DNA of 64,000 nucleotides from Acidimicrobiia bacterium UBA5794 (GTDB lineage: Bacteria > Actinomycetota > Acidimicrobiia > Spongiisociales > UBA5794), in assembly GCA_002418265.1 (NCBI GenBank), contig DIDS01000009.1:58764-122763 (forward strand). The letters are read 5' to 3'. Both the position numbers and the translations under genes were made by a program. The notes below the pieces were generated by a model. The model saw only the letters and a program-made list of their open reading frames with translations, was not told the origin of the DNA and did no database searches. How positions within the stretch are numbered: the first letter of the stretch is position 1; the number at the start of each line of letters is the position of its first letter. Below are positions 1-64,000 of the stretch, one piece after another.

Positions 1-2
1 AG

Positions 3-216
3 TCGGCGCTGTTTCTCGTTGGAGGTGTCAAGTCTCTTCGGGCAGCAACAGGTTTGGGGATCAACACCGCCATTGACAACACTCTACGGGAGTTCACGCC
101 TGCCACAGATGTCGCCGCACTCCCCGACCGCCTGGTTGCCGTCCACGACCGGGGCTTCGCCGCTGACCTCGACGAGGTGACATCGGTAGCGTTGGCGTGG
201 GAGCCGCCGATCGGGT
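3..216 (+). CDS. 3' end of an upstream gene (partial, function unknown)
   Basis: Frame 3 is open from the window edge to TAA at 214-216 with high-GC codon usage. It is not in the ORF track because it lacks a start codon in the window. Convergent with recQ. Confidence 0.3.
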
Positions 217-252
217 AAAAGGCTTGCGAGACCTTCACACCGACACCAAACG

Positions 253-1896
253 TCACCGATCCACCGAATTGGTGGCGACTGCAATCGCATTGAGAAACAC
301 TTCACCGTACGTCGCGAGCTTGACTGCGCCAACACCCGAAATTGCAAGAAATTCAGATGCCGATGTTGGACGGGTTTCAGCCATCTCTCGAAGAGTGGCG
401 TCATTGAAGACCTGGTATGCCGGCGCATTCTTCGCGTCGGCAATTCGTTTCCGGAGCCCGCGAAGTTCTTCGAACAGATCAACAGCAGCGGGATCAAGAT
501 CGACTGTTGGTGCAACAGTGCGCCGAGCGCTTGGTGCTGTCACGGAACGGAGGTCGATACCGAAATCGGTGCAGTTGTCACAGCTCGACTCGCACTCGTC
601 CATCCGTTCGCCAAAGTACCACGCAAGGCCCATGTGGCGGCATCGATGCCCTTCGGCGAACCGGTACATCAGGCGGACGTGCTGCTGCTGGGACCGCTTG
701 TCGTCGCTTCCCGACACCATCCGTTCGAGTTGGATCACATCGGCCCATGAGTAGAACAGGTAGCAGTCCGCGTCGAGTCCGTCGCGGCCCGCGCGTCCGA
801 TCTCCTGGTAGTAGCCCTCGATCGATTTGGGCATGTCTCGATGGATGACGAACCGAACGTTTGATTTGTCGATACCCATTCCGAAGGCGATCGTTGCACA
901 CACGACGTCGATGTCGTCTCGGATGAATTCGTCCTGGATCCGAGTCCTGTCATCGGATTCCATACCGGCGTGATACGAACCAGCCTTGATCCCGAGAGAG
1001 CGGAGGTATGCAGCCGTCGAGTCGGCGCTCTTGCGCGACAGTGTGTAGATGATCCCCGACTCGCCTTTGCGATCAAGACAGATTTTTCCGATCGAGTCCT
1101 TCACCTTGATTCGCTCGGCTCCGTCACCGCCCTTCTTGAAAACGTGAATCCTCAGGTTGGGACGAAAGAACGACGTGTTCACCATGCGTGGATCCTCAAG
1201 GTGAAGCTGTTCGACGATGTCTCGTTGGACCCGTTCGGTCGCGGTCGCCGTCAGCGCAAGAACCGGCGTCCTCCAACGTGTCTTGATGTCAGCAAACTGA
1301 CGGTACGCAGGTCGGAAATCGTGACCCCATTGTGAGATGCAATGTGCCTCATCGACAGCAACGAGACGGAGATCGGTCTGATCCAACACCGGTCCGAGTG
1401 AGGCGACAAGGCCCTCGGGAGCTGCATATACGAGTTGGTATTCGCCTCGCTTGAGCCGCTCGATGCGATCACTCCGCACATCAAGGTCGATGCTGGAGTT
1501 GAGGAAGGTTGCAGCAATACCGACCTCATGTGCAGCGTCAACCTGGTCCTTCATGAGTGCGATGAGTGGGGAGACCACCAGCGTCGTGCCACCGATCAGC
1601 CTCGATGCGAGTTGGTAGGTCAGCGACTTGCCCGATCCCGTTGGCATGACTGCCAGGCAGTCCTTCGACGCCAGTGCTGCTTCGATCACATCACGTTGGC
1701 CGGCGCGAAATTCGTCGTATCCAAACGTGTCCTTGAGCTCTCGCAAGAGCGTCGCGTCGTCCACCACGACGGGATCACGGTCCGGAATCAGCCTCGCTTG
1801 TTGCCCAACGGGTGATGTCTGTGCCTGAGCGTCATCGCCAATCTCAGTTGCAAGACCGGCCCAATAGGCATCATCGAATTCGTCGCCAGAAGTCAT
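253..1896 (-). CDS. recQ: ATP-dependent DNA helicase RecQ
   Basis: 547 aa. Carries a DEAH-box helicase core ([33 protein letters not shown]), a C-terminal RQC zinc module ([12 protein letters not shown]...CESSCDNC) and an HRDC-like tail. Confidence 0.9.
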
Positions 1897-1949
1897 CGAG
1901 CGAGCATACGTCAGGCGAGGCGTCTCCCACGCGGAAACGTTTCTGGTCG

Positions 1950-2495
1950 TCAGTGATCGTCAATCGAGATCTGGAGTTCGCCGTACTCAAATTGGGCCTT
2001 GAACTCGATCTCATCGTCACCGTGGTCGTTCTGCTTGAACTTGACCTTGACCTCTTCGGGACCGCTGTGTTCGATCTCCACCTTCCACCCGGGGTTCGGC
2101 ACGGCACCCGAAAACGTCACGGATTGGTCACTGATCGCGATCCGTACCGTGCCGCCGTCGGTGCTGTAGGTCTTGGTGGAAGTCGTCGGCTGGGTCGTCA
2201 CAGGCGAGGGGGGAGGTACCGGAGCCATGGTCGATCCGATCGTCTCAGAAATCGGTGGTATGACGGTCTCCGAGGATGTTGCCGGCACGGTTGTGGAAAC
2301 CGTCGACGACGCCGTTGCTGATTGGATCGTTGTTGATACCGTGTCGACGGCAAGGGCGGCAGCGGTCGGCGAACCAAGAGCCGTTGGCTTCTCCGTGACC
2401 TGTGAACGCACACTACTGACAGCGGCGCCGGCGATCACGACCGAGACGATGGTCGCACCGATCCAGGCGATCGAAAGTCCAAGTCCTCGTCTCAT
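1950..2495 (-). CDS. secreted Ser/Thr/Pro-rich hypothetical protein
   Basis: An internal start ([23 protein letters not shown]) gives a signal/anchor sequence. It is followed by a long S/T/P-rich linker and a roughly 80-aa C-terminal domain. No recognisable family. Confidence 0.45.
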
Positions 2496-2606
2496 GCCCA
2501 CAGTCTCCCCCGAGATCACCACTATTGAGCTAACTGCTGGTTAACGGTGCACCATGTGTTGGGTAACCAAGAGTCCGGAGGCAATCTGGCTCGGTAACGT
2601 GGTGTC

Positions 2607-3290
2607 ATGGCAGCGATCCTGATCATCGAGGACGAGCAACGAATCCGCGAATCTCTTGCGAAACGTCTCGCCGAGCGTGGACACGACGTCGAGACCGTCA
2701 CCAATGCCATGGACGGGATCCAACGCGGTATCTCCGGCGATTTTGACGTGGTGATCCTCGACCTGGGACTTCCTGATCTTGATGGCACCGAAGCGCTTCG
2801 AATGATCCGGGCCGTCAGCGACGTGCCCGTCGTTGTCGCAACCGCCCGAGACGACGAAACGGACATCATCGCGGTTCTTGATGCCGGGGCAGACGACTAT
2901 GTTGTCAAGCCCTACTCCGCTGACCATTTGGCAGCGAGGATCCGTGCCGTCATGCGACGCACGTCCGATGCACCGGAAGACCACGTTGTTGTGGTCGGTG
3001 GTCTCCGACTGGATCGGGACAGCCATGAAGTGACACTCGACGGTGTCCCCCTCGAATTGACCGCCCGAGCCTTCGACCTGCTTGCGTACCTGGCGTCGAA
3101 CCCCAACAAGTTGGTGAGCAAGCGCGAACTGATGGCGGAGGTCTGGCATCAACCGTATGGGGGTGCGGACAAGACTGTCGATGTGCACGTCTCCTGGCTG
3201 CGCAAGGCACTCGGCGAAACCGCAACCGAGCCGGTCTACCTCCACACAAAACGCGGTGTCGGTGTCCGACTCGTGGACCCGACGCGGTGA
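2607..3290 (+). CDS. OmpR-family response regulator
   Basis: Receiver domain (IIEDE...VVILDLGLPDLDG, KPY) plus a winged-helix DNA-binding C-terminus (LTARAFDLLAYLASNPNKLVSKRELMAEVW). Overlaps the downstream kinase by 4 bp. Confidence 0.9.
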   Translation: MAAILIIEDEQRIRESLAKRLAERGHDVETVTNAMDGIQRGISGDFDVVILDLGLPDLDGTEALRMIRAVSDVPVVVATARDDETDIIAVLDAGADDYVVKPYSADHLAARIRAVMRRTSDAPEDHVVVVGGLRLDRDSHEVTLDGVPLELTARAFDLLAYLASNPNKLVSKRELMAEVWHQPYGGADKTVDVHVSWLRKALGETATEPVYLHTKRGVGVRLVDPTR

Positions 3291-4591
3291 GACGACGCCT
3301 GATCCTTCTCTCGATTGCCGTCACCGGCATGGTCGTTCTTGCGTTCCTCGTCCCCCTGTTCATCCTTGTCTCGGATCTTGCACGCGACTCGGCCATCTCG
3401 GCTGGTGAGCGCGACGCAGAAAGTCTGGCGCGAGCACTCTCCGTCCTGACCGTAAATGAAGATCTGACGACGGCCCTCGACGTCATCGGTGAGGACCGCA
3501 TTTCCGATGTGAACGGATCCGTCATCCTGCCAAACGGCGACGTCGTCGGAGTACCGCTGTCGGAGGACAACGACGCAGACGAGCAGGACTTGACCCTGGC
3601 CGAGGAAGGAAACTCATTCGTCGCTTCCGTACCGGGAGGTGCGGCCGTCTATGTACCAGTTGTCACGTCGGCCGGCACGGCTGTCGTGCGGGTTCTTGTG
3701 ACCGATGAAAAAATCCATGCCGGCGTAGCTCGGAGTTGGGTGATCCTCGGAACACTCGGGCTCGGGCTTGTCGCTCTTGCGGCCTGGGTGGCGGATCGGC
3801 TCGGACGGTCGATGGTCATCCCTGTCAAGGAGCTGTCAGAGACAGCAGAGCGTCTCGGGGAGGGCGACCTGACCGCCCGTGTCAGTCCAGGGGGACCTCC
3901 AGAGATCGAAGAGGTTGGCCTTGAATTCAATCGTCTCGCGGATCAGATCGGGCGACTGCTCCAAGAAGAACGAGAAACAGCTGCCGATCTGGCACATCGC
4001 CTTCGAACACCGCTCACCGCGGCGCGCCTCACCGTGGATGGTCTCGAGGATTCCTCATACAAGGACCGCCTCGTCTCTGATCTCGACGAGCTCCAGCGAA
4101 CAACGGACTACATCATCCGTGAGGCGAGACGACCGGTCCGCCAGGAAGAGCATGCCTGGTGCGACCTCGGCACGGTTGTTGCAGACCGCGTCCGGTTCTG
4201 GGAACCGCTCGCAACCGAGCAGGAACGCGACATCTCGGTCACCGTCACCGACCTGCCGACACCGGTGTCGGCACCAGCAGTTGATATTGAAACGGCGATC
4301 GATGCACTCATCGAGAACGCGATCTCACACACGCAGCCTGGTATTCCGTTTGGAATCACCGTTTCACGCGTCGGGTCATTCGCACGCTTCGTAATCGAAG
4401 ATGGTGGGCCGGGGCTGCCTGCAGAATTTGAGCTCAAGCGTGGAATGTCTCACGGTGACTCGACCGGACTCGGACTCGACATCGTCAGAAGAACCGTCGA
4501 GTCCGTCGAAGGTGCTCTCTCCATCGGGCGTTCTGAGTTGCTCGGCGGAGTGAGGATCCAACTCGACCTGCCGCTGTCAACGCCGTCCTAA
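3287..4591 (+). CDS. sensor histidine kinase (HAMP/HisKA/HATPase)
   Basis: N-terminal TM segment, H-box HRLRTPLTAARL, and G-boxes GLGLDIVRRTVE in the C-terminus. Translationally coupled to the regulator. Confidence 0.85.
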   Translation: MRRRLILLSIAVTGMVVLAFLVPLFILVSDLARDSAISAGERDAESLARALSVLTVNEDLTTALDVIGEDRISDVNGSVILPNGDVVGVPLSEDNDADEQDLTLAEEGNSFVASVPGGAAVYVPVVTSAGTAVVRVLVTDEKIHAGVARSWVILGTLGLGLVALAAWVADRLGRSMVIPVKELSETAERLGEGDLTARVSPGGPPEIEEVGLEFNRLADQIGRLLQEERETAADLAHRLRTPLTAARLTVDGLEDSSYKDRLVSDLDELQRTTDYIIREARRPVRQEEHAWCDLGTVVADRVRFWEPLATEQERDISVTVTDLPTPVSAPAVDIETAIDALIENAISHTQPGIPFGITVSRVGSFARFVIEDGGPGLPAEFELKRGMSHGDSTGLGLDIVRRTVESVEGALSIGRSELLGGVRIQLDLPLSTPS

Positions 4592-4690
4592 AGACTTTTT
4601 CCGTTCGTTTGCGGTCGATTAGCGCAGCGTTATCTCGCATTGACGCATGGTGTACCAGGAATCAGTACGAGTCGATCAAAGGAGATACAC

Positions 4691-5290
4691 GTGGCCACAA
4701 AGCGAAGCCCCAAGAAGATCACAGGATCACTGATCGCCGGAGCACTCCTTGTGCCGCTGACCGCCGTCGCCGCTGCGGCGCTGGTCGGGTCCATCACCAA
4801 CGCACAGGGTGCCGAGGCAGCGTCCCCGACACCGGTCACCATGACTGTCGAACGGCCAGCCACGACACCATCAGCAACACCGGAATCGGACACGGAAGCC
4901 ACCATCGCCGCCTGCACATCGGGCGTCGAGACACTCCTTGCTGCTGAACGCGACGGGACAATCGATCCACTCCAGACTGCCGCACTCGATGCTCTGCGCC
5001 AGATCTGTGAGCAAGAAGGAATGGCAATCGACGGTCCCCCGCTTCCCGAGCCCGTGGTCAAGGTCGTGACCGTGAACCAGGCCGCGCCGGCCGGTGGGCA
5101 GGGCGAGAATCTGGCATGTTCCGACGACGACGATGCCTATGACGACGACGATGCATACGACGACGACGATGCATACGACGACGAGTGCGATGACGTCGAT
5201 GATCACCATGACGACGACCATGACCATGGTGATCACCATGACGATGATCACCATGATGACGGCGGCCACGATGACGAGGACGACGACTGA
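4691..5290 (+). CDS. secreted protein with acidic His/Asp-rich C-terminal tail (putative metal-binding)
   Basis: GTG at 4691 is preceded by aaaggag. Has a signal peptide (KKITGSLIAGALLVPLTAVAAAALVG) and four Cys. The tail reads DDDDAYDDDDAYDDDDAYDDECDDVDDHHDDDHDHGDHHDDDHHDDGGHDDEDDD. The ORF track places the start at 4640. Confidence 0.55.
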   Translation: MATKRSPKKITGSLIAGALLVPLTAVAAAALVGSITNAQGAEAASPTPVTMTVERPATTPSATPESDTEATIAACTSGVETLLAAERDGTIDPLQTAALDALRQICEQEGMAIDGPPLPEPVVKVVTVNQAAPAGGQGENLACSDDDDAYDDDDAYDDDDAYDDECDDVDDHHDDDHDHGDHHDDDHHDDGGHDDEDDD

Positions 5291-5640
5291 TGCGATGGCT
5301 CAGTGCCCTCGCAGGACTCCTCGCCGCAGTATCCGCCATCGTGGTGCTGCAGGTGATCAACACCGCACCGATCGATACGGGAGCAGACACCCAACCACTC
5401 CCACGTCCCACGGCGGTCTTCGCACCAGCAACGGTCGAGTCCAGTCCAGCCGGTCTGGTCCCCGACCTTCCCGGTGTGCCACCCGAGGTGGCTGCCGTCC
5501 TCGGTGAGTCCGGCTATTCGGTATTCGCTCAACCGGCCGAGGTTGACACACTATTGACGCCCGCAGTGGTCCAGACACTGGTGAGCCATGGGGCGATCCT
5601 GGTGGTTCCCGAACCAGACACCACAGATGGGAGCCGATGA
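5290..5640 (+). CDS. small membrane/exported Pro-rich hypothetical protein
   Basis: ATGA overlap with the upstream gene. N-terminal hydrophobic segment LSALAGLLAAVSAIVVL. No family recognised. Confidence 0.4.
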   Translation: MRWLSALAGLLAAVSAIVVLQVINTAPIDTGADTQPLPRPTAVFAPATVESSPAGLVPDLPGVPPEVAAVLGESGYSVFAQPAEVDTLLTPAVVQTLVSHGAILVVPEPDTTDGSR

Positions 5641-5975
5641 TGGCGAAGCGTATGACAGCGAGCCGAGTCGCCGGCATCACAGCATGGTCAGCAGCTGCCG
5701 TGGCATGGGGCACCGCAGCCGTCGCCTTCGTCACACCGGGATCGTCAACGGGAGCACCGGCGGTGGTGATGGAACCCCCGCCACCGCTTGCTCCGATCCA
5801 GAGCTCCGTTACGGCACCGCAGGCTTCCCTGCCCGCGATGCCAGAGACCGGACTCGTCGTTGTTCGCTATACCCCTGTCGATCGTCCCGAGGCAGAGGTC
5901 GTCGTTGAGCGCCGGATCGTTGCGGCGACGACACCAAGTGCTCGTGCTCCACGCGTGAAGAGCTCCGGATCGTGA
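5637..5975 (+). CDS. small exported hypothetical protein
   Basis: ATGA overlap. Signal-like N-terminus (RVAGITAWSAAAVAWGTAAVAFVTPG). Pro/Ala-rich. Confidence 0.4.
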   Translation: MMAKRMTASRVAGITAWSAAAVAWGTAAVAFVTPGSSTGAPAVVMEPPPPLAPIQSSVTAPQASLPAMPETGLVVVRYTPVDRPEAEVVVERRIVAATTPSARAPRVKSSGS

Positions 5976-6814
5976 TCGTCGACAAGCTCTCTGCGATGGG
6001 GACCACGTTCGAGACGCACACCGCATCCGGTGGGGAAGCCGTTGCGGTCCGACACCGCATCGCACGGCTCGAAGAACGGTTCAGCCGCTTCCTGCCCACC
6101 AGTGAGCTGACGCACATCAACACATCGGAAGGAGGCTGGCACGCCGTTTCCAAGCCGATGAGCCGTGTGCTTGAGGCAGCAGCAATGGTCAAGGATCGAA
6201 CGGATGGACTCGTTGATGTCGGTGTTGGGGCAGCGGTCGTGGCATGGGGATATTCAAAATCGTTCGACGATCTGTCGTCCCGTATCCAACGCAGCAGCCA
6301 CGGGTCACAAACTGGGTGGAAGTTGCGCGATGGAGCCGTGCGGTTGGAGGTTGGAACCAAGCTTGATCTCGGTGGCATCGCAAAGGGCTGGACATGCGAC
6401 GAGATCGTCGAATCGGGTATGGCACGCATGGTGTCCGCCGGCGGCGACCTCCGATCATCCGATCCCGACGTTGTCGTCGAAGTCGTGGACCACCTCAATG
6501 CCCCGGTTGCAGATATCCACGTCGGCCGGGGTGCCTTGGCGACGAGCTCCAGAATGAGACGTACGTGGATGACCGATGCAGGTCCAGCGAATCATCTGAT
6601 CGATCCACGGACGATGCGACCGGTGACATCGCCGATCACCCAAGCAACGGTGGTGGCCGAAACAGCTGTGGAGGCCGAGGCTGGCGCCAAGGCTGTCCTC
6701 CTTCATGGTGTGGACGGTCTGGCATGGGCAGATCAGCAGCCCTGGATCCGCCAGGCGGTTGCCGTCTGGCATGACGGATCGGTCTTTGCCACCAAGGATC
6801 GGCGTGCGGCATGA
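5972..6814 (+). CDS. apbE: FAD:protein FMN transferase (ApbE family)
   Basis: ApbE signature LDLGGIAKGW plus conserved N- and C-terminal blocks. GTG start overlaps the previous stop. Confidence 0.8.
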   Translation: MIVDKLSAMGTTFETHTASGGEAVAVRHRIARLEERFSRFLPTSELTHINTSEGGWHAVSKPMSRVLEAAAMVKDRTDGLVDVGVGAAVVAWGYSKSFDDLSSRIQRSSHGSQTGWKLRDGAVRLEVGTKLDLGGIAKGWTCDEIVESGMARMVSAGGDLRSSDPDVVVEVVDHLNAPVADIHVGRGALATSSRMRRTWMTDAGPANHLIDPRTMRPVTSPITQATVVAETAVEAEAGAKAVLLHGVDGLAWADQQPWIRQAVAVWHDGSVFATKDRRAA

Positions 6815-7416
6815 ACGTCACGTGGATCATCGTTCGAGGATCGGGGATCGCTGCCTTCGTGTTGCTGAGTGCGTCGATGGTCTGGGGATTGTGGATCTCG
6901 ACGAAGACCTTTGGTCGGGCAGTGAACGCAAAAGGACTCCAGTGGCTCCATGAGTCCCTCGGTCTTGCGGCAGTCGCCGCCACCGTCATTCACATGGTGT
7001 CGCTGTCCATGGACGAATTCATCGATTTTGGCTGGTGGGACATCATGATCCCCGGTGTCGCAACGTGGAAGCCGTTGGCGGTGTCCCTCGGTGTTGTCTC
7101 GTTCTGGTCAATACTCCTTGTCTCAGCAAGCTTTTATGCGAAGCGGTGGATCAGCCAGAGCGCATGGAGATCGATTCACTATCTGTCATTCGGGGCGTTC
7201 CTCGCCGCCCTGGCGCACGGGGTGATGGCGGGCACAGACTCGGGAACACCATGGATGACAGCCCTGTATGTGGGAGCGGGAGTGGCCGTCGCCGCCCTCA
7301 CTGCCATCCGTCTGGTGGCATCGTCGCGAAGTCAGGCGTCAGAAGTCACACGACCGACGACCGATGACCGACGAGCGATGACCGATGACCGAAAGCAGAA
7401 CTCGGAAGTCGGGTAG
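6811..7416 (+). CDS. ferric-reductase-like transmembrane heme b protein (YedZ/MsrQ-like FRD domain)
   Basis: About 200 aa with 6 TM segments. Two bis-His pairs with 12-13-residue spacing (HESLGLAAVAATVIH and HYLSFGAFLAALAH) are typical of the FRD family. The last 28 aa are encoded by heptamer repeats. Confidence 0.65.
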   Translation: MNVTWIIVRGSGIAAFVLLSASMVWGLWISTKTFGRAVNAKGLQWLHESLGLAAVAATVIHMVSLSMDEFIDFGWWDIMIPGVATWKPLAVSLGVVSFWSILLVSASFYAKRWISQSAWRSIHYLSFGAFLAALAHGVMAGTDSGTPWMTALYVGAGVAVAALTAIRLVASSRSQASEVTRPTTDDRRAMTDDRKQNSEVG

Positions 7417-7436
7417 CCAAAGTCTGAAGACCGATA
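7331..7436. repeat. heptamer microsatellite locus A (CAGAAGT/GACCGAT variants)
   Basis: Sequence gtcaggcgtcagaagtcacacgaccgacgaccgatgaccgacgagcgatgaccgatgaccg...cggaagtc. Overlaps the 3' end of the FRD gene. Confidence 0.8.
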
Positions 7437-7492
7437 TCGATCGCCTACCATTGTCGAGCGAGTACCGTGCCAACCGGCGAACAAGGGGTGCC

Positions 7493-7831
7493 ATGTCGGA
7501 AAGAGATGCAGTGAACATGCCCGACGGCAAGGACCTGCTGCGTGGAATGGGTTGGGAATCGCTTCCATTTTCGTGCCTTGGTCTCACTCGTCGGACGGGC
7601 GAGACCAAGGGCAACAGCATCTGGTCGTGGATAATCCTCATTCCGTGGTCCTCGAACGGGAAACCGTGGATCGACGGGACAGAGATCCTTCCTGCCACGA
7701 CCAAGACCGAGGCTGAAGAGCGCCAACAAATCATCGCCAAGATGCGGGGACTCCTCGACGATCGTTACGGGGAGACCGTTGCACACCGTGCGGTAGACGA
7801 CTTCATCGCCGAGATCCTCGGCGAAACATGA
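7493..7831 (+). CDS. hypothetical protein
   Basis: ATG at 7493 follows aagggg. About 112 aa with no recognisable motif. Translationally coupled to the downstream lipoprotein. Confidence 0.35.
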   Translation: MSERDAVNMPDGKDLLRGMGWESLPFSCLGLTRRTGETKGNSIWSWIILIPWSSNGKPWIDGTEILPATTKTEAEERQQIIAKMRGLLDDRYGETVAHRAVDDFIAEILGET

Positions 7832-8262
7832 TCCGTACCTTTGGCGTCCTCATCGTTTTGGCCCTGGCAACCAGCGTTGCCTCTTGCTCGAGCGTCCTCG
7901 AATTGAGCGTCGGTGACTGCTTCCAGGATTGGGAAGGCGCAACACAACTCGCCACGCAGCAGGTGAAAGGTGTCGAGACGGTGAGCTGCGACGTCCCGCA
8001 CGACAACGAGGTCTACGCCCTGGTTGAGATGACGAAAGAATCGTTCCCCGGCGCCGCTGACGTTGAAACGGAGGCATACGAGTCCTGTCTTGAACACTTT
8101 GACGCGTTCGTCGGAACACCGTATGCCGATTCACGGCTCGACTTTGGCGCCTTGTTCCCCACCGCAGAGTCGTGGGAGACGGGTGATCGAACGATCATCT
8201 GCTTCGTCTACGACGTCGAATTCCTTCGGCTGACCGGCTCCATGGAGGGTTCGGGCATCTAG
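7828..8262 (+). CDS. putative lipoprotein
   Basis: Signal peptide plus lipobox (LALATSVASC). About 125-aa mature domain with 4 Cys. Confidence 0.5.
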   Translation: MIRTFGVLIVLALATSVASCSSVLELSVGDCFQDWEGATQLATQQVKGVETVSCDVPHDNEVYALVEMTKESFPGAADVETEAYESCLEHFDAFVGTPYADSRLDFGALFPTAESWETGDRTIICFVYDVEFLRLTGSMEGSGI

Positions 8263-8266
8263 ACCT

Positions 8267-9469
8267 TCAGGACACTGGCTCCGAGCGTGTTACGAATCGT
8301 GAGACCGACAGTTCGTTGAAGACCGCCGCAAGCGCTACGGCGACCGCCAGTACCACGAGTGGCCAAAAATACGAGCCGAATGCATCCCTCCCGACACCGA
8401 TCAAGGTGGGAGCAACCCCACCCGCGACTGCTGCCGCGGACCATTGCTTCCCCATGACGGACCCGAAGTCATCACCTGCGAACCAGTCATTCATGATGAC
8501 CGGCCGCAGCGGAAGCGTGAACCCGAAGAAGATGCCGAAGAATGCAAAGTGCGCCACCATCACGACCTCGGGCGTTCCGATGATCGCAAGGATCATGGCA
8601 CCGACCAGCCCAACAACGCTCCAGGTGAGAATCGTTGTCGCTGCTACATGATGTGCCAAGCGGGGCGCCAGATACCTCCCCGGAAATGTCAGAACTCCTG
8701 AAACACCGGCCAGAATCGCGATCAACGCCACGTCAAAGCCCTGCTCCTCGAACACAGCCACGCGGTGAAACAGCATGCTGTTCATCGATGCGAACAACAG
8801 CACGACGGCGAGGGTCTGAAAGCCGAGGCGTCGATCCTCGACGAATCGTCTCCATCTGACCGGTGGCGGTGGTTTGGGACGATGGGTGGAAGGCTTGTCC
8901 TTGGGAAGGAACACGATCGATACGATGAGACCAGCGACAAGGATCGCAGTCCCGTAGGCAAATGTGGTCTGCCTCCAACCGAATTGGTCGACGGCATACC
9001 CCGTCAGTGGAAGGAACACGGGGCCTGCAAGACCCCCGATGACCACCAAGAGTGCAATGGCGTGGTTGCGCTTGTTCGCTCCGACCCACAATCCGACGGC
9101 AACGAATGCAGGTTCATACAACGTCATCGCTTGTGCTGGCCCAAGCAAAAGCCAAAACGCAAGGACGACAATCCAACCGCTGTCGGTCAGTGAAACGGTC
9201 GCAAGCGCCAGGAAGGCAAGCACGGCACCGAGGATCATCAGACCCCGCACGGCATGATGGTCCGCCCATCGACCCACCCGTGGAGCGACCAGCCCAGCGA
9301 TCACCACGGAACCACCGAACGCGAGGGACAGCAGGGAAATGGAGAACTCTCCTCCAGCTGCGTTCTCGGTGAGCAGCACCGACATCGCATACAGCTCGAC
9401 GCCGAAGGCGATGAACACGAAGGCGGCGATGGCCACAACGGTGGCACGGGGATATCGGTCAGGCATCAT
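8267..9469 (-). CDS. MFS transporter
   Basis: 400 aa, about 12 TM segments, MFS-like GRWADHH loop motif. Confidence 0.8.
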   Translation of the reverse strand: MMPDRYPRATVVAIAAFVFIAFGVELYAMSVLLTENAAGGEFSISLLSLAFGGSVVIAGLVAPRVGRWADHHAVRGLMILGAVLAFLALATVSLTDSGWIVVLAFWLLLGPAQAMTLYEPAFVAVGLWVGANKRNHAIALLVVIGGLAGPVFLPLTGYAVDQFGWRQTTFAYGTAILVAGLIVSIVFLPKDKPSTHRPKPPPPVRWRRFVEDRRLGFQTLAVVLLFASMNSMLFHRVAVFEEQGFDVALIAILAGVSGVLTFPGRYLAPRLAHHVAATTILTWSVVGLVGAMILAIIGTPEVVMVAHFAFFGIFFGFTLPLRPVIMNDWFAGDDFGSVMGKQWSAAAVAGGVAPTLIGVGRDAFGSYFWPLVVLAVAVALAAVFNELSVSRFVTRSEPVS

Positions 9470-9481
9470 GCGAGCCTAGGT

Positions 9482-9537
9482 CGGAAGTCAGAAGTCAGAA
9501 GTCAGATGACCGATGACCGATGACCGAAGTCAAGAGT
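9482..9537. repeat. heptamer microsatellite locus B
   Basis: cggaagt cagaagt cagaagt cagatga ccgatga ccgatga ccgaagt, between two minus-strand genes. Confidence 0.85.
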
Positions 9538-9559
9538 TCAGCTGTTGACCTCCACGAAG

Positions 9560-10591
9560 TCAGGAGTCTTTCAGGTACGCGGCGATGACATCCGTGGTTG
9601 CTTGATAGCCGAGGACCGAGTTGCGTGGTTCGAACCCAATCTGCATGTTGATGCCGAGCATGGCATCGTTGGATTTGGCATTCTCGGTCTTGATCCGAAC
9701 CGCTCCTGGCCAGCGTTCAACACCCCGAAGAATCGCTGTGGCCTTGATCCACTTGCCAAGGGCGTGCCCTCGGTGATCTCGGTGAACCATGGTCAGGGTT
9801 GTTTGCATCGTATCGGGATCCGAGAACCGGTACAGCAATTCGGTGAAGCCAACAAGCTCACCGGATTCGAGATGGCGTACGACAACGGTGATGAACTCCA
9901 TCACGTTCTTCGCCTTGGCGATCCAGTCACGGACATCATCCGCCGATGTTGCGAATGGCTCCATGTCGAGGTCCTCCATCGGCATGTCCTCGTCAGCCAT
10001 GACGTTCAGTTCGGCAATCGCGCCGTAGTGCTCTTCGGGGTAGTCGTCCTCCCAGATGAGGACCTCGTATCCCGGAGCGCGACCCCGTCCCTCGGAACGC
10101 CATCGCTCAAGCATGTCGATATCGAGAGCGTCAACATCAACAATGTTGATGTGCTCGCGAATTCCGATCTCGGCATGGACAGCTTCAGAGAACGCCACCC
10201 CAGCTGGCATCGACTCGAACGTGTCAACGGTCACCACGGTCCGCCCATGAGCGACCGCCATCTCGAGGGCTTTGGCAAGAAGAGCCTTGCCGACACCTGA
10301 GCGTCGATGCCCAGGATCCACGAGGAGCTGCAGCCATTGCAGATGGGCATTGGAGCCATCGGTGAAGTGGGCAGGAATGACCAGACCGATGACTGCCCCG
10401 TCTGAATCAGTCGCCACGAAATGCCACACCGTCATCGTTGGTCGATCTGCTCGCGATCGATAGTCCGCAACCGTCATGGGGCGATGATGTGGATTCAGTT
10501 CCTCCCACACCGTGTTGTACAGCGGCATCATCACCTCGGCGTCTTCATCGCTGGTCAGTGGAAAGATCTCGTGCAGGACGTGTTCGGTCAT
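9560..10591 (-). CDS. tandem-GNAT N-acetyltransferase (MshD/mycothiol synthase-like architecture)
   Basis: Two GNAT cores (HRRSGVGKALL and HRDHRGHALGKWI) in one roughly 340-aa protein. Start chosen at MTEHV; the track gives 10648. Confidence 0.7.
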   Translation of the reverse strand: MTEHVLHEIFPLTSDEDAEVMMPLYNTVWEELNPHHRPMTVADYRSRADRPTMTVWHFVATDSDGAVIGLVIPAHFTDGSNAHLQWLQLLVDPGHRRSGVGKALLAKALEMAVAHGRTVVTVDTFESMPAGVAFSEAVHAEIGIREHINIVDVDALDIDMLERWRSEGRGRAPGYEVLIWEDDYPEEHYGAIAELNVMADEDMPMEDLDMEPFATSADDVRDWIAKAKNVMEFITVVVRHLESGELVGFTELLYRFSDPDTMQTTLTMVHRDHRGHALGKWIKATAILRGVERWPGAVRIKTENAKSNDAMLGINMQIGFEPRNSVLGYQATTDVIAAYLKDS

Positions 10592-10642
10592 GGCGTACCT
10601 CGACGGGAAGGCGCCACACGATAGCGTGCCCATACTTGGGGT

Positions 10643-12391
10643 ATGCACCAGATTTCGCTTGAAGCCATCGACAAGGCATATCCCGAGACCGTTGTCCTCG
10701 AAGGCGCTTCACTCTCGATTTTGGCTGGTCAAAGAATTGGGCTGATCGGCCAGAACGGGTCTGGCAAGTCAACGCTCCTTGGGATCATCGGTGGATCTGT
10801 GGAACCAGATGGGGGCGAAATCGTCCGAGCATCTGGCCTGCGGGTCGCATCCCTGGCCCAGGATCCGACCTTTCCGACCGGGTCCACCGTCGAAGATGCG
10901 GTGTCCTTCAGCCGCGAAGCCATCTCGCTCGCGGACAGGCTTGGCCTCAAGGAGCCAACGAAGCTCGTCGCCGAGTTGAGCGGCGGTCAACGCAAGCGTC
11001 TCGCCCTCGCCGTCGCCCTCGCCACCGACTGTGATCTGCTCATTCTTGATGAGCCGACCAACCATCTCGATGTTGACACGATCGATTGGCTTGAGGACTA
11101 CATCGAGGGACTCACATCGACACTGCTCCTCATTACCCACGACCGATATCTGCTGGACCGAGTTGTTGACACCATCGTTGAGGTGTACGACCACAAGCTC
11201 TATCCACACCGTGGCACGTACGGGCAGTATCTCGAGGCGCGAGCGGCAAGGGAAGCCATCGAGAATGCGAATACGAAGCGGCTCAAACAGCGAATCAAGA
11301 CCGAGCTTGCTTGGCTCAGAAAGAGCCCAAAAGCACGAACGTCGAAATCTCGCCAACGAACCACACGGGCGACCGAGATTGTGGACGCTGGCCTGCCACG
11401 ACAGCGCCCGGAACTGGTCATGACGTTCCCCCCTCGACGAATCGGCTCAAAGGTCGTCAACCTCCACAACGTGGGCAAGACATACGGTGACCATGTTGTG
11501 CTGCAGGGAATCACCCATCTACTCCCTCCCGACGCACGGATCGGCATCGTCGGGCCGAATGGGGCAGGCAAGACCACATTGCTTGCCCTCATGGCGCAGA
11601 GGATTGAGCCGGATACCGGAAAGGTCGTGGTGGGTTCAACAATCGTGCCAGGTTGGTACGGACAGGACCCAACGCCGATTCCTCCCGAGACGAGGCTGAT
11701 CGATGCAGTCCGGGATCACGCCGATGAGGTTCAGATCACGGACCGCAAGACAGCGACGGCAGCGAAGCTCCTTGAAATGTTCCAATTCACACACGAGCAG
11801 CAGCAGTCAACCGTTGGCGATCTTTCCGGCGGAGAGCGAAGACGGCTCGAACTTCTGTTCGTGTTGATGGGGACACCGAATCTCCTGCTCCTCGACGAAC
11901 CGACCAACGATCTGGATCTCGATACGCTGCACGCCCTTGAGGATTACCTCGATGGATGGCAAGGAGCCATGGTCGTGGCAAGTCACGACCGCTACTTCCT
12001 TGACCGTGTCTGCCGCGACATCTTCTCGATCCAGCCAGACGGCAGCGTCCAGCACCATCCCGGCGGCTGGTCGGCATACTGGACCGATCGGCAGAATCTC
12101 AACGATGCGCCGACCGATCGAACGACCGCGACAAAAACCCGACCGAAGGCGCCGCGAACCAAGCTGACGTTCAACGATCAAAGGGAGTTGAAGCAGCTGA
12201 CCGCACAGATCCCACGACTCGAGGCCGAGCGTTCAAGGCTTGAACACGATCTCGCCGGGGCAGGAACCGACATCGACGAGGTCAGCCGACTCGGCGCCGA
12301 GCTCGCCACCACCATCACCACCCTCGACGCCGCAGAAACCCGCTGGCTCGAGTTGACCGAACTCGCAGAGAAACTTTCCGATGACCGATGA
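10643..12391 (+). CDS. ABC-F family ATPase (Uup/EttA-like, two ABC domains plus C-terminal coiled coil)
   Basis: Two Walker A motifs (GQNGSGKST, GPNGAGKTT) and two signature motifs (LSGGQRKRL, LSGGERRRL). No TM domain. The stop codon lies inside a GACCGAT repeat. Confidence 0.85.
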   Translation: MHQISLEAIDKAYPETVVLEGASLSILAGQRIGLIGQNGSGKSTLLGIIGGSVEPDGGEIVRASGLRVASLAQDPTFPTGSTVEDAVSFSREAISLADRLGLKEPTKLVAELSGGQRKRLALAVALATDCDLLILDEPTNHLDVDTIDWLEDYIEGLTSTLLLITHDRYLLDRVVDTIVEVYDHKLYPHRGTYGQYLEARAAREAIENANTKRLKQRIKTELAWLRKSPKARTSKSRQRTTRATEIVDAGLPRQRPELVMTFPPRRIGSKVVNLHNVGKTYGDHVVLQGITHLLPPDARIGIVGPNGAGKTTLLALMAQRIEPDTGKVVVGSTIVPGWYGQDPTPIPPETRLIDAVRDHADEVQITDRKTATAAKLLEMFQFTHEQQQSTVGDLSGGERRRLELLFVLMGTPNLLLLDEPTNDLDLDTLHALEDYLDGWQGAMVVASHDRYFLDRVCRDIFSIQPDGSVQHHPGGWSAYWTDRQNLNDAPTDRTTATKTRPKAPRTKLTFNDQRELKQLTAQIPRLEAERSRLEHDLAGAGTDIDEVSRLGAELATTITTLDAAETRWLELTELAEKLSDDR

Positions 12392-12445
12392 CCGATCTCA
12401 GAAGTCAGAAGTCCGGAATCCAATGACCGGCACCTCTCGGTCATC
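12380..12445. repeat. heptamer microsatellite locus C plus inverted GACCG hairpin
   Basis: gatgaccgatgaccgatctcagaagtcagaagtccgg, followed by aatgaccggcacctctcggtcatcgg (inverted tgaccg/cggtca). Confidence 0.8.
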
Positions 12446-12508
12446 GGTCTTCGGTCGTCATGGCCTTGGCGGCGGTAGGGTTTCGTTCACACGGGAAGGC
12501 AGGTACAC

Positions 12509-14497
12509 ATGGATGATCCGATAGTTCCGATCGTGTCGCCGGACGACACAGTATTCGATCCCGAGGACATGGACCCTGACGCATCGCCAGCAACCGACTT
12601 TTGGCGATGGGCAAACGGTGGTTGGTTGGACCGCAACCCTGTACCTCCGGAGTATCCAATGTGGGGTGCATTCCTCGAACTCCATACCCGCAACGAAGAG
12701 ATCGTTCACACACTGCTCAAACAGGCAGCGGACGCCGGCGCCGCCGTCGGCACGGTCGATCAGAAGATCGGTGATTTCTATGCGTCTGGTATGGACACCG
12801 ATGCGATCGAAGCGACCGGGATCGAACCGATCCAACCATGGCTCGACCTCATCGAGGGAATCGACACGGTTGATGACCTCCGAACCGCGTTCACCGAGCT
12901 CAACAGGATCGGTGCATCCGTCGGCTGGAACTGGCACGTCGAACCGGATCGCTCCGACTCAACCCAGAACCTTCTCTACATCGCACAGGGCGGACTCGGC
13001 CTGCCAGACCGCGACTACTACTTTCGTGACGATGACCGCTCACAAGCGCTCGCCTCGGCGTATCGCGACCATGCGACAGCGATGTTCGAACTCCTCGGCT
13101 GGCCCTCTGAGGAAGCCAGCACTGCAGCCGAAACCATTTGGAAGATCGAATCGCGACTTGCTGAGGCTTCCAACACTGCTGTCCAACAGCGTGATGTCCA
13201 AGACACGACCAACAAACTGACCACAGCCGAGGTCGCCGACCTCACGCCGACTGTGATGCTCAACGATTGGCTGGAGGCAATCGGTGCAGGTCAGGAAGCG
13301 GCCGTCAACATCGACAATCTCCGGTTCTTCTCCGAGCTTGACACGATGTTCAACGAGGTCCCCATCGACGACTGGAAAACCTACTGCACATGGCACCTCC
13401 TGGTGTCGACAGCGAGTGGCCTTCCAAGCCGATTCGAGGACGAGGCCTTCAGCTTCTGGGGTGTCAAGGTTTCCGGTCAGAAAGAGCAGAAGCCGCGCTG
13501 GAAGCGTGTCGTATCAGCGGCCGGGGGCAGCATCGGTCATTTGGTGGCTCAACTCTATGTACGCGAGCACTTTCCACCGTCTGCCAAAGAACGGGTTGAG
13601 GATCTCGTTGAAAGGATCCTGGTTGAGATGCGCAAGAGCATCGAGACCGTCGATTGGATGGGTCCTGACACCAAGAAGCAGGCACTTGAGAAGCTTGAAG
13701 GATTCGGCTACAAGATCGGGTATCCGGACAAGTGGCGTGACTATTCATCCCTTTCCATCTCAAGGGACGCCTGGCTTGCCAACCGCCTGGCGGCCCGAGT
13801 GTTCGAGTTCGAGCGCAACATCAACACGCTTGGCAAACCCATCGATGAACACGAATGGTTGATGCCTCCCCACATCGTCAACGCCTATTACTGGCCCGAG
13901 CGAAACGAAATCGTGTTTCCCGCTGGCATCCTCCAACCACCCTTCTTCGTTGCCGAGGCTGACGATGCCGTGAATCTCGGTGGGATCGGTGCAGTGATCG
14001 GCCACGAGATCACACACGGCTTCGACGACAAGGGGTCGTTGTTCGATGCCACCGGCCATCTTCGCAATTGGTGGACCGACGATGACCGGGCCGAGTTCGA
14101 GGCGCGGGCCAAGGTCATCGCGGAGCAGTTCAGTGCCTATGAGATCGAGGACGGCTTGAACATCAATGGCGATCTCACCCTCGGTGAGAACATTGCCGAT
14201 CTCGCTGGTCTCACCCTCGCGTTCGGCGCACTGCGCCAGATCCTCGACGAGAACGGCGCCGATCTCATCGGCGGGCTGACACCCGAGCAGCGGTTCTTCC
14301 TGTCCTATGCACGCATCTGGCGCATGAACGCAACACCGGAATACACACGCCTCATCGTCAACTCGGATCCCCATTCGCCAGCCGAGTTCCGGGTCCGAGG
14401 ACCGCTGTCGAACATGACCGAGTTTGCCGATGCTTTCAACCTCCCCGATGACTCCCCCACGATGCGACCGGTGGATGAACGGGCCAAGGTTTGGTGA
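12509..14497 (+). CDS. pepO: M13 family zinc metalloendopeptidase (PepO/neprilysin-like)
   Basis: HEITHGFD zinc motif, ENIADLAGL motif, 662 aa. Confidence 0.9.
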   Translation: MDDPIVPIVSPDDTVFDPEDMDPDASPATDFWRWANGGWLDRNPVPPEYPMWGAFLELHTRNEEIVHTLLKQAADAGAAVGTVDQKIGDFYASGMDTDAIEATGIEPIQPWLDLIEGIDTVDDLRTAFTELNRIGASVGWNWHVEPDRSDSTQNLLYIAQGGLGLPDRDYYFRDDDRSQALASAYRDHATAMFELLGWPSEEASTAAETIWKIESRLAEASNTAVQQRDVQDTTNKLTTAEVADLTPTVMLNDWLEAIGAGQEAAVNIDNLRFFSELDTMFNEVPIDDWKTYCTWHLLVSTASGLPSRFEDEAFSFWGVKVSGQKEQKPRWKRVVSAAGGSIGHLVAQLYVREHFPPSAKERVEDLVERILVEMRKSIETVDWMGPDTKKQALEKLEGFGYKIGYPDKWRDYSSLSISRDAWLANRLAARVFEFERNINTLGKPIDEHEWLMPPHIVNAYYWPERNEIVFPAGILQPPFFVAEADDAVNLGGIGAVIGHEITHGFDDKGSLFDATGHLRNWWTDDDRAEFEARAKVIAEQFSAYEIEDGLNINGDLTLGENIADLAGLTLAFGALRQILDENGADLIGGLTPEQRFFLSYARIWRMNATPEYTRLIVNSDPHSPAEFRVRGPLSNMTEFADAFNLPDDSPTMRPVDERAKVW

Positions 14498-14533
14498 GTC
14501 TGACGTCAGACGTCAGAAAGAGAGCTGAAAGCT
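14498..14533. repeat. palindromic CAGACGT repeat plus GCTGAAAGCT motif (locus D)
   Basis: gtctgacgtcagacgtcagaaagagagctgaaagctg. GTCTGACGTCAGAC is a perfect 14-bp palindrome. Lies between convergent pepO and the nfu-like gene. Confidence 0.8.
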
Positions 14534-14551
14534 GTGAGCCAAAGTGCGTCG

Positions 14552-15187
14552 TTACTTCTTCGCCTGCTCGTAGTACGGGTTCTCGCCTTGGGCGTGGTCG
14601 GTCACGTCGACCACCTTTTCGATCTCAGGTACCAGGTTGACGATCGTGGACTCGATGCCCTGGGACAACGTAACACTCGCCATCCCGCATCCAACGCAAC
14701 CGCCACCGAGGCGAACATACGCCGTTGACTCCTCGACAGCCACCAGCTCGGCACGACCTCCATGTGATGCGATTGAGGGGTTGATCGCTTCATTGATGAC
14801 CTTGATGACGTTCTCGGCAACGGTTCCCGTCAGATCACCCTGCACCATGCCCGCCTTGATCGCGGGACTCGGTGTGTTCGGATTCTGGATTGCCAGGCCG
14901 GGCTTGAGAAGGTTCTGTGACTTCGCCAGTCGGGCCCCCTGAAGATTGGCGACGTCCGCCTCCGAAACGATCACCGGAAGTGAACCGTTGTCGTAGATCA
15001 GATCGGTATCGAGAGCCGAATCCACGCGCATGAATGCCGTACCGTACGTGAAAACGCCATCGCCGACCCCACTGATCGATATGACAAGACCCAGATCATC
15101 TCCATCATCCTCCCGCGCCCGGATATCGAGCAGCATCGGAAGAACGTCTTCGTCGATGGAAACAATCGGATCGGGTACCTTGGGCAT
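14552..15187 (-). CDS. NifU-like Fe-S cluster assembly protein (Nfu N-terminal domain plus C-terminal CxxC domain)
   Basis: C-terminal Nfu domain with GGGCVGCGMASVTL, N-terminal Nfu_N-like domain. Start taken at MPKVPDP. The longer track ORF to 15619 overlaps the divergent ATP-grasp gene. Confidence 0.6.
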   Translation of the reverse strand: MPKVPDPIVSIDEDVLPMLLDIRAREDDGDDLGLVISISGVGDGVFTYGTAFMRVDSALDTDLIYDNGSLPVIVSEADVANLQGARLAKSQNLLKPGLAIQNPNTPSPAIKAGMVQGDLTGTVAENVIKVINEAINPSIASHGGRAELVAVEESTAYVRLGGGCVGCGMASVTLSQGIESTIVNLVPEIEKVVDVTDHAQGENPYYEQAKK

Positions 15188-15241
15188 CTCCCCATGGTAC
15201 GCATCGGAAAGCTCATACCGTGACGAGTGCATCATGGCGTC

Positions 15242-16498
15242 ATGGAAACCGTCGTCATCGTTGCCAGCTGCGAAAGCTACCGAACGGGTGATTTCATTGC
15301 TGCCGCCCGTGCACAGCGTCTTGCCGTTGTGGTTGCGACCGATGCGGACTCGCCCTTTGACACCCACGTCGACCAAGTCGTCGAGATAGATCTCGACGAT
15401 GTGGCTGGCGGCGCGGCAGCGATCGCCACGGCTGTACCCGATGCTGTTGCCGTCGTTGCGATCGACGATCAGGGTGTCAGGGTCGCCGGTGCGGCAAACG
15501 CAGCACTCGGTCTCAAGAGCAACCCACCATCGAGTATCGACGCCACCCGTGACAAACTCGTCATGCGGGGTCTGCTCGCAGCGGCTGGAGTCTCGCAGCC
15601 GGGTTTCACATCCGTGCAACCGGGAGATCTGCGTCGATGTCTTGAAGAGGTGGGCTTACCGGCAGTCGTCAAGCCGACGACTCTTGCCGCATCACGCGGG
15701 GTGATCCGTATTGACGACATCGCGCGGGCCGATGAGATCGAGCGCCGCGTCCGAAACATCGCGTACCAGGGCGGGATTCCTCCGACCGAGTCCCTCATCG
15801 TTGAGCAGTACATCGCGGGTGACGAGATGGTTGTCGAGGGGATGATCGTCGATGGCTCACTTGAGGTGCTCGCTTTGATCGACAAACCGGTGCCACTGGT
15901 CGGACCGTTCTTCGAAGAGACGATGTTCGTTTCACCCTCACGCCAATCCGACGCGGTCCAGGAGGCGGTCATCCAGGTGGTCGCGGAAGCCGTTGAGGCG
16001 ATCGGCATCGTCACCGGACCGATCCACGCCGAGATCAGAATCGATGAAACTGGAACACCGTTTGTCATTGAGGTTGCCGCCCGATCAATCGGCGGCCTCT
16101 GCGGGCGGGCGCTGACGTTTGGGCTCCTCGCTGAACCACTTGAAAGTGTTGTGATCCGCAGCGCAACGGGGCGAACAGCAATCGAGCAACCCACCAGGCC
16201 CGCAACCGGTGTGTTGATGCTGCCCATCCCGGGGGCGGGGCGCCTTACCGACATCGAGGGAGTCGACGCGGCCCTTGCTATCGAGGGCATCGACGCCGTC
16301 GACATCACGATTCCGATCGGGCGCTCGGTCACACCGCTCCCCGAGGGTGACCGCTATCTCGGGTTTGTGTTTGCAACCGGGTTGACACCCGATGACGTTC
16401 AGCACGCCCTCGCTCGCGCCGCGGCGGTCATCGAGCCCGTGATCGACGGAGAGTACGTCGAAAGCGACGGACAGTCAGAGGCAGGAAAGTTGGGCTAG
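15242..16498 (+). CDS. ATP-grasp domain protein (carboxylate-amine ligase-like, function unknown)
   Basis: Pre-ATP-grasp plus ATP-grasp fold blocks (LPAVVKPTTLAASRGV, EQYIAGDEMVVEGMI, IHAEIRIDETGTPFVIEVAARS). Start at METVVIVAS. Confidence 0.65.
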   Translation: METVVIVASCESYRTGDFIAAARAQRLAVVVATDADSPFDTHVDQVVEIDLDDVAGGAAAIATAVPDAVAVVAIDDQGVRVAGAANAALGLKSNPPSSIDATRDKLVMRGLLAAAGVSQPGFTSVQPGDLRRCLEEVGLPAVVKPTTLAASRGVIRIDDIARADEIERRVRNIAYQGGIPPTESLIVEQYIAGDEMVVEGMIVDGSLEVLALIDKPVPLVGPFFEETMFVSPSRQSDAVQEAVIQVVAEAVEAIGIVTGPIHAEIRIDETGTPFVIEVAARSIGGLCGRALTFGLLAEPLESVVIRSATGRTAIEQPTRPATGVLMLPIPGAGRLTDIEGVDAALAIEGIDAVDITIPIGRSVTPLPEGDRYLGFVFATGLTPDDVQHALARAAAVIEPVIDGEYVESDGQSEAGKLG

Positions 16499-16506
16499 AA
16501 CCGGGG

Positions 16507-17040
16507 TCAGAAGTCAGAAGTCAGACGTCAGAGTCGGTTCAAACCCGTCCCCCCGGTCTTGCGGGGGGACGCGGAGCAACGCATGCACAGCAGGCGCTGC
16601 GTAGCAGGGGGGCGTCCCAGCCTGTCGCAATACCAGAGCCCCCCTGCCCCTCGCTACGCTCGGCGCGTCCCCCCGCAAGCGGGAGGACGGGAGAAGTCAG
16701 AGTCGGTTCTAAACCCGTCCCCCCGGTCTTGCGGGGGGACGCGGAGCAACGCATGCACAGCAGGCGCTGCGTAGCAGGGGGGCGTCCCAGCCTGTCGCAA
16801 TACCAGAGCCCCCCTGCCCCTCGCTACGCTCGGCGCGTCCCCCCGCAAGCGGGAGGACGGGAGAAGTCAGAGTCGGTTCTAAACCCGTCCCCCCGGTCTT
16901 CCGGGGGGACGCGGAGCAACGCATGCACAGCAGGGGTTGCATAGCAGGGGGCGTCCCAGCCTGTCGCAATACCAGAGCCCCCCTGCCCCTCGCTACGCTG
17001 TACTACCCAAACCGTCCGCCTGAAGGGGGGACGGGGGTTG
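16507..17040. repeat. heptamers plus 3 tandem copies of a 170-bp GC-rich hairpin-rich REP/MITE-like element (locus E)
   Basis: tcagaagtcagaagtcagacgtcagagtc, then units starting at 16528, 16697 and 16867 (period 169-170). Contains hairpins gtccccccggtcttgcggggggac and cgtccccccgcaagcgggaggacg. Copy 3 is diverged and supplies the CFA synthase C-terminus. Confidence 0.9.
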
Positions 17041-18255
17041 GGGCCTCTCGAACAGGATCTGATAGCCGTCGATGCGCCCCGTTCGGAACCCCGCCTCGCA
17101 ATACTCGAGGTAGTAGCGCCAGATGCGGTGGAAGGCCTCATCGAACACCGGGTCTTGTGCCACAATGTCGGGCCACGCTGCCTCAAAACGTCTCGCCCAT
17201 TCGTTGAGGGTCGCGGCATAGTCGTGACCGTGGCTCGCGGCCGACACCCACGACAGACCGGCCGCAGACGAAAGCTCCTTGAGCACCGAAAGCGACGGCA
17301 GTGCACCACCCGGAAAAATATAGGTTTTGATGAAATCTCGATACTTGAGCAGTGACTCGTAGAACCGTTCGTCGATTGTGATCACCTGCATCGCTGCCTT
17401 CCCTCCCGGAGGAAGGGCACGCGAAATCGCATGGAACAGCGGTGGCCAATTCGTCTCATCCACCGATTCGATCATCTCGATCGACACGACCTTGTCGTAC
17501 ATGGCCTGTTCGTGTCGGAAGTCCTGCAGCTTGATCTCCGTGCGATCGTCGAGTCCCGCTGCAGCAAGCCGTGCACGGGCATACCTGGCGTGTTCGGTTG
17601 ACAGGGTCAGCCCGGTCACGTGCACGCCGTATCGGCTCGCGGCATGCTCGGCGAAGCCGCCCCATCCGCACCCGATTTCGAGGACGCGGTCGCCCTCGGT
17701 CAGCTCGAGTAGCTGGCACAAGCGGTCGTATTTGCGTTCCTGGGCAGTCTCGAGGGAATCGTCAGGAGATTCGTACAACGCGGATGAATACGTCATTGAC
17801 GGGTCGAGCCACATCGCATAGAACTCGTTGCCGAGGTTGTAGTGGTCGGCCATTTCGTGGATTGCATCGCTTCGTAACTGCTGCGGGCGCTTGTCCCAGA
17901 TGTCGCGCAGGCGGTGCACCCACGCCCGGGACAGCAGAGCGTCGGACCGGGCGTCAAGATTGGCCGCTCCGACCTCGAGAAGTGTCGCCAGATCATCCGT
18001 TGTCCAGAAGCCATCGAAATAGGACTCCGCAAGACCGACCGAACCTTTCTTGATGAGCGATCTCAACATGCCCATCTCGTCGGCCACCGATATCGATGCC
18101 TGCGGCCCTTCACCGAATCCGACGAACTTGTCCGTGGTTGAGTCGGACCACCTGACGGTCAAGGTCCCGATGGTTAATCGATTGAAGATGCGGCGAAGGA
18201 CGTTTCTCGCCACCGACTGCGTCGTGTTTCCCACGGTGCAACCTCCCCTGTGCAC
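16993..18255 (-). CDS. cfa: cyclopropane-fatty-acyl-phospholipid synthase family SAM-dependent methyltransferase
   Basis: SAM motif VLEIGCGWGGFAEHAA. 420 aa with CFA/CMAS-type N- and C-terminal blocks. Confidence 0.85.
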   Translation of the reverse strand: MHRGGCTVGNTTQSVARNVLRRIFNRLTIGTLTVRWSDSTTDKFVGFGEGPQASISVADEMGMLRSLIKKGSVGLAESYFDGFWTTDDLATLLEVGAANLDARSDALLSRAWVHRLRDIWDKRPQQLRSDAIHEMADHYNLGNEFYAMWLDPSMTYSSALYESPDDSLETAQERKYDRLCQLLELTEGDRVLEIGCGWGGFAEHAASRYGVHVTGLTLSTEHARYARARLAAAGLDDRTEIKLQDFRHEQAMYDKVVSIEMIESVDETNWPPLFHAISRALPPGGKAAMQVITIDERFYESLLKYRDFIKTYIFPGGALPSLSVLKELSSAAGLSWVSAASHGHDYAATLNEWARRFEAAWPDIVAQDPVFDEAFHRIWRYYLEYCEAGFRTGRIDGYQILFERPQPPSPLQADGLGSTA

Positions 18256-18290
18256 GGGTACCGCTCCATCCGAAGATACTTGTTTGCCTG

Positions 18291-18418
18291 AAGACCGAGT
18301 ACCGATTACCGATTACCGACTTCCGACTTCCGACTTCCGACTGATGATCGCCGAAGTCCAACATCCCGCGTTGCCTCTTCTTTCCGGTCGGTCATCGGTC
18401 GTCGGACTTCGGACCTAG
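18291..18418. repeat. heptamer microsatellite locus F (ACCGATT/GACTTCC variants, contains an inverted copy)
   Basis: accgattaccgattaccgacttccgacttccgacttccgact...ttccggtcggtcatcggtcgtcggacttcggacc. ggtcatcggtc is the reverse complement of gaccgatgacc. Confidence 0.75.
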
Positions 18419-18427
18419 GCTCAATGC

Positions 18428-18850
18428 ATGCGTGACTCGACCGTCAAGTGGCTTTCTCGACTCCATTCCGGCATCTATCGGTTCACCGGTGGCCGTATCG
18501 GAACCCGGCTGGTCGACAACGACATGTTGCTGCTCACGACAACCGGGAGGACAACCGGGTCCCCGCACACCGTTCCACTCCTCTATTTGATGGATGGCTC
18601 CGATGTCATCGTGATCGCCTCATACGGCGGGCGACCAAGCGATCCGGACTGGTATCGGAACCTCCTCGTCGACACGACTGGAGAAGTACGCATCGGTGCG
18701 GTCTCTCACACCGTCCATGCGACCACCATGGACGACAACGAGCGAGACGAGTGGTGGCCTCGCATCGTGCATGCGTATTCGGAATATGAGACGTATCAGG
18801 CACGAACCGATCGTCAGATTCCGGTCGTCAGACTCGCCGCGACCGGCTGA
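18428..18850 (+). CDS. nitroreductase-family deazaflavin(F420)-dependent oxidoreductase (DDN-like)
   Basis: 140 aa with the typical blocks HSGIYRFTGGRIG, LLLTTTGRTTGSPHTVPLLY, VVIASYGGRPSDPDWYRNL. Confidence 0.8.
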   Translation: MRDSTVKWLSRLHSGIYRFTGGRIGTRLVDNDMLLLTTTGRTTGSPHTVPLLYLMDGSDVIVIASYGGRPSDPDWYRNLLVDTTGEVRIGAVSHTVHATTMDDNERDEWWPRIVHAYSEYETYQARTDRQIPVVRLAATG

Positions 18851-18860
18851 GAACACGAAC

Positions 18861-18885
18861 GGGGGTGACCGGAATGGCCACCCCC
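18861..18885. terminator. candidate intrinsic terminator hairpin
   Basis: gggggtg-accggaatggc-caccccc, followed by gtaatgagtt. Sits immediately after the DDN-like stop. Confidence 0.4.
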
Positions 18886-18925
18886 GTAATGAGTTCCCGT
18901 CTCTGTCCTTGCTGTGTCCTCGACC

Positions 18926-19510
18926 TCAGCCGTCTGACAACGCACTCTCGTCAGGCCGTGCGATCAGTGACAACACACCGCCTATGGCTGCCAACGCGCC
19001 GCCGACGATCAACAGCGTCCAACCGAGGGTGATCGACACCGTCGGGGCTGCGGGCAATCCAAATGCCTGTGCGGCTTGCGCATAGGCACCCTCGATCGCA
19101 TCCGCATCGTCCATGGCCGACAGTGTGGCTACGCCACCGATCACCATCACGACGACACCGAGAACCGTCAGGATCAGACCATTCATCCGTGACAGAGCAT
19201 CCCTGACAACCGGGATGAAACAAATCCCCACGATTGCCACGAGTGCAATCACCAAGATGATCGATGCCCATGCTTTGTCATTCCAAATGCCGGTCCACAC
19301 CGTTGGAAACTCAGCTGGTACTGCTCCATTGGTCTGGGCGCTGACTCCAGCCATGAAATCGGGAATATCTTCAGCCGCGGAGCTCAGCGATTTCATGAAC
19401 AAACCCACGGCGGTCACGACGACCCCGATAAGCGCAACAATTCTCCCGTAATGCACACTCTTCCTTCCATTGCGTCCTTGCAGCGTAGGGATGTGCACCC
19501 AAAGGTTCAA
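18926..19510 (-). CDS. hypothetical membrane protein
   Basis: 4-5 hydrophobic helices. No family recognised. Start uncertain. Confidence 0.4.
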   Translation of the reverse strand: MNLWVHIPTLQGRNGRKSVHYGRIVALIGVVVTAVGLFMKSLSSAAEDIPDFMAGVSAQTNGAVPAEFPTVWTGIWNDKAWASIILVIALVAIVGICFIPVVRDALSRMNGLILTVLGVVVMVIGGVATLSAMDDADAIEGAYAQAAQAFGLPAAPTVSITLGWTLLIVGGALAAIGGVLSLIARPDESALSDG

Positions 19511-19544
19511 TTCCCACGCAACTCACACGCCGTCAGAGATGCGG

Positions 19545-19576
19545 GCTGAAAGCAGAAGGCTGAAAGCTGAAAGCTC
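19545..19576. repeat. GCTGAAAGC motif cluster (locus G)
   Basis: gctgaaagcagaaggctgaaagctgaaagctc. The same motif recurs at 14523, 33551 and 59781. Confidence 0.7.
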
Positions 19577-19653
19577 TCTTGCCGTTTGTGGACTGATCGA
19601 GGGAGTGGGTATTGTCGATAGAACCACATTCGGATCACCAAGAGAGGACCTTC

Positions 19654-20760
19654 ATGACATCCAAGAGATGGCGACTGTTCGCAGTCGTACTCGTCGTCTT
19701 CGCGATGGTCGCTGCTGCATGTAGCAGCGACGACGCAGCAGACGACACAACAACGACAACGGCAGGCGAGGCACCCGCAGAGGTGCTCAAGGTTGCATTT
19801 GTGTACATCGGCCCCGTTTCTGACAAGGGCTGGTCGTGGTCACATGATCAAGGTGCCAAGGCACTCAAGGCTGCCCTTGGTGATGCGGTCGAGATCACGA
19901 CACTTGAAAACATTCCAGAAGGTGCTGATTCCGAGCGCGTCTTCAATGACCTTGCTGAGGAGGGCAACAAGCTGATCTTCGGGACGTCGTTCGGATACAT
20001 GGATCCAATGCTTGCCGCCGCGGAAAGCCACCCCGACACCGTCTTCATGCATGCAACCGGCTACAAGCAGTCTGACAACATGGGGAACTACTTCGGTGCC
20101 GCTGAAGAAGGCCGGTATCTCTCCGGCATGGCAGCAGGTGCCGCAACCGTCACGAACAAGATCGGTTATGTCGCTGCGTTCCCCATCCCTGAGGTTCTCC
20201 GGGGAATCAACGCGTTCACACTCGGTGTACGGGAAGTGAATCCTGATGCTGAGGTGCAGGTTGTTTGGACATCAACGTGGTTTGATCCACCAAAGGAGAA
20301 AACGGCAGCTGAATCGCTTCTCGATGCTGGAGCAGACGTCATTGCAATGCATCAGGACTCGGCAGCACCCGGCCAGGCCGCAGAGGCTGCGGGCGCCAAA
20401 TGGGTTGGATACAACACGGACATGACCGAATTTGCGCCCACCGCGTGGCTGACCGCTGCAATCTGGGATTGGGGTCCGTTCTACATCAAGACGGCGCAGC
20501 AGGTCATCGATGGAACGTGGGTGACGGAGGCCTACTACGGAAACATGGCTGACGGAATGGTTGCACTTGCACCATTCGGCGAGTCTGTCGATGGGGCAAC
20601 GCGGACGCTGATTGGAGAGAGAGAGGCCGAGATCATCGATGGAACTTTCTCTGTGCTTCCCGATCCGATCGTCGACCAGGACGGCGCCGAACGACCGCTC
20701 GGAAACATCTTTGAGATGGACTACTTCGTCGAGGGAGTCGTTGGAAGCCCAACCGGTTGA
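19654..20760 (+). CDS. BMP-family ABC transporter substrate-binding lipoprotein (nucleoside-binding, PnrA/Med-like)
   Basis: Signal peptide plus lipobox (FAMVAAACSS). BMP blocks VAFVYIGPVSDKGWSWSHDQG. Start at MTSKRWRLF after agagagga. Confidence 0.8.
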   Translation: MTSKRWRLFAVVLVVFAMVAAACSSDDAADDTTTTTAGEAPAEVLKVAFVYIGPVSDKGWSWSHDQGAKALKAALGDAVEITTLENIPEGADSERVFNDLAEEGNKLIFGTSFGYMDPMLAAAESHPDTVFMHATGYKQSDNMGNYFGAAEEGRYLSGMAAGAATVTNKIGYVAAFPIPEVLRGINAFTLGVREVNPDAEVQVVWTSTWFDPPKEKTAAESLLDAGADVIAMHQDSAAPGQAAEAAGAKWVGYNTDMTEFAPTAWLTAAIWDWGPFYIKTAQQVIDGTWVTEAYYGNMADGMVALAPFGESVDGATRTLIGEREAEIIDGTFSVLPDPIVDQDGAERPLGNIFEMDYFVEGVVGSPTG

Positions 20761-20777
20761 TTGGGACCGAATGAAGG

Positions 20778-22394
20778 GTGCGTCCGGCCAACCCGCCGGA
20801 CGCACCCACATCCACTGGCGCCACGCCACCTCCAGCTTGGAACGACGTGACAACTGACGCCCCAACTGACGCAGAAACGGACCTTGCCGTCGAACTCAGA
20901 AACGTCGACAAGGCGTTTTACGGCGTCAAGGCAAACGACAATGTCAACTTCCGCCTCGCCCGCGGCGAGGTGCACGCTCTCCTTGGTGAGAACGGTGCCG
21001 GCAAGTCGACCCTCTGTTCCATCCTTGCTGGGCTGTATCGACCCGACGCAGGCGAGATGTTCCTCAATGGCGCACCGACCGTGTTCAAGAGCCCCAAAGA
21101 TGCGCTCGCTTCGGGTGTGGGAATGATCTACCAGCACTTCCGCCTGGTGCCAAACCTGACCGTTGCGGAGAATTTCGCCCTTGGCCATCCCAGTACCGGA
21201 ATTCGTCTGGATCAGAAGAAACTTCAGGAGGAGGCGGCAGAACTCGGGGACAGATATGGGCTCCCGATCGACCCGTCGGCACGAATCTGGCAGCTGTCCG
21301 TCGGCGAACAACAACGTGTCGAGATCCTCAAACTGCTCTACCGCAACGTGGATGTACTCATCCTCGATGAGCCGACCGCTGTGCTCACCCCCCAAGAGAG
21401 CAAGCAGCTGTTCAAGACCATGCGGCAGATGGCAGACGAGGGTCGGTCTGTGATCTTTGTGTCGCACAAGCTCCGAGAGGTCAAGGAGGTCTCAGATTCG
21501 GTGACCGTGCTTCGCCACGGACGCAACGTCGGAGGAGTCGCGACGGCCGACGCCGAAGCCGAAGACCTTGCTCGCATGATGGTCGGCCGTGACCTGGTTC
21601 TTCCGGCCCGAACCGACACTACGCAACCCGGTTCCGTCGTTTTGGCGGTTACCGATCTTCGGGTCGAAGGTGACCGCGGCCTTGAGGTGGTCAGCGGCGT
21701 TTCGTTCGAAGTAAGGGCAGGCGAGATCGTCGGGATAGCCGGTGTCTCTGGAAACGGGCAGCGGGAACTCGCCCTCGGACTCAACGGTCTGAGGACCCCA
21801 ACCGCTGGACGCGTTTTCATCACCAATTTCGATGTCACCAAAGCCAGCGTGCTCGCCCACATTTATGCGGGCATGTCATATGTTCCACAGAATCGCCTCG
21901 GGGTGGGTCTTGCCCCGGGTCTGACCACCGAAGAGAACCTTGCTCTCAAGGCATTTCGGCAACCACCCTATTCGCGAGGTCGCCGACTTGTCCCGAGCGC
22001 GTTCCGAAGCGAAGGTGCACGCCAGATCGAGCAGTACGATGTTCGCGGCGTACGACCCGGTCTCCCCATCAGGCTCCTGTCTGGCGGAAACCTCCAAAAA
22101 GCGCTCATCGCCAGAGAGATCGAGATGGGGCCGAAAGTCCTCATTCTCCACTCCCCGACTCGTGGGCTCGATGTTGGTGCAACACAGACGGTTCGGCAAC
22201 TGGCACTTGCTGAGCGTGCGCGCGGCGTCGGTGTCCTGCTGATCTCGGAGGACCTCGACGAACTCCTGGCCCTGTCGGACCGGCTCCTTGTGATGTATGA
22301 GGGCGAAATCGTCGGTCAGATGAACACCGAAGATGCAACTGCCGAACGACTCGGACTGCTCATGGCTGGCAAGCGACAGGGTGAGCAAACATGA
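20778..22394 (+). CDS. ABC transporter ATP-binding protein, duplicated ABC domains (nucleoside/sugar type)
   Basis: Two ABC cassettes (GENGAGKST...LSVGEQQRVEI...LDEPT and LSGGNLQKALIARE). Exact start uncertain; GTG at 20778 is from the track. Confidence 0.8.
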   Translation: MRPANPPDAPTSTGATPPPAWNDVTTDAPTDAETDLAVELRNVDKAFYGVKANDNVNFRLARGEVHALLGENGAGKSTLCSILAGLYRPDAGEMFLNGAPTVFKSPKDALASGVGMIYQHFRLVPNLTVAENFALGHPSTGIRLDQKKLQEEAAELGDRYGLPIDPSARIWQLSVGEQQRVEILKLLYRNVDVLILDEPTAVLTPQESKQLFKTMRQMADEGRSVIFVSHKLREVKEVSDSVTVLRHGRNVGGVATADAEAEDLARMMVGRDLVLPARTDTTQPGSVVLAVTDLRVEGDRGLEVVSGVSFEVRAGEIVGIAGVSGNGQRELALGLNGLRTPTAGRVFITNFDVTKASVLAHIYAGMSYVPQNRLGVGLAPGLTTEENLALKAFRQPPYSRGRRLVPSAFRSEGARQIEQYDVRGVRPGLPIRLLSGGNLQKALIAREIEMGPKVLILHSPTRGLDVGATQTVRQLALAERARGVGVLLISEDLDELLALSDRLLVMYEGEIVGQMNTEDATAERLGLLMAGKRQGEQT

Positions 22395-23506
22395 CACGTC
22401 ATGTCGTCGTTGAACCACGAGGACTTGCCTCGGTGAAGCTGAGGATCCTCGTACCGGTGCTATCCGTTCTCGCAGCGTTGGTCGTCGGAGGCCTCTTCCT
22501 CGCAATCACTGGCGAGAACCCACTCGACGTATATCGAAAGATGGCCGACGTTGCGTTTGGGTCTGCCAATGGCGTGAGCAATACCCTCATCTCGGCAACA
22601 CCTCTGATCCTCACCGGGGTTGCAGCTGCGCTTGCGTTCAAAATGCTTGTGTGGAACATCGGCGGGGAAGGGCAACTCATCATGGGGGCGGTGTTCGCCT
22701 CCGGTATCGCGATCTGGCTCGGGCCTGCTGCCCCATCGTGGATCGCGATACCCGCAGTCATCGTCGCGGGCGGAGTTGGTGGCGCCGTTTGGGCATCGGT
22801 CGCTGCCATTCCGAGGGTCTACCTCAAAACGAACGAGATCATCACGACCCTCATGTTGAACTTCATTGCGCTCAGCTTCATGAACTTTCTCGTTTTCGGT
22901 TCGTCGAGTCCATGGCGCGATTCAGCAGTCAGCACGTTTCCAACCGGTCAGCCGATCCCTACCAACGCCAGGCTCCCCACGTTCTTCCAGAGGTTGGATA
23001 TCAGCATCTTCATCGCCTTCGGCCTTGCGATCGCAGCATGGTGGCTTGTTGGCAAGACACGATGGGGGTTTGCTGTGCAAGTTGTCGGTGATTCACCCGA
23101 GACAGCTAAATACGCAGGAATCAGCGTTCCCAACAAGATTCTGGTCGTCTTCCTGCTTTCGGGTGCTGCCGCAGGGTTCGCAGGAGCCCTCTACGTTGCG
23201 GGCCCAATTGGTGCCCTCGAGCCACGGTCCCTCGACCTCGGACTCGGGTTCACCGGAATCATCGTTGCAGCGTTGGCGGGATTACACCTCTTGGCGGTCA
23301 TCCCAATTGCCATCCTGATGGGTGCTCTGAACAACTCCGGGCCAGCCCTTCAGTCGATTGGTGTGCCCACCTCCACCATCACGATGCTGCAAGGTGCGAT
23401 CCTCATCTTTGCAGTCGGCGGGGAGTTCTTCATCAGGCACCGGATCAGGTTGCCACGCAAGGAATCCACTCCCCAAGAGATACCTGACGGGGTTGAGGTG
23501 GCATGA
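22391..23506 (+). CDS. ABC transporter permease (BMP-associated)
   Basis: 371 aa, multi-TM. ATGA overlap with the ATPase gene. Confidence 0.85.
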   Translation: MTRHVVVEPRGLASVKLRILVPVLSVLAALVVGGLFLAITGENPLDVYRKMADVAFGSANGVSNTLISATPLILTGVAAALAFKMLVWNIGGEGQLIMGAVFASGIAIWLGPAAPSWIAIPAVIVAGGVGGAVWASVAAIPRVYLKTNEIITTLMLNFIALSFMNFLVFGSSSPWRDSAVSTFPTGQPIPTNARLPTFFQRLDISIFIAFGLAIAAWWLVGKTRWGFAVQVVGDSPETAKYAGISVPNKILVVFLLSGAAAGFAGALYVAGPIGALEPRSLDLGLGFTGIIVAALAGLHLLAVIPIAILMGALNNSGPALQSIGVPTSTITMLQGAILIFAVGGEFFIRHRIRLPRKESTPQEIPDGVEVA

Positions 23507-24456
23507 ACGACACGCAACTGATCCTCACGATGTTCGCTGCGGTCGGGCTTGGAACACCGCTGATCTTTGCCACAGTCGGAGAGATCATCACCGAACGAGC
23601 GGGGATTCTGAATCTCGGCGTACAAGGGATGATGCTCATCGGTGCTGTTACGGGATTCTGGGGAACATTCCAAACCGGGAATCTCGTATTCGGGGTCGTC
23701 ATTGCAATGGTGTGCGGAGCAGCCCTTTCGGCCGTACACGCTTTCACGTCGATCACGTTGCGCGTCAACCAGATCGTCTCAGGACTCGCCCTTGCCCTGT
23801 TCGGATCCGGCCTCGCAAGCTTCCTCGGAAGGGCAGGGTCGGAGCCGTTGGTCGGCCACCCGTCACGTGCGCAGTTCGAGCCGATCTTCACCGGCGGGAT
23901 TGCAGACATCCCGATTGTTGGCCCACTCCTGTTCGGACATGATCCTCTGGTGTATCTGTCGTGGCTCGTCGCAGGGGCTGCGAGCTACTACTTGTTCAGA
24001 ACCAGGATGGGGCTTTCACTTCGTGCTGTTGGGGAGGATCCAGCATCCGCTGAGGCCGCCGGTGTCCATGTGTCGAAAGTGAGGTATGTGCACGTGCTGA
24101 TCGGTGGTGCTCTCGCAGGACTCGGTGGCGCCTACTTCTCGCTGGCCCTGACACCGACGTGGCAGGACGATCCGATCGGTGCTGCCGGATGGATCGCGAT
24201 CGCACTTGTCATCCTTGCGAGCTGGCGACCCTGGCGAGCAGTATTCGCCGCGTACCTTTTCGGGGCCGCTGAACGGGTCCAGTTCACACTCCAGACACTC
24301 GGCGAACCGTGGAGTGACATCCCTTCCACGCTCTTGGCGATGCTGCCGTTCATTCTTGCCATCATCGCGATGATCGTGCTCACGAGTGGTAAACGGGCTC
24401 GTTTGTTGGGAGCTCCCTCGGCGTTGGGAGTCCCCTACTTCAGGGAACAACGCTGA
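23503..24456 (+). CDS. ABC transporter permease (BMP-associated)
   Basis: 317 aa, multi-TM. ATGA overlap. Confidence 0.85.
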   Translation: MNDTQLILTMFAAVGLGTPLIFATVGEIITERAGILNLGVQGMMLIGAVTGFWGTFQTGNLVFGVVIAMVCGAALSAVHAFTSITLRVNQIVSGLALALFGSGLASFLGRAGSEPLVGHPSRAQFEPIFTGGIADIPIVGPLLFGHDPLVYLSWLVAGAASYYLFRTRMGLSLRAVGEDPASAEAAGVHVSKVRYVHVLIGGALAGLGGAYFSLALTPTWQDDPIGAAGWIAIALVILASWRPWRAVFAAYLFGAAERVQFTLQTLGEPWSDIPSTLLAMLPFILAIIAMIVLTSGKRARLLGAPSALGVPYFREQR

Positions 24457-24470
24457 ACGACGACCGGATT

Positions 24471-24617
24471 CAGAAGTCAGAAGTCAGAAGTCAGAAGTCA
24501 GAAGTCAGAAGTCAGAAGTCAGAAGTCAGAAGTCAGAAGTCAGAAGTCAGAAGTCAGAAGTCAGAAGTCAGACGTCAGAGGACCGATGACCGATGACCGA
24601 TGACCGATGACCGAATT
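24471..24617. repeat. microsatellite locus H: (CAGAAGT)x14 perfect, then CAGACGT, CAGAGGA, then (CCGATGA)x4
   Basis: Read directly: 14 consecutive perfect CAGAAGT copies at 24471-24568, followed by gaccgatgaccgatgaccgatgaccgatgaccg. Confidence 0.95.
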
Positions 24618-24654
24618 TAGGAGTCATGGAATCCGGCATACCTGGGTTTCCAAG

Positions 24655-24674
24655 GAACCCGGCTTGTCGGGTTC
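24655..24674. terminator. hairpin gaacccg-gcttgt-cgggttc (shared with locus I)
   Basis: 7-bp GC stem. Overlaps the stop of the minus-strand gene at 24673. A near-identical hairpin is at 29624-29642. Confidence 0.45.
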
Positions 24675-25188
24675 ATATGGCCTCGGCAACCAGGAAGCCT
24701 GACTGGTCGAAGCGGAGGACCCAGAGACGGCCGTGGGCCGGCGTGTTCGGCGGGTCAAGGTGGAAAACGGCATGATGTGCAAGCTCGTGGGCGAGCGTCA
24801 TCGCCGTGGTCGATCGACTGAGACGAATCGCCCCGTTCACCGGCAGGGCACCCCAGCCGTTGGCCTCGTTCGATGTCACCTTCGATTCTCCGAGAAGCGC
24901 CACCCACGAAGACCGTGGCCGCTCACAGGCACCGGTGTATGGCGAACGCCTGGCGTGAAACTTGAAGGCTGGCATTGGGATCCCGAAATCGGTGCACACC
25001 GAGGCGGCGATCGTCCGGACACCACCCGCATCGAGCGCAACACGATCGAGCGAGAGAAGGAAACCCGGATCCTTCGAGAATTGGGCTACGCGCGCGGCGT
25101 GTCGTCGCTTGGGTCCCGGGTCGATCGACGTCGAAGCAACACGCTGACGAGTTGTGTCTGATTGATACATGACGTGACCGTATCGCAC
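24673..25188 (-). CDS. putative zinc metallopeptidase-like protein (HExxH; SprT/DUF45-like)
   Basis: Motif TAMTLAHELAHHAVFHLDPPNTPAHGRLW. About 165 aa; start may be at MYQSDT. Confidence 0.4.
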   Translation of the reverse strand: MRYGHVMYQSDTTRQRVASTSIDPGPKRRHAARVAQFSKDPGFLLSLDRVALDAGGVRTIAASVCTDFGIPMPAFKFHARRSPYTGACERPRSSWVALLGESKVTSNEANGWGALPVNGAIRLSRSTTAMTLAHELAHHAVFHLDPPNTPAHGRLWVLRFDQSGFLVAEAI

Positions 25189-25216
25189 AACTGTGACAAA
25201 ACCGTGTTGCGTTGCT

Positions 25217-26125
25217 CTACGACGCTACCTGTGCAATGCCGTGTTCGAGGGCCGTCCGGATTCCATCTGTATCGAGACCGTGGACGGCACGCAACTCTCG
25301 GGGAGTTCCATAGTGGGAAAGCTCCGGATCGGTCACTCCGATCGCCTTGATCCGCATGGGACGATCAGAGAGAGCGGCCGCAACCTGCGCCACCGAGGTG
25401 CCAACGAGATAGGGCTCGACAACAACGATTTCGGAACCCACGACCTCTGCCCGGAGACCGTCAGCGTCGATGGGTCGTGGCACGTTCGTGTAGAGCACAG
25501 TCGCGTCGGTCCTCTCAACGGCCTCGAGGACCGCGTCGGAGATGGGGCCAACAGCGAGCACCGTCGGACCGTGGTCCGATCCGCGCCGCAGGATCGATAT
25601 CGCCCCGGGCCGAACGTCAACCGAAGCCGCGTTTTGGTCACCGGACAGGCGGATGTAGTGGGACGTCGACGATTCGTGGGCCAAACGGAGCGCTTGTTCA
25701 GCTTCGTCAGAGGTTCCTGGGACATGGATCGTCCAACCAGGGAGGGTGCTCATCACGGCCACATCCTCAGGAGCCTGATGGGTTCGTCCCTCGGTCGATG
25801 CGTCCCAGCTTCCTCCGATGGAAACGAGTGTGGCATGAACCCCTTGATGCGTGAGGCTCAGCTTGATTTGTTCGAACGGCCGCTCGACGAGGAATGGGGT
25901 GTAGCTCATCACGATCGGTCGGAATCCTTCGAGGGCCAGCCCTCCCGCAACTCCGATCATTGCCTGCTCGCGGATGCCGACGTCGATGATTCGGTTCCGA
26001 ACGGTCTTTGGTGCATCGGTGAACGATGATGCTCCGATCGCCGCGAGCACGACCACCGCCTTCTTGTCCCTCAACAACAGATCGGTGGCAACGCTGCTAA
26101 ATCGGTCTCGCATCGTCTCGCTCAT
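25217..26125 (-). CDS. transketolase family protein, C-terminal (pyrimidine-binding) subunit
   Basis: Blocks FIDVGIREQAMIGVAGGLALEGFRPIV and the transketolase C-terminal domain. 302 aa. Confidence 0.85.
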   Translation of the reverse strand: MSETMRDRFSSVATDLLLRDKKAVVVLAAIGASSFTDAPKTVRNRIIDVGIREQAMIGVAGGLALEGFRPIVMSYTPFLVERPFEQIKLSLTHQGVHATLVSIGGSWDASTEGRTHQAPEDVAVMSTLPGWTIHVPGTSDEAEQALRLAHESSTSHYIRLSGDQNAASVDVRPGAISILRRGSDHGPTVLAVGPISDAVLEAVERTDATVLYTNVPRPIDADGLRAEVVGSEIVVVEPYLVGTSVAQVAAALSDRPMRIKAIGVTDPELSHYGTPRELRAVHGLDTDGIRTALEHGIAQVAS

Positions 26126-26874
26126 GGCTTCCTCCCAACCTCTGCGACCACCGCGAGCGGAACGTCAACGTGGGTGGCGGTGAGGGCTCCTTCGATTGCA
26201 TCGTGGTTCCGGCCATCGACGACTCGGGTTGTCCAACCCTCAACGGCAAATCGACTCGCGATACCACCTGGCCAGCCGAGGGTCGAAGACTGGTTGTCGA
26301 TCACGACTGTTGTCAATCGACCAATGCCAAGGCGACCGGCTACCGCGATTGCCTCGTGACTTGATCCCTCGTCGAGTTCACCATCCCCCATCAACACAAA
26401 CACACGTCCGGCAGAGCACGAAAGGCCGAGCGCTATCGCCGACCCAATGCCGAGGGCGAGCCCCTGTCCGAGGGAGCCAGATGAGATCTCAACCCCGGGA
26501 ATCCTCCGGCGATCCGGATGATGACCGAGCGGAGATTCTGCCGTTGAGAAACCTGCCAACACGGCTGGATCGATGAACCCCTTCGTTGCAAGGACCGCGT
26601 AGTAGGCCATCGGCCCGTGCCCCTTGGACAGAAAAAACCGGTCCCGATCCGGGTCGTCCAGGCGATCGGGATCGACTCGGAGTACGCGGTCGTAGAGGGT
26701 CCAAAGAACATCAAGCGTTGACGTCGACGCCTCTGAGTGCTTCTCATCTCCCGTCATCACGGACATGAGAGCGCGCAGGTCGCCATAGCCGAGTTCCGGG
26801 TCCTGGTTCGGGTTGCTGAGCTGTGTGTGCGTGACATGATCCCACCGTACAACTTCAAGTATGCTTGAAGTCAA
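26122..26874 (-). CDS. transketolase family protein, N-terminal (thiamine diphosphate-binding) subunit
   Basis: Blocks RDRFFLSKGHGPMAYYAVL and GHHPDRRRIPGVEISSGSLGQGLALGIG, GDGELDEGSSHEA. The only in-frame start is TTG at 26874, inside the SoxR box, so the start is uncertain. Confidence 0.75.
   Translation of the reverse strand: MTSSILEVVRWDHVTHTQLSNPNQDPELGYGDLRALMSVMTGDEKHSEASTSTLDVLWTLYDRVLRVDPDRLDDPDRDRFFLSKGHGPMAYYAVLATKGFIDPAVLAGFSTAESPLGHHPDRRRIPGVEISSGSLGQGLALGIGSAIALGLSCSAGRVFVLMGDGELDEGSSHEAIAVAGRLGIGRLTTVVIDNQSSTLGWPGGIASRFAVEGWTTRVVDGRNHDAIEGALTATHVDVPLAVVAEVGRKP
26852..26871. promoter_or_regulatory. SoxR-box-like operator ACTTCAAG-TATG-CTTGAAGT
   Basis: Perfect 8-bp inverted repeat with a 4-bp centre. 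Resembles the soxS-type SoxR box CCTCAAG-N-CTTGAGG. Ends 24 bp upstream of the soxR GTG start. Confidence 0.6.
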
Positions 26875-26894
26875 GTATTTTTGTTGGAGAAAAT

Positions 26895-27350
26895 GTGGAA
26901 GACCAACTGACCATCGGAGAAGTCAGTAGACGGACGGGTGTCGCAGCTTCAGCGCTTCGGTTCTATGAGGAGATGGGCCTCATCGACAGCCACCGAACGG
27001 TGGGAAACCAGCGCCGCTACGATCGATCTTCGATACGGCTGATATCAGTGATAAAGGCAGCGCAAGAGGTTGGCTTGTCGCTTCAGCAGGTCGCCGACGC
27101 TCTGTCGGTACTTCCTCATCACCGCACGCCGACCAAGCGCGACTGGTCGAGATTGACGACACGGTGGCGGTCCGATCTCGACAAGCGAATCGATGAGTTG
27201 GTTGCACTGCGCGACGATTTGACCAACTGCATCGGCTGTGGGTGTCTGTCACTCCGGTCGTGTGCATTGTTCAACTCGGGCGACCGTGCAGCAGCAAAGG
27301 GATCTGGAGCTCGGTACCTCGTTGGTGATGAGCGACCGCAGACACCGTGA
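26895..27350 (+). CDS. soxR: redox-sensitive MerR-family regulator SoxR ([2Fe-2S])
   Basis: MerR HTH (LTIGEVSRRTGVAASALRFYE) and the diagnostic C-terminal cluster CIGCGCLSLRSCALFN. GTG at 26895 is preceded by ggagaaaa; the track extends to a TTG at 26865. Confidence 0.8.
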   Translation: MEDQLTIGEVSRRTGVAASALRFYEEMGLIDSHRTVGNQRRYDRSSIRLISVIKAAQEVGLSLQQVADALSVLPHHRTPTKRDWSRLTTRWRSDLDKRIDELVALRDDLTNCIGCGCLSLRSCALFNSGDRAAAKGSGARYLVGDERPQTP

Positions 27351-27373
27351 GCGTGTCAGACTTCTGAGTCCAC

Positions 27374-28291
27374 GTGAAAGGGACGGTGGTGGAGATACGC
27401 AGAGGGTTCTGGTACGGCTTCTTTGCGTATGTGGTATGGGGCCTTACGCCACTGTATTGGAACATGTTCGACGACATCGACTCGATGGTGCTTCTCGGCC
27501 ATCGGATCGTTTGGAGTGTTCCTCTCCTCATCGCAGTGATTGCCGTGCAGCGTCGATTTGCCGAATTCCGTGAGGCATTCCGATCGCTGCGGGTCGTTGC
27601 AATCACTGCGATCGCCGCCGCGCTGCTGTCCATCAACTGGGGTGTGTGGCTCTGGTCCGTAACCAACGCACACCTCGTCGAGGCTTCCCTCGGGTACTTC
27701 ATCACCCCCTTGGTGTCGATCGGCCTTGGCGTCATCGTCCTCCGAGAGTCGCTGACGCGATTGCAGTGGATCTCCATCACCATCGCAACCATCGGAGTCG
27801 TTGGCCTCGGGATCACCATCGGGAAGCCACCGTGGATCGCCCTCCTCCTCGCAGGCTCCTTCGGAACGTATGGGCTCGTAAAGAAGCGAGAGGAGGTTGC
27901 GGCTCCGCTCATCTCCCTTGGAGGCGAACTCGCGATCATGGGGATTCCGGGATTCGTCCTCATGGTCTTCGTCGTTGATCCGGCTGGCGGAGGATTCGGC
28001 ACGAGCTCCGGACTCACGCTGTTCTTCTTGGGATCATCGATCGTCACCGTGGTACCTCTCTTGATGTTCGGGGCGGCCGCCAAGCGCATTCCCCTCACCA
28101 TGTTGGGGCTCCTCCAATACATTGCGCCCACGCTTCAGCTACTACTTGGGGTCTGGGTATACGGTGAGGATCTGCCACCGGAGCGGCTTGTGTGGTTCGT
28201 CGTCGTTTGGATCGCGCTTGTCGTGTACACCTACGACAGCATCGCGACGGTGCGGCGCGGACGGATCCAAGCGGTCGTCAGCCCGATCTAA
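27374..28291 (+). CDS. rarD: EamA/RarD-family (DMT) transporter
   Basis: 305 aa, 10 TM segments, RarD-like N-terminus (GFWYGFFAYVVWGLTPLYW). Lies 24 bp downstream of soxR. Confidence 0.75.
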   Translation: MKGTVVEIRRGFWYGFFAYVVWGLTPLYWNMFDDIDSMVLLGHRIVWSVPLLIAVIAVQRRFAEFREAFRSLRVVAITAIAAALLSINWGVWLWSVTNAHLVEASLGYFITPLVSIGLGVIVLRESLTRLQWISITIATIGVVGLGITIGKPPWIALLLAGSFGTYGLVKKREEVAAPLISLGGELAIMGIPGFVLMVFVVDPAGGGFGTSSGLTLFFLGSSIVTVVPLLMFGAAAKRIPLTMLGLLQYIAPTLQLLLGVWVYGEDLPPERLVWFVVVWIALVVYTYDSIATVRRGRIQAVVSPI

Positions 28292-28335
28292 CGATCGGAC
28301 GCTGGCCCCCCGTGTTTCCGAGGGGGACGAGGTTG

Positions 28336-28569
28336 CTATGCAGCGGCCGTGTCTGACTTTCTACCCTTGCGGATGCCGGCAACGGTTGCTTCCTGAATGG
28401 TCGCCAGCTGCTCTTGGCCAACACGGCCCTCAAGCTTGGACGCGAGATATGCCCGAATCTCCTCATCGCTCATGGCTTCGAGACGCTTCTTGGCCATGAA
28501 CGAGGCAACGGCCCCCGCGACAGCGCCAACAACCAGCATGAACATCAACATCTTGAACAGCTTCTTCAT
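28336..28569 (-). CDS. small membrane protein
   Basis: MKKLFKMLMFMLVVGAVAGAVASFMAKKR: a single TM segment followed by a charged tail. Confidence 0.35.
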   Translation of the reverse strand: MKKLFKMLMFMLVVGAVAGAVASFMAKKRLEAMSDEEIRAYLASKLEGRVGQEQLATIQEATVAGIRKGRKSDTAAA

Positions 28570-28613
28570 GGTTTCTCCAATGGTCGTGCGGTTGGCGGCG
28601 GTTCCGCCATCGA

Positions 28614-29483
28614 TCAGCTGGCCGACAGCCAACTGATGAACTCTGAAAGTGTACGAAGGCTGTCGGGATCATCGACGGTCTCAGCGAATCGCAACGCCGC
28701 GGCGTCAAGGTCTGCGCGGGACCAGGGGCCAAAGGATGCCCCTGGCTCACCCTTGGCGAGAAATGCAACGAGCTCCTCGACGGTGAAGCGACCTGCGGTT
28801 ACCTCGCGCCCTACGACAAGGCCGGCGAGTCTCTTACCGCTCGCGCCGATTGCCATCAACCGTGCAACGTCATCGAGATCTCGCACCCCTCCGGCTGCAA
28901 TCACGGGTTCGTCCACAAGCCTCACTGCCATCTCAAGTACATCGAAGTACGGTGGTTCTTGGAGGGCATCGCGGCCAACCTCGGTGATCATGAACCCGGC
29001 AGCACCACCGCTCGACATGTTGATGAGGGCTTCTTCGAGATACTCACCCGTTTCCTCGGTCCATCCACGGATGAGGATCTCGGTATCTGGCTTGACGTCA
29101 AGCGACACCACGATGCGATGCGGATGCTTTCGATTCAGTTCCCAGAACGCCACCTGATCAATGATCGCAAGGGTTCCGATCACGACCCGCCACGCACCCA
29201 TGCCGAGGAGACGCTGAACCTCCCGTTCGGATCTGATGCCCCCACCGACTTGGACCGGTACATCCACAGCTTTGATGATGTCTGCAATCAAGTCTCGGTT
29301 CTTGTAGTCACCGTGGGCCGCTGCGTTGAGATCCGTGATGTGGAGCCGATCCGCCCCCTTGGATACCCAGCCCTTGGCACGATTGACCGGATCGTCGTCG
29401 AGGGGGATGACCTCGGCAATGTCACCATGCGGAAGCCGAACGGCCATGCCATCGAGAATGTTGACGCGTGCGTAGAGATCCAT
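28614..29483 (-). CDS. HisA/HisF-family (beta/alpha)8-barrel, PriA-like phosphoribosyl isomerase with C-terminal extension
   Basis: N-terminal LDGMAVRLPHGD, phosphate-binding VGGGIRS and AAGGVRDLDDV blocks. 289 aa. Confidence 0.7.
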   Translation of the reverse strand: MDLYARVNILDGMAVRLPHGDIAEVIPLDDDPVNRAKGWVSKGADRLHITDLNAAAHGDYKNRDLIADIIKAVDVPVQVGGGIRSEREVQRLLGMGAWRVVIGTLAIIDQVAFWELNRKHPHRIVVSLDVKPDTEILIRGWTEETGEYLEEALINMSSGGAAGFMITEVGRDALQEPPYFDVLEMAVRLVDEPVIAAGGVRDLDDVARLMAIGASGKRLAGLVVGREVTAGRFTVEELVAFLAKGEPGASFGPWSRADLDAAALRFAETVDDPDSLRTLSEFISWLSAS

Positions 29484-29526
29484 GTCTGGAGCTTACTGCC
29501 TGTGCACACGAGCGTTTCGCCGGGCA

Positions 29527-29623
29527 GTCAGACGTCAGACGTCAAGTGACCGATGACCGATGACCGATGACCGATGACCCAAGACCGAAGACCGAAGTCA
29601 AGGGTTCAGTCGCTGGACTCCAA
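29527..29623. repeat. heptamer microsatellite locus I
   Basis: cagacgtcagacgtcaagt, then (gaccgat)x5, then gacccaagaccgaagaccgaagtcaag. Confidence 0.85.
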
Positions 29624-29642
29624 GGAACCCGCTTCGGGTTCC
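29624..29642. terminator. hairpin ggaacccg-ctt-cgggttcc
   Basis: 8-bp stem. Paralogous to the hairpin at 24655. Confidence 0.45.
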
Positions 29643-29669
29643 CGAAGTCAGAAGCTGTGAGGTGAAAGC

Positions 29670-29683
29670 AGCCGCTTGCGGCT
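29670..29683. terminator. hairpin agccgc-tt-gcggct abutting the infA stop
   Basis: 6-bp GC stem immediately 3' of the IF-1 gene on the minus strand. Confidence 0.35.
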
Positions 29684-29919
29684 CAGCGGTATCTCCACAC
29701 GATGCGTCCCATCGACGGGTCGTAGGCCGACACATCCACTTCGACGGCGTCGCCGGGAATGATGCGGATCATGCGACCTTTTCGCATCTTCCCTGAGGCG
29801 CGGGCGGTGACTTCATGGCCCGTTTCGAGCTTGACGCGGAAGGTCGCGTTGGGAAGCGTCTCCACCACAACACCTTTCGCCCTGAAGTAGTCGTCCTTGC
29901 CTGCGATGAGGTTCTCCAA
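29683..29919 (-). CDS. infA: translation initiation factor IF-1
   Basis: S1-fold sequence AGKDDYFRAKGVVVETLPNATFRVKLETGHEVTARASGKMRKGRMIRIIPGDAVEVDVSAYDPSMGRIVWRYR aligns to IF-1. Start uncertain: TTG at 29919, GTG at 29940, or a non-canonical ATC at 29907 preceded by GGAGAA. Confidence 0.7.
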   Translation of the reverse strand: MENLIAGKDDYFRAKGVVVETLPNATFRVKLETGHEVTARASGKMRKGRMIRIIPGDAVEVDVSAYDPSMGRIVWRYR

Positions 29920-30042
29920 TCGTTCGGTCGGCTCACACACGATGAGTGCGCATGAACCCGTGACCGTATCTGCACGCAAGAGTACCGCTTCGAAACGGCT
30001 TCTGGCACCCTCCCATCCCGCAGTCCGACATGATCGTTACCG

Positions 30043-31062
30043 ATGCTTCAACAGCGACGAACGACCGGTACCGTGAGGCAGATGCACAGCCGGTTCATGA
30101 ACCTCTCCAAGCTGAGTCCCCGAGTGCGCATCACCAACACGACTGTCGGGCTCTTCACACACACCGACTACCCCCTTGCCCATTCGCTCGATCATCTCGG
30201 GGATCCCGGGCTCTTCGGACCTGGATCCTCGACATGGAGAGTCATTGGGGATGTGAGCGCGATGATCGGTGGCATTCGGGCGCTCCTCATCCAATCGGCC
30301 CATCCCGAAGTGGTGGCCGGAGTCGCCGACCACTCTGATTATCGACAAGATCCACTGGGCCGCCTTTCCCGAACGACGGCATATGTGACCGCGACGGCCT
30401 ACGGTGCAATGCCAGAAGTCGAAGAAGCACTGACCGTTGTCCGTCTGGCCCATCGCCCGGTCGAGGGCGTTTCCGAACGCGGGATCTCGTATTCGGCTGG
30501 TAACACTGACCACGCATCGTGGGTCCACAACGTTCTTGTGGACTCTTTCCTTACGGCCTACCAGGTCTTTTCCCGATCACCCATCAACGATGAGGCTGCC
30601 GACCGTTTCGTGTCCGAACAAACCCGACTCGGTCGCAAACTCAGCGCAACGGACACACCCACGACGCGCGCCGCCCTCTCGTCGTGGATCATCGAACATG
30701 ACGCGATAGGGCCATCAGATGCGATGCATGACACCGTCTCGTTCCTGTCGAATCCCCCTCTTCCGACGGCTGCACTCCTCGGGTACCGCAGGCTGTTTGC
30801 AGCCGCCGTTGCGACAATCCCAGGTTCCATCGTCAGGATCCTTGGGGTATCGCCGGGTCCGGGAGCCCTACCAATGGGACGAAAGGCGGCTTCGCTCCTC
30901 CGCTGGTCGCTTGGTGCATCACCATCTTGGCTGCTCGCCCTTGATCGGATGAACACCGCAGCGCCCCCAGATGTGATCTTCCGACGTCCGCCACCGATTG
31001 AAGGTGGCGATCAGGTGTTCGCACGCTGGAGAATGCGGCAAACCAGCGGTCAGTCCACTTAG
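30043..31062 (+). CDS. DUF2236-domain oxygenase (MpaB/LcpA-RoxA catalytic-domain family)
   Basis: WRVIGDVSAMIGGIRALLIQSAHPEVVAGVADHSDYRQDPLGRLSRTTAY matches the DUF2236 consensus. Start could be the internal M at 30082. Confidence 0.6.
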   Translation: MLQQRRTTGTVRQMHSRFMNLSKLSPRVRITNTTVGLFTHTDYPLAHSLDHLGDPGLFGPGSSTWRVIGDVSAMIGGIRALLIQSAHPEVVAGVADHSDYRQDPLGRLSRTTAYVTATAYGAMPEVEEALTVVRLAHRPVEGVSERGISYSAGNTDHASWVHNVLVDSFLTAYQVFSRSPINDEAADRFVSEQTRLGRKLSATDTPTTRAALSSWIIEHDAIGPSDAMHDTVSFLSNPPLPTAALLGYRRLFAAAVATIPGSIVRILGVSPGPGALPMGRKAASLLRWSLGASPSWLLALDRMNTAAPPDVIFRRPPPIEGGDQVFARWRMRQTSGQST

Positions 31063-32252
31063 CCTGGCGTCCCCCAGAGAGCTTCCCTCAGCTTGACCCT
31101 GCCACCCGTTTGCAAGGCAGCACCGCGATAGATGCGTGCCGACACACGGACCACGAGCCACAAGAACACAAGGATGAGAGCGATCGAGAGTGCAACCTCC
31201 CACCATGCCGCATCGCCCTGGGCAATCCGTACGGGCATGACGATTGGCGCCCACAGCGGAACAAACGACGCAACACGCGTCCATACGTTGACCTCACCCA
31301 CTGACAGGGACACGACGAGGTATGCGGGCATCAGCAACATGACAGGCACAAACGCGACACTTTGGAGGTCTTCGAGTCTGGACACCGTCGCACCCGTTGC
31401 CGCATAAATGAAGCTGAACATGAGGTACCCGAGCACGAACCAAAAAACGAGCGACACGATCCCAGCAATCCCTATCGCCGAGAGGTCAATTCCCTCAAGA
31501 GCGTCGTTCCCTATATAGAACAGGGCACCGGCAGCAGAGGCGACGATCACCCCAACTTGCAGGAGACCGAGTGTTCCGATTCCGAGCACCTTGCCAACGA
31601 GAAGCGAGGTGGAATCAATTCTCGAAAGCAGAACCTCTATGACACGGTTCTGCTTCTCCTCAACAACCCCATATGCCACAAACTGTCCGAACACCATGAT
31701 CGCGACAAAGAGCAGGATCGCACCCATGAAGGCGACAATCGCCCGGACCTCGTCTGCGTCGCCCGAATCGTCGGTCTCCACGTAACTGAGGGTGATCGGT
31801 TGAACAATCGCGGAGATCTCACTCTCTGAAAGGCCAAGCTCCTGCCCTGCGACACGTCTTCCTGCAACATTGACGGCCGTTGAAAGGATGACGGTCTCGT
31901 CAAGGGAGGCACCCGAGGATGTGACCACCGTCGAGCTATCCACGAGCAACACGTCCACATCCCCGTCTTCAAGGGCGGTGTCCGCTGCCTGTGTGGACGG
32001 GTATGTCGTGATCGTGACCTGCTGTTCGACGGTTTCAGCAACGGTCTCAATGTCCCCTTCAAGGCCGGGGATGACATCTCCTGCCAAACCGATGTGGATG
32101 GGCCGGGAGGAAGGATTGATGAACGACAGGGCGATGATCCCGCCACCAACGAGAAGCGCCATTGCAACGAGCATGACTCGGAATACGGTGGATCGCGACC
32201 GTTCGACGATCTCGCGCTTGGCAACGATTGTGATCTGGTCGATTCGTCTCAT
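31059..32252 (-). CDS. ABC-2 type transporter permease
   Basis: 397 aa. N-terminal TM segment, a large extracytoplasmic loop and C-terminal 5-TM ABC-2 topology. ATGA-coupled to the upstream ATPase gene. Confidence 0.7.
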   Translation of the reverse strand: MRRIDQITIVAKREIVERSRSTVFRVMLVAMALLVGGGIIALSFINPSSRPIHIGLAGDVIPGLEGDIETVAETVEQQVTITTYPSTQAADTALEDGDVDVLLVDSSTVVTSSGASLDETVILSTAVNVAGRRVAGQELGLSESEISAIVQPITLSYVETDDSGDADEVRAIVAFMGAILLFVAIMVFGQFVAYGVVEEKQNRVIEVLLSRIDSTSLLVGKVLGIGTLGLLQVGVIVASAAGALFYIGNDALEGIDLSAIGIAGIVSLVFWFVLGYLMFSFIYAATGATVSRLEDLQSVAFVPVMLLMPAYLVVSLSVGEVNVWTRVASFVPLWAPIVMPVRIAQGDAAWWEVALSIALILVFLWLVVRVSARIYRGAALQTGGRVKLREALWGTPG

Positions 32253-33130
32253 TCGGACACCGCATCCCGGAACAGATCCTGGAGACCGGGCGCCCGGTAC
32301 GAAAACCGCGTGATGTTGCCCTCCGCCCTGGCTGCGGACAGCAGCCGATCAACGGAAATCGAAGCATCAACGATGTCATGGCTGTCACCGCCGCTCACCA
32401 CCGTGGAAACGCCCTCGATCGACGGGGTCCATGGTGTCCCGTCGATTCGGATTTCCAGTCTTCGATATGACGCCTGCTCGCGGAGATCGTCAAGCGATCC
32501 TGACGCAACAACTGATCCGCCCTCGATGATCGCAACGTCTTGACAGACATCCTCGACAAGGTCCAGCTGGTGGCTTGAGAACAGGATGGCAGCACCCCGA
32601 TCGGCAAAGTCGTGAAGCACCTTTGACAGTGATGCGACGCCGATGGGATCGAGTCCTGCGAAAGGTTCATCGAGAACAAGCACCTCTGGATCGTGCAGAA
32701 TCGCCGTAGCGAGCTGGACACGCTGTTGGTTTCCGTGTGAGAGTTCTTGAAGCTTCGCGTCGCGGCGTTCCGAAAGACCGAGCTCATCAAGCCAATGGTC
32801 TGCAGCGTCGGATGCATCATCTTTGGCCATGCCGGAGAGCTTTCCGAAGTAGACAAGCTGCTCGTGCACCTTCATGCGCAGATACAGGCCGCGTTCTTCT
32901 GGCATGTACCCGAACCGCAGCCGAGCCGAGTCGGTGACGGGAGATCCATCGATCGTGATTGACCCTGCGTCTGGTTCAACAAGCCCGAAGACGCACCGCA
33001 TGGTGGTTGTCTTGCCAGCGCCATTGCGACCGAGAAACCCGAGAATGCGCCCTGGTCGCACATCAAACGATGTGTCCTTGAGCGCGACGACATCCCCGTA
33101 ACGTTTGGAAATGTTGGAGACCGACAACAT
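32249..33130 (-). CDS. ABC transporter ATP-binding protein
   Basis: GRNGAGKTT, LSHGNQQRVQLA, VLVLDEPFAGLD. 293 aa with a C-terminal extension. Confidence 0.85.
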   Translation of the reverse strand: MLSVSNISKRYGDVVALKDTSFDVRPGRILGFLGRNGAGKTTTMRCVFGLVEPDAGSITIDGSPVTDSARLRFGYMPEERGLYLRMKVHEQLVYFGKLSGMAKDDASDAADHWLDELGLSERRDAKLQELSHGNQQRVQLATAILHDPEVLVLDEPFAGLDPIGVASLSKVLHDFADRGAAILFSSHQLDLVEDVCQDVAIIEGGSVVASGSLDDLREQASYRRLEIRIDGTPWTPSIEGVSTVVSGGDSHDIVDASISVDRLLSAARAEGNITRFSYRAPGLQDLFRDAVSE

Positions 33131-33339
33131 GGATCCGCGAGTCTACGTTGCACGACGGTCGAAGGCCGATCTTGCGGCACGTCGCACTCAGCGGTCGGTC
33201 ACGGCCATCGCACAATGAGTCGAGCGGCCCACGAACAATGCCTTTAGCAACGTGGCGATGTGTTCGATACTGATAGGTAGGTGGGAGGCCGGCGAGGCAA
33301 ATTGTTCTCAGAACAAGGTGATCCAAACCAACCAAGCCA

Positions 33340-33565
33340 GTCACCCACCCCTTTCAGACGGAGCCCCTGCCCGCCCGGGGGCTTCGACGCGTGACAGATG
33401 CCGACGACCGACAACCGATAACCGACCTCAGAAGTCGGAGTCTGAATTCATTGGTCACCAGTCGGGCGACGGGCGGCCCCAACATAGCCGACAAGCTCAA
33501 CATCGTCCCACCCCCTTGCGGGAGGACGGGAAGAAGCGAGGTCAGACGCTGAGAGCTGAAAGCTC
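33340..33565. repeat. degenerate REP/MITE-like element plus heptamers (locus J)
   Basis: Contains gacgaccgacaaccgataaccgacctcagaagtc, cgtcccacccccttgcgggaggacgggaag and gctgagagctgaaagctc. Its 5' part is the reverse complement of the ttcgacgtcggaagcccccctgcccc core. Confidence 0.7.
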
Positions 33566-33718
33566 CTAGTGCTTTTCGCCCTTGGGAGTCACGATCCAGG
33601 TTGCAATCGCGGCAAACAACATCACGGCGCCGAGCATGGCGTACGCGACCGTTGCAAGGTCGTCTCCTGGAGGATCAAAATTGTGCGCCTCAGTGGCAAG
33701 AATGATTGCATTCATGAG
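33566..33718 (-). CDS. possible 50-aa small hydrophobic protein
   Basis: MNAIILATEAHNFDPPGDDLATVAYAMLGAVMLFAAIATWIVTPKGEKH. Below the track size cutoff and no clear RBS. The stop is followed by GAGCTTTCAGC exactly as in the gene at 59806. Confidence 0.25.
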   Translation of the reverse strand, partial: LMNAIILATEAHNFDPPGDDLATVAYAMLGAVMLFAAIATWIVTPKGEKH

Positions 33719-33740
33719 CCAGAGCGTACCAAGCCGATGA

Positions 33741-34856
33741 TCACGGTGTCACTATGACTCTCGTGCCGACGGTTGACCATTCAAACACTGCCTTGGCGTC
33801 GTCCCACAGTTGTCTGACGCATCCACCCGAGCGGTGGGTACCGAGCTGGGCGGGTGTCTGCATGGGCTTGTCACCGGGGCGGACAGGGATCGAATGGAAC
33901 CCGTACGGCCACTCGGCGCGCGCAAACCGAACCATGTATTCCATCGTGATCCCGTCGTGAGGAGCCCATGCATAGCGTGACATCGAGTAGACGCGGTAGC
34001 GGCCAACCGATGGAATACCGCGCCGACCAGAGACCTGATGGGTCTTGTACAGCTCTCCTGTGTCATCGATGAGCCACACTCGCTGACCGCCGTTGGTGTA
34101 GATGATGCGCCGGCCAGAACCCACGTCCGGGTATGGAAGAGGGGGCTTTTCAGGTGCCACCGTCCCCGTCTTCATGATGTATTCGCCAGATTCTGTCACC
34201 TGCACCACGGCATGACCACGGTGGATCTCGCCTGCTTCAATCCTCGACGAGACAGCTGCAATCGTGCCAGGTGCGGGGTCCCTGCCAAGTACATCGGAAT
34301 AGAGAACCGAAACCAACGCGTCGTCCGTGAGCACCCCGAAGCGGTCAACAAACTCGCGAGAATGCGTGAAAGCCTCTGCGATCGTGACCAGTGGCAGACC
34401 GTTCCAGTACCGGCCAGCCCAATACTCGAGTTCAAGGCTCGACGGCTTTCTATCGAACAAGCCACAGAAGAGGCGGACAATCGAGTCAGAAACCGGTCGA
34501 TCTGACCGCTCGGGTCCGTCGAACACCGTTTGGTCCGATTTGGCGCGAAGTGCGTCGGAACCCGGCACAATGGTGTCACCGGGTGATACCTGCGCCGTGA
34601 TCCACAATGCTGTTTCTCCCGGGAAACGGATCAGCGCAAGGGGATTGTCCTCTGCATCGGGGTCGTCGTCGTTGAAAGCGACATCCTCAGCAATTGCCCC
34701 CGTGGGTGTGAGGAAGGCCCGAACGGCGTTGGCTCGTCCCCCACTTGAGGTGCATGCCGAGCCCTCGGTCCCGGTGGCGTCGGCGGGTACCGCAAGCCCA
34801 GCAACTGCCACCGTGAGGGCAGCAACAACGAGACCGGCGCGTTTGAACAGCAACAT
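33741..34856 (-). CDS. secreted L,D-transpeptidase-domain protein with DUF4214-like middle domain
   Basis: Signal peptide. C-terminal YkuD-like catalytic motif HSIPVRPG...LGTHRSGGCVRQ. Central DDALVSVLYSDVLGRDPAPGTIA repeat-like domain. Confidence 0.65.
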   Translation of the reverse strand: MLLFKRAGLVVAALTVAVAGLAVPADATGTEGSACTSSGGRANAVRAFLTPTGAIAEDVAFNDDDPDAEDNPLALIRFPGETALWITAQVSPGDTIVPGSDALRAKSDQTVFDGPERSDRPVSDSIVRLFCGLFDRKPSSLELEYWAGRYWNGLPLVTIAEAFTHSREFVDRFGVLTDDALVSVLYSDVLGRDPAPGTIAAVSSRIEAGEIHRGHAVVQVTESGEYIMKTGTVAPEKPPLPYPDVGSGRRIIYTNGGQRVWLIDDTGELYKTHQVSGRRGIPSVGRYRVYSMSRYAWAPHDGITMEYMVRFARAEWPYGFHSIPVRPGDKPMQTPAQLGTHRSGGCVRQLWDDAKAVFEWSTVGTRVIVTP

Positions 34857-34882
34857 CGTGCGGGATGCTAGTGGACGTCGGG

Positions 34883-34934
34883 GATCGGATATCGGATTAC
34901 GAGAGCCAGACGTCAGACGTCAGACGTCCGATGT
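34883..34934. repeat. heptamer locus K (atcggat variants, then (CAGACGT)x3, then ccgatgt)
   Basis: gatcggatatcggattacgagagccagacgtcagacgtcagacgtccgatgtc. Contains the stop codon of the gene at 34913. Confidence 0.8.
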
Positions 34935-35362
34935 CGCCGTTTGACCTCTTCGGCGATTGCCTCATCGCTGTATTGGAGAAGGATCGGGTCCCAGGGTTTG
35001 CCGATGATCGGTGCCTCCTCAGCCTCGGCGAGGAGTTCGACAACATGATCCCGCAACGTGCGAGCCCACGCTCTGCCCTTCGCCGAAACGATTGGTGTGG
35101 TCGTTGCATCACTGTTGACACGGATGACCGAAGCTTCGATCTGAGGATTCGCTCGAGATCCACGCTCGCCATACAACAAGATGATGGAGCCAATCGGCAC
35201 ATCCTGGATCCCACCGGTGGCGATGAACTCGCCTTCGAAGGCCCATCCCGTGACAAGCGTCTCATCGACACCCGATACGATCTTCGCCCAATTCTTCCTT
35301 CGCTCATCCCCCACCAGGGGCACGTCAATCGGGACAAGAATTGGTTCATTCATGCAGGACAC
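34913..35362 (-). CDS. hypothetical protein (beta-rich, possible MOSC/PK-barrel-like)
   Basis: 149 aa with no confident family. The C-terminus and stop are encoded by CAGACGT repeats. Confidence 0.35.
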   Translation of the reverse strand: MSCMNEPILVPIDVPLVGDERRKNWAKIVSGVDETLVTGWAFEGEFIATGGIQDVPIGSIILLYGERGSRANPQIEASVIRVNSDATTTPIVSAKGRAWARTLRDHVVELLAEAEEAPIIGKPWDPILLQYSDEAIAEEVKRRHRTSDV

Positions 35363-35494
35363 ATTACCGGCGGGTCGTCGGGCGTTTGATGACGAGTGCT
35401 GGCTGACACAGCACTAGTCAATTCTCGTCGTCAACAACCATTCTCTTCCTCGATGTCATCGGTGTCGATAGCCCTATCAGAGGTATTCACCATT

Positions 35495-36529
35495 ATGAAC
35501 GAACGATCGCAGACGCTCTATACCGCTGCAGCCATTGGCTGTGGCTTGTTGTTCATTCTTGGGGCGTTTGTATCGGCAAACGGGATGGCTACCCGTGGGA
35601 TGTTTCTCACGCTCTTTGTTGCCCTTGCATTCTGTGGAACATACGTCATCTTCCTTGCGAGACGCAGCACCGACGCAGCACGACGAACGATGGAATTGAC
35701 TCGTGTGAGTGCAGACGCAACACGGCGTGAAGCGAACCTCCGAATCCAGATGCGATACACACTCCGTGATCCGATTGCGGCAATCGTCGGAGATGCCGAT
35801 CGCTTGATCTCCTCCCCCAAAATGTCCGTTGAGGAGCGGATGTGCATGCTTGAGGCGATTCGGGCCAATGCACGAGAAGTTGAGCAAGCACTCGATCGAC
35901 TTGCCCGAACCCCAATCGGACGAGCGGTCACAACACCACCAATCGCTTCCGTTGTTCTCCTCGACCAAGAGCTTGCGTCCATTGCCGAAGCGAGTCTGTC
36001 TGCTGCCAATTTCGATCTGGACATCGTCGAAGCACGAGCGTGGGGAGATCCGTCAAAGGTTCGCCAGATCCTGCGAACCCTCGTCAACATATCGACCCTT
36101 GACGAGGGTGAGCGGCTCACACTTCAGACAGCGCAGCGAGGGGCGTCAGCGACCGTAACGGTCTCTGGCAAAGGTGCGATCCTGCCATCGGCAGCCCACG
36201 CTGTGCTGTCTGAAGATGTGGACGAGCCCAATGCAACCGACGGAATCCGCACGGCCATACAGACCGCAATCGAGCTTGCCGAATCGATGGATGGAACGAT
36301 CTCGGTTGTCCACGCCTTCGGTGTTTCACATGTCGTGCTGACCCTTCCCGCACCTGACCAGAGCAGATATCTGACGCCGATAGCCCAGCGCGCTGGACTC
36401 CAAGAAACTCAAAAGAGCCAAGTCTCCGACGCCCGACAATCGACCTCGGACGCTGGGCAGAGCAAGTCTCCGACGCTGCGATCGTTGCCCACCGTGCCTG
36501 CTTCTGCGTCGCGCTCAATCAACCGCTAG
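35495..36529 (+). CDS. membrane histidine-kinase-like protein lacking the phospho-acceptor His (pseudo-HK)
   Basis: Two TM segments. DHp-like helix with RYTLRDPIAAI in place of an H-box (His replaced by Tyr). Degenerate HATPase region. S/T/Q-rich tail. Confidence 0.45.
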   Translation: MNERSQTLYTAAAIGCGLLFILGAFVSANGMATRGMFLTLFVALAFCGTYVIFLARRSTDAARRTMELTRVSADATRREANLRIQMRYTLRDPIAAIVGDADRLISSPKMSVEERMCMLEAIRANAREVEQALDRLARTPIGRAVTTPPIASVVLLDQELASIAEASLSAANFDLDIVEARAWGDPSKVRQILRTLVNISTLDEGERLTLQTAQRGASATVTVSGKGAILPSAAHAVLSEDVDEPNATDGIRTAIQTAIELAESMDGTISVVHAFGVSHVVLTLPAPDQSRYLTPIAQRAGLQETQKSQVSDARQSTSDAGQSKSPTLRSLPTVPASASRSINR

Positions 36530-36559
36530 TTTTGGTCCCCCGCACAACGGAGTAGACCT

Positions 36560-37315
36560 ATGTGTTTCGATCTCGACTCGTCTCCACCCATCGCGCCGAT
36601 CCATGGCGGAGCGGTTGAACACAGCAATCTGGTCCTGACGGCCGTGGACGGAAACCGATTCGCCGCCTTTCATGCGCGTGGAGGAGGTGGATCTGGCATC
36701 GTGATTCTCCCTGATGTGCGTGGCCTGTTCCGCTTCTATGAGGAGCTCGCTCTCCGTTTTGCCGAGCTTGGTCACGATGCCGTCGCGATCGACTACTTCG
36801 GGCGTACCGCGGGTGTGGCCAAGCGGGACTCCGATTGGGACTTCTGGCCAGAGGTCGAAGCAATGACGATCGAAGGATTGACCGCCGATGTTCACGCAGC
36901 AGTCGAGCTTCTGCGAGCCGACAATCCGGACCGCTCGGTCTTCATCGTTGGCTTCTGCTTCGGCGGTTCGAATGCGTGGCACATGGCAGCCTCGGACATC
37001 CCCCTGTCGGGTGTCATCGGCTTTTATGGAAACCCGACCCGTGTCGATTGGCCGGTCGGAGCACCTGCTGTGATCGATCGGGTCACCGATTTCTCTTGTC
37101 CGGTTCTTGCGTTGCAAGCCGGCGACGACCCATCGATACCGGTGGCGGATGACGATGCCTTCTCGAACGCGATCGCCAGGGCGGGCAAGACGGGTGAAGT
37201 CGTGATCTACGAAGGTGCGCCACATTCATTCTTTGATCGCAAGCAGGACGAGTTCGGCGAGGCATCGGCAGATGCGTGGGGCCGCATTCAGGCGTTTGTC
37301 GCGCAGCAGGTGTAA
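36560..37315 (+). CDS. dienelactone hydrolase family alpha/beta hydrolase
   Basis: GIVILPDVRGL, nucleophile elbow GFCFGG, C-terminal His (GAPHSF). Confidence 0.75.
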   Translation: MCFDLDSSPPIAPIHGGAVEHSNLVLTAVDGNRFAAFHARGGGGSGIVILPDVRGLFRFYEELALRFAELGHDAVAIDYFGRTAGVAKRDSDWDFWPEVEAMTIEGLTADVHAAVELLRADNPDRSVFIVGFCFGGSNAWHMAASDIPLSGVIGFYGNPTRVDWPVGAPAVIDRVTDFSCPVLALQAGDDPSIPVADDDAFSNAIARAGKTGEVVIYEGAPHSFFDRKQDEFGEASADAWGRIQAFVAQQV

Positions 37316-37338
37316 CCAACCGACGGTACGCTCGCCAG

Positions 37339-38670
37339 ATGCATGACGACATCAAGGCGGCTGTCGCCGCCGATTTTCCCCGTACCCGTACCGAGCTTGA
37401 GGCGATGGTTCGTATCCCTTCGGTCAGCGCCCCCGACTTCGATGCAAGCGAGGTGAGAAGATCCGCCGAGTTCGTGGCCGGACTGCTCACCGACTCTGGG
37501 CTCGACAACGTTCAACTTCTTGAACTTGAGGGTGCACATCCCGCCGTGTATGGCACCAAGCAGGGCCCCGAAGGAGCGCCAACAGTCCTGTTGTACGCCC
37601 ACCACGATGTTCAGCCACCCGGTCCGGCCGGTATCTGGGACACCGATCCGTTTGAACCGACCGAACTGGGCGGGAGGCTGTACGGGCGAGGAACTGCCGA
37701 CGACAAATGCGGTATTGCGATTCACCTGTCGACAATCCGGGTACTCGCAGACTCGCTCCCCGTCACCATCAAGGTCTTCATCGAAGGTGAGGAGGAGATC
37801 GGCTCTGAGCATCTCACCGACTTCCTTGATGCCTATGCCGACCTTCTGGCTTCGGATGCGATCGTCATTGCCGATGCAGGCAATTGGCGTGTTGGTGTCC
37901 CTGCGCTCGCCACCTCGCTTCGAGGCCTCGTCGATTGTGTCGTAACGGTGCGCACTCTCAAGCACGGCGTTCATTCGGGCTCGTTCGGAGGCATCTACCC
38001 GGATGCGATCACGGCGCTTGTCCACACCCTTGCAAAGCTCCACACTGCCGATGGATCAGTCGCTGTCGAAGGTCTCGTGTCGCGAGATGCCGATCCGCTC
38101 GACTTCACCATTGAAGAGGCCAACGAACAGATGCTGCCCGTCGATGGGCTTGAACAGATCGGATCCGGTTCACTCACATCACGAACATGGATGCAGCCTT
38201 CCATCTCGATCCTCGCCATCGATGCAGTGCCGATCGCGGAGGCGATCAACCAGCTCGTACCCGAAGCGAGCGCAAAGGTGAGCATGCGTATTCCTCCGGG
38301 ACAGGATGCAGACGCCGCGTTCGAGGCTTTGACGGCCCATCTCATGGCAAGTGCACCGTGGGGTGCAGAGATCACGGTGAGCGCCGGATCGACTGGTAGC
38401 GCATTTGAACTCGATACTTCGGGTAAGGCGTACGACGCATACCGAACGGGAATGCGCGTCGGTTACGGAACCGATCCCCTCGAGATCGGCGTTGGCGGGT
38501 CAATCCCGTTCGTCGCCGCATTCGCTGAACGCTTTCCCGAAGCTTCGATTCTACTCGTGGGTGCTTCCGATCCAATGAGCCGCTACCACGGGCCAAATGA
38601 AAGTGTGGAGCTGGCAGACCTCCAGAACGCCATCGTGGCGCAGGCAGTGGCACTGACAGAGTTGACTTAG
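37339..38670 (+). CDS. M20/M25/M40 family metallopeptidase (dipeptidase)
   Basis: LLYAHHDVQPP, GRGTADDKCG, IEGEEEIGS metal ligands, dimerisation domain. Start at MHDDIKAAV. Confidence 0.8.
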   Translation: MHDDIKAAVAADFPRTRTELEAMVRIPSVSAPDFDASEVRRSAEFVAGLLTDSGLDNVQLLELEGAHPAVYGTKQGPEGAPTVLLYAHHDVQPPGPAGIWDTDPFEPTELGGRLYGRGTADDKCGIAIHLSTIRVLADSLPVTIKVFIEGEEEIGSEHLTDFLDAYADLLASDAIVIADAGNWRVGVPALATSLRGLVDCVVTVRTLKHGVHSGSFGGIYPDAITALVHTLAKLHTADGSVAVEGLVSRDADPLDFTIEEANEQMLPVDGLEQIGSGSLTSRTWMQPSISILAIDAVPIAEAINQLVPEASAKVSMRIPPGQDADAAFEALTAHLMASAPWGAEITVSAGSTGSAFELDTSGKAYDAYRTGMRVGYGTDPLEIGVGGSIPFVAAFAERFPEASILLVGASDPMSRYHGPNESVELADLQNAIVAQAVALTELT

Positions 38671-38743
38671 TCGGCGGAATGCCCACCCCAGCAGTACCCA
38701 CCTGCCAAGGCCACTGAACGGGTCCGAGCGATACCCTGCCGCG

Positions 38744-39772
38744 ATGCGTCGCTCCACCTTCGCGTTGATCCTCGTTGCCGTCGTTGCCGTCGTTGCCGTC
38801 GTCGTTGTGCGCCTGAGCGATGACACTCCCGGATTCGCTCGGGCAACAACATCGGTCCCAACGATCACTTCCATTGAAAGCACGTCCATTGGTGGGACGG
38901 CCACATCGCCAACCGATGGTGCAACGACCACGACCTCGGTCGTTCCTGGCCTCGTCGTACCCAGCGGCTCGACGGTGTGCGACCTCTACGGCGAATGGAC
39001 GGCGACCGGCACGATCACCAACAGCGAGTTGGTGGAGGCATCAGGTCTGGCTGTGAGCAGAACAACCGATGATGTGTTGTGGTCGCACAACGATTCGGGG
39101 GACGGACCCCGCCTCTATGCCTTCCGCCGGGACGGTACCGACCTCGGCGTGTTCGAGGTGCCGGGAGGGTTCGCCTTCGATTGGGAGGACATGTCTGCGG
39201 GACCGGATGAAAACGGTGATGGTCACTATCTCTACGTTGGGGACATTGGAGACAACTTCGACATTCGCGGGGGTGTGATCGCACTCCACCGCGTCGAAGA
39301 TCTCGATCCAGCAACGATGACGAGCCGGTTTCCACGCTCGGACCCCCTCGCTTTCGAGTACCCCGACGGCACCCACAATTCAGAGGCTTTCTTCATCGAC
39401 CCGATCGACCCGGCCGTGTACCTGGTCACCAAGGCAAAGGACGAGGCCCTCGTGTTTCGCGGATCACTCGTCGTGGACGGTGAACGCTCCCGACTTGAGC
39501 TCGTCGCGACGCTTTCCCTTGGTGGCGAAGTGTCTGGCGCTGACATGAGCTTCGATGGATCAGTGATCGCCTTTCGCGGCTACCGAACCGTGTGGATGTG
39601 GACTCGAACAGCGGGCCAGTCCGTTGCCGAAGCCTTGACCGCAGAGCCCTGTGAGGCTCCGAGCCCGGAGGAACGTCAGGGTGAATCGATCGCCTTTGAT
39701 GCGACGTATTCGTACTGGACACTCAGCGAGGGAACGGCGAAAGATATCCACACCGTCCCGTTCGACGACTGA
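38744..39772 (+). CDS. secreted hypothetical protein (beta-propeller-like; ASGLA...LWSHNDSGD motif)
   Basis: Signal/anchor with VAVVAVVAVVVV encoded by a 9-bp tandem repeat. Thr-rich linker. Roughly 250-aa globular domain. Confidence 0.45.
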   Translation: MRRSTFALILVAVVAVVAVVVVRLSDDTPGFARATTSVPTITSIESTSIGGTATSPTDGATTTTSVVPGLVVPSGSTVCDLYGEWTATGTITNSELVEASGLAVSRTTDDVLWSHNDSGDGPRLYAFRRDGTDLGVFEVPGGFAFDWEDMSAGPDENGDGHYLYVGDIGDNFDIRGGVIALHRVEDLDPATMTSRFPRSDPLAFEYPDGTHNSEAFFIDPIDPAVYLVTKAKDEALVFRGSLVVDGERSRLELVATLSLGGEVSGADMSFDGSVIAFRGYRTVWMWTRTAGQSVAEALTAEPCEAPSPEERQGESIAFDATYSYWTLSEGTAKDIHTVPFDD

Positions 39773-39843
39773 TCCTTCCCAGTACGCATCGACGTCCGAT
39801 TGCTGACTCCGGTGATCGGTCATCGGATGACGGTCATCGGCTA

Positions 39844-40431
39844 CTACTGGTCGACGCGGGTCCGTTTGAACTCGTTCACGTTCGTCCATGACAGCATGCC
39901 GAGGACTCGATCGAGATCAGCGCGCTGATGACGCTCCATGAACCGCACGAACACCGCCTCGCCGTCAGCAATGAAGGTCGGGACTCCGAACACGGCGTGG
40001 GTCTCGACAAGGTCGGTGTGTTCGGCGGCAAGTGTCTTGGCTGGAATGCCGGACGACACCTGTCCGGCGATCTCGCCGGCGTCAAGGCCTACAGACTCCG
40101 CAATCTGCGACAAGACGGAAGCGTCTCCGATCTCGAGCAGGTCATCGTGCTTGGCGTTGTAGACCGCGACATGGAATGCTCGGAATGAATCGGGAAAGCC
40201 ATCGCGAACGGCAAGGGACCACAACAGAGCTCGTACGCCTCGCGGAAGATCTCCAGCAGGATCGTGTTCCCACACCGGCTGGTCCCCGACTTCCAGGTGG
40301 TTCTGAGAAAGCGAGAACGGGCGAAACGTCACGTCGTAGTCGGCCCCATCGTCAAGAGCCTCAACGACTGCCTCGTTTCCGATCCGAGAAAAGGGGCAGA
40401 GGTAGTCGTATGTGATTGCAAACCTGGTCAT
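39844..40431 (-). CDS. DsbA-like thioredoxin-fold protein (HCCA isomerase/DSBA family)
   Basis: N-terminal FAITYDYLCPFSRIG and C-terminal FGVPTFIADGEAVF blocks. Confidence 0.65.
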   Translation of the reverse strand: MTRFAITYDYLCPFSRIGNEAVVEALDDGADYDVTFRPFSLSQNHLEVGDQPVWEHDPAGDLPRGVRALLWSLAVRDGFPDSFRAFHVAVYNAKHDDLLEIGDASVLSQIAESVGLDAGEIAGQVSSGIPAKTLAAEHTDLVETHAVFGVPTFIADGEAVFVRFMERHQRADLDRVLGMLSWTNVNEFKRTRVDQ

Positions 40432-40485
40432 GAATCCTCCATCGCTGCTCGAACGATAGGGCTCCCGGACATCACCGAAACGGTC

Positions 40486-41202
40486 TCAGACAGCGTCTGT
40501 CACCAACGCGTCAAGTGCGACGAGCACCATGTCATCAAAGGACCGTTCACGCTCTTCGGATGTGGTTTCCTCAGCAGTGATGAGATGATCCGAGACCGTA
40601 AGGACCGAAAGTGCTCGCACACCTTCCTCGGCTGCGATGCCGTAGAGGCCAGCCGTCTCCATCTCGACTGCGAGGACATTCATCCTCTGCCATGTTGCAA
40701 GCGCATCGGCTACGGGGTTGTAGAAGCTGTCCGAGGTGTGGACGTTCCCGACGTGTGCGACGAGACCTCTTGCTGCTGCTGCATCAACGGCTGCCGCAAG
40801 AAGCCCGAAGTCTGCAGTCGCCGCGTAGTCCCACCCCGAGTATCGGGCACGGTTGACACCGGAATCGGTTCCTGCCCCGATCGCGAGAATGATCTCGCGC
40901 ATTCCGACATCGCTCGAGATCCCGCCACAGGATCCAACCCGAACGAGACGCTTTGCGTCATATGTGCGGATGAGTTCGGTGATGTAGATCGAGGCAGATG
41001 GCACGCCCATGCCCGTTCCCATGACCGACACGGACATACCGCCATACGTTCCCGTGAACCCGAGCATGTTGCGCACGGCCGTCACCTCAACGGCGTCGTC
41101 GAGGAATGATTCTGCGATGTATTTGGCCCTGAGCGGGTCACCCGGAAGGAGCACTGCCTCTGCAAAGGCACCGTCTCCGGCCGAGATGTGTGGCGTTGGC
41201 AT
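40486..41202 (-). CDS. deoD: purine nucleoside phosphorylase, DeoD type
   Basis: [37 protein letters not shown]. Start at MPTPHISAG. Confidence 0.85.
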
Positions 41203-41243
41203 GTGGCTTCTCCTGAGGTCCAGGAACCGCACACTACAGATAT

Positions 41244-41345
41244 CAGACGTCAGAAGTCAGAAGTCAGACGGTCCCCCTGCGGAGTAGGGCCTGCTGCGCA
41301 GGCATTGCTCCGCGTCCCCCCGGAAACCGGGGAGACGGGATAACC
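41244..41345. repeat. heptamers plus single REP-like unit (locus L)
   Basis: cagacgtcagaagtcagaagtcagacg, then gtccccctgcggagtagggcctgctgcgcaggcattgctccgcgtccccccggaaaccggggagacggga. This is the reverse-complement orientation of the locus E hairpin region. Confidence 0.85.
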
Positions 41346-41378
41346 AGGCACCATCGCATCGACACTGCCCACCGGCTT

Positions 41379-42200
41379 TCAGCCAGTTGTGTTCATCGGC
41401 TCGACCATCTCAATGTCTTGGACAACGATTCCGATTGCATCGATCGCTGTTTCTCGGTCTCCGCGGGCGCTGACCGTGTAGTACACGCCATCTTCGTTCC
41501 ATGTGAAAGCGACGGAATCGTGGTGAATTCCACCCCCACATTCGACCAGTGAGCCCTCGTACTTGCCAAATCTGATGACCGTGGGATCGTCACACACAGG
41601 GTCAAACCGCGACGCCTCGATCACGAAATGGGAAAGCACCTTTTGTGCATCCAGTGAACGGGACCCGGACAGCTCCACCATGAAGGTTCCGGATGAAACA
41701 CATGGGGTGTCTTGATCGTCGTTCGACGGGCGGCAGTACTGGCTTCCGGTTTGAAACGGGATGGTGTGTGGACAAGGCACGGCGAATCCCAGAAGATCTG
41801 CCGCAGCAACACAGGTGTCACGGAAATCGGACCCCATGATGGTCAACACTATTGGAGACTCTGCCATGGTGAACGTTGTCCGGGGCTCAGGCACGTCTCC
41901 TGTGGTCGACGGCGCTGCTGGCGGGGCATCGGTGCTCCGCAAGGACGCCACGGCGACAGCGCCAAAGACCGTGATGACGGCAACGGCAGCGAGCGCGAAG
42001 ATCAACCCTGTGTTCTTCCATGGTTTCGGACTCGTCAGGGATGGAATCCCCCTCGTTGCTCGGCGTTCGACGTTCTTGGACATCGCCACACTTTTCTCCT
42101 CAATGGCAAGGAGGAGGGTTGCATCTTCAATCGTGAGTCCGTGCTCGGACACCGGATTGGCGGCGGCGAGTCGATGCAGGATGTCTGAATCATTCATCAC
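41379..42200 (-). CDS. membrane anti-sigma factor (cognate to the upstream ECF sigma)
   Basis: ATGA-coupled to the sigma gene. Cytoplasmic N-terminal domain, one TM segment, Cys-rich extracytoplasmic domain (6 Cys). Confidence 0.55.
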   Translation of the reverse strand: MMNDSDILHRLAAANPVSEHGLTIEDATLLLAIEEKSVAMSKNVERRATRGIPSLTSPKPWKNTGLIFALAAVAVITVFGAVAVASLRSTDAPPAAPSTTGDVPEPRTTFTMAESPIVLTIMGSDFRDTCVAAADLLGFAVPCPHTIPFQTGSQYCRPSNDDQDTPCVSSGTFMVELSGSRSLDAQKVLSHFVIEASRFDPVCDDPTVIRFGKYEGSLVECGGGIHHDSVAFTWNEDGVYYTVSARGDRETAIDAIGIVVQDIEMVEPMNTTG

Positions 42201-42748
42201 ACTTCTCCTTCAGCAGCCTTGGAGGAAGACTGCACGCTGTCTGTTGGGTCGTAGGCCTTTCGAAGCCGGCCGATCGCCCTGTGGATTCGCTGGTCAAGTG
42301 TGCTACGAGATATCCCGAACATCGCGGCCACCTGATCTCGAGGGTGTTCCTCCCATGCGATGAGGCGAAGGATTTCCTGGTCCTGCTTCCTGAGCGAAGC
42401 AACGGCATCGATGAGGCGTTGATCGTTTTCATTGCGAACCACCTGAATGGCGGGGTCGCGCGAGACTTGCTCCGCAGTGCCAGCAAGCTTTGCCTTCAAG
42501 GCTCCGAAGCGATTCGTCGACCTCCGCTGGTTGGACAGAACCCGGAAAGCAACCGCGTAGAGCCAACTGCGTTCGGCTTCGCCGGTTGGCACCTCGTCAA
42601 TTCGTCTCCATGCCACAGCAAACGTGTCTTGGACCGCATCCATGGCGTCGTCCCGTCCGGTCCGGCGCATGCAGTACGACACGATCGCGTCCAGATGGAC
42701 GGCGTACATCGTCCGGAAACGCACATCAGCAATCGACGATCGATCCAC
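42197..42748 (-). CDS. ECF-family RNA polymerase sigma factor
   Basis: Sigma-70 region 2 (AVQDTFAVAWRR...SWLYAVAFRVLSN) and region 4 (ILRLIAWEEHPRDQVAAMFGISRSTLDQRIHRA). Confidence 0.85.
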   Translation of the reverse strand: MDRSSIADVRFRTMYAVHLDAIVSYCMRRTGRDDAMDAVQDTFAVAWRRIDEVPTGEAERSWLYAVAFRVLSNQRRSTNRFGALKAKLAGTAEQVSRDPAIQVVRNENDQRLIDAVASLRKQDQEILRLIAWEEHPRDQVAAMFGISRSTLDQRIHRAIGRLRKAYDPTDSVQSSSKAAEGEV

Positions 42749-42863
42749 GTTGTTTCTCCATGCTCACCGTATAACTGTCCGGACGACGCGTTCCATGACA
42801 GGTTCATTTTCGCTGTCATGAACTTCGAATGCCGGACATGCGGTCTCCACCAAGGTTGCAACA

Positions 42864-42899
42864 GATACCACCTTGTGAATAATTTCACAAGGTGGTATC
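42864..42899. promoter_or_regulatory. perfect 16-4-16 palindrome GATACCACCTTGTGAA-TAAT-TTCACAAGGTGGTATC
   Basis: Lies in the divergent region between the ECF sigma and sqr, about 32 bp upstream of the sqr ATG. Either an operator or a 5'-UTR hairpin. Confidence 0.5.
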
Positions 42900-42930
42900 C
42901 TGTGTGTGTAAGTCATTCGGGAAAGGATCC

Positions 42931-44169
42931 ATGATGCAACGCATTCTGATACTCGGGGCGGGTACGGCAGGCACCATGGCTGCAAATCACCTCCGCAAGG
43001 AACTCGGGTCGGAGTACGAGATCACCATCGTCGATCAGGACGAAACCCACTACTACCAGCCCGGATTCCTCTTCATTCCCTTCGGCACCTATCAGCCTTC
43101 AGACGTGATGAAGCCAACGGCGGACTTCCTTCGCAAGGGAATCTCGCACGTCAACGGTGAGGTGGCATCGCTCGAACCAGCTGCGAACAGGGTCCTGCTC
43201 ACGGATGGACGAACATTTGGCTATGACCACCTGATCATCGCAACCGGCACGCATCCGACGCTGGGAGAAACACCGGGTCTCGACTCGGACGAATACGGCA
43301 AGACGGTGCACGACTTCTTCAGCCTCGAAAGTGCCGTAGCGCTCCAGGAGGCACTCAAGGAATTCAAAGAAGGACGCCTGGTGGTGAGCCTGATCGAAAT
43401 GCCGATCAAGTGCCCGGTCGCACCTCTTGAGTTCGCATTTCTCGCTGATGCGCACTTCACCGATCTCGGGATCCGCGACAAGGTTGAGATCGTCTACGTG
43501 ACTCCCATGAGCAGTGTTTTCACCAAGCCAGTCGCGTCCGAGCAGCTCGGCGACATGTTCGAACAGCGAGGCATTCACCTCGAACCCGACTTCTACCTCG
43601 AGCGAGTCGATGCTGAAGCGAAGATGCTCGTGTCCTACGACGAACGGGAGGTCCCCTACGACCTACTCGTGACAGTGCCCATCAACATGGGAGCCTCGTT
43701 CGTCGGTGCCGCGGGGATCGGTGACGAACTCAACCACGTACGAGTCGATCCTGGGAACTTCCAGTCTCCGGACTATCCGAACATCTTTGCACTTGGCGAT
43801 GCGGCGAGCCTGCCGACATCGAAGGCGGGATCGGTTGCGCACTTTGCAATGGACACGTTCGTCCCGAACTTCGTCGACTACCTGCTTGGGCTTCCCATGA
43901 AGCACGAGTTCGACGGGCACGCAAACTGCTACATCGAGACCGGGCACGACAAGGCAATGCTGATCGACTTCAACTACAAGACCCAGCCACTTCCGGGAAA
44001 GTACCCGGTGCCGGGAATCGGACCCTTCTCTCTCCTTGAGGAGTCGAAGGTCAATCACCGAGGCAAGCTCGCATTCCGATGGATGTACTGGAACCTGCTC
44101 CTTCCCGGTCGGCATCTCCCCGTATCGAGCGAGATGTCAATGGCAGGCAAGGACACCGATCTCGCATGA
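42931..44169 (+). CDS. sqr: sulfide:quinone oxidoreductase (SQR, FAD-dependent)
   Basis: GAGTAGT FAD fold. SQR cysteine blocks IKCPVAPLEFAF and GHANCYIETG, FALGDAAS. Start MMQRILILG after gaaagga. Confidence 0.8.
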   Translation: MMQRILILGAGTAGTMAANHLRKELGSEYEITIVDQDETHYYQPGFLFIPFGTYQPSDVMKPTADFLRKGISHVNGEVASLEPAANRVLLTDGRTFGYDHLIIATGTHPTLGETPGLDSDEYGKTVHDFFSLESAVALQEALKEFKEGRLVVSLIEMPIKCPVAPLEFAFLADAHFTDLGIRDKVEIVYVTPMSSVFTKPVASEQLGDMFEQRGIHLEPDFYLERVDAEAKMLVSYDEREVPYDLLVTVPINMGASFVGAAGIGDELNHVRVDPGNFQSPDYPNIFALGDAASLPTSKAGSVAHFAMDTFVPNFVDYLLGLPMKHEFDGHANCYIETGHDKAMLIDFNYKTQPLPGKYPVPGIGPFSLLEESKVNHRGKLAFRWMYWNLLLPGRHLPVSSEMSMAGKDTDLA

Positions 44170-44211
44170 CCACACGGTGCGTGCGACAAGAACTGAATCA
44201 ATGGAGGAACC

Positions 44212-44529
44212 ATGCCGACCACAGCAATCGCTGATAAAGAAATCCATGTCGACGCAGAAGGATTCATGACCGAATACGACGAGTGGGACGAAGATCTCGC
44301 TCGCATCCTGGCATCCAACATCGGCATCGACGAACTCACCGAAGCCCACTGGTCGGTGCTCAACTTCCTGCGAGCCGACTACGCCGAGCGGGGCGAGACC
44401 CCGACTCTGCGTCGGGTGTCGGCCACCGGAGGCGTTCCGACCAAGGAACTGTTCGTGCTATTCCCGAAGAAGCCAGCACGCAAGATGGCGTATGTGGCCG
44501 GTCTGCCAAAGCCCGTCGGCTGCATCTGA
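44212..44529 (+). CDS. TusE/DsrC-family sulfur-relay protein
   Basis: 105 aa with the characteristic C-terminal arm ...AGLPKPVGCI and the LNFLRADYAERGETPTLRRV helix region. Confidence 0.6.
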   Translation: MPTTAIADKEIHVDAEGFMTEYDEWDEDLARILASNIGIDELTEAHWSVLNFLRADYAERGETPTLRRVSATGGVPTKELFVLFPKKPARKMAYVAGLPKPVGCI

Positions 44530-44547
44530 CAATCGAAAGGAGACACC

Positions 44548-45060
44548 ATGACAGCCACCGAGACCGCCCCGATGGTCGTTCCGGATTTTGGAGACGAGAA
44601 CGAGAGTCGCAAGATTGCGTTCGTGTGCTCAAAGGGCACCCTCGACATGGCCTACCCCGCGCTGATCATGGCGTCTGGTGCTCTGGAACAGGGCATCGAG
44701 ACACACATCTTCTTCACGTTCTGGGGCATGGACATGATCAACAAAAAGACGATGAATGATCTCAAGTTCACGCCTGTCGGGAACACCGCGACACACATGC
44801 CGATGGCTCTCACACCCTTGCCGGGTATGACTGCGATGGCAACGAGTCGGATGCGCAAGCAGTTACAGGAACTCGACATCCCCGATGTCCCTGCATTCCT
44901 TACGCATCTCTCCGACATGGGGTGCCATCTGTGGGCATGCAAGATGTCCGTCGACATGTTCGACCTTGAACGAGATGACATGATGGACGAACTCGACGGG
45001 ATCCTCAACGTGAGCGACTTCATCGAGCTCATCGAGGGCGCCCAGACGATGTTCATCTAG
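44548..45060 (+). CDS. DsrE/DsrF-like family protein
   Basis: KIAFVCSKGTLDMAYPALIMA N-terminal active-site Cys context. 170 aa. Confidence 0.6.
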   Translation: MTATETAPMVVPDFGDENESRKIAFVCSKGTLDMAYPALIMASGALEQGIETHIFFTFWGMDMINKKTMNDLKFTPVGNTATHMPMALTPLPGMTAMATSRMRKQLQELDIPDVPAFLTHLSDMGCHLWACKMSVDMFDLERDDMMDELDGILNVSDFIELIEGAQTMFI

Positions 45061-45087
45061 GTATTCGATTGGTCTCTGCGAATCGAG

Positions 45088-45705
45088 CTACGAGCCTGTG
45101 GCTGCGTATTCGATCTGGCAGAAGCCGTGGTTGCAGTAGCCGCCAGGATTCTTTGCAAGGTACTGCTGGTGATATTCCTCGGCATAGTAAAAAGGTCCAG
45201 CTTCGGCGATCTCCGTGGTGATGGTGCCATAGCCTGACTCCGTCAGCCCTGCTTGGTACGCCCCCATCGAGGCGACAGCGACATCTCGTTGCGCAGGATC
45301 GGTCCAGTAGATCGCTGATCGATACTGCGTTCCACGGTCGTTTCCCTGTTGGTTCAGCGTTGTCGGGTCGTGTTGTTCCCAAAAGTGCTTCAGCAAGATT
45401 TCGAACTCGATCTGGGTCGGGTCGTAGACCACAAGGGCCACCTCGGCGTGACCTGTCGCGCCGGAGCAGACCTCTTCGTAGGTCGGGTTCGGTGTGATGC
45501 CGCCCTGATATCCGACGGCCGTCGTGATGACACCAGGCAGTGACCAAAAGATGCGTTCGGCACCCCAAAAGCAACCCATACCGAAGGACACAACCTGAGA
45601 TCCTTCTGGGAACGGTGGGGTCATCGAGGACTCGTTCACAAAGTGGATGCCGCTGATGGAGAGCGGCTCATCCCGTCCCGGCAGGGCTGTGTCGCGCGTT
45701 GGCAT
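45088..45705 (-). CDS. msrA: peptide methionine sulfoxide reductase MsrA
   Basis: GMGCFWGAE active site and an E. coli-type N-terminal extension (ALPGR...HFVNESSMT). Start codon uncertain (45705 or 45729). Confidence 0.85.
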
Positions 45706-45727
45706 CTGTGTGGTCTTTCGTCTGAAC

Positions 45728-47836
45728 ATGCTCATACAACACAATAGGGACCGGCAAAGTTCCCAGGATTGTGCCGTCAAGCCGCCGAGTTATTACCGTG
45801 GCGAGGTGAACGGCATACTCGAACGACTGCAAGCATTCTCACAGAGACGCGGTGCTGCTTCATTTCTGCTTGCGGCTGTCGTCTTGGGCATCCTCGTTGG
45901 CATTGCGACCGCACTCCTTGCGTGGGGAATTGACGGTGTGGAGACCCTCACCCGAGAGCTCTCGAAGTGGACGACGTGGGAGCGGGGCCTGTTCTTTGTC
46001 GTCATTCCCGTTGGTCTCCTCATCTCATGGATTCTCAATCGCATTTGGGGACCGGGAGTGTCGGGTGGTGGTGTGACCGAGACCATGATTGGTTTGAGCC
46101 TCCATGGGGGATACCTCCCAACGCGCGTCGTTCCGACAAAACTCCTTGCGACTGCGGCAGTGCTCGGTACCGGTGGATCAGGTGGTCGTGAGGGACCCAT
46201 TGTTCTGATCGGTGCGACCATTGGCTCATCGCTTGCGCGATACACCGGGTTCGACCACGATCGGATACGCAGCCTTGTCGCTGCAGGGGCGGGTGCTGGT
46301 ATCGGTGCAAGCTTCAACGCACCGATCGCCGGGATGCTATTTGCCATGGAGGTGATCCTCGGCTCGTTCGCCATTCGGCATCTCAACGCTGTCGTCATTG
46401 CATCCGTGGGTGCTGCTGTGACCAGCCATCTCCTTCTCGGGAAGGATCTCTTCCTGACGTCCCCACCCCACGGTCTCGGATCCCTCGCAGAACTCTTCCT
46501 CTATGTGCTCTTGGCGGTCGTGGCGGTCGCCTTCGGTCTCTTGTATCTGCGAGTCCTTGATGGAACAGAGAAGATCACGTTCCCAAAGCAGCTTCCACGC
46601 TGGACATCACCGGTCATCGCCGGGCTCATCATTGCATCCATCGGCGTCTTCTGGCCGGAATCCCTCGGCACGAGCCGGGAGTTCCTTTCGGGAATACTTG
46701 CCCTCGACACGGTGGACCAAGTGTCGCTCGGGGCAGTCACGCTGCTCGTCATCGCAGTCGCCAAGATCGTCACGTCTGCGCTCACCCGATCGAGTGGTGG
46801 CTCGGCAGGATCATTCATGCCGAGCCTCGTCATCGGCGGCTCCGTTGGGGCAGGTTTTGCCCTCCTTGTCGCACCCTTGTGGAGTATGAGTGATCTGAGT
46901 CCTGGAGCCTTCGCCAGCGTTGGCATGGCATGTACCGTTGCAACGATCGCTCGTGCACCCATGACTGCAGTGATCATTGTCTTTGAAATCACAGGCAATT
47001 ATGAGCTCGTACTCCCCTTGATGCTCGGTGCAGCTCTCGCGACCTATGCAAGTGACCGATTCCACCCTGACTCTGCGTATACGTTGTCGTTGAGACGCCG
47101 CGGTATCTCCCTTCCCCAGAACGAGGACATTGACCTCCTCGACACGGTTGAGGTCCGATCGGTGATGCAGGAAACCGGCGAGGTGTTGCGACCTTGGAAC
47201 ACACTTGCCGAGGCAGCTGAGTATTTCGACATGTCATCCCACCATGGGGCTCCGGTGCTCAACGATCAAGAGCAGCTGGTAGGCATGCTGACCCTTTCCG
47301 ACATCGCCGAGGCCGGTGGGCCCAGCCAGAGCCAGACGGTCGCTACGGCGATGTCCCCCGAAGTGATCACCGTCATCCCCGATGCAACCGTATCCGAAGC
47401 CCTTTCCCGGATGGCTTCATTGGGGGTTGGCAGACTGCCGGTGGTTTCGGCCACCGATCATCGTGACGTCGTTGGTATGTTCAGGAGAGAGTCGGTCGTC
47501 AAGGCATACGACTCCGCCCTGTCGATGTCGACAGGCCGAGAGTTGTACCGGGAACGCAATCGGATACGGACCCAACCGGGAGCCGAATTCTTCGAAGTTG
47601 TGGTGCCAAACAAGTCGGTGGTTGCCAACAGTCGGGTCGCTGACGTCGACTGGCCACCCGATAGCGTCCTGGTGTCGATCCGTCGTGGATCATCGGTCAT
47701 GGTGCCTCACGGACAGACGACGATCCGAACGGGAGACACCATCACCGCATTCGGAAGTCCCACGGCATACGAGCACCTCACGACGCTCGTTGACACCAAA
47801 CAACAGCCGTCCAACATCGACGACACGATCACTTGA
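45728..47836 (+). CDS. ClC-family voltage-gated chloride channel with tandem CBS and TrkA-C domains
   Basis: GSGGREGP selectivity motif, GxFxP-type blocks, two CBS domains, and a C-terminal RCK-C ([30 protein letters not shown]). Start somewhere in 45728-45806. Confidence 0.8.
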
Positions 47837-47876
47837 TGCTTCCTCGCACCACAAATCACCGGTACCGTCTCAACTG

Positions 47877-48977
47877 ATGAATTCCACGACACCCCCCGTT
47901 GTGCCTGTCATCCTCTCGGGTGGAATCGGATCACGCCTATGGCCAGCGTCACGCCGAACCATTCCCAAACAACTCCTGCCGCTCGTTGAGGAGCGCTCGA
48001 TGATCCGTGCAACATTCGAAAGGGCACAACGAATCGACGGTGCCACATCTCCGATCATTGTGACCAATGAGGACCATGTCGATGCCATCGATGCTGATCT
48101 CGACCGACGGCATGACGTGACGCTCATCATCGAACCGGTCGGCCGTAATACCGCACCAGCTGTCGCGGTGGCCGCGTACGAGGCAATGCGAGGAGGATCC
48201 GATCCTCTCCTCCTCGTACTCCCGTCTGATCATGTGATCACCGATGAGCTGGCATTCTCCGCAGCCGTGTCGGCGGCGGCAGCACAAGCAGCCGAGGGCT
48301 ACCTCGCCACATTCGGGATCAACCCCGACAAGGCCGAGACGGGATATGGATACATCTCGGTTGGAGATGCGATCGCTCCGTCAGTCCACAGGGTCGTCGA
48401 GTTCAGGGAGAAACCTGACGCGCAAACAGCAGCGCAGTACCTGGCGTCGGGGACCTATTTGTGGAACTCGGGCATGTTTCTATTCAAAGCTTCCACCTTC
48501 CTCAACGAACTTCATGAATTTGCATCCGACATCGCCGACGGCGCCGAACATGCCTGGAACAAAGCGTCCCGCGAACGAAACCGGGTCGTCCTCAACCATA
48601 GAATTTTTTCAACGGTTCGAGGGGAGTCGATCGACTACGCCGTGATGGAAAAGACCGCCAATGCTGCGGTGGTTCCAACCGATCCTGGCTGGAGCGACGT
48701 CGGATCATGGGCATCGCTGTGGGAGATAGCTGACAAGGATGAGCATGGGAACATTCTCGTTGGAGACGTCATCGACGTTGATGTCAGCGGCTCGTACATC
48801 GCCGCTGGGGACCGACTCATCGCCATCGTCGGAGTCGAAGACATCATCGTGGTCGATACCCCGGATGCCCTTCTGGTCATATCCAGGGATCGAGCTCAAG
48901 ATGTCAAGCAGATTGTCGACCGGCTCGATGCGGACAATCGACCGGAGCTCGAAGCCCGTCCATCTGAGCATGGGTAG
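47877..48977 (+). CDS. manC: mannose-1-phosphate guanylyltransferase (GDP-mannose pyrophosphorylase)
   Basis: VILSGGIGSRLWPASRRTIPKQ, LPSDHVI, GYGYI, VEKP-like blocks. Start at MNSTTPP; the track ORF begins at 47382. Confidence 0.8.
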   Translation: MNSTTPPVVPVILSGGIGSRLWPASRRTIPKQLLPLVEERSMIRATFERAQRIDGATSPIIVTNEDHVDAIDADLDRRHDVTLIIEPVGRNTAPAVAVAAYEAMRGGSDPLLLVLPSDHVITDELAFSAAVSAAAAQAAEGYLATFGINPDKAETGYGYISVGDAIAPSVHRVVEFREKPDAQTAAQYLASGTYLWNSGMFLFKASTFLNELHEFASDIADGAEHAWNKASRERNRVVLNHRIFSTVRGESIDYAVMEKTANAAVVPTDPGWSDVGSWASLWEIADKDEHGNILVGDVIDVDVSGSYIAAGDRLIAIVGVEDIIVVDTPDALLVISRDRAQDVKQIVDRLDADNRPELEARPSEHG

Positions 48978-49091
48978 AGCAATGGCGAGCCACGCTGCGG
49001 ACACGTAGGGTGACATAGCGGTTAGGTGATGACGAAAATGCGACGATATCAAGCATCCAACGCAGATTCTCGGGAAAGTTGAGTCGGAGAC

Positions 49092-49556
49092 ATGGCCCCG
49101 GTAGTGATCAGCGCATTGATTGTCGGGTTCATCGCCTGGGCAATCATGCTGTCTCGTCAACAATCGCAACGCAAGAAAGAGGCCATTGCCTCATTGCAAG
49201 AGGAGAAGGAGAGCCTTTCTGCATTCAGCATCCACGCTCTCGTGGAGGCAGAAGTTGCAGACCTGGGGCTCGCTGAGATTGACGGTGCCAAGGACATACC
49301 TGCGGAAATTCTCCTCAAGACTTGGAATACCAGCCAGCACATTGTCGCCAAGTGTCGGTCACGAGAAAGCCTCCGATTCACAACCGCCGAAGGGGTGCAA
49401 CCCGGCAACGCAACCGAGCGCGACGTTGACCTGGTCTGCGACGATCCGGAAGGTGCGTTGTCACCCGAATCGACCGGCGGCACCGCAGAACGACCTATCG
49501 AAGCCGACCGCAAACCTGGCGATGAACCCAGTCCGAACGATTCGTCAAATCCGTAG
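49092..49556 (+). CDS. small membrane-anchored hypothetical protein
   Basis: N-terminal TM segment (VVISALIVGFIAWAIML), a coiled KKEAIASLQEEKE stretch and an acidic tail. RBS ggagac. Confidence 0.45.
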   Translation: MAPVVISALIVGFIAWAIMLSRQQSQRKKEAIASLQEEKESLSAFSIHALVEAEVADLGLAEIDGAKDIPAEILLKTWNTSQHIVAKCRSRESLRFTTAEGVQPGNATERDVDLVCDDPEGALSPESTGGTAERPIEADRKPGDEPSPNDSSNP

Positions 49557-49591
49557 CCACTGAATCGGTAGCCACCGACACATCCTTCGAT

Positions 49592-49605
49592 ATCGGACGT
49601 CCGAT
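49592..49605. promoter_or_regulatory. palindrome ATCGGACGTCCGAT upstream of the HerA-like gene
   Basis: Perfect 14-bp palindrome 33 bp upstream of the ATG at 49638. Shares GACGTCCGATGTC with locus K. Confidence 0.35.
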
Positions 49606-49637
49606 GTCCATCCTCAGCCCTCAGTAGGCTGCCGCCC

Positions 49638-51956
49638 ATGAGTTTCTATCTCGGTGGACCCATAGACGACGCTGGCGAACGTGTCAATGGGAACACCTTC
49701 CAATACGACCCATCAGATTTGACGACGCACGGCGTGATCGTGGGAATGACGGGTTCGGGAAAAACGGGACTCGGCATCATCTTTCTCGAAGAGGCGCTAC
49801 GAGCCGGAATCCCAACCCTCGTCATCGACCCGAAGGGGGACATGACGAACCTTCTCCTCACGTTCCCGGATCTGTCTCCGACCGACTTCGAACCGTGGGT
49901 TGATGCCGCCGCTGCTGAAAAGGACGGTCGAACCTCACATGAGGAAGCCACCGCGGAAGCAGCGAAGTGGAAAACGGGTCTTGGCTGGTGGGACCTCAAT
50001 GCCGACGCCATCGCCAGCTTGCGCGAGCGAGCCGGAATGACGATCTACACGCCGGGATCGAATGCCGCAAATCCATTGAACATCGTGGGCAATCTCAACC
50101 CTCCGGTTCTTTCTTGGGACACGGATTCCGAGACCATCCGTGATGAGATCGAAGGCTTCACATCTGGACTTCTCGGTTTGATCGGCATAGACGCAGATCC
50201 GATTTCGTCACGTGAACACATACTGATCGCCAACCTTGTGGAACGAGCCTGGCGTGAAGGAACCACCCTCGACATCGGAACGATCATCACCCAGATCGCC
50301 AACCCGCCGATGCGCAAGCTTGGGGTGTTTGAGGTCGACCAGTTCTTTCCCGAGAAGGACCGCATGAAGCTGGCCATGCAACTCAATGGTCTTCTTGCGT
50401 CGCCATCGTTCGCCGCTTGGATGGCTGGTAACGACCTCGATATCGAGTCGCTCCTGTGGAAGAACGGAAAGCCGCAAGCGGCAATCATGTATCTCGCCCA
50501 CCTATCGGACATGGAACGCCAGTTCGTCGTCACCATGATCTACACAAGGCTCATCACGTGGATGCGATCACAGCCAGGAAGCAGCGACCTGCGAGTACTC
50601 GCCTACATGGATGAGGTCTTCGGATTCGTTCCTCCCACCGCGCAGCCGCCAGCCAAGAAGCCGATCCTCACATTGCTCAAGCAGGCGAGGGCCTTTGGTG
50701 TGGGCATGCTCTTGTCAACCCAGAATCCTGTCGATCTCGACTACAAGGCAATGTCGAATGCAGGAACTTGGTGTATCGGCCGACTCCAAACTGAGCGTGA
50801 CAAGGCACGGATCATCGAAGCTCTCACAACCTCGTCCGGAGCGATAGACACCGCCGAGATGGACACAACGATTTCCAAGCTTCCCAAACGTGGTTTCGTG
50901 ATCCACAACACAAGGGAAAAGGTGCCGACCACGATCACCACCCGATGGGCGATGTCGTATCTCAGAGGACCGATGACACGGGAAGAGGTGTCGCGCTTCA
51001 AGGACACTGCAACGGTGAAGGCGGCGAAGCCTCCATCACCGGCCGCCGACCCGACCCCGGATCCCACGAGCATTTCGGGACCTACGAGGACCCCCGAGGT
51101 CGCAGAAGGAGTTGCGTCCGTTGCGATCCATCCGGCCGCCCCATGGCGTGCGATCGTGGGCGACTCCGACGCCGGAACCGCGTACCGCGCGGCCTTCGCT
51201 GTCGATGTTGAGATGCGGTTCGACGAATCAAGGATCGGTGTCGACCACGTAGAGAGCTGGGAAGCCATCGTGATTGACCCAACGATCGATGATCTGTCAG
51301 ACCTCATCGAGATCGACTATGACACGCGAGACTTCATCGAGCCAGACAGCGCCATTCCCTTTCTGCCGACCGATGTGCCGATATCTCAACCGGGATTCTT
51401 CAACGACCTCAAGGCACGCGTCAAGAAGCATCTGGACACAAACGAGACGCTTGAGCTCTCACGAAATGCCGACCTCAAACTGGTTTCTCGTCCTGGTGAA
51501 CCCGAGAGCGACTTTCTTGTTCGCTGCCAGGACGCCGCCAACAATGCAGCCGATGCCGAAAAGGCCAAAGCTATTTCCAAGTACGAGACTCGCCTGAGGC
51601 GTGTTCGGCGCGCCTATGACGATGCTGTTGCTGACGCAAGCCTGGCTGAGCAGGCTGCTGCCGACGAGCAGCGCTCCGCCCTTCTCGGCTTCGGTCTCGA
51701 TCTCCTTACGGGCCGCAAGGCGCGACTTCCAGGCTCGCGATCTCGAACGACGCAGGATCGTGCCAGGCGCGCACAGTCCAAGATCGACTCCAAACGTGCA
51801 GAGTACGAAGACCTCACCGCTGAAATGGAGGACGCGTGTGTCGCAATCGACGACAAGTGGGATACCAAGGTCTCCAACATCGAACCGGTGACAATCGGCC
51901 TTGAGGCCGACGACATCCGCGTCACCGATGTCAAAGTGGTCTGGATACGGACCTAA
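49638..51956 (+). CDS. HerA/FtsK-superfamily P-loop ATPase (DUF853/YjgR-like) with roughly 290-aa C-terminal coiled-coil extension
   Basis: Walker A VIVGMTGSGKTGLG, Walker B LAYMDEVFGF, and the conserved LLSTQNPVDLDYKAMSNAGTWCIGRLQTERDK block. 772 aa. Confidence 0.7.
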   Translation: MSFYLGGPIDDAGERVNGNTFQYDPSDLTTHGVIVGMTGSGKTGLGIIFLEEALRAGIPTLVIDPKGDMTNLLLTFPDLSPTDFEPWVDAAAAEKDGRTSHEEATAEAAKWKTGLGWWDLNADAIASLRERAGMTIYTPGSNAANPLNIVGNLNPPVLSWDTDSETIRDEIEGFTSGLLGLIGIDADPISSREHILIANLVERAWREGTTLDIGTIITQIANPPMRKLGVFEVDQFFPEKDRMKLAMQLNGLLASPSFAAWMAGNDLDIESLLWKNGKPQAAIMYLAHLSDMERQFVVTMIYTRLITWMRSQPGSSDLRVLAYMDEVFGFVPPTAQPPAKKPILTLLKQARAFGVGMLLSTQNPVDLDYKAMSNAGTWCIGRLQTERDKARIIEALTTSSGAIDTAEMDTTISKLPKRGFVIHNTREKVPTTITTRWAMSYLRGPMTREEVSRFKDTATVKAAKPPSPAADPTPDPTSISGPTRTPEVAEGVASVAIHPAAPWRAIVGDSDAGTAYRAAFAVDVEMRFDESRIGVDHVESWEAIVIDPTIDDLSDLIEIDYDTRDFIEPDSAIPFLPTDVPISQPGFFNDLKARVKKHLDTNETLELSRNADLKLVSRPGEPESDFLVRCQDAANNAADAEKAKAISKYETRLRRVRRAYDDAVADASLAEQAAADEQRSALLGFGLDLLTGRKARLPGSRSRTTQDRARRAQSKIDSKRAEYEDLTAEMEDACVAIDDKWDTKVSNIEPVTIGLEADDIRVTDVKVVWIRT

Positions 51957-52229
51957 CGGTCAGACATCAGACATCAGACGGCCCCCCTGCGGAGCAGCGC
52001 CTGCTGCGCAGGCGTTGCTCCGCGTCCCCCCGGTAGCCGGGGGGACGGGAAAAAGTCCAACACCGTCCTCCCGCTTGCGGGGGGACGCGCCGAGCGCAGC
52101 GAGGAGCAGGGGGGCTTCCGACGTCTGACCTCTGGAAGACGGGGCTCGCAGGCTCGCACGCCCCCCTGATTCGACTACGTAGGATTAGTCCCTCCTGAAG
52201 GGGGGACGGGAGATCGGAAGATCTCGAAG
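51957..52229. repeat. heptamers plus composite REP/MITE-like element (locus M)
   Basis: cagacatcagacatcagacg, then a copy related to locus L, then a reverse-complement copy of the 114-bp unit of locus N (tcctcccgcttgcggggggacgcgccgagcgcagcgaggagcaggggggcttccgacgtc; ggaagacggggctcgcaggctcgcacgccc). Confidence 0.9.
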
Positions 52230-53279
52230 CTATATGAGATCCTGTTCGCGGATTCCGAAGCTTGGATGTCGCAGCCGACACAAAGCCAGCTTTTCAAGTT
52301 GTCGAATGCGCTCGCGTGTCAGGTTGAATTCCTCGCCGATCTCTTCAAGGGTGCGCGGTATCCCGTCATAGAACCCGTAGCGAAGGGCAAGGATGCGACC
52401 TTCCCTTGTGGGAAGACGGTCAATCGACTTGCGAAGCGAATTTGCAATGTCCATCTCTTCGGTGACCTTGACGGGGTCAACGGCATCCTCATCTTCGATG
52501 AAATCACCAAGTTGTGCCCCGTCTTCACCGATCGGCTGCTCGAGAGAGACGGTGTCGGCAACGGCAAGGGCAAGTTCAACCTTGGATACCTCAACGCCGG
52601 CCTCTTCCGCGATCTCGTCGGGTTTGGGATCACGTCCAAGCTCAGCCTTGAGCGATGCCTGCGCTGCGCGCACGGCAGCGAGGGTGTCATGGAGATGAAC
52701 CGGAATTCTGACAGTACGCGATTTGTCGGCAATGGCACGGGTGATCGCCTGCCGGATCCACCACGTTGCATATGTCGAGAACTTGAACCCCTTGCGCCAG
52801 TCGAACTTCTCAACCGCCCGGATCAGGCCAAGATTGCCTTCCTGGATCAGGTCAAGGAAATCGATCCCGGAGGTGTTCGCATACCGACGGGCGTTCGCCA
52901 CCACAAGACGCAGGTTTGCGGTCAGAAAGGCATCCTTGGCCTCACTCCCGCGCCGTACCTGGCGCTTCAAGAGAATGTGTTCAGCCTTGGTCTTGTAATC
53001 GCCAGCCTCAAGGCGTTGGATCGCTGCCTGTCCTGCCTCGATCTTCTGGGCATAGTCAACTTCATTCTCGGCCGTGAGAAGCTCGAACTCGCCGATTGAA
53101 GTCAGATACTGAGAAACGAGGTCAGTTGTCAGCCTGCCACGGTCATCGGTCAGCTTGGATCGTTCGCGATCCTTGAGTGATCGAGACAGCGTGTCACGAT
53201 CCATCCGCTCTTTGGCTTCCTCGCGTTCGCGGGCAGCCTTGTCGACGATCGCTTTTCGCGGCTTTGAATCTGTCGTCAT
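52230..53279 (-). CDS. RNA polymerase sigma-70 family factor, group 2 (SigB/HrdB-like)
   Basis: Regions 1.2, 2 ([31 protein letters not shown]), 3 and 4 ([20 protein letters not shown]). Confidence 0.85.
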
Positions 53280-53509
53280 CCAACATCCTCCATGGCGATC
53301 GACGGTTGACGTCTGTGAAACGTTGCCCGGCCGTGTATGCCCTAGTCCACCAACTCAGGATTCCTACCCAATATCACACACGCTGTCCCGTTTGTGAACC
53401 CATTTCTCTCCAACCAGAAGGTAGGAACACCGATGTCGTACCCACAGACCGAAAGCACTCGCTGCTGGCACGGAGCTCCCAAGTTGGCCGCCGAGCGTAT
53501 CCTCACACG

Positions 53510-54145
53510 ATGCCCGACACCTCGACAATTCTGCTCTTTGCACTCGCATCGCTGATACTCGTGGTCATTCCCGGACCCGCAGTCGTCTACATCCTGACCC
53601 GTAGTGTCAGCCAAGGACGAACTGCTGGTCTCGTCTCTGCCGTCGGAGTCAACGTCGGGTCCACCGTTCACGTACTCGCCGCGGTGCTCGGCCTGTCCAT
53701 CATCCTGGCGCGGTCCGCAGTGGCGTTTGCAACGATCAAGTGGGTCGGTGTCATCTATCTCGCGTGGATCGGAATCCGAACCCTCCGGTCAGATGACACG
53801 ATCTTTGAGCAGGTGGCTACGGAACAACAGGAACTGCGAGCCGTCTTCCTCCAAGCAGTCCTCGTGAACATCCTGAACCCGAAGGTAGCAATCTTCTTCC
53901 TCGCATTCCTGCCTCAGTTCGTCGATACAAGTGCCGCGAACCCGGCGCTCCAAACGTTCGTCTTGGGGATGACGCTCATCCTGATCGGTCTCATGTCCGA
54001 TTCGGCGTATGCCATCATCGGAGGATCCGTCGGAGACCTGTTTCGATCCAAGCCGAGAGCCGCGCGCAACACCAGAATCGGTGCCGGCGTGACATATCTC
54101 GCATTGGCTGGTGTCGCCGCGGCAACAGGCACCCGTTCCTCCTAG
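53510..54145 (+). CDS. LysE/RhtB-family amino-acid exporter
   Basis: 211 aa, 6 TM segments, typical LysE N-terminus (LLFALASLILVVIPGPAVVYIL). The track ORF is extended upstream to 53177. Confidence 0.8.
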   Translation: MPDTSTILLFALASLILVVIPGPAVVYILTRSVSQGRTAGLVSAVGVNVGSTVHVLAAVLGLSIILARSAVAFATIKWVGVIYLAWIGIRTLRSDDTIFEQVATEQQELRAVFLQAVLVNILNPKVAIFFLAFLPQFVDTSAANPALQTFVLGMTLILIGLMSDSAYAIIGGSVGDLFRSKPRAARNTRIGAGVTYLALAGVAAATGTRSS

Positions 54146-54192
54146 CGATACGCAGTTTGTCGAGAAAACAACTGCCGCCATACGCTCCCCGG

Positions 54193-54576
54193 ATGGCCAG
54201 ACCGACAACCTTCATCGCCGCGCTCGTCGTGGCCCTCGCCGTTGCCGCATGTGGGGGTGGCACCAGTGAGCCTGCGCCGACGGGACCGCTCGGCCCTGGT
54301 GACATCGAACGTGGACAGGCGGTGTACAAGAGCACCTGCCAATCGTGTCACGGTGGCGACGCGACAGGTATCAGCGGACTCGGGAAGGCGCTCAAAGGTA
54401 GCGAATTCGTTGCGAGCCTCACCGAGGTGGAGCTTGCCGAGTTCGTCAAGGCTGGAAGACCAACCAGTGATCCGGCCAACACGACGGGACTTGACATGCC
54501 AGCCAAGGGCGGCAACCCCAGTTTGAACGACCAGCAGCTCCGCGATGTCGCTGCCTATCTCAGATCCCTCAACTGA
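54193..54576 (+). CDS. class I c-type cytochrome lipoprotein
   Basis: Lipobox ALAVAACGGG, haem motif CQSCHG, and a distal Met region. Start at MARPTTF. Confidence 0.7.
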   Translation: MARPTTFIAALVVALAVAACGGGTSEPAPTGPLGPGDIERGQAVYKSTCQSCHGGDATGISGLGKALKGSEFVASLTEVELAEFVKAGRPTSDPANTTGLDMPAKGGNPSLNDQQLRDVAAYLRSLN

Positions 54577-54638
54577 TCAAGAAGGGCAGAAAGCCCGAAA
54601 GCCATACGGTTACGGGTGTTCGCCGTATCCTCAACGCC

Positions 54639-55676
54639 ATGCCAAAGACCACCTCGAACCTTCCCATCTGTATCCATTGTGGAACACCCCGCCCTGCTGA
54701 CGAAACACTCTGCCCACAATGCGGAGAACCATGGATTGATGTCCGCGTCGCTGAGCCATCGGCTGTCGCGGCATCAGACGATCCACCTGCTTCGGACGAT
54801 GATGCTCCAAAAGATTCTGCGGCAGATACCGCGGTTGTACCGGCCGCAGCGATACCGCCGCCTGCGGCTCCCCCGCCAATCATCCCCATCGAAGACACCG
54901 GCGAGTTCGGAATGGACGAGTGGACCCTGCCACCTGAGCCTCCCTCAAACAAAGCCATGTGGTTGCTTCCGGTGGCACTCGTTGTTGCAGTCATCGCGTT
55001 TTGGTCGTTCGTGTACTTCGGCGGCGACTCACCAACCACGACATCCGTCGCCGCCCAGCCCTCAACGACGACAACGCAGGCATCCACGACAACGGTGGCG
55101 GAGGTCGTCGAGGAGTCATCCACAACAACGTCGTCGACAACCACAACAACAACCGTCCCGTACCCTCCGGCATCCGACTGGGCCGCTTCGGGCGATCCAC
55201 TCTCGACAGCTGAACTTGCTTTGAAAGCTGCGGGAATCGGACCGATCGACTTCGGGTCACAGCTCGGTGACGTTGCCGGGCAACTTGTCGCAAGCCTTGG
55301 CGCTGCTGAGGCTGCCGGTGATTCCAACCTCTGCCCACCCTCAGAGACGTATTGGCTCCAGTGGGGACAACTGAAGGCAATCTTCGACGGGTGGGAACCG
55401 GATTCGAACTTCGTGTCCTACCGCTACGAGGAGACGGACGACGCAAGTACCGATGTGGAACTCGAAACGCTCTCAGGGCTCCAGCTCGGACAGACAGTGG
55501 CCCAGCTGAAGTCAACGTACGATTCGTTTACCGTGACGTTTGAGCTCATCGATGGACAGGACCACTTCAGATTGGTCGATGGCGGGGACCTGCTCTTGTG
55601 GGGACCCGTGTCAAGCACGGAGGATGACGGCATCGTGCAGGGCATCTACTCACCGTCGCCCTGCCCTCAGCCTTGA
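54639..55676 (+). CDS. zinc-ribbon membrane protein with Thr-rich linker and conserved extracytoplasmic C-terminal domain
   Basis: CIHCG...CPQCG zinc ribbon, one TM segment, T-rich linker. C-terminal domain is paralogous to the 58030 gene (LLLWGPV...GIYSPSPC). Confidence 0.5.
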   Translation: MPKTTSNLPICIHCGTPRPADETLCPQCGEPWIDVRVAEPSAVAASDDPPASDDDAPKDSAADTAVVPAAAIPPPAAPPPIIPIEDTGEFGMDEWTLPPEPPSNKAMWLLPVALVVAVIAFWSFVYFGGDSPTTTSVAAQPSTTTTQASTTTVAEVVEESSTTTSSTTTTTTVPYPPASDWAASGDPLSTAELALKAAGIGPIDFGSQLGDVAGQLVASLGAAEAAGDSNLCPPSETYWLQWGQLKAIFDGWEPDSNFVSYRYEETDDASTDVELETLSGLQLGQTVAQLKSTYDSFTVTFELIDGQDHFRLVDGGDLLLWGPVSSTEDDGIVQGIYSPSPCPQP

Positions 55677-55714
55677 TCCCAGCGTCCGTCGGCACCAATC
55701 GAAAGCGAAAGCCC

Positions 55715-56707
55715 ATGAATGGCAGCGACAGCCAGCTGAAGCTCGATACCGGTGATACCGGGAAGCTCGATCGAACCGCTCGACCGTCCGAGCTGGCCAA
55801 AGGAGTGGCAATCGTTGGTGCCCTTGGCGTGTTTGGACTTCTCGCCTACTCGACCCAATCAACATCCGGCTTGATTCTGGCAGTCGTCCTCGGGGGGTTG
55901 AGTGGAGTTGTTCTGTGGTGGGCGTTGAGCACAGCCATACCAAAGCAACACCTTGATGGGGCCCTTGAAACCCTCACCGAGCTCGGAAGCATTCCGCTCC
56001 ACGACCTACCGGCCCCAGCCCTGTCGAACTCAAACAGCACTGGGGCATACATGGACGTTGTGCGTACGATTCAAGACCAGACCACGGGACGCGTTCTCCT
56101 CTTCACGTCCCCGTCACCAGGTCAGGGATCAACAACAGTCGCTCTGAACGTGGCGATCGCTGCGGCAAGGCTCGGACGACGCGTCATGCTGATCGATGCC
56201 GACACAACACACCACGGAATTGCACGGTTCCTCTCAACCGGCTCGACCCCAGGGTTGACCGAGCTCGCCGCCGGTGAACGCTCGCTGTTGGAGGTAGCTC
56301 GCATGCTGGCAATCGACGAGACCTTGCGGCTTCCCGTCATCCCTGCAGGTGCTCCCAACGGCGACGACTCTCTTCTTGGGGGCCTCGAGATCGGTGAGGC
56401 AATCGACCGAGTATCCGAGCGTGCAGATCTCGTCATCATTGATGCTCCACCCATCGGATGGTCCGATGCAACCCCCCACCTTGCCGTCCACGCTGATGGC
56501 TCGATCCTGGTCGTGACACCAAACTCCGACCCGAAGAAGGCCTCACAAACAGCGTCGAAGCTCACCGATGTTGGAGCGCCACCGCTCGGCTTCATCGTCA
56601 ATCGATCGGGAGGCCAAGCACCGCTTGCCCCGTCTCTGAGACGGGGGAACCCCTCGCAGGCTCCGACTTCTGATGCTACGCCCGCCGACACCGAGAACGA
56701 CCGATGA
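55715..56707 (+). CDS. BY-kinase-like / chain-length-determinant protein with degenerate Walker A
   Basis: Two N-terminal TM segments. P-loop-like TSPSPGQGSTTVALNVA where the Lys is replaced by Ser. VMLIDADTTHHG and LVIIDAPP blocks resemble CapB/Wzc. Confidence 0.5.
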   Translation: MNGSDSQLKLDTGDTGKLDRTARPSELAKGVAIVGALGVFGLLAYSTQSTSGLILAVVLGGLSGVVLWWALSTAIPKQHLDGALETLTELGSIPLHDLPAPALSNSNSTGAYMDVVRTIQDQTTGRVLLFTSPSPGQGSTTVALNVAIAAARLGRRVMLIDADTTHHGIARFLSTGSTPGLTELAAGERSLLEVARMLAIDETLRLPVIPAGAPNGDDSLLGGLEIGEAIDRVSERADLVIIDAPPIGWSDATPHLAVHADGSILVVTPNSDPKKASQTASKLTDVGAPPLGFIVNRSGGQAPLAPSLRRGNPSQAPTSDATPADTENDR

Positions 56708-57960
56708 CCAGCGGATCTGAATCAACGTCCATGACGCGCAGGGTCTTCACCGTGGAGAACGGTATTTTCGCAGGGTCGACGTTTGCAGCTTTCGTACTCC
56801 TCATGACCATGGCGGACACCCATGCCCTGGTCGTTGCAGCCGCCGTGTCATCAACAGCGATTGGTCTCGCGATCTGGTGGTTCTTCGTCGCTCATGCCGA
56901 ATCATCCCATGCACCCAGACCTGGCCCCGTCGCCATCCGCGTTGTTGTCGGCGCTGTCGCCCTCCTCGTCGGCTACGGAGTGTTTACCGGTGCACAGCTG
57001 TTGGGTTCGTGGAACAGCATCGACCGCAAGGCCTTTGCGTTGGCTGATGCACGCGCAGCACTTCTTGAACCCATAGGTGTGCCCACGACCCTGCCAACCG
57101 TACCGGTGACGGAACCGCTCGGGGATCAGCCACCTCCCGACGAACCGACGCAGCCGAGCGAGTCCTTTGTCACCATGCTCCTCATCGGTGGCGATTCCAA
57201 CTCCGGAAACGGCGACGTGATCCTTTACCTAGTTCGCCCGACAAACGGTGCTGAGCCGTTCATGATGTCGTTTCCGAGAGACCTCTACGTAACGAACCCC
57301 TGTACCGGTGGAAAAACTCGCATCAATACGCTGTCAAAGGGATGCGCAGCCAAGGACATCAACGGGGGAACCTTGCTCTCGGTCCAGGTATCGGAGATGA
57401 CCGGGATCGATGTGGACCACTTCGCCGAGTTTGACTTTGACGGATTCATCGACGTCATCGACGCGGTGGGCGGTATCGAGATCTGTCTCGACCATGCCGT
57501 GAGAGATTTCAAGGCAAAACTCGATCTACCTGAAGGCTGCACCAATGCCAGCGGTGAGCAGGCACTGGCATGGGTTCGCACGCGTCACACCGAGGAGTTC
57601 CGCGACGGTGCCTGGCGTTCGGTTCCTGGAAGAGGCGACCTCCAACGTAACCAGCACCAGCAAGAACTCATTCTTCAACTTGCCAAGAAACTGAAGTCAT
57701 TCAGTTCGCCCCAGCAGCTCACCGAGGTGGTCAACGCAATTGCAGACACCTTCGTCTTGAGCAACACGTTGACCCTCACCGACGCGATCAGCCTCGCGTG
57801 GTCGGCCCGCGACATCGACATCGCTGAGATCAACCGTCTGGAAATCCCTGTTCGTTTGTCACGGTCTCCATCGAACCAGTCAATCCTCGTCGAGACAACA
57901 AGCCCGAAGGACGTGATCGCGAACCAGTACGGCGACGAACTTCCGAGGGAGAACTCGTAG
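56704..57960 (+). CDS. LytR-CpsA-Psr (LCP) family protein
   Basis: N-terminal TM segments. LCP core MLLIGGDSNSG...FMMSFPRDLYV...RINTLSKG. ATGA overlap with the upstream gene. Confidence 0.8.
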   Translation: MTSGSESTSMTRRVFTVENGIFAGSTFAAFVLLMTMADTHALVVAAAVSSTAIGLAIWWFFVAHAESSHAPRPGPVAIRVVVGAVALLVGYGVFTGAQLLGSWNSIDRKAFALADARAALLEPIGVPTTLPTVPVTEPLGDQPPPDEPTQPSESFVTMLLIGGDSNSGNGDVILYLVRPTNGAEPFMMSFPRDLYVTNPCTGGKTRINTLSKGCAAKDINGGTLLSVQVSEMTGIDVDHFAEFDFDGFIDVIDAVGGIEICLDHAVRDFKAKLDLPEGCTNASGEQALAWVRTRHTEEFRDGAWRSVPGRGDLQRNQHQQELILQLAKKLKSFSSPQQLTEVVNAIADTFVLSNTLTLTDAISLAWSARDIDIAEINRLEIPVRLSRSPSNQSILVETTSPKDVIANQYGDELPRENS

Positions 57961-58029
57961 TGTGCGTGATACCAGCGCACTTTCAACAAAGGGACATACA
58001 ATGCGGGTGACCCAACGAGGATCGGTGCT

Positions 58030-58932
58030 GTGAGCGACCCAAAGGACCCGTATAGCAGGGATCCGTTCGAGAACCCACCGGGGTGGACGGATCCGTATGC
58101 GGACATACCACCGCTGCCACCCCCGTCAGGTTTCCCCCCACTGGAGCCTCAACAACCCCCGCCGGGTCAACCGCCCGGTTCACCATTGCTCACCGGATTG
58201 ATCCTGGGGCTCTTGCTCGTGGCGCTCTCCGTTGCCGTGTTCCAGCTCTTCGGATCCGACGACACCGCCACGGCTGTGGCAACAACAACCACGACTGTTG
58301 GTGACGACACCACAACCACCGTGCCGGAAACCGACACCGACACCACCACGACAACGCCGACGACGGTTCCTTCGACCGATCCCTACCCGCCCGTGGAGCC
58401 ACCGATCCCTTCAGCCGACCTCAAGATGAGGACCGACGGACTTGGGGTGATGGACAACGACATCAAAGACATCGTCTTTGGAACGGAAGCTGACGTCGCG
58501 ATCGGTAGGCTGGTCGCCTCGTTTGGAGAACCCACCGACACGGGTTGGCAGACATCAACCGACCAATGGGGCGTGTGTGCAGGGGACCTTGAGAGGATCC
58601 TGACGTTCGAGACCTTCGCTGCAATTGTCACCAAGTCCGGTGGACAGGAAGTCTTCAACGGATACCGGAACGACATCAACTTCGGTGACATCAACGCAGC
58701 GCCTGCCGCCATCGAGACCTTGAGTGGGCTCAAGATCGGGGATTCGGTTGCTGATCTCAACAAGATTTATGAGAGCCAGGTTGTCACCTTCGGATCGGAT
58801 GCCAAACTCGGCTCGACGTACACCGTATCAAGCGCGGCAAACGGAACGGTCCTGCTGTGGGGTCCCGTCCAAGGAGAGGACGACTCGGATCGTATCATCG
58901 GTATCTATGCCCCGAACGTGTGCTCACGTTGA
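58030..58932 (+). CDS. Pro-rich membrane protein, paralog of the 54639 C-terminal domain
   Basis: Pro-rich N-terminus, one TM segment, Thr-rich linker. C-terminal domain LSGLKIGDSVADL...VLLWGPVQGEDDSDRIIGIYAPNVC. Confidence 0.5.
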   Translation: MSDPKDPYSRDPFENPPGWTDPYADIPPLPPPSGFPPLEPQQPPPGQPPGSPLLTGLILGLLLVALSVAVFQLFGSDDTATAVATTTTTVGDDTTTTVPETDTDTTTTTPTTVPSTDPYPPVEPPIPSADLKMRTDGLGVMDNDIKDIVFGTEADVAIGRLVASFGEPTDTGWQTSTDQWGVCAGDLERILTFETFAAIVTKSGGQEVFNGYRNDINFGDINAAPAAIETLSGLKIGDSVADLNKIYESQVVTFGSDAKLGSTYTVSSAANGTVLLWGPVQGEDDSDRIIGIYAPNVCSR

Positions 58933-58972
58933 CGAAGCATTCGCTTTCCCGAACCGGTTTACAATCCAAGCC

Positions 58973-59482
58973 ATGAAGCCGAACTACACCGCAGCACTCG
59001 TCATCGGTGGCGTGTCAGGTCTCGTTGTTTCTCTTGCCCTCTTCACGTTCTTTGCCGCGTCCGGGGCGGTTCCGTCCCTCACCGTCGAGGTTGATGGATC
59101 CGACATCGTTCCAACCTTCTCGGCGGCAGCCTCGGCTACCTGGATCATTGTCATCCTCTCAAGCATCGTCGGCGGGACCATCATCGCGATCTTGACCCGA
59201 GCTGTAGCACGGGTGATTGAGCCTGACGGGAGGTCGATGTCTCTTGGCGTGATCGCGTCTGTCGGAGCTGTTGTTGCGCCGTTGGTCGCGATGGTCATAT
59301 TCCCACTCGGTATCACCGTGCTGGGATCCATCAGCGACGGCCACGCCATCATTGGTGTTGCCGATCTTGTCATGCTCGCCGCCGTCGTGGGTTTGCTCGC
59401 AGGAGCGTCCGTTGCGTGGCTCTCCTACATCCTCGCCAGACCATCAACTCCTGCCGAGGATCCTGAGCTGCTTGCCGCGTAG
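58973..59482 (+). CDS. hypothetical 4-TM membrane protein
   Basis: 169 aa, four hydrophobic helices, no family recognised. Confidence 0.4.
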   Translation: MKPNYTAALVIGGVSGLVVSLALFTFFAASGAVPSLTVEVDGSDIVPTFSAAASATWIIVILSSIVGGTIIAILTRAVARVIEPDGRSMSLGVIASVGAVVAPLVAMVIFPLGITVLGSISDGHAIIGVADLVMLAAVVGLLAGASVAWLSYILARPSTPAEDPELLAA

Positions 59483-59810
59483 ATCTGACGTCAGACAACC
59501 CTGATCTGTCCCCCCGCAAGCGGGAGGACGGGAAGAGGGCGTGCGAGCCTGCGAGCCCCGTCTTCCAGCGGGGGACAGATTCGACGTCGGAAGCCCCCCT
59601 GCCCCTCGCTGCGCTCCTCGCGTCCCCCCGCAAGCGGGAGGACGGGAAGAGGGCGTGCGAGCCTGCGAGCCCCGTCTTCCAGCGGGGGACAGATTCGACG
59701 TCGGAAGCCCCCCTGCCCCTCGCTGCGCTCGGCGCGTCCCCCCGCAAGCGGGGGGACGGGAAGAAAAGGCGACGTCAGAAGCTGAAAGCCGGAAGCTGAA
59801 AGCTCCTAAG
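59483..59810. repeat. heptamer plus 2.3 tandem copies of a 114-bp REP/MITE-like unit plus GCTGAAAGC motifs (locus N)
   Basis: Units start at 59508, 59622 and 59736 (period 114). The core ttcgacgtcggaagcccccctgcccctcgctgcgctc-gcgtccccccgcaagcgggaggacgggaag is shared with locus E. The element ends with gacgtcagaagctgaaagccggaagctgaaagctc. Confidence 0.9.
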
Positions 59811-60138
59811 AGGCTTCGTGTTCGATCAGTACCGCCGTCATCTCACCGGATGCTGACGACTCGAAGGTGACCGTGACCCGCTGACCCGTCGTCACGTGAT
59901 CCCGAAGGTGAATGAGGGGGCCACCGTAAAAGAGCAAACCGGGTGCAGGCCGTAGCAGGTGACTGTTGCCATCGTTGTCCAAGATGACGAACGATTCGAC
60001 ACCAGTCAGGTCTCCGGTGACCTCAGTGACAATTCCCGATACCTGGTTATCCGCGAGTTCGTTTCCTGACGCACAACCGGTAGCGGCGACACCCCACAAA
60101 GCGATTGCCACCACTGTCCACGATGTGATTCTGACCAT
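59806..60138 (-). CDS. putative lipoprotein
   Basis: Signal plus lipobox (VAATGCAS). 110 aa. Confidence 0.45.
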   Translation of the reverse strand: MVRITSWTVVAIALWGVAATGCASGNELADNQVSGIVTEVTGDLTGVESFVILDNDGNSHLLRPAPGLLFYGGPLIHLRDHVTTGQRVTVTFESSASGEMTAVLIEHEAS

Positions 60139-60146
60139 CGCCCTTT

Positions 60147-60974
60147 TTACTCCAAGCCCAAGATTCCTTCGAGCTCTCCGTCCACGAGGACGCCTTCAAG
60201 CCGCGCTGTCACGATTCCCGAGTCGTCCATCACGAACATCCACGGTTCGCTGAGAAGGCCAAACTCGTTGACTGCAGGAGCCAAATGGTCTCCATCTGGC
60301 ACGAAACCCGGCTCGTTGAAGCCCTCGTACACCTCGATGTGGACAAAGTTGACATCGGGAGCCCGCGGCATCAGATCCTTCATTTGATTGAGCATTGGAC
60401 CACAGGTTGCCGATACGCAAAAGGCAGGTGTTGCAAACAGCACGACCGTCTGATGGCCGTTTTGGAGCACATCATCGAGTGAGGATTCATAGAGGGACAA
60501 GACCGGATCGTCGTCGGTCGTGAGATCCTCAATCGGTGTATCAGCAAGTGTGCGAGTGGCGACGAGGGGTGCTGGCTCACCGATGGCGACGGAAGATGGT
60601 GACTCTTGGATGTCGACCAGGAACGGCTCAGTCGGCTCTCCCGTCGAGATGGAGAAGTCGATTTGCCACAGACCGGCAGAATCGAAGGGCACCGTTGCTC
60701 GGTACACCCCAATCGAGTCCTCGACGATCCAGGTGAAGTCGGCCACCGATTCGTAGGAACGGTTGGGCTCGTTGAGGGGAGACGCTACAACCGTGACAAC
60801 CTCGTCGGGTGAGCCCCTGCGCGTTCCGTCAACCTCATTGACAGCAAAGAGCAAACGTGAGTCTCCAACCGCCGAATCCGATGAGACCCGTAGGCCAATG
60901 AGCGGCTCAGTGTCAGACGAGCAAGCCCCTGCAACAACCGCAACGACAGCAACAACGAGGAGGAGACGTTTCAT
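60147..60974 (-). CDS. putative lipoprotein with C-terminal thioredoxin/Sco-like CxxxC domain
   Basis: MKRLLLVVAVVAVVAGACSS lipobox. C-terminal FATPAFCVSATCGP resembles Sco/TlpA-type motifs. The family call is tentative. Confidence 0.45.
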   Translation of the reverse strand: MKRLLLVVAVVAVVAGACSSDTEPLIGLRVSSDSAVGDSRLLFAVNEVDGTRRGSPDEVVTVVASPLNEPNRSYESVADFTWIVEDSIGVYRATVPFDSAGLWQIDFSISTGEPTEPFLVDIQESPSSVAIGEPAPLVATRTLADTPIEDLTTDDDPVLSLYESSLDDVLQNGHQTVVLFATPAFCVSATCGPMLNQMKDLMPRAPDVNFVHIEVYEGFNEPGFVPDGDHLAPAVNEFGLLSEPWMFVMDDSGIVTARLEGVLVDGELEGILGLE

Positions 60975-61017
60975 GTTTGGAACGCTACTGGTCTGTCGCG
61001 TAACTGATGCCAGACGC

Positions 61018-61578
61018 CTATGGTGTGGCGCTTCCCGTGCCAAAGGAATGCCAGACCTCGAGGAGTCCATCCCACAGTTCCCCGAGTGCCCACCACAAGA
61101 TCACCAACATCACCAATAGTGCGACGGTTGTTGCAATACCTCGAGCCCAGCCGATCCACGAATCCTTGGTGGCGAACAGCGCGTTCCACATGTCTCCGAA
61201 GAGCCCAGCTGATGTCTTGCTTTGTGACTGTGTATCGGGCCCGGACTCCGCCACCGGGACAACAACGGGTTGCTCGAGGGTTGGAGGTCGCTCGTCGCCT
61301 CCAGCAGTGTGTGGACCGGTGTCGTCGAATTCGGCAAGGGAAGGTCGCTTTGCCTCAAGCACGCCAATTTCAACTCCGAGGACGTCTGCAAGTGCGGGCA
61401 TGACGGTGATTGCTGGGGCAACCTCATCCCTCTCCCAACGTCTCACAGACGAGGATGAACGGCCGATGGACGCGGCGAGCTGGCCAAGCGACATGCCCTT
61501 TTTCAGCCGTGATTCTCGAATGAAGCGCCCAAGAGACGCGGAATCGTCCATGGTCGACATGGTATCGGCATTCTCCAT
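61018..61578 (-). CDS. XRE-family HTH protein with C-terminal TM anchor
   Basis: HTH_XRE (LKKGMSLGQLAASIGRSSSSVRRWERDE), a linker, then TM segment IATTVALLVMLVILWW. Confidence 0.55.
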   Translation of the reverse strand: MENADTMSTMDDSASLGRFIRESRLKKGMSLGQLAASIGRSSSSVRRWERDEVAPAITVMPALADVLGVEIGVLEAKRPSLAEFDDTGPHTAGGDERPPTLEQPVVVPVAESGPDTQSQSKTSAGLFGDMWNALFATKDSWIGWARGIATTVALLVMLVILWWALGELWDGLLEVWHSFGTGSATP

Positions 61579-61633
61579 TTCGGGATGGACCGGCGTCAGG
61601 TAGTGTTGGGCTCACAACCACGAAAGGATCCCG

Positions 61634-63457
61634 ATGCCACCCGATGTCGCCACACTTGCTGAGCTGTACGCACAGAGCGTCGCAGCGTTCCCTGACAACC
61701 CGTTGTTCGGGCAGCGAACGCCAGACGGATCGTGGGAGTGGATCACCTACCGGGAATTCGGTGAGGCAATCGACAAGGCCCGCGGCGGTCTGGCATCTCT
61801 GGGTGTTTCGAGCGGTGACAAGGTCGCGATCATCTCTGACAACCGACCCGAGTGGGCTGTTGGTGCCTACGCCACCTACAGCCTCGGGGCAGCATGGGTG
61901 CCGATGTACGAGGCGCAGACCCAGAAGGACTGGAAGTTCATCCTGAACGACTCAGGAGCAAAGGTTGTGTTTGTGGCGACCGACGGCATTCGTGCCCAGG
62001 TTGAGGAGATTCAAGACGAGATCGACACGCTTGAGACCATCGTCGTCATCGATGACCCCGCCGGTGGCAACGCATTGGACTACCTTGAACTCCTTGCACG
62101 GGGTAGCGAAAACCCAGCAACTGCAGCTGTCGTTCGGCCAGAAGATCTTGCCGGGCTCATCTACACATCCGGTACCACCGGAAATCCGAAGGGCGTGATG
62201 CTCTCGCACTCGAACATCACATCGAACCTGAACGCCGTCGCTGAAATCTTTCCGCTTGAGGAAGAAGATCGTTCCGCTTCGTTCCTACCGTGGGCACACT
62301 CGTTCGGGCAAACCGTTGAACTTCATGCATTGATCTTCTTCGGTTCATCAACAGGGTTGACCAGCGCAAAGACCCTGATTCGTGACATGCCCGAAATCAA
62401 GCCGACACTGCTGGTTGCGGTCCCTACCGTGTTCAACAAGGTCTACGACGGCTTGAACAAGCTCATGGCGTCCGAAGGTGGCATCAAGCAGAAGATGTTT
62501 GAGGCTGCGATGGCGAATGCTCAAAAGCGCAGCGAGATGGCCAAGCGTGGTGCAACGAGCCGGATGGTCGAGATCAAACATGGGCTCTTCGACAAGCTCG
62601 TGTTCTCCAAGGTGAGGGATCGATTCGGCGGAAAGCTCAGGTATGCATTCTCTGGCGGTGCCGCCATCTCAACGGAGGTGGCCGAGTTCATTTCCGCTGT
62701 CGGCATCGTGGTGTATGAGGGCTACGGGCTGACGGAGACCAGCCCGATCGCCACCTGCAACGTGAAGGGTGCACGGAAGGTCGGTTCCGTCGGGCGGGCA
62801 ATTCCGAAGGTGACCATCACGATCGATACCGATATCACCGGTGACAAGGAGATCGGCGAGATCATTGTTCACGGCCCGAACGTGATGATGGGCTACTACA
62901 ACCTCCCTGAAGCAAACGATGAGGTCTTCACCGGAGACGGCGGGTTTCGAACCGGTGACCTTGGACGCTTGGACTCTGAAGGTTATCTCTACATCCGGGG
63001 ACGTATCAAAGAGCAATACAAGCTTGAGAATGGCAAGTACGTAGTTCCCTCGCCGATCGAGGAAGCCCTGACGCTGTCGGGCTACATCTCGCAGGCGATG
63101 GTGTATGGAGAGCAACGTCCGTTCAATGTCGCAGTTGTCATTCCTGACTTTGAATACCTCGACAAGTGGGCGGCGGAGAATGGGCTGGGCGGATCCTCCC
63201 ATGCTGATCTCGTCAAGAACGAACGAGTGATCGAACTGTTCAAGACCGAGATCAACCGCGCACAGAGCGACATCAAGCACTACGAGCGTGTGCGGGACTT
63301 CATCCTCGGAACCGAGGAATGGACACCCGAAGGTGGCATGTTGACGCCGTCGCTCAAGATCAAGCGTCGAACGATCATGACCGAGTTTGGGAACCAGATC
63401 AATGACCTGTACGAAGGCGACGACCCCCTCCTCGGCCGGGACACACAAACGCGGTAG
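61634..63457 (+). CDS. fadD: long-chain-fatty-acid--CoA ligase (AMP-dependent synthetase)
   Basis: AMP-binding motif LIYTSGTTGNPKGVMLSH, YGLTETSP, and C-terminal PSLKIKRR. Confidence 0.85.
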   Translation: MPPDVATLAELYAQSVAAFPDNPLFGQRTPDGSWEWITYREFGEAIDKARGGLASLGVSSGDKVAIISDNRPEWAVGAYATYSLGAAWVPMYEAQTQKDWKFILNDSGAKVVFVATDGIRAQVEEIQDEIDTLETIVVIDDPAGGNALDYLELLARGSENPATAAVVRPEDLAGLIYTSGTTGNPKGVMLSHSNITSNLNAVAEIFPLEEEDRSASFLPWAHSFGQTVELHALIFFGSSTGLTSAKTLIRDMPEIKPTLLVAVPTVFNKVYDGLNKLMASEGGIKQKMFEAAMANAQKRSEMAKRGATSRMVEIKHGLFDKLVFSKVRDRFGGKLRYAFSGGAAISTEVAEFISAVGIVVYEGYGLTETSPIATCNVKGARKVGSVGRAIPKVTITIDTDITGDKEIGEIIVHGPNVMMGYYNLPEANDEVFTGDGGFRTGDLGRLDSEGYLYIRGRIKEQYKLENGKYVVPSPIEEALTLSGYISQAMVYGEQRPFNVAVVIPDFEYLDKWAAENGLGGSSHADLVKNERVIELFKTEINRAQSDIKHYERVRDFILGTEEWTPEGGMLTPSLKIKRRTIMTEFGNQINDLYEGDDPLLGRDTQTR

Positions 63458-63482
63458 TCGAGCCACGCTCGACCACTGCTCG

Positions 63483-63574
63483 CGGAGGCGGACGGGAATC
63501 GAACCCGCCAGGGAACTTTCGCCCCCTCGTCGGTTTTGAAGACCGCGACGTCCACCAGGCACGCAGTCGCCTCC
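63483..63574 (-). tRNA. selC: candidate tRNA-Sec (selC), anticodon UCA
   Basis: The reverse complement reads GGAGGCG-AC-...GGTCTTCAAAACCG...GGCGGGTTCGATTCCCGTCCGCCTCC-G. It has a 7-bp acceptor stem, a T-loop GGTTCGATTCC, a 7-nt anticodon loop CUUCAAA identical to E. coli tRNA-Sec, a long variable arm and is 92 nt in total. CCA is not encoded. Hand-folded only. Confidence 0.55.
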
Positions 63575-63623
63575 ATCCGGCAATGGTAGGGAACCATCAG
63601 GGGCCCAGGCACGGCGTCCTTGC

Positions 63624-64000
63624 CTAATTGTCGTCCCCGTCTGGTTTGGAATCGAAGCTCGGCAGGGAAAGGACCAGCAACTCAATCTTCCCGGTCTTGC
63701 AGTTGACTCTTCCCGTTCCAGAGACAACATCACCGTCCTCATTGCGCGCCGTAAGACCGAAGCCGACGAGGCGGTCGCCGGTACCGCCGTGATATCTCTG
63801 TGTTTCGAAGGTCAGCCGCAGGCCGTCGGCGAACCGCGAGTCAAGGTAGCTCAACAGCGTGCCGCGGATGCGCGCTGCCTCGCGCACCCGAAATGGCGGC
63901 TCCGTGTATCCGACGAAACCGGCTGTCGCGAACAGTGCGTCGGCGGACGAGGCGTCACCGTCGGACGTCGCCGTGAGGAATGCCGTCACGAGGCCCTCAG
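63624..64000 (-). CDS. hypothetical protein, 5'-truncated by the window edge
   Basis: The frame stays open to the window end. The last 121 aa (…GTGRVNCKTGKIELLVLSLPSFDSKPDGDDN) match no recognised family. It lies immediately upstream of, and co-oriented with, the candidate selC. Confidence 0.35.
   Translation of the reverse strand, partial: EGLVTAFLTATSDGDASSADALFATAGFVGYTEPPFRVREAARIRGTLLSYLDSRFADGLRLTFETQRYHGGTGDRLVGFGLTARNEDGDVVSGTGRVNCKTGKIELLVLSLPSFDSKPDGDDN

Follow-up and report, generated by a model that had tools for sequence, protein, structure and literature searches.

The locus at 2607-7416 of the 64-kb window (the whole stretch of DNA analysed here) encodes an ApbE-family enzyme beside an FRD-type haem protein and raises the question of which protein, if any, would carry the flavin. 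The nearest described arrangement is that of MsrQ-like systems, in which apbE likewise adjoins a PF01794-type di-haem membrane protein (Meheust et al. 2021, eLife, PMC8238504; mSystems 2024, PMC11334425). Such clusters normally contain an FMN-binding protein (PMC8238504), and Pfam and NCBIfam gave none at this locus, nor any other flavinylation-target domain, as had already been read from the sequence alone. The features of the locus, all on the + strand, are these:

2530..2545, +, candidate response-regulator box 1, made of an 11-bp direct repeat (CTAACTGCTGGTTAAC), with the RR gene on one side and a divergent 190-aa gene on the other
2607..3290, +, RR, OmpR/PhoB-family response regulator (Response_reg 2.9e-26, Trans_reg_C 3.9e-23; no NCBIfam equivalog above cut-off)
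3287..4591, +, HK, sensor histidine kinase with two TM segments, an extracytoplasmic loop and HAMP, HisKA and HATPase_c domains (Pfam)
4619..4634, +, candidate response-regulator box 2, TTAGCGCAGCGTTATC, inside the 99-nt HK-P3 gap
4691..5290, +, P3, exported protein; a helical hairpin with two Cys (..AC..AALDALRxIC..), then a polyacidic tail that is here also His-rich and ends DDD
5290..5640, +, P4, protein that is exported or anchored by its N-terminus and carries a conserved domain, about 55 aa long, at its C-terminal end
5640..5975, +, P5, "tail protein"; basic N-terminus, TM helix rich in Ala, Trp and Gly, linker, conserved core GLVVVRYTP and a tail at the C-terminus
5961..5972, +, codons for the terminal S-S-G-S of P5 (from translation), the proposed flavin attachment site
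5972..6814, +, ApbE-family enzyme of a divergent clade, putative FAD:protein FMN transferase (Pfam ApbE 8.9e-41, model position 1 at residue 9)
6811..7416, +, FRD, minimal FRD/MsrQ-like di-haem b membrane protein with five TM helices and a C-terminal helix, without an NAD(P)H or FMN-binding domain

Layout and conservation of the locus

All seven ORFs are present on the + strand and are also found in the public gene calls of the source MAG (GCA_027494075.1), so that the seven genes claimed by the sequence-only reading are real. Its description of them as one chain of 4-bp start-stop overlaps holds in part, with overlaps at four to five of the six junctions. RR and HK overlap by 4 bp (GTGA), P5 and ApbE by GTGA, and ApbE and FRD by ATGA, and P4 and P5 by ATGA or, with a P5 start at 5640, by 1 bp; the chain fails at HK/P3, where a promoter-bearing gap of 99 nt (4592-4690) intervenes, and at P3/P4, which share only 1 bp (TGATG). 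A P3 start at 4640 was rejected, the actual start being GTG at 4691, preceded by the ribosome-binding site AAAGGAG.

Comparing related genomes, we found the order P3-P4-P5-ApbE-FRD to be identical in 43 of 43 Acidimicrobiia-type loci, as far as the contigs extend. The three small genes keep their order even where ApbE identity has dropped to about 45%, and the flanks of the 43 loci are unrelated to one another. The small proteins are thus both syntenic with ApbE and strongly conserved in relatives, and the core of the locus is best explained, as we read it, as a self-contained five-gene operon, P3-P4-P5-ApbE-FRD.

The two-component system adjoins this unit only in some lineages. The adjacency recurs in three distant ones, which bears out the suggested link to an OmpR-type system, but the system does not head the operon as had been proposed, since it lies outside the conserved unit with the promoter-bearing gap between. 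The motif of box 1 is retained 5' of RR in loci L007, L011 and L049, and the non-coding block around box 2, which probably marks the promoter region of the five-gene operon, is kept in seven loci despite ApbE identity of only 53-84%. The pattern YTANC-N6-TTAWC, built from these same sites, has two matches in 64 kb (boxes 1 and 2) against 0.11 expected. Judging from footprinting, the upstream OmpR-type system would probably drive both the operon and itself via TTAnC-N6-TTAnC direct repeats in the subclade of the window.

The enzyme and the haem protein

The protein at 6811-7416 scores 21.4 bits against Pfam Ferric_reduct, under the cut-off of 28. Its FRD fold is confirmed, at the level of structure prediction, by an AlphaFold2 model (pLDDT 93.9) whose best PDB matches are STEAP2, the NOX5 membrane domain and SpNOX, and by four conserved His residues, H47/H61 and H123/H136, at spacings of 14 and 13. 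The proposed module of ApbE plus an MsrQ-like FRD-domain protein therefore stands, the former by Pfam and the latter by predicted fold and His pattern. MsrPQ and the eukaryotic NOX/STEAP/FRE proteins share this fold, with 14/13-spaced His pairs ligating two b-haems, whereas the window protein has only five TM helices and no extra domain. NOX and STEAP also pair the haem chain with a flavin cofactor, but bind it on the cytoplasmic side via large domains; MsrQ passes its electrons to the molybdoenzyme MsrP, and the window protein has no MsrP neighbour.

The ApbE retains F40, K138, S192, R197 and H208 in alignments to PDB structures, with F40 at the position of E. coli Y60, the isoalloxazine-stacking aromatic, and S192/H208 as the Ser-His pair. 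The Mg-ligand positions carry E236 and K240 in place of Asp and Thr, invariant across both clades, and Arg196, read only in the window protein, occupies the position of Ftp_Tp E244. In Ftp_Tp the first-sphere Mg ligands are D284 and T288, and the D284A and T288A variants are inactive, both activities being lost (PMC4436053); within the ApbE family, pyrophosphatase versus transferase activity is set by single residues (PMC4767422). By these residues, the chemistry of the clade may differ from that of characterised ApbEs.

A signal peptide is absent from the ApbE in all three lineages examined. Extracytoplasmic flavinylation, which the sequence-only reading had taken from the gene pair, is thus not simply to be assumed: because the P5 tail is predicted outside, enzyme and substrate would meet only before export. 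A cytoplasmic ApbE encoded beside its substrate is known from Klebsiella pneumoniae, where it serves a soluble fumarate reductase (PMC12052999), but that substrate is cytosolic with a canonical FMN_bind domain and motif, whereas all candidate partners here are membrane-bound or exported. The window enzyme likewise departs from MsrQ-like systems in lacking a signal peptide and in its two changed Mg-ligand residues. Those systems are frequent in Actinobacteria and are proposed to transfer electrons across the membrane to extracytosolic flavin, sometimes for iron reduction (PMC8238504, PMC11334425). The survey that described them dropped ApbE and FMN-bind genes without a signal peptide (PMC8238504), so that the ApbE class of the window would have escaped it.

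The small proteins and the C-terminal tail

P3, P4 and P5 have no match in Pfam or NCBIfam. P3 is found in every related locus with its two Cys invariant; the final 45 residues of its orthologues include 11-38 D/E and 0-11 His, and the very last is nearly always Asp. The description of P3 as His-Asp-rich thus fits the window's subclade, whereas across orthologues the polyacidic tail is conserved and the His content is not. P4 is specific to the Acidimicrobiia-type module. P3, as a disulfide-stapled hairpin with a polyacidic tail, and P4 would both serve as accessory subunits outside the cytoplasm, and may perhaps capture an acceptor that is cationic, for instance Fe(III) or Cu(II). The metal-reduction or uptake role suggested earlier is only hinted at, the sole pointer being the P3 tail; its His residues are not conserved, and related loci have no metal transporter consistently nearby.

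As noted before, neither P4 (SGYS) nor P5 (SSGS, with no Asp at -6) has a clean [S/T]GA[S/T] motif, and D..[ST]GA[ST] is absent from all long ORFs in the 64-kb window. P3 was rejected as a flavinylation substrate for want of a conserved Ser/Thr site, and SGYS of P4 because orthologues do not conserve it. Only one of the two small exported proteins put forward as substrates is therefore retained: P5, whose invariant C-terminal S-x-G-S had been overlooked, is by comparison of orthologues the only credible candidate among the small proteins.

The P5 family comprises 119 clusters at 50% identity, and 112 of the 119 representatives end in [S/T]xxS, the remaining 7 being truncated or otherwise atypical entries. 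The last four residues read S-[S/G/N]-G-S followed by the stop, with S at 97% and T at 3% for position -3, G at 97% for -1 and S at 100% for 0 (109 representatives). The GTG start codon of ApbE (5972-5974) begins one nucleotide ahead of the P5 stop codon (5973-5975), so that the two overlap, as they do in 50 of 53 ORF calls; the Ser codons of the tail come from both families and its Gly codons include all four, so that it is selected at the protein level and not as a ribosome-binding site. AlphaFold2 predicts for P5 only a helix at 7-29 and no globular fold (pLDDT 61). The TM helix is unusually conserved in the alignment (W16, W23, G24), and flanking charges predict an N-in/C-out orientation in 99% of members.

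A homologous ApbE-FRD pair occurs in 37 Firmicute loci (ApbE 30-37% identical), being kept in Paenibacillaceae, each time with a small, anchored, Ser-terminated protein 5' of the pair. In most loci this protein ends SRTGAS-stop, a perfect [S/T]GA[S/T], and the terminal Ser is still there in 8 loci in which the two genes do not overlap. By hhalign it is not recognisably homologous to P5 (probability 0.3%), and the two have only anchor and tail in common. A third lineage follows the same plan, with an acid-tailed protein, an anchored protein ending TT[RK]QSG.., ApbE and FRD; its tail protein does not end in Ser.

Known ApbE substrates make such a site conceivable. In the Flavin-tag of Tong, Fraaije and co-workers, a short unstructured C-terminal peptide suffices for FMN attachment to Ser/Thr by ApbE (PMC9400968, PMC12052999). 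That tag is synthetic (GVDGLSGATLTS, or the 7-aa core DxxSGAT) and relies on Vibrio ApbE, whereas the tails here are natural and end at most three residues from a hydroxyl residue (SxGS here, TGAS in Paenibacillus, QSG.. in the third lineage). Flavinylated C-terminal extensions also occur naturally: in the Lactococcus ApbE-associated FMN_red, the site lies on an unstructured extension that delivers the flavin to a binding site formed elsewhere, but the tail is borne by a folded flavoprotein with its own flavin pocket (PMC11334425). Because P5 has no fold, its pocket would need to be supplied by another subunit, presumably FRD.

A proposed electron path and its alternatives

We propose, at roughly even chances, that the module is a variant MsrQ-like system in which the usual FMN-binding domain has given way to a C-terminal "flavin tail" as the partner of FRD's outer haem, FRD itself being a minimal di-haem protein. 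From fold and His pattern, FRD would bind two b-haems, H47/H123 the inner and H61/H136 the outer, and carry electrons across the membrane; the donor is probably menaquinol, because FRD has no NAD(P)H domain. The flavin carrier would be P5, membrane-anchored and without a fold of its own, in place of the FMN-binding protein of MsrQ-like systems. Its free tail (...P-x-P-x-S-x-G-S-COOH) would be flavinylated, tentatively on a Ser, by the ApbE of the overlapping downstream gene, and the tethered FMN would dock beside the outer haem, on outer loops that are conserved in FRD. The missing signal peptide of ApbE, the non-canonical SSGS without Asp at -6, the third-lineage tail that does not end in Ser and the Glu/Lys at the Mg-ligand positions speak against this path.

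A rather unlikely alternative, though the strongest of those considered, is that P5 and its analogues carry no flavin and serve the structure or assembly of an FRD complex, for instance as a partner helix within the membrane, with [S/T]xxS as a docking or sorting motif, and that the cytoplasmic ApbE flavinylates a distant cytosolic protein or has no substrate in the module. The conserved W16, W23 and G24 suggest that the helix packs in a specific way, the tail has a non-canonical motif that differs among lineages, P3, P4 and P5 all look exported while ApbE has no signal peptide, and the Klebsiella enzyme is a precedent for cytosolic ApbEs serving cytosolic enzymes. However, this alternative leaves unexplained why three mutually unrecognisable small proteins, each with a hydroxyl residue at most three residues from the free C-terminus, always lie directly 5' of ApbE, and why one lineage has the exact TGAS motif. 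Moreover, an ApbE-FRD pair without a flavin carrier is unprecedented among described MsrQ-like clusters (PMC8238504), and FRD has no conserved Ser/Thr usable as an alternative flavinylation site.

Still less probable is that the clade's enzyme has another activity, either FAD binding or hydrolysis in flavin trafficking to FRD or transfer of another ADP-linked group onto the tail Ser, so that the module would still be redox-related without an FMN phosphoester on P5. Glu236, Lys240 and Arg196 favour it, as do the loss of both Ftp_Tp activities in T288A and D284A (PMC4436053) and the single-residue switches of the family (PMC4767422), whereas the aromatic F40 is typical of the transferase class, unlike the Asn of the pyrophosphatase, the enzyme retains Arg197 and the Ser-His pair, and the haem partner belongs to a superfamily in which electrons enter or leave by way of a flavin cofactor. 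That P3-P5 are spurious ORFs or functionless lineage-specific fillers of a unit made of the two-component system, ApbE and FRD, as their lack of database families and the partly low-complexity sequence of P3 and P5 might suggest, is already refuted by the comparative data, in which the order of all three holds across 43 loci, P5 spans 119 clusters, the P3 Cys, the P5 tail and the P4 domain are conserved, and the two-component system is the part that is not.

If the flavin-tail path is correct, P5 would be an undescribed, domain-less flavin carrier that moves electrons across the membrane.

A self-contained module and its two-component system

The locus consists of seven genes on one strand of the window, encoding a response regulator (RR) and sensor histidine kinase (HK), three small proteins (P3, P4 and P5), an ApbE-family enzyme that is a putative FAD:protein FMN transferase, and an MsrQ-like membrane protein with a ferric-reductase domain (FRD).

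Genes of the locus in the window
2607-3290, +: RR, OmpR-type response regulator
3287-4591, +: HK, HAMP/HisKA/HATPase_c kinase
4691-5290, +: P3, small exported protein without family
5290-5640, +: P4, small exported protein without family
5640-5975, +: P5, small anchored protein without family
5972-6814, +: ApbE, ApbE-family enzyme
6811-7416, +: FRD, ferric-reductase-domain membrane protein

The sequence-only reading had chained all seven by 4-bp start-stop overlaps, which describes RR/HK, P5/ApbE and ApbE/FRD (GTGA or ATGA) but not HK/P3, separated by 99 nt with an AAAGGAG site ahead of the P3 start, GTG 4691, nor P3/P4, which share one base; P4 and P5 overlap by 1 or 4 bases, depending on the choice of start.

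Scanning species-representative genomes with an ApbE alignment, we found 43 Acidimicrobiia-type loci, with 45-84% ApbE identity to the window, and 37 Firmicute loci, mostly Paenibacillus, with 30-37%. HMM searches of the locus ORFs recovered the order P3-P4-P5-ApbE-FRD in every Acidimicrobiia-type locus of sufficient reach, bearing out the proposed association of the small proteins with ApbE. The flanks differ among five such loci (ABC-2, CorA, Haem_bd, KdpC, PEP carboxylase and others). Since the five genes are constant in order and their flanks unrelated, P3-P4-P5-ApbE-FRD is a self-contained module; neither metal transporters nor other constant neighbours were found in the flanks of five related loci. 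ApbE and FRD are clearly homologous across phyla, and a gene for a small tail protein lies directly 5' of ApbE in 43 Acidimicrobiia-type, 37 Firmicute and five further loci, mostly with a stop/start overlap.

The surroundings of the module show several further features. A RecQ-family helicase (253-1896, -; DEAD, Helicase_C, RecQ_Zn_bind and HRDC domains) lies upstream of the locus, and this neighbourhood is kept in the related locus L007 and less closely in L009. Just 3' of FRD are genes for a 112-aa protein without family (7493-7831, +) and a Septum_form-domain lipoprotein-like protein (7828-8262, +), overlapping by 4 bp; we place this pair outside the module because in L007 an MFS gene and a 946-aa gene are inserted between the module and the pair. 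In L009 (9266-10630; equivalent to 6886-8250 of L014), FRD is called as one 454-aa product joined to an Exo_endo_phos domain; the fusion may be genuine, or it may stem from a frameshift or an overlooked stop in the long-read assembly. Far from the locus, a selenocysteine tRNA (63484-63574, -; Rfam tRNA-Sec, 69.6 bits, E 8.7e-12) implies selenoprotein synthesis in the source Acidimicrobiia genome.

The RR, with receiver and winged-helix domains, and the HK, with HAMP and HisKA/HATPase_c, are of the OmpR/PhoB type, and neither reached the cut-off of a specific NCBIfam equivalog. Within the Acidimicrobiia-type loci they adjoin the module only in the window's subclade (window, L007, L010, L011, L012, L015 and L049). 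However, in a third high-GC lineage, reached via distant FRD homologues and including one genome labelled Candidatus Limnocylindrales, a divergent RR-HK pair stands beside the module wherever the flank suffices (L090, L093-L095), and an adjacent RR or RR-HK also occurs in eight Firmicute loci. Because of this recurrence, the link between two-component system and module is not accidental.

Candidate target sites are present as well. The gap between HK and P3 contains, throughout the window's subclade, a strongly conserved non-coding block with TTAGCGCAGCGTTATC at its centre, and the region upstream of RR carries CTAACTGCTGGTTAAC. The pattern YTANC-N6-TTAWC, derived from these same sites, matches only these two in the 64 kb, against 0.11 matches expected. 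OmpR-family binding sites usually take the form of an 11-bp direct repeat, as do these candidates, so we infer that the RR autoregulates and controls the operon through them. Divergent from RR, with candidate RR box 1 (2530-2545) in between, is a gene (1950-2522, -) for a 190-aa protein without family, which has a TM segment at its N-terminus and a linker rich in Ser, Thr and Pro; L007 and L002 have a similar 180-aa gene in this position, and the 190-aa gene may belong to the same regulon. Among Firmicutes, L051, L058 and L073 have TTTCAT-N5-TTTCAG 11-bp direct repeats about 35-60 nt 5' of the tail-protein gene, and the Paenibacillus amylolyticus group (L074-type loci) has a conserved block, GCTTTAGCC-N4-CTTAACCGTTCATTCA, in the tail-protein gene promoters. 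Both resemble sites for OmpR-type RRs, also at loci that have no two-component system next to them. No FMN or other riboswitch matched Rfam near the module in the window and seven related loci, and Fur/PerR boxes 5' of the Paenibacillus genes were limited to weak matches with 2-3 mismatches.

Small exported proteins and a conserved C-terminal tail

The earlier view that no flavinylation-target domain is recognisable here holds: Pfam and NCBIfam searches for known carriers (FMN_bind, NqrB/RnfD, DUF2271, DUF3570, Flavodoxin_4, FMN_red) gave no match in P3, P4 or P5, nor in the small proteins of the Firmicute and third lineages, and no canonical flavinylation motif with Asp occurs in any long ORF elsewhere in the 64-kb window. 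P4 and P5 had been the candidates; P3 and P4, too, look exported. P4 can be set aside as a substrate, the SGYS of the window not being conserved in 39 orthologues; its C-terminal ~55 residues form a conserved domain in which no Ser/Thr is conserved, a homologue search returned only 3 sequences, and the protein is absent from the Firmicute and third lineages. Two Cys, about 30 residues from each other and around a helical hairpin (..AALDALRxIC..), are invariant among P3 orthologues; a Pro-rich segment follows, and then a strongly acidic tail, nearly always Asp-terminated. Thus, of the "His-Asp-rich" description, the acidic tail extends across orthologues, but the His-richness (0 to 11 His) is local to the window's subclade. 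In the third lineage, the first module gene of L090, L093 and L095 encodes an exported protein of 92 aa. It has an (I/V)QVDT(I/V)YV strand, and its acidic tail ends in Asp (..GDND, ..SGND, ..GGDD); this protein recalls a miniature P3 and points to an acid-tailed partner as an ancestral component of the high-GC modules.

P5 is defined by a basic N-terminus, an Ala/Trp/Gly-rich TM helix, a variable linker and a GLVVVRYTP core, and an extreme C-terminus that does not vary. Searching 1.84 billion representative proteins with the profile gave a family of 119 clusters, 112 of which end in [S/T]-x-x-S, the remaining 7 being truncated or otherwise atypical.

Residues of the P5 tail among 109 full-length representatives (position 0, terminal residue)
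Position -7: Pro 65%
Position -3: Ser 97%, Thr 3%
Position -2: variable
Position -1: Gly 97%
Position 0: Ser 100%, then stop

ORFs are merged or frameshifted across the module in four loci from MFD and related long-read genomes (L027, L037, L048 and L056; in L048 as one 1992-nt ORF), probably by assembly indels, and these explain why a few loci seem to depart from the SxGS ending.

The tail could in principle be a by-product of the start and ribosome-binding site of the overlapping ApbE gene. Codon use excludes this: AGY and TCN both encode the two serines and all four Gly codons are used, which argues for selection on the peptide rather than on the ribosome-binding site. Moreover, the terminal Ser is kept in 8 Firmicute loci that have a gap of 9-55 nt to ApbE and TAA or TAG stops. 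The MPETG of P5 was rejected as a sortase LPxTG signal, its Thr not being conserved.

AlphaFold2 gave P5 a TM helix only and no fold, and on this model P5 alone would be unable to bind flavin. The N-terminal side of the helix is the more positive (4.4 versus 0.7) in 99% of members, which predicts an N-in/C-out topology; there is no second hydrophobic segment.

In 37 of 37 Firmicute loci, the gene 5' of ApbE likewise encodes a small protein with a Lys/Arg-rich N-terminus and TM helix, a low-complexity linker and a terminal Ser. Most Paenibacillus tails end in ...SRTGAS-stop, with the exact four-residue core [S/T]GA[S/T]; others end in TGRS, SQAS, TRRS, TRSS, TRGS or SRHS. Profile-profile comparison by hhalign detected no homology between these proteins and P5. 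Since ApbE and FRD are homologous and the tail proteins not recognisably so, evolution has kept only the anchor and a free C-terminus bearing a hydroxyl group. The anchored protein of the third lineage ends in TT[RK]QSG[x](P), leaving a Ser/Thr two to three residues from the C-terminus as the sole tail feature common to the three lineages.

Predicted properties of ApbE and FRD

The ApbE assignment is secure in Pfam (PF02424, 8.9e-41; 140.6 bits, cut-off 25.6), and phmmer matched ApbE/Ftp-family chains in the PDB, with 13 distinct sequences. S192 and H208 align with the catalytic Ser/His (Vc S241/H257; Tp S240/H256) and R197 with the adjacent Arg (Tp R245), all at least 93% conserved among 82 sequences of both clades, and Lys138, among the residues important in characterised enzymes, is retained. 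The position that stacks on the isoalloxazine ring is an aromatic in transferases and an Asn in the pyrophosphatase; by sequence alignment, it is F40 here, within an invariant RFSRF motif, aligned with E. coli Y60 (Vc Y69).

The metal site is remodelled. First-sphere Mg2+ ligands are D284 and T288 in Ftp_Tp, whose alanine mutants are inactive (PMC4436053), and D301/T305 in FmnB (PMC8906456). This Asp/Thr pair at i/i+4 is not kept: E236 and K240 align there, invariant in the Acidimicrobiia and Firmicute clades, and the E..K pattern is also found in the third lineage. In the window protein, Arg196 occupies the position of Ftp_Tp Glu244. With these three replacements, the aligned active site would be more cationic than in characterised ApbEs, and the enzyme may work without metal site 1 or carry out a different chemistry.

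An N-terminal signal peptide or lipobox is typical of ApbE, though not universal. The window enzyme has neither; its ORF is not extendable upstream, and position 1 of the Pfam model falls at residue 9. RefSeq likewise calls a Paenibacillus orthologue without leader, and the third-lineage ApbE has none. Two ways of bringing such an enzyme to or across the membrane were considered. A programmed -1 frameshift fusing P5 and ApbE into an anchored enzyme is unlikely: although ApbE lies in the -1 frame relative to P5, a slippery heptamer is absent, and overlaps of the ATGA/GTGA kind are common. Tat "hitch-hiking" of ApbE was rejected, as neither P5 nor the Firmicute proteins have a twin-arginine motif.

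FRD scores below the PF01794 cut-off (21.4 bits versus 28), whereas a Paenibacillus orthologue passes (29.4 bits) and many close homologues have precomputed PF01794 annotation. A direct sequence search of the PDB gave no match. The AlphaFold2 model, built with 60 homologues, has a pLDDT of 93.9, and its top Foldseek matches are STEAP2 (7tai), NOX5 TM (5o0t) and SpNOX (8qt6); for the first two, the probability is about 1.0 and TM 0.54-0.57. The E-values are weak (0.03). The pairs H47/H61 (spacing 14) and H123/H136 (spacing 13) are invariant or nearly so in the 60 homologues, and likewise in both clades. Based on the model, the structural matches and these His pairs, FRD is predicted to be a minimal protein with two b haems and five TM helices, lacking both a dehydrogenase and an FMN-binding domain. 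With loops oriented by charge distribution, the conserved F73, W75, P81, G141 and D143 would lie in outer loops.

A proposed flavin-bearing tail and its place among ApbE systems

MsrQ-like systems are defined by a PF01794 gene clustered with a signal-peptide-bearing ApbE or an FMN-binding protein, and normally include an FMN-binding-domain protein as flavinylated partner (PMC8238504). The window locus falls outside this definition, having an ApbE without signal peptide and no FMN_bind protein; it is a variant of the MsrQ-like system rather than a member, with a functional and architectural resemblance. The same survey explicitly discarded leaderless ApbE genes (PMC8238504), which is probably why this class has gone undescribed, and our full-text literature searches found no report of tail proteins of the P5 kind.

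That P5 carries the flavin on its tail is the best reading of the module, because the usual FMN-binding partner is missing, ApbE keeps F40, Lys138, Ser192-His208 and Arg197, and FRD has conserved residues in predicted outer loops (F73, W75, P81, G141 and D143) that could dock a tethered flavin next to the outer haem. Furthermore, ApbE modifies unstructured 7-12 residue tags at protein C-termini (PMC9400968, PMC12052999), and in nature the FMN_red proteins of Lactococcus have C-terminal extensions that are flavinylated (PMC11334425). The window P5, ending R-V-K-S-S-G-S, has no Asp and has S-x-G-S in place of the S-G-A-S of D-x-x-[S/T]-G-A-[S/T], and so is not canonical. For the P5 tail as substrate of ApbE, we put the chances at about even.

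Since ApbE has no signal peptide and the P5 tail is predicted to lie outside, the two could meet only before translocation; for a chain that is short and unfolded, and whose gene is translationally coupled, this is plausible. The leaderless ApbE, with Glu/Lys for Asp/Thr in its metal site, would load FMN in the cytoplasm onto the free C-terminal tail of P5, a mini-protein anchored in the membrane, intrinsically unfolded and encoded by the upstream gene that overlaps ApbE; Sec would then thread out the tail with its flavin; and this "flavin on a leash" would serve the minimal di-haem FRD cytochrome as extracytoplasmic cofactor. It seems to have originated, or to have been retained, in Acidimicrobiia, Paenibacillaceae and the third high-GC lineage, where the carrier sequences are unrelated. 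We know of no precedent for flavinylation of a tail before translocation, and we regard this pre-export route, from cytoplasmic loading to FRD cofactor, as rather doubtful.

The metal role proposed earlier retains one argument, the polyanionic P3 tail beside FRD, but the flanks of five related loci offer no transporter or other marker for it. Capture by this tail of a cationic acceptor, e.g., Fe(III) or Cu(II), for the ferric-reductase-type cytochrome is a tentative possibility.

Nqr, Rnf, NosR, extracellular electron transfer and many extracytosolic redox systems yet to be characterised all depend on flavinylation by ApbE, and to our knowledge all accepted substrates so far are folded domains or folded flavoproteins with an extension. 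The flavin-tail hypothesis lends itself to direct testing, since Paenibacillus strains can be cultivated and are amenable to genetics. If P5 and its Paenibacillus analogues are flavinylated, the substrate repertoire would gain domain-less proteins of ~100 aa, conserved only in the anchor and a four-residue C-terminus, and a whole class of systems would surface that the requirement for an ApbE signal peptide removed from published surveys. It would also raise a concrete question, where flavinylation takes place relative to export, and would offer natural, very short C-terminal flavin-tags and possibly a Mg-independent transferase for protein labelling. Were the "flavin on a leash" correct, these bacteria would have, in a natural flavin-tag, a means to position covalently bound flavin outside the cell, with no need to export either FAD or ApbE.

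Follow-up and report, generated by a model that had tools for sequence, protein, structure and literature searches.

A GC-rich, hairpin-forming intergenic repeat family with probable REP/BIME-like organisation in an uncultured Acidimicrobiia bacterium

REP-type repeats have been studied in detail in Proteobacteria. They are defined as short, GC-rich, imperfect palindromes (about 21–65 nt) whose hairpins have GT[AG]G at the foot; they form head-to-head and tail-to-tail dimers and are located 3' of genes and in convergent intergenic regions (PMC3733652). The BIME and REPIN arrangements and the REPtron have been described (PMC6006769), and stem-loop repeats are enriched at 3' ends (PMC1590033). 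A second group, the CGTC-tagged REP superfamily (Di Nocera et al. 2013), has an unpaired CGTC tag, an 8–9-bp stem whose first two positions are A-T, a 4–5-nt loop and a CCA tail, and was not reported from Actinobacteria (PMC3733652). A literature search returned no description of the repeat family reported here, or of REP/RAYT elements in Acidimicrobiia or Actinobacteria; the family is undescribed in this lineage but is not a new kind of element.

The window, i.e. the whole stretch of DNA analysed here, is 64,000 nt of contig DIDS01000009.1 (assembly GCA_002418265.1, positions 58,764–122,763 of the forward strand) from Acidimicrobiia bacterium UBA5794, an actinobacterium, as the preliminary description had supposed, with 59% GC. 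It is base-for-base identical to independent JGI contigs of sample 3300029304 and to NCBI assembly GCA_027494075.1, an Acidimicrobiia MAG in which it forms part of the 2.73-Mb contig JAOSJN010000001.1. Because two independent assemblies are identical, the arrays described below are not assembly artefacts, and that reading was rejected; array copy number does not vary between the window, NCBI and JGI assemblies. Coding-repeat and attC readings were also considered and rejected.

Shared GC-rich blocks had been reported at 16507–17040 (locus E), 33340–33565, 41244–41345, 51957–52229 (locus M) and 59483–59810 (locus N), and reading of the sequence finds them at all five positions. The loci are copies of one short GC-rich hairpin-forming intergenic repeat family. 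Chance would give 0.05 occurrences of the hairpin pattern GTCCYCC-N3-12-GGRGGAC, of which there are 10; all 18 copies of the octamer GGGGGGAC in the 64 kb fall within the five loci (3.8 expected), and a covariance model (R1), for which 24 modules were used, recovers 10 full modules within the window, all of them in these loci. The shared blocks, together with the repeat search, bear out the earlier picture of a mosaic, hairpin-rich, non-coding, multi-copy intergenic family present in both orientations: segments 51981–52044 and 41273–41332 are reverse complements of a 60–64-nt block of locus E (80–86%), and locus M does hold the reverse-complement copy of the locus N unit ascribed to it, at 52063–52125 (63 nt, 95–97%) and 52129–52163 (35 nt, 97%).

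Alignment of window and related-genome copies resolves the basic unit as a 47–67-nt module comprising a head (CCCCCCTGC), a variable middle, which in intact copies is itself a hairpin, and a tail hairpin (GTCCCCCC-loop-GGGRGGAC) with a 9–11-bp GC stem, followed 3' by GG(G)AAG or GGTGTTGGACT; in the comparison with CGTC-REPs the tail was also read as GGGAAG or GGTGTTGG. The tail hairpin is 20–24 nt long with loops of 3–6 nt; its stem is all G-C apart from one T-A, and the commonest variant carries one C.A mismatch. Three types are distinguished: A, in which the middle is short, the loop is GCAAGC and a C.A mismatch of the stem is conserved; B, whose middle is the 16-bp hairpin GCGGAGCAGCGCCTGC-TGC-GCAGGCGTTGCTCCGC; and C, with a TGAA loop. 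Modules are joined head-to-head or tail-to-tail via conserved linkers and then tandemly amplified, and by predicted folding each joined pair can form a single long hairpin or cruciform. The features of the five loci are as follows (bit scores are from the covariance model).

16505–16544, plus strand: heptamer tract of GTCAGAA type, between the stop codon of an ATP-grasp gene (16496–16498) and the first module
16523–16999, no strand assigned: tandem array of a 170-bp compound unit, 2.8 copies (TRF, period 170, 97% matches; repeat search)
16545–16611, minus strand: B-type module, copy 1, 51.8–52 bits; further B copies at 16715–16781 and 16885–16951
16640–16690, plus strand: A-type module, copy 1 (CCCCCTGCCCCTCGCTACGCTCGGCGCGTCCCCCCGCAAGCGGGAGGACGG), 70.7 bits; second A copy at 16810–16860
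16979–17034, plus strand: C-type module, head and middle, tail hairpin CCGTCCGCC-TGAA-GGGGGGACGG
33504–33533, plus strand: degenerate A-type tail hairpin (CGTCCCACCCCCTTGCGGGAGGACGGGAAG), 16.8 bits, E 0.21
41241–41270, plus strand: GTCAGAA/GTCAGAC heptamer tract abutting the B-module head
41275–41338, plus strand: single B-type module between two minus-strand genes, 42.8 bits
51957–51980, plus strand: GTCAGAC/ATCAGAC heptamer tract, immediately 3' of the HerA-like stop codon
51983–52048, plus strand: B-type module with an intact 16-bp middle (GCGGAGCAGCGCCTGC-TGC-GCAGGCGTTGCTCCGC), 50.2 bits
52063–52113, minus strand: A-type module, tail-to-tail with B over linker GGAAAAAGTCCAACA, 72 bits
52117–52160, plus strand: linker, matching in reverse complement the spacer between modules of locus N, with a short GTCTGAC heptamer tract
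52161–52209, plus strand: C-type module, head CCCCCCTGA, middle TTCGACTACGTAGGATTA
59508–59764, no strand assigned: tandem array of a 114-bp unit (spacer and A module), 2.3 copies (TRF, period 114, 97% matches), 67–70.8 bits
59508–59529, 59595–59645 and 59709–59759, plus strand: parts of locus N, a solo tail hairpin and two A modules
59765–59805, plus strand: purine-rich tail, then GTCAGAA and GCTGAAA heptamers

The locus E unit consists of a reversed B module (head CCCCCCTGC, decayed 16-bp middle hairpin, tail hairpin GTCCCCCCGCAAGACCGGGGGGAC) joined head-to-head over a 24-nt spacer to an A module. The tandem array reported for this locus is real, with 2.8 units by TRF instead of the three copies first counted; copies 1 and 2 are 100% identical and copy 3 differs by 5 substitutions and 1 indel. 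Each 170-bp unit also contains the final 20 nt of the upstream heptamer tract (GTCAGAGTCGGTTC-AAACCC); since the unit takes in this flanking sequence, it follows that the array grew by duplication on the spot once the modules were already present. The right end of the locus (16979–17034) is a distinct third module type, more than a cut-down unit copy, which is common to the window and the congeneric genome L131 and overlaps approximately 14 last codons and the stop codon (16993–16995) of a minus-strand cyclopropane-fatty-acid-synthase-like (CMAS) gene. Locus 33340–33565 belongs to the family by its degenerate tail hairpin only, the remainder being decayed sequence and heptamers, including GCTGAAA copies at 33539–33565, 3' of the hairpin. 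The single B module at 41275–41338 has the middle hairpin GCGGAGTAGGGCCTGC-TGC-GCAGGCATTGCTCCGC and the tail GTCCCCCCGG-AAA-CCGGGGAGAC.

Locus M is a B module (tail GTCCCCCCGG-TAG-CCGGGGGGAC) and a reversed A module joined tail-to-tail, followed by a linker and a C module; in the predicted fold the heads of the B and A pair close a large cruciform. The C-module tail hairpin, GTCCCTCC-TGAA-GGGGGGAC, lies at 52188–52207, and 20 nt separate the end of the module from the stop codon of a sigma-factor gene. Locus N is built as linker/spacer plus A module, 2.3 times, the same figure as given in the preliminary description, and its terminal heptamers reach the stop codon of a convergent minus-strand gene (59806–59808).

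All five loci lie between called genes, apart from the overlap with the CMAS 3' end. Extending the search 10 kb past each end of the window, so that ~83 kb of genome were examined, gave a sixth locus (L130:16263–16410), 4 kb outside the window and between convergent genes, bringing the total to 6 loci and at least 14 modules. The elements sit 3' of genes: convergent intergenic regions hold four of the six loci and make up nine of all 47 regions (binomial p ~0.014), and none of the ten divergent regions contains a GC element. A canonical terminator is present downstream of the modules at the sixth locus, which shows that modules need not be terminators themselves. The earlier observation that the window carries no transposase holds for its Pfam-annotated genes (2509–63279), and among the called genes of the ~83 kb there are no transposase, integrase or cas domains.

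Arrays of the heptamers GTCAGAA, GACCGAT and GCTGAAA occur in approximately 16 of the 47 intergenic regions. The proposal that heptamers and GC element form one composite element is sustained insofar as all five GC loci carry heptamers (hypergeometric p ~0.003) and the ~150-nt composite shared by locus M and the sixth locus contains a heptamer tract. It fails as a general rule, since 11 of the 16 heptamer-bearing regions have no GC module and no heptamers were seen beside the modules of the related MAG CAZULI01. The heptamer arrays also differ freely between the window and L131. These observations set the heptamers apart as a hypervariable repeat class of their own, which occurs together with the modules and is sometimes found inside composites.

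Comparison of orthologous sites bears on the history of the modules. The gap between the HerA-like and sigma-factor genes that contains locus M is 273 bp here, against 16, 17, 39 and 55 bp in four relatives with the syntenic convergent pair (HerA amino-acid identities of 79, 76, 75 and 70%), and none of the four short gaps contains a hairpin; the locus N site is 323 bp here and 36–56 bp in relatives. Because these sites are empty in relatives, the comparison shows that modules were added to 3' intergenic regions within this lineage. The reading frame of the CMAS gene beside locus E continues across the C-type hairpin to a stop codon within the module, and the product terminates in ...ERPQPPSPLQADGLGSTA; the window and L131 have a hairpin-encoded tail of 12–14 residues, and ten CMAS homologues, one at 89% identity, end ...ERPxx*. 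Comparison of these termini shows that one module has been absorbed into the 3' end of a gene.

In L131, which shares 84% nucleotide identity with the window in genes, the site of locus E is 131 bp long and holds two copies of a different compound unit, and the same terminal TGAA hairpin is kept inside the CMAS 3' end. Elsewhere, at a position that inverted heptamer arrays occupy in the window, L131 has a solo hairpin 4 nt past the stop codon of an ABC-F gene. The differences show a fast turnover of clusters between congeneric species. The right half of locus M and the sixth locus share the ~150-nt composite at ~91% identity within unrelated flanks, from which it follows that units bigger than one module have been copied between sites.

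Copies outside the window, for which a search had been proposed, are represented by the sixth locus in the same genome and by modules in related MAGs. In five independent short-read assemblies of this organism the contig stops within locus M, 79 nt beyond the stop codon of the sigma-factor gene, and in two others it stops at locus E, either at its first hairpin or within the locus. Multi-copy repeats break de Bruijn assemblies in this way, and the breaks indicate many copies; extrapolation gives ~190 in the whole genome. In a scan of one genome per species, the A-type tail was found in 18 stretches, mostly from the Acidimicrobiia MAGs CAVQOG01 and CAZULI01 and often at contig ends. Some are from QQUL01, which is labelled Armatimonadetes and has HerA and CMAS fragments 90–91% identical to those of this organism. 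The 51-nt A module is present at 85–96% identity in CAVQOG01, CAZULI01, QQUL01 and contig RCMY01, and tandem compound units in related genomes include 146 bp x3.5 and 263 bp x2.1. A relative at 76% identity has a sister family, GTCCTCC-NTCAAG-GGAGGAC (65 bp x2.5), and relatives at 70–79% identity have no modules across the syntenic 7–22 kb. Scanning metagenomes with the hairpin pattern gave 88 loci, nearly all of them unrelated lone terminator-like hairpins; L062 is the sole family member, and L033 and L038 have the layout of a head plus two hairpins at a locus present once. Viral contigs yielded one lone hairpin that lacks a head, and plasmids gave no match. As far as the scanned genomes indicate, the family is confined to a small Acidimicrobiia clade.

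The GC hairpins noted earlier are very stable, with folding energies 6.5–8.6 sd below dinucleotide shuffles at each folded locus and both strands alike. Over 24 distinct modules the tail hairpin is 92% paired, 7 of its 11 pairs are invariant, and 14 of the sequences have inherited one and the same C.A mismatch. Covariation in the tail hairpin of these modules is not significant because the sequence hardly varies, so that selection on structure is not demonstrated independently of common descent. Scattered compensatory variants exist in a wider set (ATCCCCCC...GGGGGGAT at three loci, and GTCCTCC...GGAGGAC in the sister family), and the innermost tail-hairpin pair may be C-G, T-A or G-C. The B-type middle hairpin is intact in locus M and retains only 11 of 16 pairs in locus E, without compensation; such decay is what neutral or selfish repeats would be expected to show. 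As a clue to a transcribed strand, the asymmetry of G.U against C.A pairs points both ways, the A-type tail favouring the reverse strand and the B middle at 41275–41338 the forward strand. No U-tract follows the module hairpins, which have purine-rich tails, and a terminator scan of 51000–61000 reports none of them; canonical intrinsic terminators were rejected for these U-tract-less stem-loops. In gathering and E-value modes alike, no Rfam family passes its threshold on the elements (best scores 19–28 bits against thresholds of 47–268), and tRNA-Sec alone passes in the window.

The best explanation is probably a lineage-specific, non-coding, non-autonomous palindromic repeat family organised like the REP/BIME (REPIN) elements of Proteobacteria. 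Dispersal would depend on a trans-acting activity encoded elsewhere in the genome, such as an HUH/RAYT-type or other single-strand DNA enzyme, or alternatively on recombination between copies. The 170-bp and 114-bp arrays may then grow locally by unequal recombination or slippage between near-identical heads, as suggested by the repeated units taking in flanking heptamer sequence. When transcribed, the stem-loops would sit in 3' UTRs, mostly of convergent gene pairs, where their most likely effect is to block 3'-5' exonucleases and/or to prevent transcription from running on between convergent genes, as has been shown for REPs of E. coli; insertions at such positions would also be the least harmful. 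We infer such 3'-end protection or convergent-gene insulation by transcribed hairpins as a putative role, by analogy (PMC3733652, PMC1590033, PMC6006769).

It is possible, if rather doubtful, that the family is a true REP/REPIN-RAYT system, in which a single-copy, module-flanked RAYT (HUH-Y1) elsewhere in the 2.73-Mb genome cleaves the modules and copies them as single-stranded hairpins. The inverted doublets and mosaic clusters match BIME/REPIN organisation (PMC6006769), the identical C.A mismatch in 26 copies from related MAGs is like a protein recognition feature, and the module is 85–96% conserved between genomes, compared with 84% for genes between congeners. Against this, the hairpin has no GT[AG]G foot but a base-paired CGTCC, a literature search combining REPIN, RAYT and Actinobacteria gave no paper, and the proposed check for a RAYT/IS200-type transposase elsewhere came back empty. 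That check ran E. coli RAYT, IS608 TnpA and a COG1943-type consensus as phmmer queries against six-frame ORFs of ~0.9 Mb and found no HUH-Y1 homologue at E < 0.1, nor did a motif regex find one; the sequence searched includes other genomes, the host genome being 2.73 Mb, and covers the small module-bounded CAZULI01 contigs where a REPtron would be expected. An improbable variant replaces the RAYT altogether with an Actinomycetota-specific system in which another enzyme would recognise and copy the three-part module with its mismatched tail hairpin, the hypervariable heptamer arrays beside and inside the composites would be its preferred targets or by-products of the copying, and the whole would constitute a fast-evolving layer of 3'-UTR structure in this lineage. 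About as improbable is the proposal that nothing moves, the modules being locally arisen, selected 3'-end structures (bidirectional terminators or insulators) kept alike by constraint and gene conversion. The preference for convergent over divergent regions fits this, as do the solo hairpin that follows a stop codon by 4 nt in L131, the equal folding of both strands, and the scarcity of U-tract terminators (4, against 8.1 in shuffles). Against it stand 51-nt modules that are 85–100% identical, unpaired parts included, at unrelated loci and in different genomes, and the sharing of linkers and a 150-nt composite; the middle hairpins decay without compensation, and the same convergent pairs in relatives manage with gaps of 16–55 bp and no hairpin.

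The remaining candidates fare worse. Elements that are non-coding, short and multi-copy with no transposase nearby, and whose head-to-head pairs provide inverted termini, could be MITEs, i.e. deletion derivatives of an IS moved by the DDE transposase of the parent and leaving target-site duplications, and they had been likened to REP/MITE-type elements. It has to be given up as very unlikely: none of the six loci has target-site duplications or sharp element ends, no terminal inverted repeats bound the elements, single modules and solo hairpins exist alone, the modules occur in many arrangements and not as one fixed element, and no plasmid carries a match. We give an equally low probability to structured small-RNA genes or a cis-regulatory RNA motif family. 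Very stable folding, a Shine-Dalgarno-like GGGAGGA in the tail, and C-rich arms that recall 6C RNA would speak for it, but the 6C match (25.7 bits) is well below the 47-bit threshold and the other Rfam matches are generic miRNA-like hairpins. Copies also lie in both orientations relative to adjoining genes, there is no covariation, and the two promoter-like sites in the scanned 51000–61000 lie elsewhere than in or beside loci M and N. A degenerate or orphan CRISPR array is excluded for practical purposes. The 28-nt tail-hairpin sequence GTCCCCCCGCAAGCGGGAGGACGGGAAG recurs at a fixed 114- or 170-bp spacing and resembles the CCCCGC...GCGGGG repeats of type I-E systems. The supposed spacers are mutually identical, which refutes an array, and are repeated elsewhere, including in reverse orientation, and no cas genes are found among the called genes of the ~83 kb; the cas-associated spacer array weighed in the preliminary description does not apply here.

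Taken as REP/BIME-like, the family is a clean case in uncultured Acidimicrobiia, which are common in wastewater and freshwater metagenomes, with empty and filled orthologous sites, fast cluster turnover and a module caught in a coding 3' end. It explains the fragmentation of short-read MAGs in this lineage, where contigs stop exactly at modules, and it is a possible strain-typing marker. Should a complete genome prove to be without a RAYT, the family would join the CGTC repeats as evidence for RAYT-free spread of REP-like families.

Among described systems, the REP/BIME/REPIN elements of Enterobacteria and Pseudomonas are similar in being short, GC-rich, imperfect palindromes that are extragenic and, as far as the ~83 kb examined here indicate, multi-copy; here the 20–24-nt tail hairpin falls within the REP size range. 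Both have subtypes that alternate in orientation via conserved linkers and build mosaic clusters: locus E is a head-to-head and locus M a tail-to-tail doublet, linkers are common to locus M, locus N and the sixth locus, and similar clusters occur in CAZULI01. Tandem amplification of a doublet recalls BIME-2, and sites 3' of genes and between convergent genes, with occasional capture of a coding 3' end, are shared as well. The family differs in its Acidimicrobiia host, in a three-part module of 47–67 nt instead of one 20–40-nt palindrome, in the lack of a RAYT in the searches, and in the hairpin foot, where (G)CGTCC pairs with GGACG and has no GTAG or GTGG adjacent. The REP-type label is thus apt for the organisation and does not extend to strict membership, for want of the GT[AG]G foot. 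Resemblance to CGTC-REPs lies in a hairpin starting with CGTC, head-to-head dimers, location 3' of genes and no dedicated transposase known; membership was rejected since CGTC here pairs with GACG inside the stem and the stem, loop and tail rules differ, with 9–11 bp of nearly pure G-C, a 3–6-nt loop and a GG(G)AAG tail.

More distant parallels share single traits. BOX elements of Streptococcus pneumoniae have boxes in a fixed order, the inner box in variable tandem number, and no known mobilising enzyme; they are likewise modular, strongly folding, intergenic and non-autonomous, but have unrelated sequence, other module sizes and a low-GC host. The MIRU/VNTR loci of Mycobacterium are also actinobacterial intergenic tandem units, of 40–170 bp, whose copy number shifts between relatives; they are not GC palindromes, occur solely as direct repeats, and lie within operons, where they overlap stop and start codons. 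The 'I-shaped' U-tract-less intrinsic terminators of Actinobacteria are GC stem-loops soon after the stop codon and do not form sequence families. They resemble the present hairpins in being GC-rich, lacking a U-run and lying from a few to some tens of nucleotides past the stop, and differ from this family, in which conservation and repetition extend to unpaired parts and linkers.

The gene for a cyclopropane-fatty-acid-synthase-like protein (CMAS) at the right end of locus E has absorbed a GC-rich module into its 3' end. At window 16993-17040 (minus strand), the reading frame continues across a hairpin of the repeat and ends at a stop codon that the module supplies, so that the protein gains a C-terminal tail of 12-14 residues (QPPSPLQADGLGSTA). 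This tail is missing in CMAS homologues at 89% identity or less, with the sole exception of that in the congeneric genome L131.

Downstream of an ABC-F gene, at window 12377-12459, are inverted heptamer arrays, (GACCGAT)n ... (ATCGGTC)n, able to form a long hairpin, whereas downstream of the same gene in L131 (5768-5795, reverse strand) there is a solo GC hairpin, CCCCGTCCCCCCTTCAGGGGGGACGGG; heptamer arrays and GC hairpins seem to be interchangeable at a 3' end. At the sixth GC-module locus, on L130 and 4 kb beyond the window, a canonical intrinsic terminator lies just 3' of the modules (L130 16468-16525), with a stem of ~17 bp (ATATCGGGCCTCACACC...GGTGTGAGGCCCGATA) followed by a T-rich tail. 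The modules at this locus would lie within the 3' UTR and not themselves be the terminator.

Related repeats are present in other genomes. A relative whose HerA is 76% identical carries a sister family, CCGTCCTCC-NTCAAG-GGAGGACCGAAGAA (L119 9440-9960), organized as 2.5 tandem units of 65 bp and followed by heptamers of the ACTGAAAG type; the 170-residue ORF called across these repeats is probably spurious. The same modules and heptamers are present in L004, L010 and L122, contigs of a MAG labelled Armatimonadetes (GCA_008501565.1, QQUL01). HerA and CMAS fragments on QQUL01 contigs have 90-91% identity to this Acidimicrobiia genome, and mis-binning of these contigs, or a wrong label on the MAG, is the probable explanation. 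Seven metagenome contigs from other environments (L033, L038, L086, L097, L107, L088 and L051), the first five of which represent one locus in different samples, have one element each with this same layout, consisting of CCCCCCTGC, a short hairpin, and GTCCCCCC-loop-GGGGGGACGG. The design of a head and two hairpins may extend more widely than this Acidimicrobiia clade.

Other features of the window, including its heptamer arrays, are as follows.

5123-5290, tandem repeats of period 18/30, rich in GAC/GAT/CAT codons, inside a called 199-residue ORF
7321-7403, heptamer array
9470-9552, heptamer array
12363-12459, heptamer array
14496-14551, heptamer array
18295-18419, heptamer array
19536-19576, heptamer array
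24452-24625, heptamer array, containing the largest one, (TCAGAAG)x15.7 then (GACCGAT)x4.9 at 24470-24614
29503-29599, heptamer array
34903-34933, heptamer array
39791-39845, heptamer array
63482-63574, minus strand, gene for tRNA-Sec with a TCA anticodon, scoring 69.6 bits in Rfam

The period 18/30 repeats are a low-complexity Asp/His-rich protein segment, and the tRNA-Sec gene sits within a 1.9-kb stretch without called genes. Tandem arrays of the heptamers GTCAGAA, GACCGAT, GCTGAAA and their variants fill about one third of the intergenic regions, usually with (GTCAGAA)n first and (GACCGAT)n second, and are hypervariable between this genome and L131. They are reminiscent of heptamer repeats that have been reported between the genes of cyanobacteria and Beggiatoaceae (PMC4679880).

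Follow-up and report, generated by a model that had tools for sequence, protein, structure and literature searches.

Dense heptanucleotide repeat arrays at gene ends in an uncultured Acidimicrobiia genome

Results

In the window (the whole 64,000-nucleotide stretch of DNA analyzed here), a nucleoside-type Bmp/ABC operon closes with a permease gene whose stop codon is at position 24456, and the main heptanucleotide array begins 13 nt downstream. Its first part (A array, 24470–24581, plus strand), which was called by direct reading, by TRF and by an exact-run scan, contains 14.7 perfect copies of TCAGAAG (24470–24572) followed at the gene-distal end by the variants TCAGACG and TCAGAGG. The second part (B array, 24582–24616, plus strand) contains four copies of ACCGATG and one ACCGAAT, equivalent to 4.9 copies of GACCGAT. 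TCAGAAG ×14.7 is the same repeat as CAGAAGT ×14 in another rotation, and the initial annotation, which placed 14 CAGAAGT and four CCGATGA copies behind a nucleoside ABC operon, was therefore correct. Throughout the block (24470–24616) the A, variant and B units share a single unbroken 7-nt register; it is one continuous heptad array in which the unit type switches in register. A degenerate hairpin module containing …CCAAGGAACCCGGCTTGTCGGGTTC… follows (24617–24672), is common to 29600–29650 and to a spacer of relatives, and extends to the stop codon of a gene on the minus strand that shows a weak SprT-like match. For both strands of the main array, the predicted structure amounted to −1.5 kcal/mol for 115 nt (z = +0.4).

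Beyond the main array, about 15 loci in the 64-kb window contain A or B units or a third unit, GCTGAAA (C). All twelve further loci named in the initial annotation exist: eleven are clear (7330, 9481, 12376, 14498, 16505, 18293, 29526, 33401, 34885/34905, 41243 and 51959), and the twelfth (59483) is weak, with about two units. To these we add the C sites at 14520, 19550, 33539 and 59779 and reverse-orientation copies at 12436, 18387, 39791 and 53139.

Three A-type and then six B-type degenerate units (7330–7393, plus strand) lie within the final 90 nt of an annotated ORF (6811–7416). The array at 9481–9536 (plus strand) has four A units (TCGGAAG, TCAGAAG ×2, TCAGATG), three B units (ACCGATG ×2, ACCGAAG) and a TCAAGAG, and a minus-strand MFS gene has its start codon (9469) 11 nt from the 5′ end of this array. 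At 12376–12415 (plus strand), B ×2.7 and then A ×2.3 overlap the stop codon (12391) of an ABC-F gene, and an inverted B array of the TCGGTCA type (12436–12459, minus strand) is predicted to form a hairpin by pairing with 12378–12396 (−22.2 kcal/mol, z = −4.8). At 14498–14536 (plus strand), three A units (TCTGACG, TCAGACG, TCAGAAA) overlap the stop codon of an M13 peptidase gene and C-type GCTGAAA units come next, and four A units (TCAGAAG ×2, TCAGACG, TCAGAGT; 16505–16533, plus strand) begin 8 nt past the stop codon at 16498 and run straight into 170-bp tandem repeats. A mixed array at 18293–18344 comprises (ACCGATT)×3 and then (CCGACTT)×4, the latter being TCGGAAG on the minus strand. The neighboring reverse-orientation B/A array (18387–18419, minus strand) ends 9 nt upstream of the start (18428) of an F420H2 quinone-reductase-family gene and has the same CCTAGG flank as is seen at 9470–9480. 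A C array (GCTGAAA; 19550–19576, plus strand) precedes the Bmp gene by about 75 nt and occupies the same place in two relatives.

Farther along, the spacer between the start of a HisA/F-family gene and the stop of an IF-1 gene contains two A units (GTCAGAC), the junction unit GTCAAGT, seven B units (GACCGAT ×4, GACCCAA, GACCGAA ×2) and GTCAAGG (29526–29603, plus strand). B-like CCGACRA ×3.7 precedes A remnants (TCAGAAGTCGGAGTCTGA) at 33401–33445 (plus strand), and a C-type array (33539–33565, plus strand), itself preceded by a REP-like hairpin (33506–33534), adjoins the stop codon (33566) of a minus-strand gene. TCGGATA ×2 and then (CAGACGT)×3.1 (34885–34935, plus strand) are 28–56 nt from the start (34856) of a minus-strand YkuD-family gene, and a degenerate reverse-orientation B/A array (39791–39845, minus strand) adjoins the stop codon (39844) of a minus-strand DSBA-family gene. 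At 41243–41343 (plus strand), four A units (41243–41270) are directly joined to a double-hairpin REP-like module (41271–41343); the start of the PNP-family gene here (41232) is uncertain, and so is the 10-nt gap between it and the array. Three A-type units (TCAGACA ×2, TCAGACG) with a REP-like module as at 41271–41343 (51959–52053, plus strand) begin 3 nt past the stop (51956) of a HerA-like gene. The convergent spacer at 59483–59805 (plus strand) is a mosaic of the weak A remnant, a 114-bp repeat (×2.3) of REP-like hairpins (59508–59764) and a C array (59779–59805) that adjoins the stop codon of a minus-strand gene. The neighbor genes are unrelated housekeeping genes (ABC permease, M13 peptidase, HisA/F-family, IF-1, sigma factor).

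A single degenerate consensus for the two heptamers, C-N-G-A-N-G-N, had been proposed. It describes the units correctly in register and is weak evidence of relatedness, as the probability that two random heptamers can be rotated to match at four or more of seven positions is about 0.4 (binomial calculation). Better evidence that A and B units are related is the unbroken register at A-to-B junctions together with the chimeric units found there, TCAGATG and ACCGAAG.

The spacers are put together, mosaic-like, from a small set of recurring modules. In addition to heptads, they contain G+C-rich modules that are palindromic, extragenic, clustered or tandem, and present in both orientations. The 170-bp tandem repeat (×2.8, 16523–16999) consists of such REP-like hairpin modules, with one A heptad opening each unit. 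Sequences 41249–41343 and 51959–52053, each comprising heptads and a non-heptad module, are 87% identical over 95 nt, and the stretch at 41243–41343 folds with z = −3.5. A hairpin module also follows the arrays at 9530, 24617 and 29600 and is present in a relative as well. The G+C-rich modules fit the description of REP/BIME elements (imperfect palindromes of ∼20–40 nt, extragenic, dispersed and clustered), and no conserved 5′ tetranucleotide of the REP/BIME kind was identified in them. The likeness is confined to these adjacent modules, whereas the heptad arrays are direct repeats and not palindromes.

Seven was the only non-triplet period enriched in the window. The exact-run scan yielded 13 exact period-7 runs versus 0–3 for each other period from 4 to 12, and relaxed scoring gave 14 loci for period 7 and none for periods 4, 5, 8, 10, 11 and 13. 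With up to two mismatches allowed, TCAGAAGTCAGAAG matched 34 times against 0.38 expected, a count reached in 0 of 100 shuffles. The arrays occur at about one locus per 3–4.5 kb and make up ∼9% of intergenic bases. Intergenic DNA is 11.5% of the window and holds 687 of the 757 period-7 bases (91%), and most arrays come after stop codons or sit between convergent genes. As had been remarked from their position after stops or between genes, the arrays are almost confined to spacers, chiefly at the ends of transcription units. A-type units showed a strand bias in the window of 10∶0 at ≤1 mismatch and 11∶3 at ≤2 mismatches. An Rfam search of the whole window matched solely a tRNA-Sec (63484–63574), the arrays matching no curated covariance model, and a consensus promoter/terminator scan of 29–49 kb revealed no coincidence with arrays or hairpin modules, and its counts did not exceed those obtained from shuffles. 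We rejected a role as fail-safe stop codons because, by direct reading of the units, the upstream gene does not read the strand that has TGA in each frame.

The arrays might have been absent or collapsed in independent assemblies, as expected of an assembly artefact; they were neither, and recurred identically in a JGI metagenome (sample 3300029304), an NCBI MAG (uncultured Acidimicrobiia bacterium, GCA_027494075.1) and several SRA runs. The full 14-unit main array reads the same in the window and in a JGI contig assembled independently, and contigs of other samples span shorter arrays at 100% identity. Short-read contigs from seven runs end 41–43 nt past the permease stop codon, within the main array, and others end inside arrays at 9517 (two contigs end in the array at 9481–9536) and ∼29570; both JGI contigs end in the 170-bp repeat region (16523–16999). 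Every short-read contig that reaches an array enters it with the same sequence.

Comparison of copy number across strains revealed length polymorphism between populations. Over 20,954 bp, with 0 mismatches, the sole difference between the NCBI genome and the window is one 7-nt unit of the main array (15 versus 14), which could be a consensus error because the NCBI assembly contains homopolymer errors. The two are distinct populations, since an IS1380-type insertion is present in the NCBI genome only; this extra 1.7 kb is an IS1380-type transposase gene, has no repeats inside and is unrelated to the arrays. In a strain ∼98.5% identical, the array at 29527–29603 keeps its 11 units and shows four differences, three of which convert a unit to another type already in the array; its flank of ∼95 nt has one substitution. 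In species at ∼83% nucleotide identity, the same unit families occupy the corresponding spacers in unchanged orientation, entire blocks being present in some and absent in others, and the site orthologous to 18387–18419 has 2, 3 and 5 copies in three species. The A, B and C families are thus kept at orthologous sites across 17% nucleotide divergence, a retention that could reflect selection on sequence. At the orthologous site after the permease stop codon, relatives at 79–84% protein identity have heptad arrays with unrelated units, one of them (AGTCCCC)n, the Nostoc C-strand unit; it is therefore the period that is constant and not the sequence. There are also relatives with a gene where the main array stands here, and copy number over all sites ranges from 2 to 15. 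These comparisons show that arrays acquire and shed entire units, and exchange one unit type for another, at a much higher rate than the DNA around them changes. The unit-step length differences, the shuffling of units in a near-identical strain and the replacement of a gene by the main array support the early suggestion of an active slipped-strand or recombination-prone family.

A genome scan identified (CAGAAGT)n with four or more copies at at least 120 loci in about ten phyla; among the carriers are the cultivable Crocosphaera watsonii WH 8501, Moorena producens and Flagellimonas species. Array flanks differ from locus to locus and phylum to phylum, and none common to phyla was found beyond decayed heptads. 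Period 7 alone is enriched in the window, in relatives and at these cross-phylum loci. In viral contigs, CAGAAGT occurs at 22 loci versus 3 and 9 for two control heptamers of the same composition; arbitrary control heptamers form arrays as well. The partner unit GACCGAT, absent among the 120 cross-phylum loci listed and found at one viral locus, is lineage-specific. The 5′-to-3′ direction of the arrays points away from the nearest gene in 45 of 64 cases, and inverted partner arrays are downstream in 14 cases and upstream in 0. Relative to the direction of transcription there is no preference (19 ‘++’ versus 17 ‘--’), and a link to the replication strand, assessed by local GC skew at 100 loci, was weak (62∶38), opposite in sign to that in the window and confounded by gene direction. 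No paper was found when the full-text literature was searched for CAGAAGT or any of its rotations. Slippage alone accounts neither for the use of period 7 over the non-triplet periods 5, 8, 10 and 11, nor for the fixed polarity to the nearest gene, nor for CAGAAGT in about ten phyla or its excess in viral contigs.

Discussion

The arrays are a new, very dense example of a known heptanucleotide repeat class and not a new kind of element. Long SSRs (LSSRs), as the work of Mrazek, Guo and Shah 2007 is related in PMC4679880 and PMC4692102, have 5–11 nt units with heptamers as the commonest class, are mainly intergenic, sporadic across phyla and not virulence-linked, with Actinobacteria among the richest genomes, and polymerase slippage at 7-nt units was proposed for them earlier. 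By these accounts, and with CAGAAGT alone at ≥120 loci, the rarity in bacteria that the initial annotation ascribed to long perfect heptamer arrays does not hold. The arrays described here likewise have units of ≤11 nt, repeated head-to-tail and nearly perfectly beyond chance length; they are mainly intergenic, heptamers dominate, and assemblies reveal whole-unit polymorphism between strains (15 versus 14; 2, 3 and 5). There is no essential difference from LSSRs, and what is new is the Acidimicrobiia host, the units and the very high local density. Among the long microsatellites of many free-living bacteria, those with heptanucleotide units are the most frequent.

The heptamers GGGAATC of Xanthomonas and GGGGA(C/T)T of Nostoc PCC 7120 form perfect arrays of up to 14 units with a strong non-coding bias (Rehm et al. 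2015, PMC4692102). They lie within ∼50 bp of ORF ends, on the sense strand downstream or antisense upstream, are depleted between divergent genes and differ in length between related species; inverted pairs can form hairpins, and the neighbor genes have no common function (PMC4692102). Our arrays agree with them in period, array length, non-coding bias, ORF-end placement and strand rule; they too are depleted between divergent genes, vary in length between related species, include inverted pairs able to form hairpins and have neighbor genes without a common function. The rule on polarity relative to genes, published for two unit families, is thereby extended to a third and to about ten phyla. 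In contrast, our arrays have units without G-tracts, strands predicted to be unstructured and an actinobacterial host, and they string two or three unit families together in a single register and are fused to REP-like hairpin modules. G-quadruplex heptamers require at least four G-tracts of ≥3 G; no unit here has a G-tract, and therefore neither G-quadruplex nor i-motif formation can explain these arrays. With so dense a G-tract-free example in an actinobacterium, G-quadruplex formation cannot be the general explanation either.

Other known repeats share some of these features. Like STRRs, the arrays are 7-bp units in tandem, dispersed at many intergenic sites, but they are not members of that family because the host belongs to the Acidimicrobiia and not to the filamentous or heterocystous cyanobacteria, and TCAGAAG, GACCGAT and GCTGAAA differ from the published Calothrix/Nostoc units. 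In marine Beggiatoaceae, Cyanobacteria and Bacteroidetes, TAACTGA forms intergenic direct repeats, and no vehicle for its transfer is evident (MacGregor 2015, PMC4679880); in Beggiatoaceae there are 2–6 copies, mostly forward and just upstream of start codons (PMC4679880). It resembles our repeats in that one heptamer occurs in several unrelated phyla, contigs often end in repeats and some arrays are near start codons, whereas the unit differs, most arrays here follow stop codons, and the start-adjacent ones are antisense. In Haemophilus influenzae, (ATCTTTC)n in the 5′ UTR of hmw1A/hmw2A has 11 to >20 copies, and the number of heptads tunes expression of a surface adhesin of this host-adapted pathogen at two loci, an RNA hairpin being cleaved by RNase III (PMC12721329). 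The 7-nt unit and the unit-step hypervariability are shared; here, however, there are dozens of loci by housekeeping genes, mostly at 3′ ends, with no sign of expression switching. The arrays do not fit a contingency locus, with an SSR in the frame or promoter of a surface, virulence or restriction-modification gene whose expression is switched by unit changes, since most of them follow stop codons or lie between convergent genes and their neighbors are housekeeping genes, though the two arrays 9–11 nt from start codons (9469 and 18428) could modulate expression. A CRISPR array was rejected, since it requires repeats of 23–50 nt with unique spacers and the 7-nt units here are directly adjacent, without spacers.

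We consider it probable that the arrays are non-coding slipped-strand heptanucleotide microsatellites of the long-SSR/STRR-like class, set in mosaic spacers with G+C-rich hairpin modules. Slipped-strand mispairing in replication or repair would add or remove 7-nt units and spread variant units locally. The array strands are essentially structure-free, and misalignment would therefore need no hairpin; seven is not a multiple of three, and arrays would therefore be tolerated only outside genes. New perfect units may build up at the gene-proximal 5′ end while older distal units decay, a pattern of growth that would account for the position of arrays against gene boundaries and for their direction away from these. 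Spacer and UTR lengths are likely to vary as a consequence, hairpins to form where arrays are inverted and short-read assemblies to break; deletions or rearrangements probably also take place at the arrays. The data are explained without a gene-specific regulatory function, none being required, and they provide natural evidence for unit-step variation at three evolutionary depths.

One alternative is that the heptads are carried by a REP/BIME- or MITE-like element, mobile or mosaic, small and non-autonomous, that was copied through the genome, perhaps by a single-strand transposase, so that the arrays would have spread mainly by transposition or recombination, with slippage secondary. The fusion of A arrays to common non-heptad modules (the 87% identity of 41249–41343 and 51959–52053), the A heptad opening each 170-bp unit, the recurrence of the hairpin module after three arrays and in a relative, and the REP-like character of the G+C-rich modules are all consistent with this idea. 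IS200/IS605 elements target one strand at the replication fork, and the 10∶0 strand bias of A-type units is what such targeting predicts, but the bias drops to 11∶3 when two mismatches are allowed. Moreover, no terminal inverted repeats or target duplications surround the arrays and no transposase is associated with them, a Y1/RAYT transposase being absent from the window (∼85 kb of the 2.73-Mb contig JAOSJN010000001.1 was examined). Many arrays stand alone, without REP modules (9481, 14498, 24470 and 34905), and strain differences are in-place unit steps and not insertions or excisions. The lack of a flank common to different phyla leads us to reject a common mobile backbone. Thus, of the mobile-element remains suggested in the initial annotation, the modules common to arrays of this genome survive, whereas cross-phylum flanks, inverted terminal repeats and a transposase are missing, and we regard spread by mobility as rather unlikely.

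We also considered the possibility, raised early on as a dispersed protein-binding array, that the arrays are multivalent sites for a sequence-specific DNA- or RNA-binding protein with a 7-nt step, serving as a regulatory or chromosome-organizing signal at transcription-unit boundaries. Three heptads span 21 bp, or two helical turns, as would suit such a protein. The retention of three unit families in the same orientation at orthologous spacers of 83%-identical species, the fixed polarity relative to genes, and the presence of CAGAAGT in many phyla and above same-composition controls in viral contigs would fit this idea, as would the few arrays 9–11 nt from start codons, a position proposed for TAACTGA (PMC4679880). 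Nevertheless, the complete replacement of the unit in relatives at 79–84% protein identity, at a period that remains seven, argues against a conserved sequence-specific binder, even though families are kept within the genus. Copy number is unconstrained (2 to 15), orientation relative to transcription is evenly divided, the arrays adjoin housekeeping genes that are unrelated to one another, none of the nearby genes encodes a candidate binding protein and arbitrary control heptamers also make arrays. A binding role is therefore unlikely in our judgment, and slippage remains the preferred explanation.

A more speculative idea, to which we give little credence, is that bacterial heptad arrays, instead of being passive products of slippage, are built outward from gene ends in one direction, either through a conserved process that advances in 7-nt steps or through a protein that different phyla share or have exchanged. 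The occurrence of CAGAAGT in at least ten phyla without common flanks, the polarity away from genes and the same rule in Xanthomonas and Nostoc would then be signatures of such a process and not coincidence.

The notion that the arrays are assembly or sequencing artefacts, to which the ending of short-read contigs inside them at 24470, 9517 and ∼29570 and the homopolymer errors of the NCBI assembly might seem to point, is refuted by the same 14-unit array in the window and the JGI contig (one unit longer in the NCBI assembly), by the agreement of contigs entering arrays, by the spanning of shorter arrays at 100% identity and by arrays at the same sites in related species. In practice, arrays of this kind break short-read metagenome assemblies, and strains of this uncultured group could be typed with them as VNTR markers.

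Heptad arrays occupy the spacers of the window

The longest array (24470-24616) begins 13 nt past the stop of the final permease gene in a Bmp/ABC operon and reads (TCAGAAG)x14.7, TCAGACG, TCAGAGG, (ACCGATG)x4, ACCGAAT, so the main heptamer array described in the initial annotation is real. The same units or close variants were found at all twelve of the further positions that it had proposed, only that at 59483 being weak, and additional copies lie beyond its list: a third family, GCTGAAA (type C, besides TCAGAAG, type A, and ACCGATG, type B), at 14520, 19550, 33539 and 59779, and reverse-orientation copies at 12436, 18387, 39791 and 53139. Exact runs in the window numbered 13 for period 7 versus 0-3 at any of the remaining periods between 4 and 12, and relaxed scoring gave 14 period-7 loci versus none for periods 4, 5, 8, 10, 11 and 13. 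With at most two mismatches, TCAGAAGTCAGAAG matched the window 34 times versus 0.38 expected.

The intergenic placement that had been proposed also held, as 687 of 757 period-7 bases (91%) are intergenic and intergenic DNA makes up 11.5% of the window. By our count, arrays occur in 6 of 9 convergent, 4 of 10 minus-minus and 3 of 8 divergent spacers, and in 1-2 of 18 plus-plus spacers, which lie mostly within operons. Such confinement would follow from the unit length of 7 nt, not a multiple of 3. In a scan of 29-49 kb of the window, neither a consensus promoter nor a T-tailed terminator was found to coincide with the arrays, and over the whole window no Rfam family did so. One annotated ORF with a weak Ferric_reduct match (6811-7416, plus strand) reads through a degenerate array (7330-7393) to a stop 23 nt beyond it, and the array may have reshaped the C-terminus of its product. 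A coding low-complexity repeat of periods 18 and 30 nt (5122-5260, in plus-strand ORF 4691-5290) encodes an Asp/His-rich stretch; the protein lacks a Pfam match and may bind metal.

The arrays are present in independent assemblies

By exact protein look-ups, the window DNA belongs to an uncultured member of the Acidimicrobiia and matches NCBI assembly GCA_027494075.1 (contig JAOSJN010000001.1, 2.73 Mb), two JGI contigs (metagenome 3300029304) and Logan assemblies of ∼10 SRA runs. Absence or collapse of the arrays elsewhere would have pointed to an assembly artefact, but the JGI contigs match the window at 100% identity, also within the arrays, and short-read contigs run into the arrays; we therefore conclude that the arrays are real, and an artefact is excluded. 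Contigs of seven short-read runs all stop 41-43 nt beyond the permease stop codon, that is, within the main array, further ones stop within the arrays at 9517 and ∼29570, and both JGI contigs terminate within a 170-bp repeat (16523-16999). Heptad arrays thus break short-read assemblies, as has been reported for other heptamer repeats (PMC4679880, PMC12721329).

Array units are joined in register and woven among hairpin modules

Each block of A and B units is a single continuous array in which the unit type changes without loss of phase and the junctions are marked by chimeric units, as in the array at 9481 (TCGGAAG TCAGAAG TCAGAAG TCAGATG ACCGATG ACCGATG ACCGAAG TCAAGAG). The arrays at 16507 and 24470 have their perfect units nearest the gene and their variants (TCAGACG, TCAGAGG/TCAGAGT) at the far end; growth would probably occur at the gene-proximal end. 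For single strands of the arrays, almost no structure is predicted (−1.5 kcal/mol for 115 nt, z = +0.4), and a B array followed by inverted B (12378/12437; 18293/18388) is predicted to form a strong hairpin (−22 kcal/mol, z = −4.8).

Many arrays are joined to G+C-rich double-hairpin modules resembling REP elements (extragenic palindromes). Such hairpins (for example, GTCCCCCCGCAAGCGGGAGGAC) build the 170-bp tandem unit (2.8 copies, 16523-16999) and a 114-bp unit (2.3 copies, 59508-59764); related single modules lie at 33506, 41271 and 51982-52217, in both orientations, and 41249-41343 is 87% identical to 51959-52053. Convergent spacers are mosaics of stop codon, A(B) array, hairpin modules, C array and stop codon. 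Because REP-like hairpins are woven among the arrays in these spacers, a mobile or recombinational contribution in this genome is conceivable, although we consider it unlikely. A gene at 49638-51956 (plus strand), directly upstream of one array and REP mosaic, encodes a protein of 772 aa that weakly matches HerA/DUF87 ATPases; its close homologues are few, the 90%-identity cluster comprising 3.

Arrays change by whole units and unit shuffling between populations, strains and species

Comparison of copy numbers, suggested in the initial annotation, revealed differences both between populations and between species. The NCBI genome aligns to the window over 20,954 bp without a mismatch and with one gap, at the longest array, where it has one heptad more (15 versus 14 copies). 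The two represent different populations, because an IS1380-type insertion near tRNA-Sec (63484-63574, minus strand) is found only in the NCBI genome. This insertion, from about 63627 onward, contains an apparently frameshifted DDE transposase (PF13701, E = 1e-37; 16924-18620 of L137, a stretch of the NCBI assembly); it is absent from the window and the JGI contig and is therefore polymorphic between populations. The 15-versus-14 difference may be a consensus error of the NCBI assembly, given its homopolymer errors: single-base indels relative to the window at 52044-52047 and 58134 (G6/G5, C6/C5) are typical of long-read consensus errors and bear on trust in the 15-copy count.

In a ∼98.5%-identical strain, the array at 29527-29603 still has 11 units, with four differences, three of which convert a unit to another type already in the array; its ∼95-nt flank carries one change. 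Three related species (∼83% nucleotide identity) share the unit families, spacers and orientations, yet have 2, 3 and 5 copies of a TCGGTCA array upstream of the F420H2 gene, and whole blocks are present in some and absent in others. In these relatives, a gene for an amidohydrolase of 454 aa lies convergent to the permease (L256 6955-8437, L257 6955-8446, L258 4501-5992), whereas in the window (24457-24672) the gene is absent and a 150-nt array lies in its position; from the sequence comparison, an array may have been the site of a deletion or rearrangement. At 79-84% permease identity, relatives often have arrays of different units (CAGTCAG, AGTCCCC, GTCCCTC, TCCGCCA, TTGTCGT, GGTTGTC) after the orthologous stop codon, and 7 is the sole recurrent non-triplet period; thus the period is conserved and the unit sequence is not. 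One such locus (L190 1235-1300) has (AGTCCCC)n and (GTCCCTC)n directly after the stop, AGTCCCC being the C-strand unit of the Nostoc heptamer; at another (L187 3463-3540), (GCAGTCA)n precedes a G+C-rich hairpin that resembles those of the window.

The arrays thus alter by whole-unit steps and unit shuffling, in agreement with the slipped-strand or recombination-prone family first proposed. They are best read as a heptanucleotide microsatellite family of the long simple sequence repeat (LSSR)/short tandemly repeated repetitive sequence (STRR) class, which slipped-strand mispairing would alter. A sequence-specific binding role is improbable, since the unit sequence turns over, copy number is unconstrained and the neighbouring genes are unrelated.

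Relation to known heptamer repeats

Heptamer repeats have reportedly been known as a class since the cyanobacterial STRRs and a 2007 LSSR survey, and the window arrays belong to this known class. Close analogues are the G-rich heptamers of Xanthomonas and Nostoc, the TAACTGA repeats of Beggiatoaceae and the H. influenzae hmw heptamer (PMC4692102, PMC4679880, PMC12721329), the last being phase-variable and located in a 5′-UTR (PMC12721329). Unlike the Xanthomonas and Nostoc heptamers, the window units have no G-tracts, so that quadruplex formation cannot account for heptamer arrays in general. What is new is the host lineage, the units, their density and the concatenation of unit families in register.

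CAGAAGT arrays in other phyla share a polarity

A search for exact (CAGAAGT)x4, with each species represented by one genome, gave at least 120 loci. Carriers among the matches listed include Cyanobacteria, Acidobacteriota, Nitrospirota, Verrucomicrobiota, Planctomycetota, Bacteroidota, Ignavibacteria, Desulfobacterota and others, spanning 32-71% G+C. The 832 kb around these matches contain 246 period-7 arrays versus at most 13 at any one other period. The units that co-occur most often are the one-substitution variants CAGGAGT and CAGAGGT, and only decayed heptads were found as shared flanks. In viral contigs, CAGAAGT occurs at 22 loci, two control heptamers of the same composition at 3 and 9, and GACCGAT at 1. 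From these counts, CAGAAGT is a frequent species of a general phenomenon and not a unique signal.

On the TCAGAAG strand of the window arrays, the 5′ end adjoins a gene boundary of either kind: it is 1-13 nt away from stop codons (14497, 16498, 24456 and 51956) and ∼10-56 nt away from minus-strand start codons (9469, 41232, 29483 and 34856). The A arrays favor the plus strand 10:0 at up to one mismatch, but 11:3 at up to two. Among the cross-phylum loci listed, the gene on the 5′ side of the array was closer in 45 of 64 (p = 0.0016), in either gene orientation, which extends the polarity rule to another unit and many phyla. It seems to us quite improbable that the arrays stem from a conserved process that works directionally in steps of 7 nt, or from a binding protein that their carriers share. 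The listed arrays showed no preference relative to transcription direction (19 "++" versus 17 "−−"), and 21 spacers were convergent versus 7 divergent. An inverted partner within 250 nt of (CAGAAGT)n (loci L001-L120) lay downstream in 14 of 108 cases and upstream in 0.
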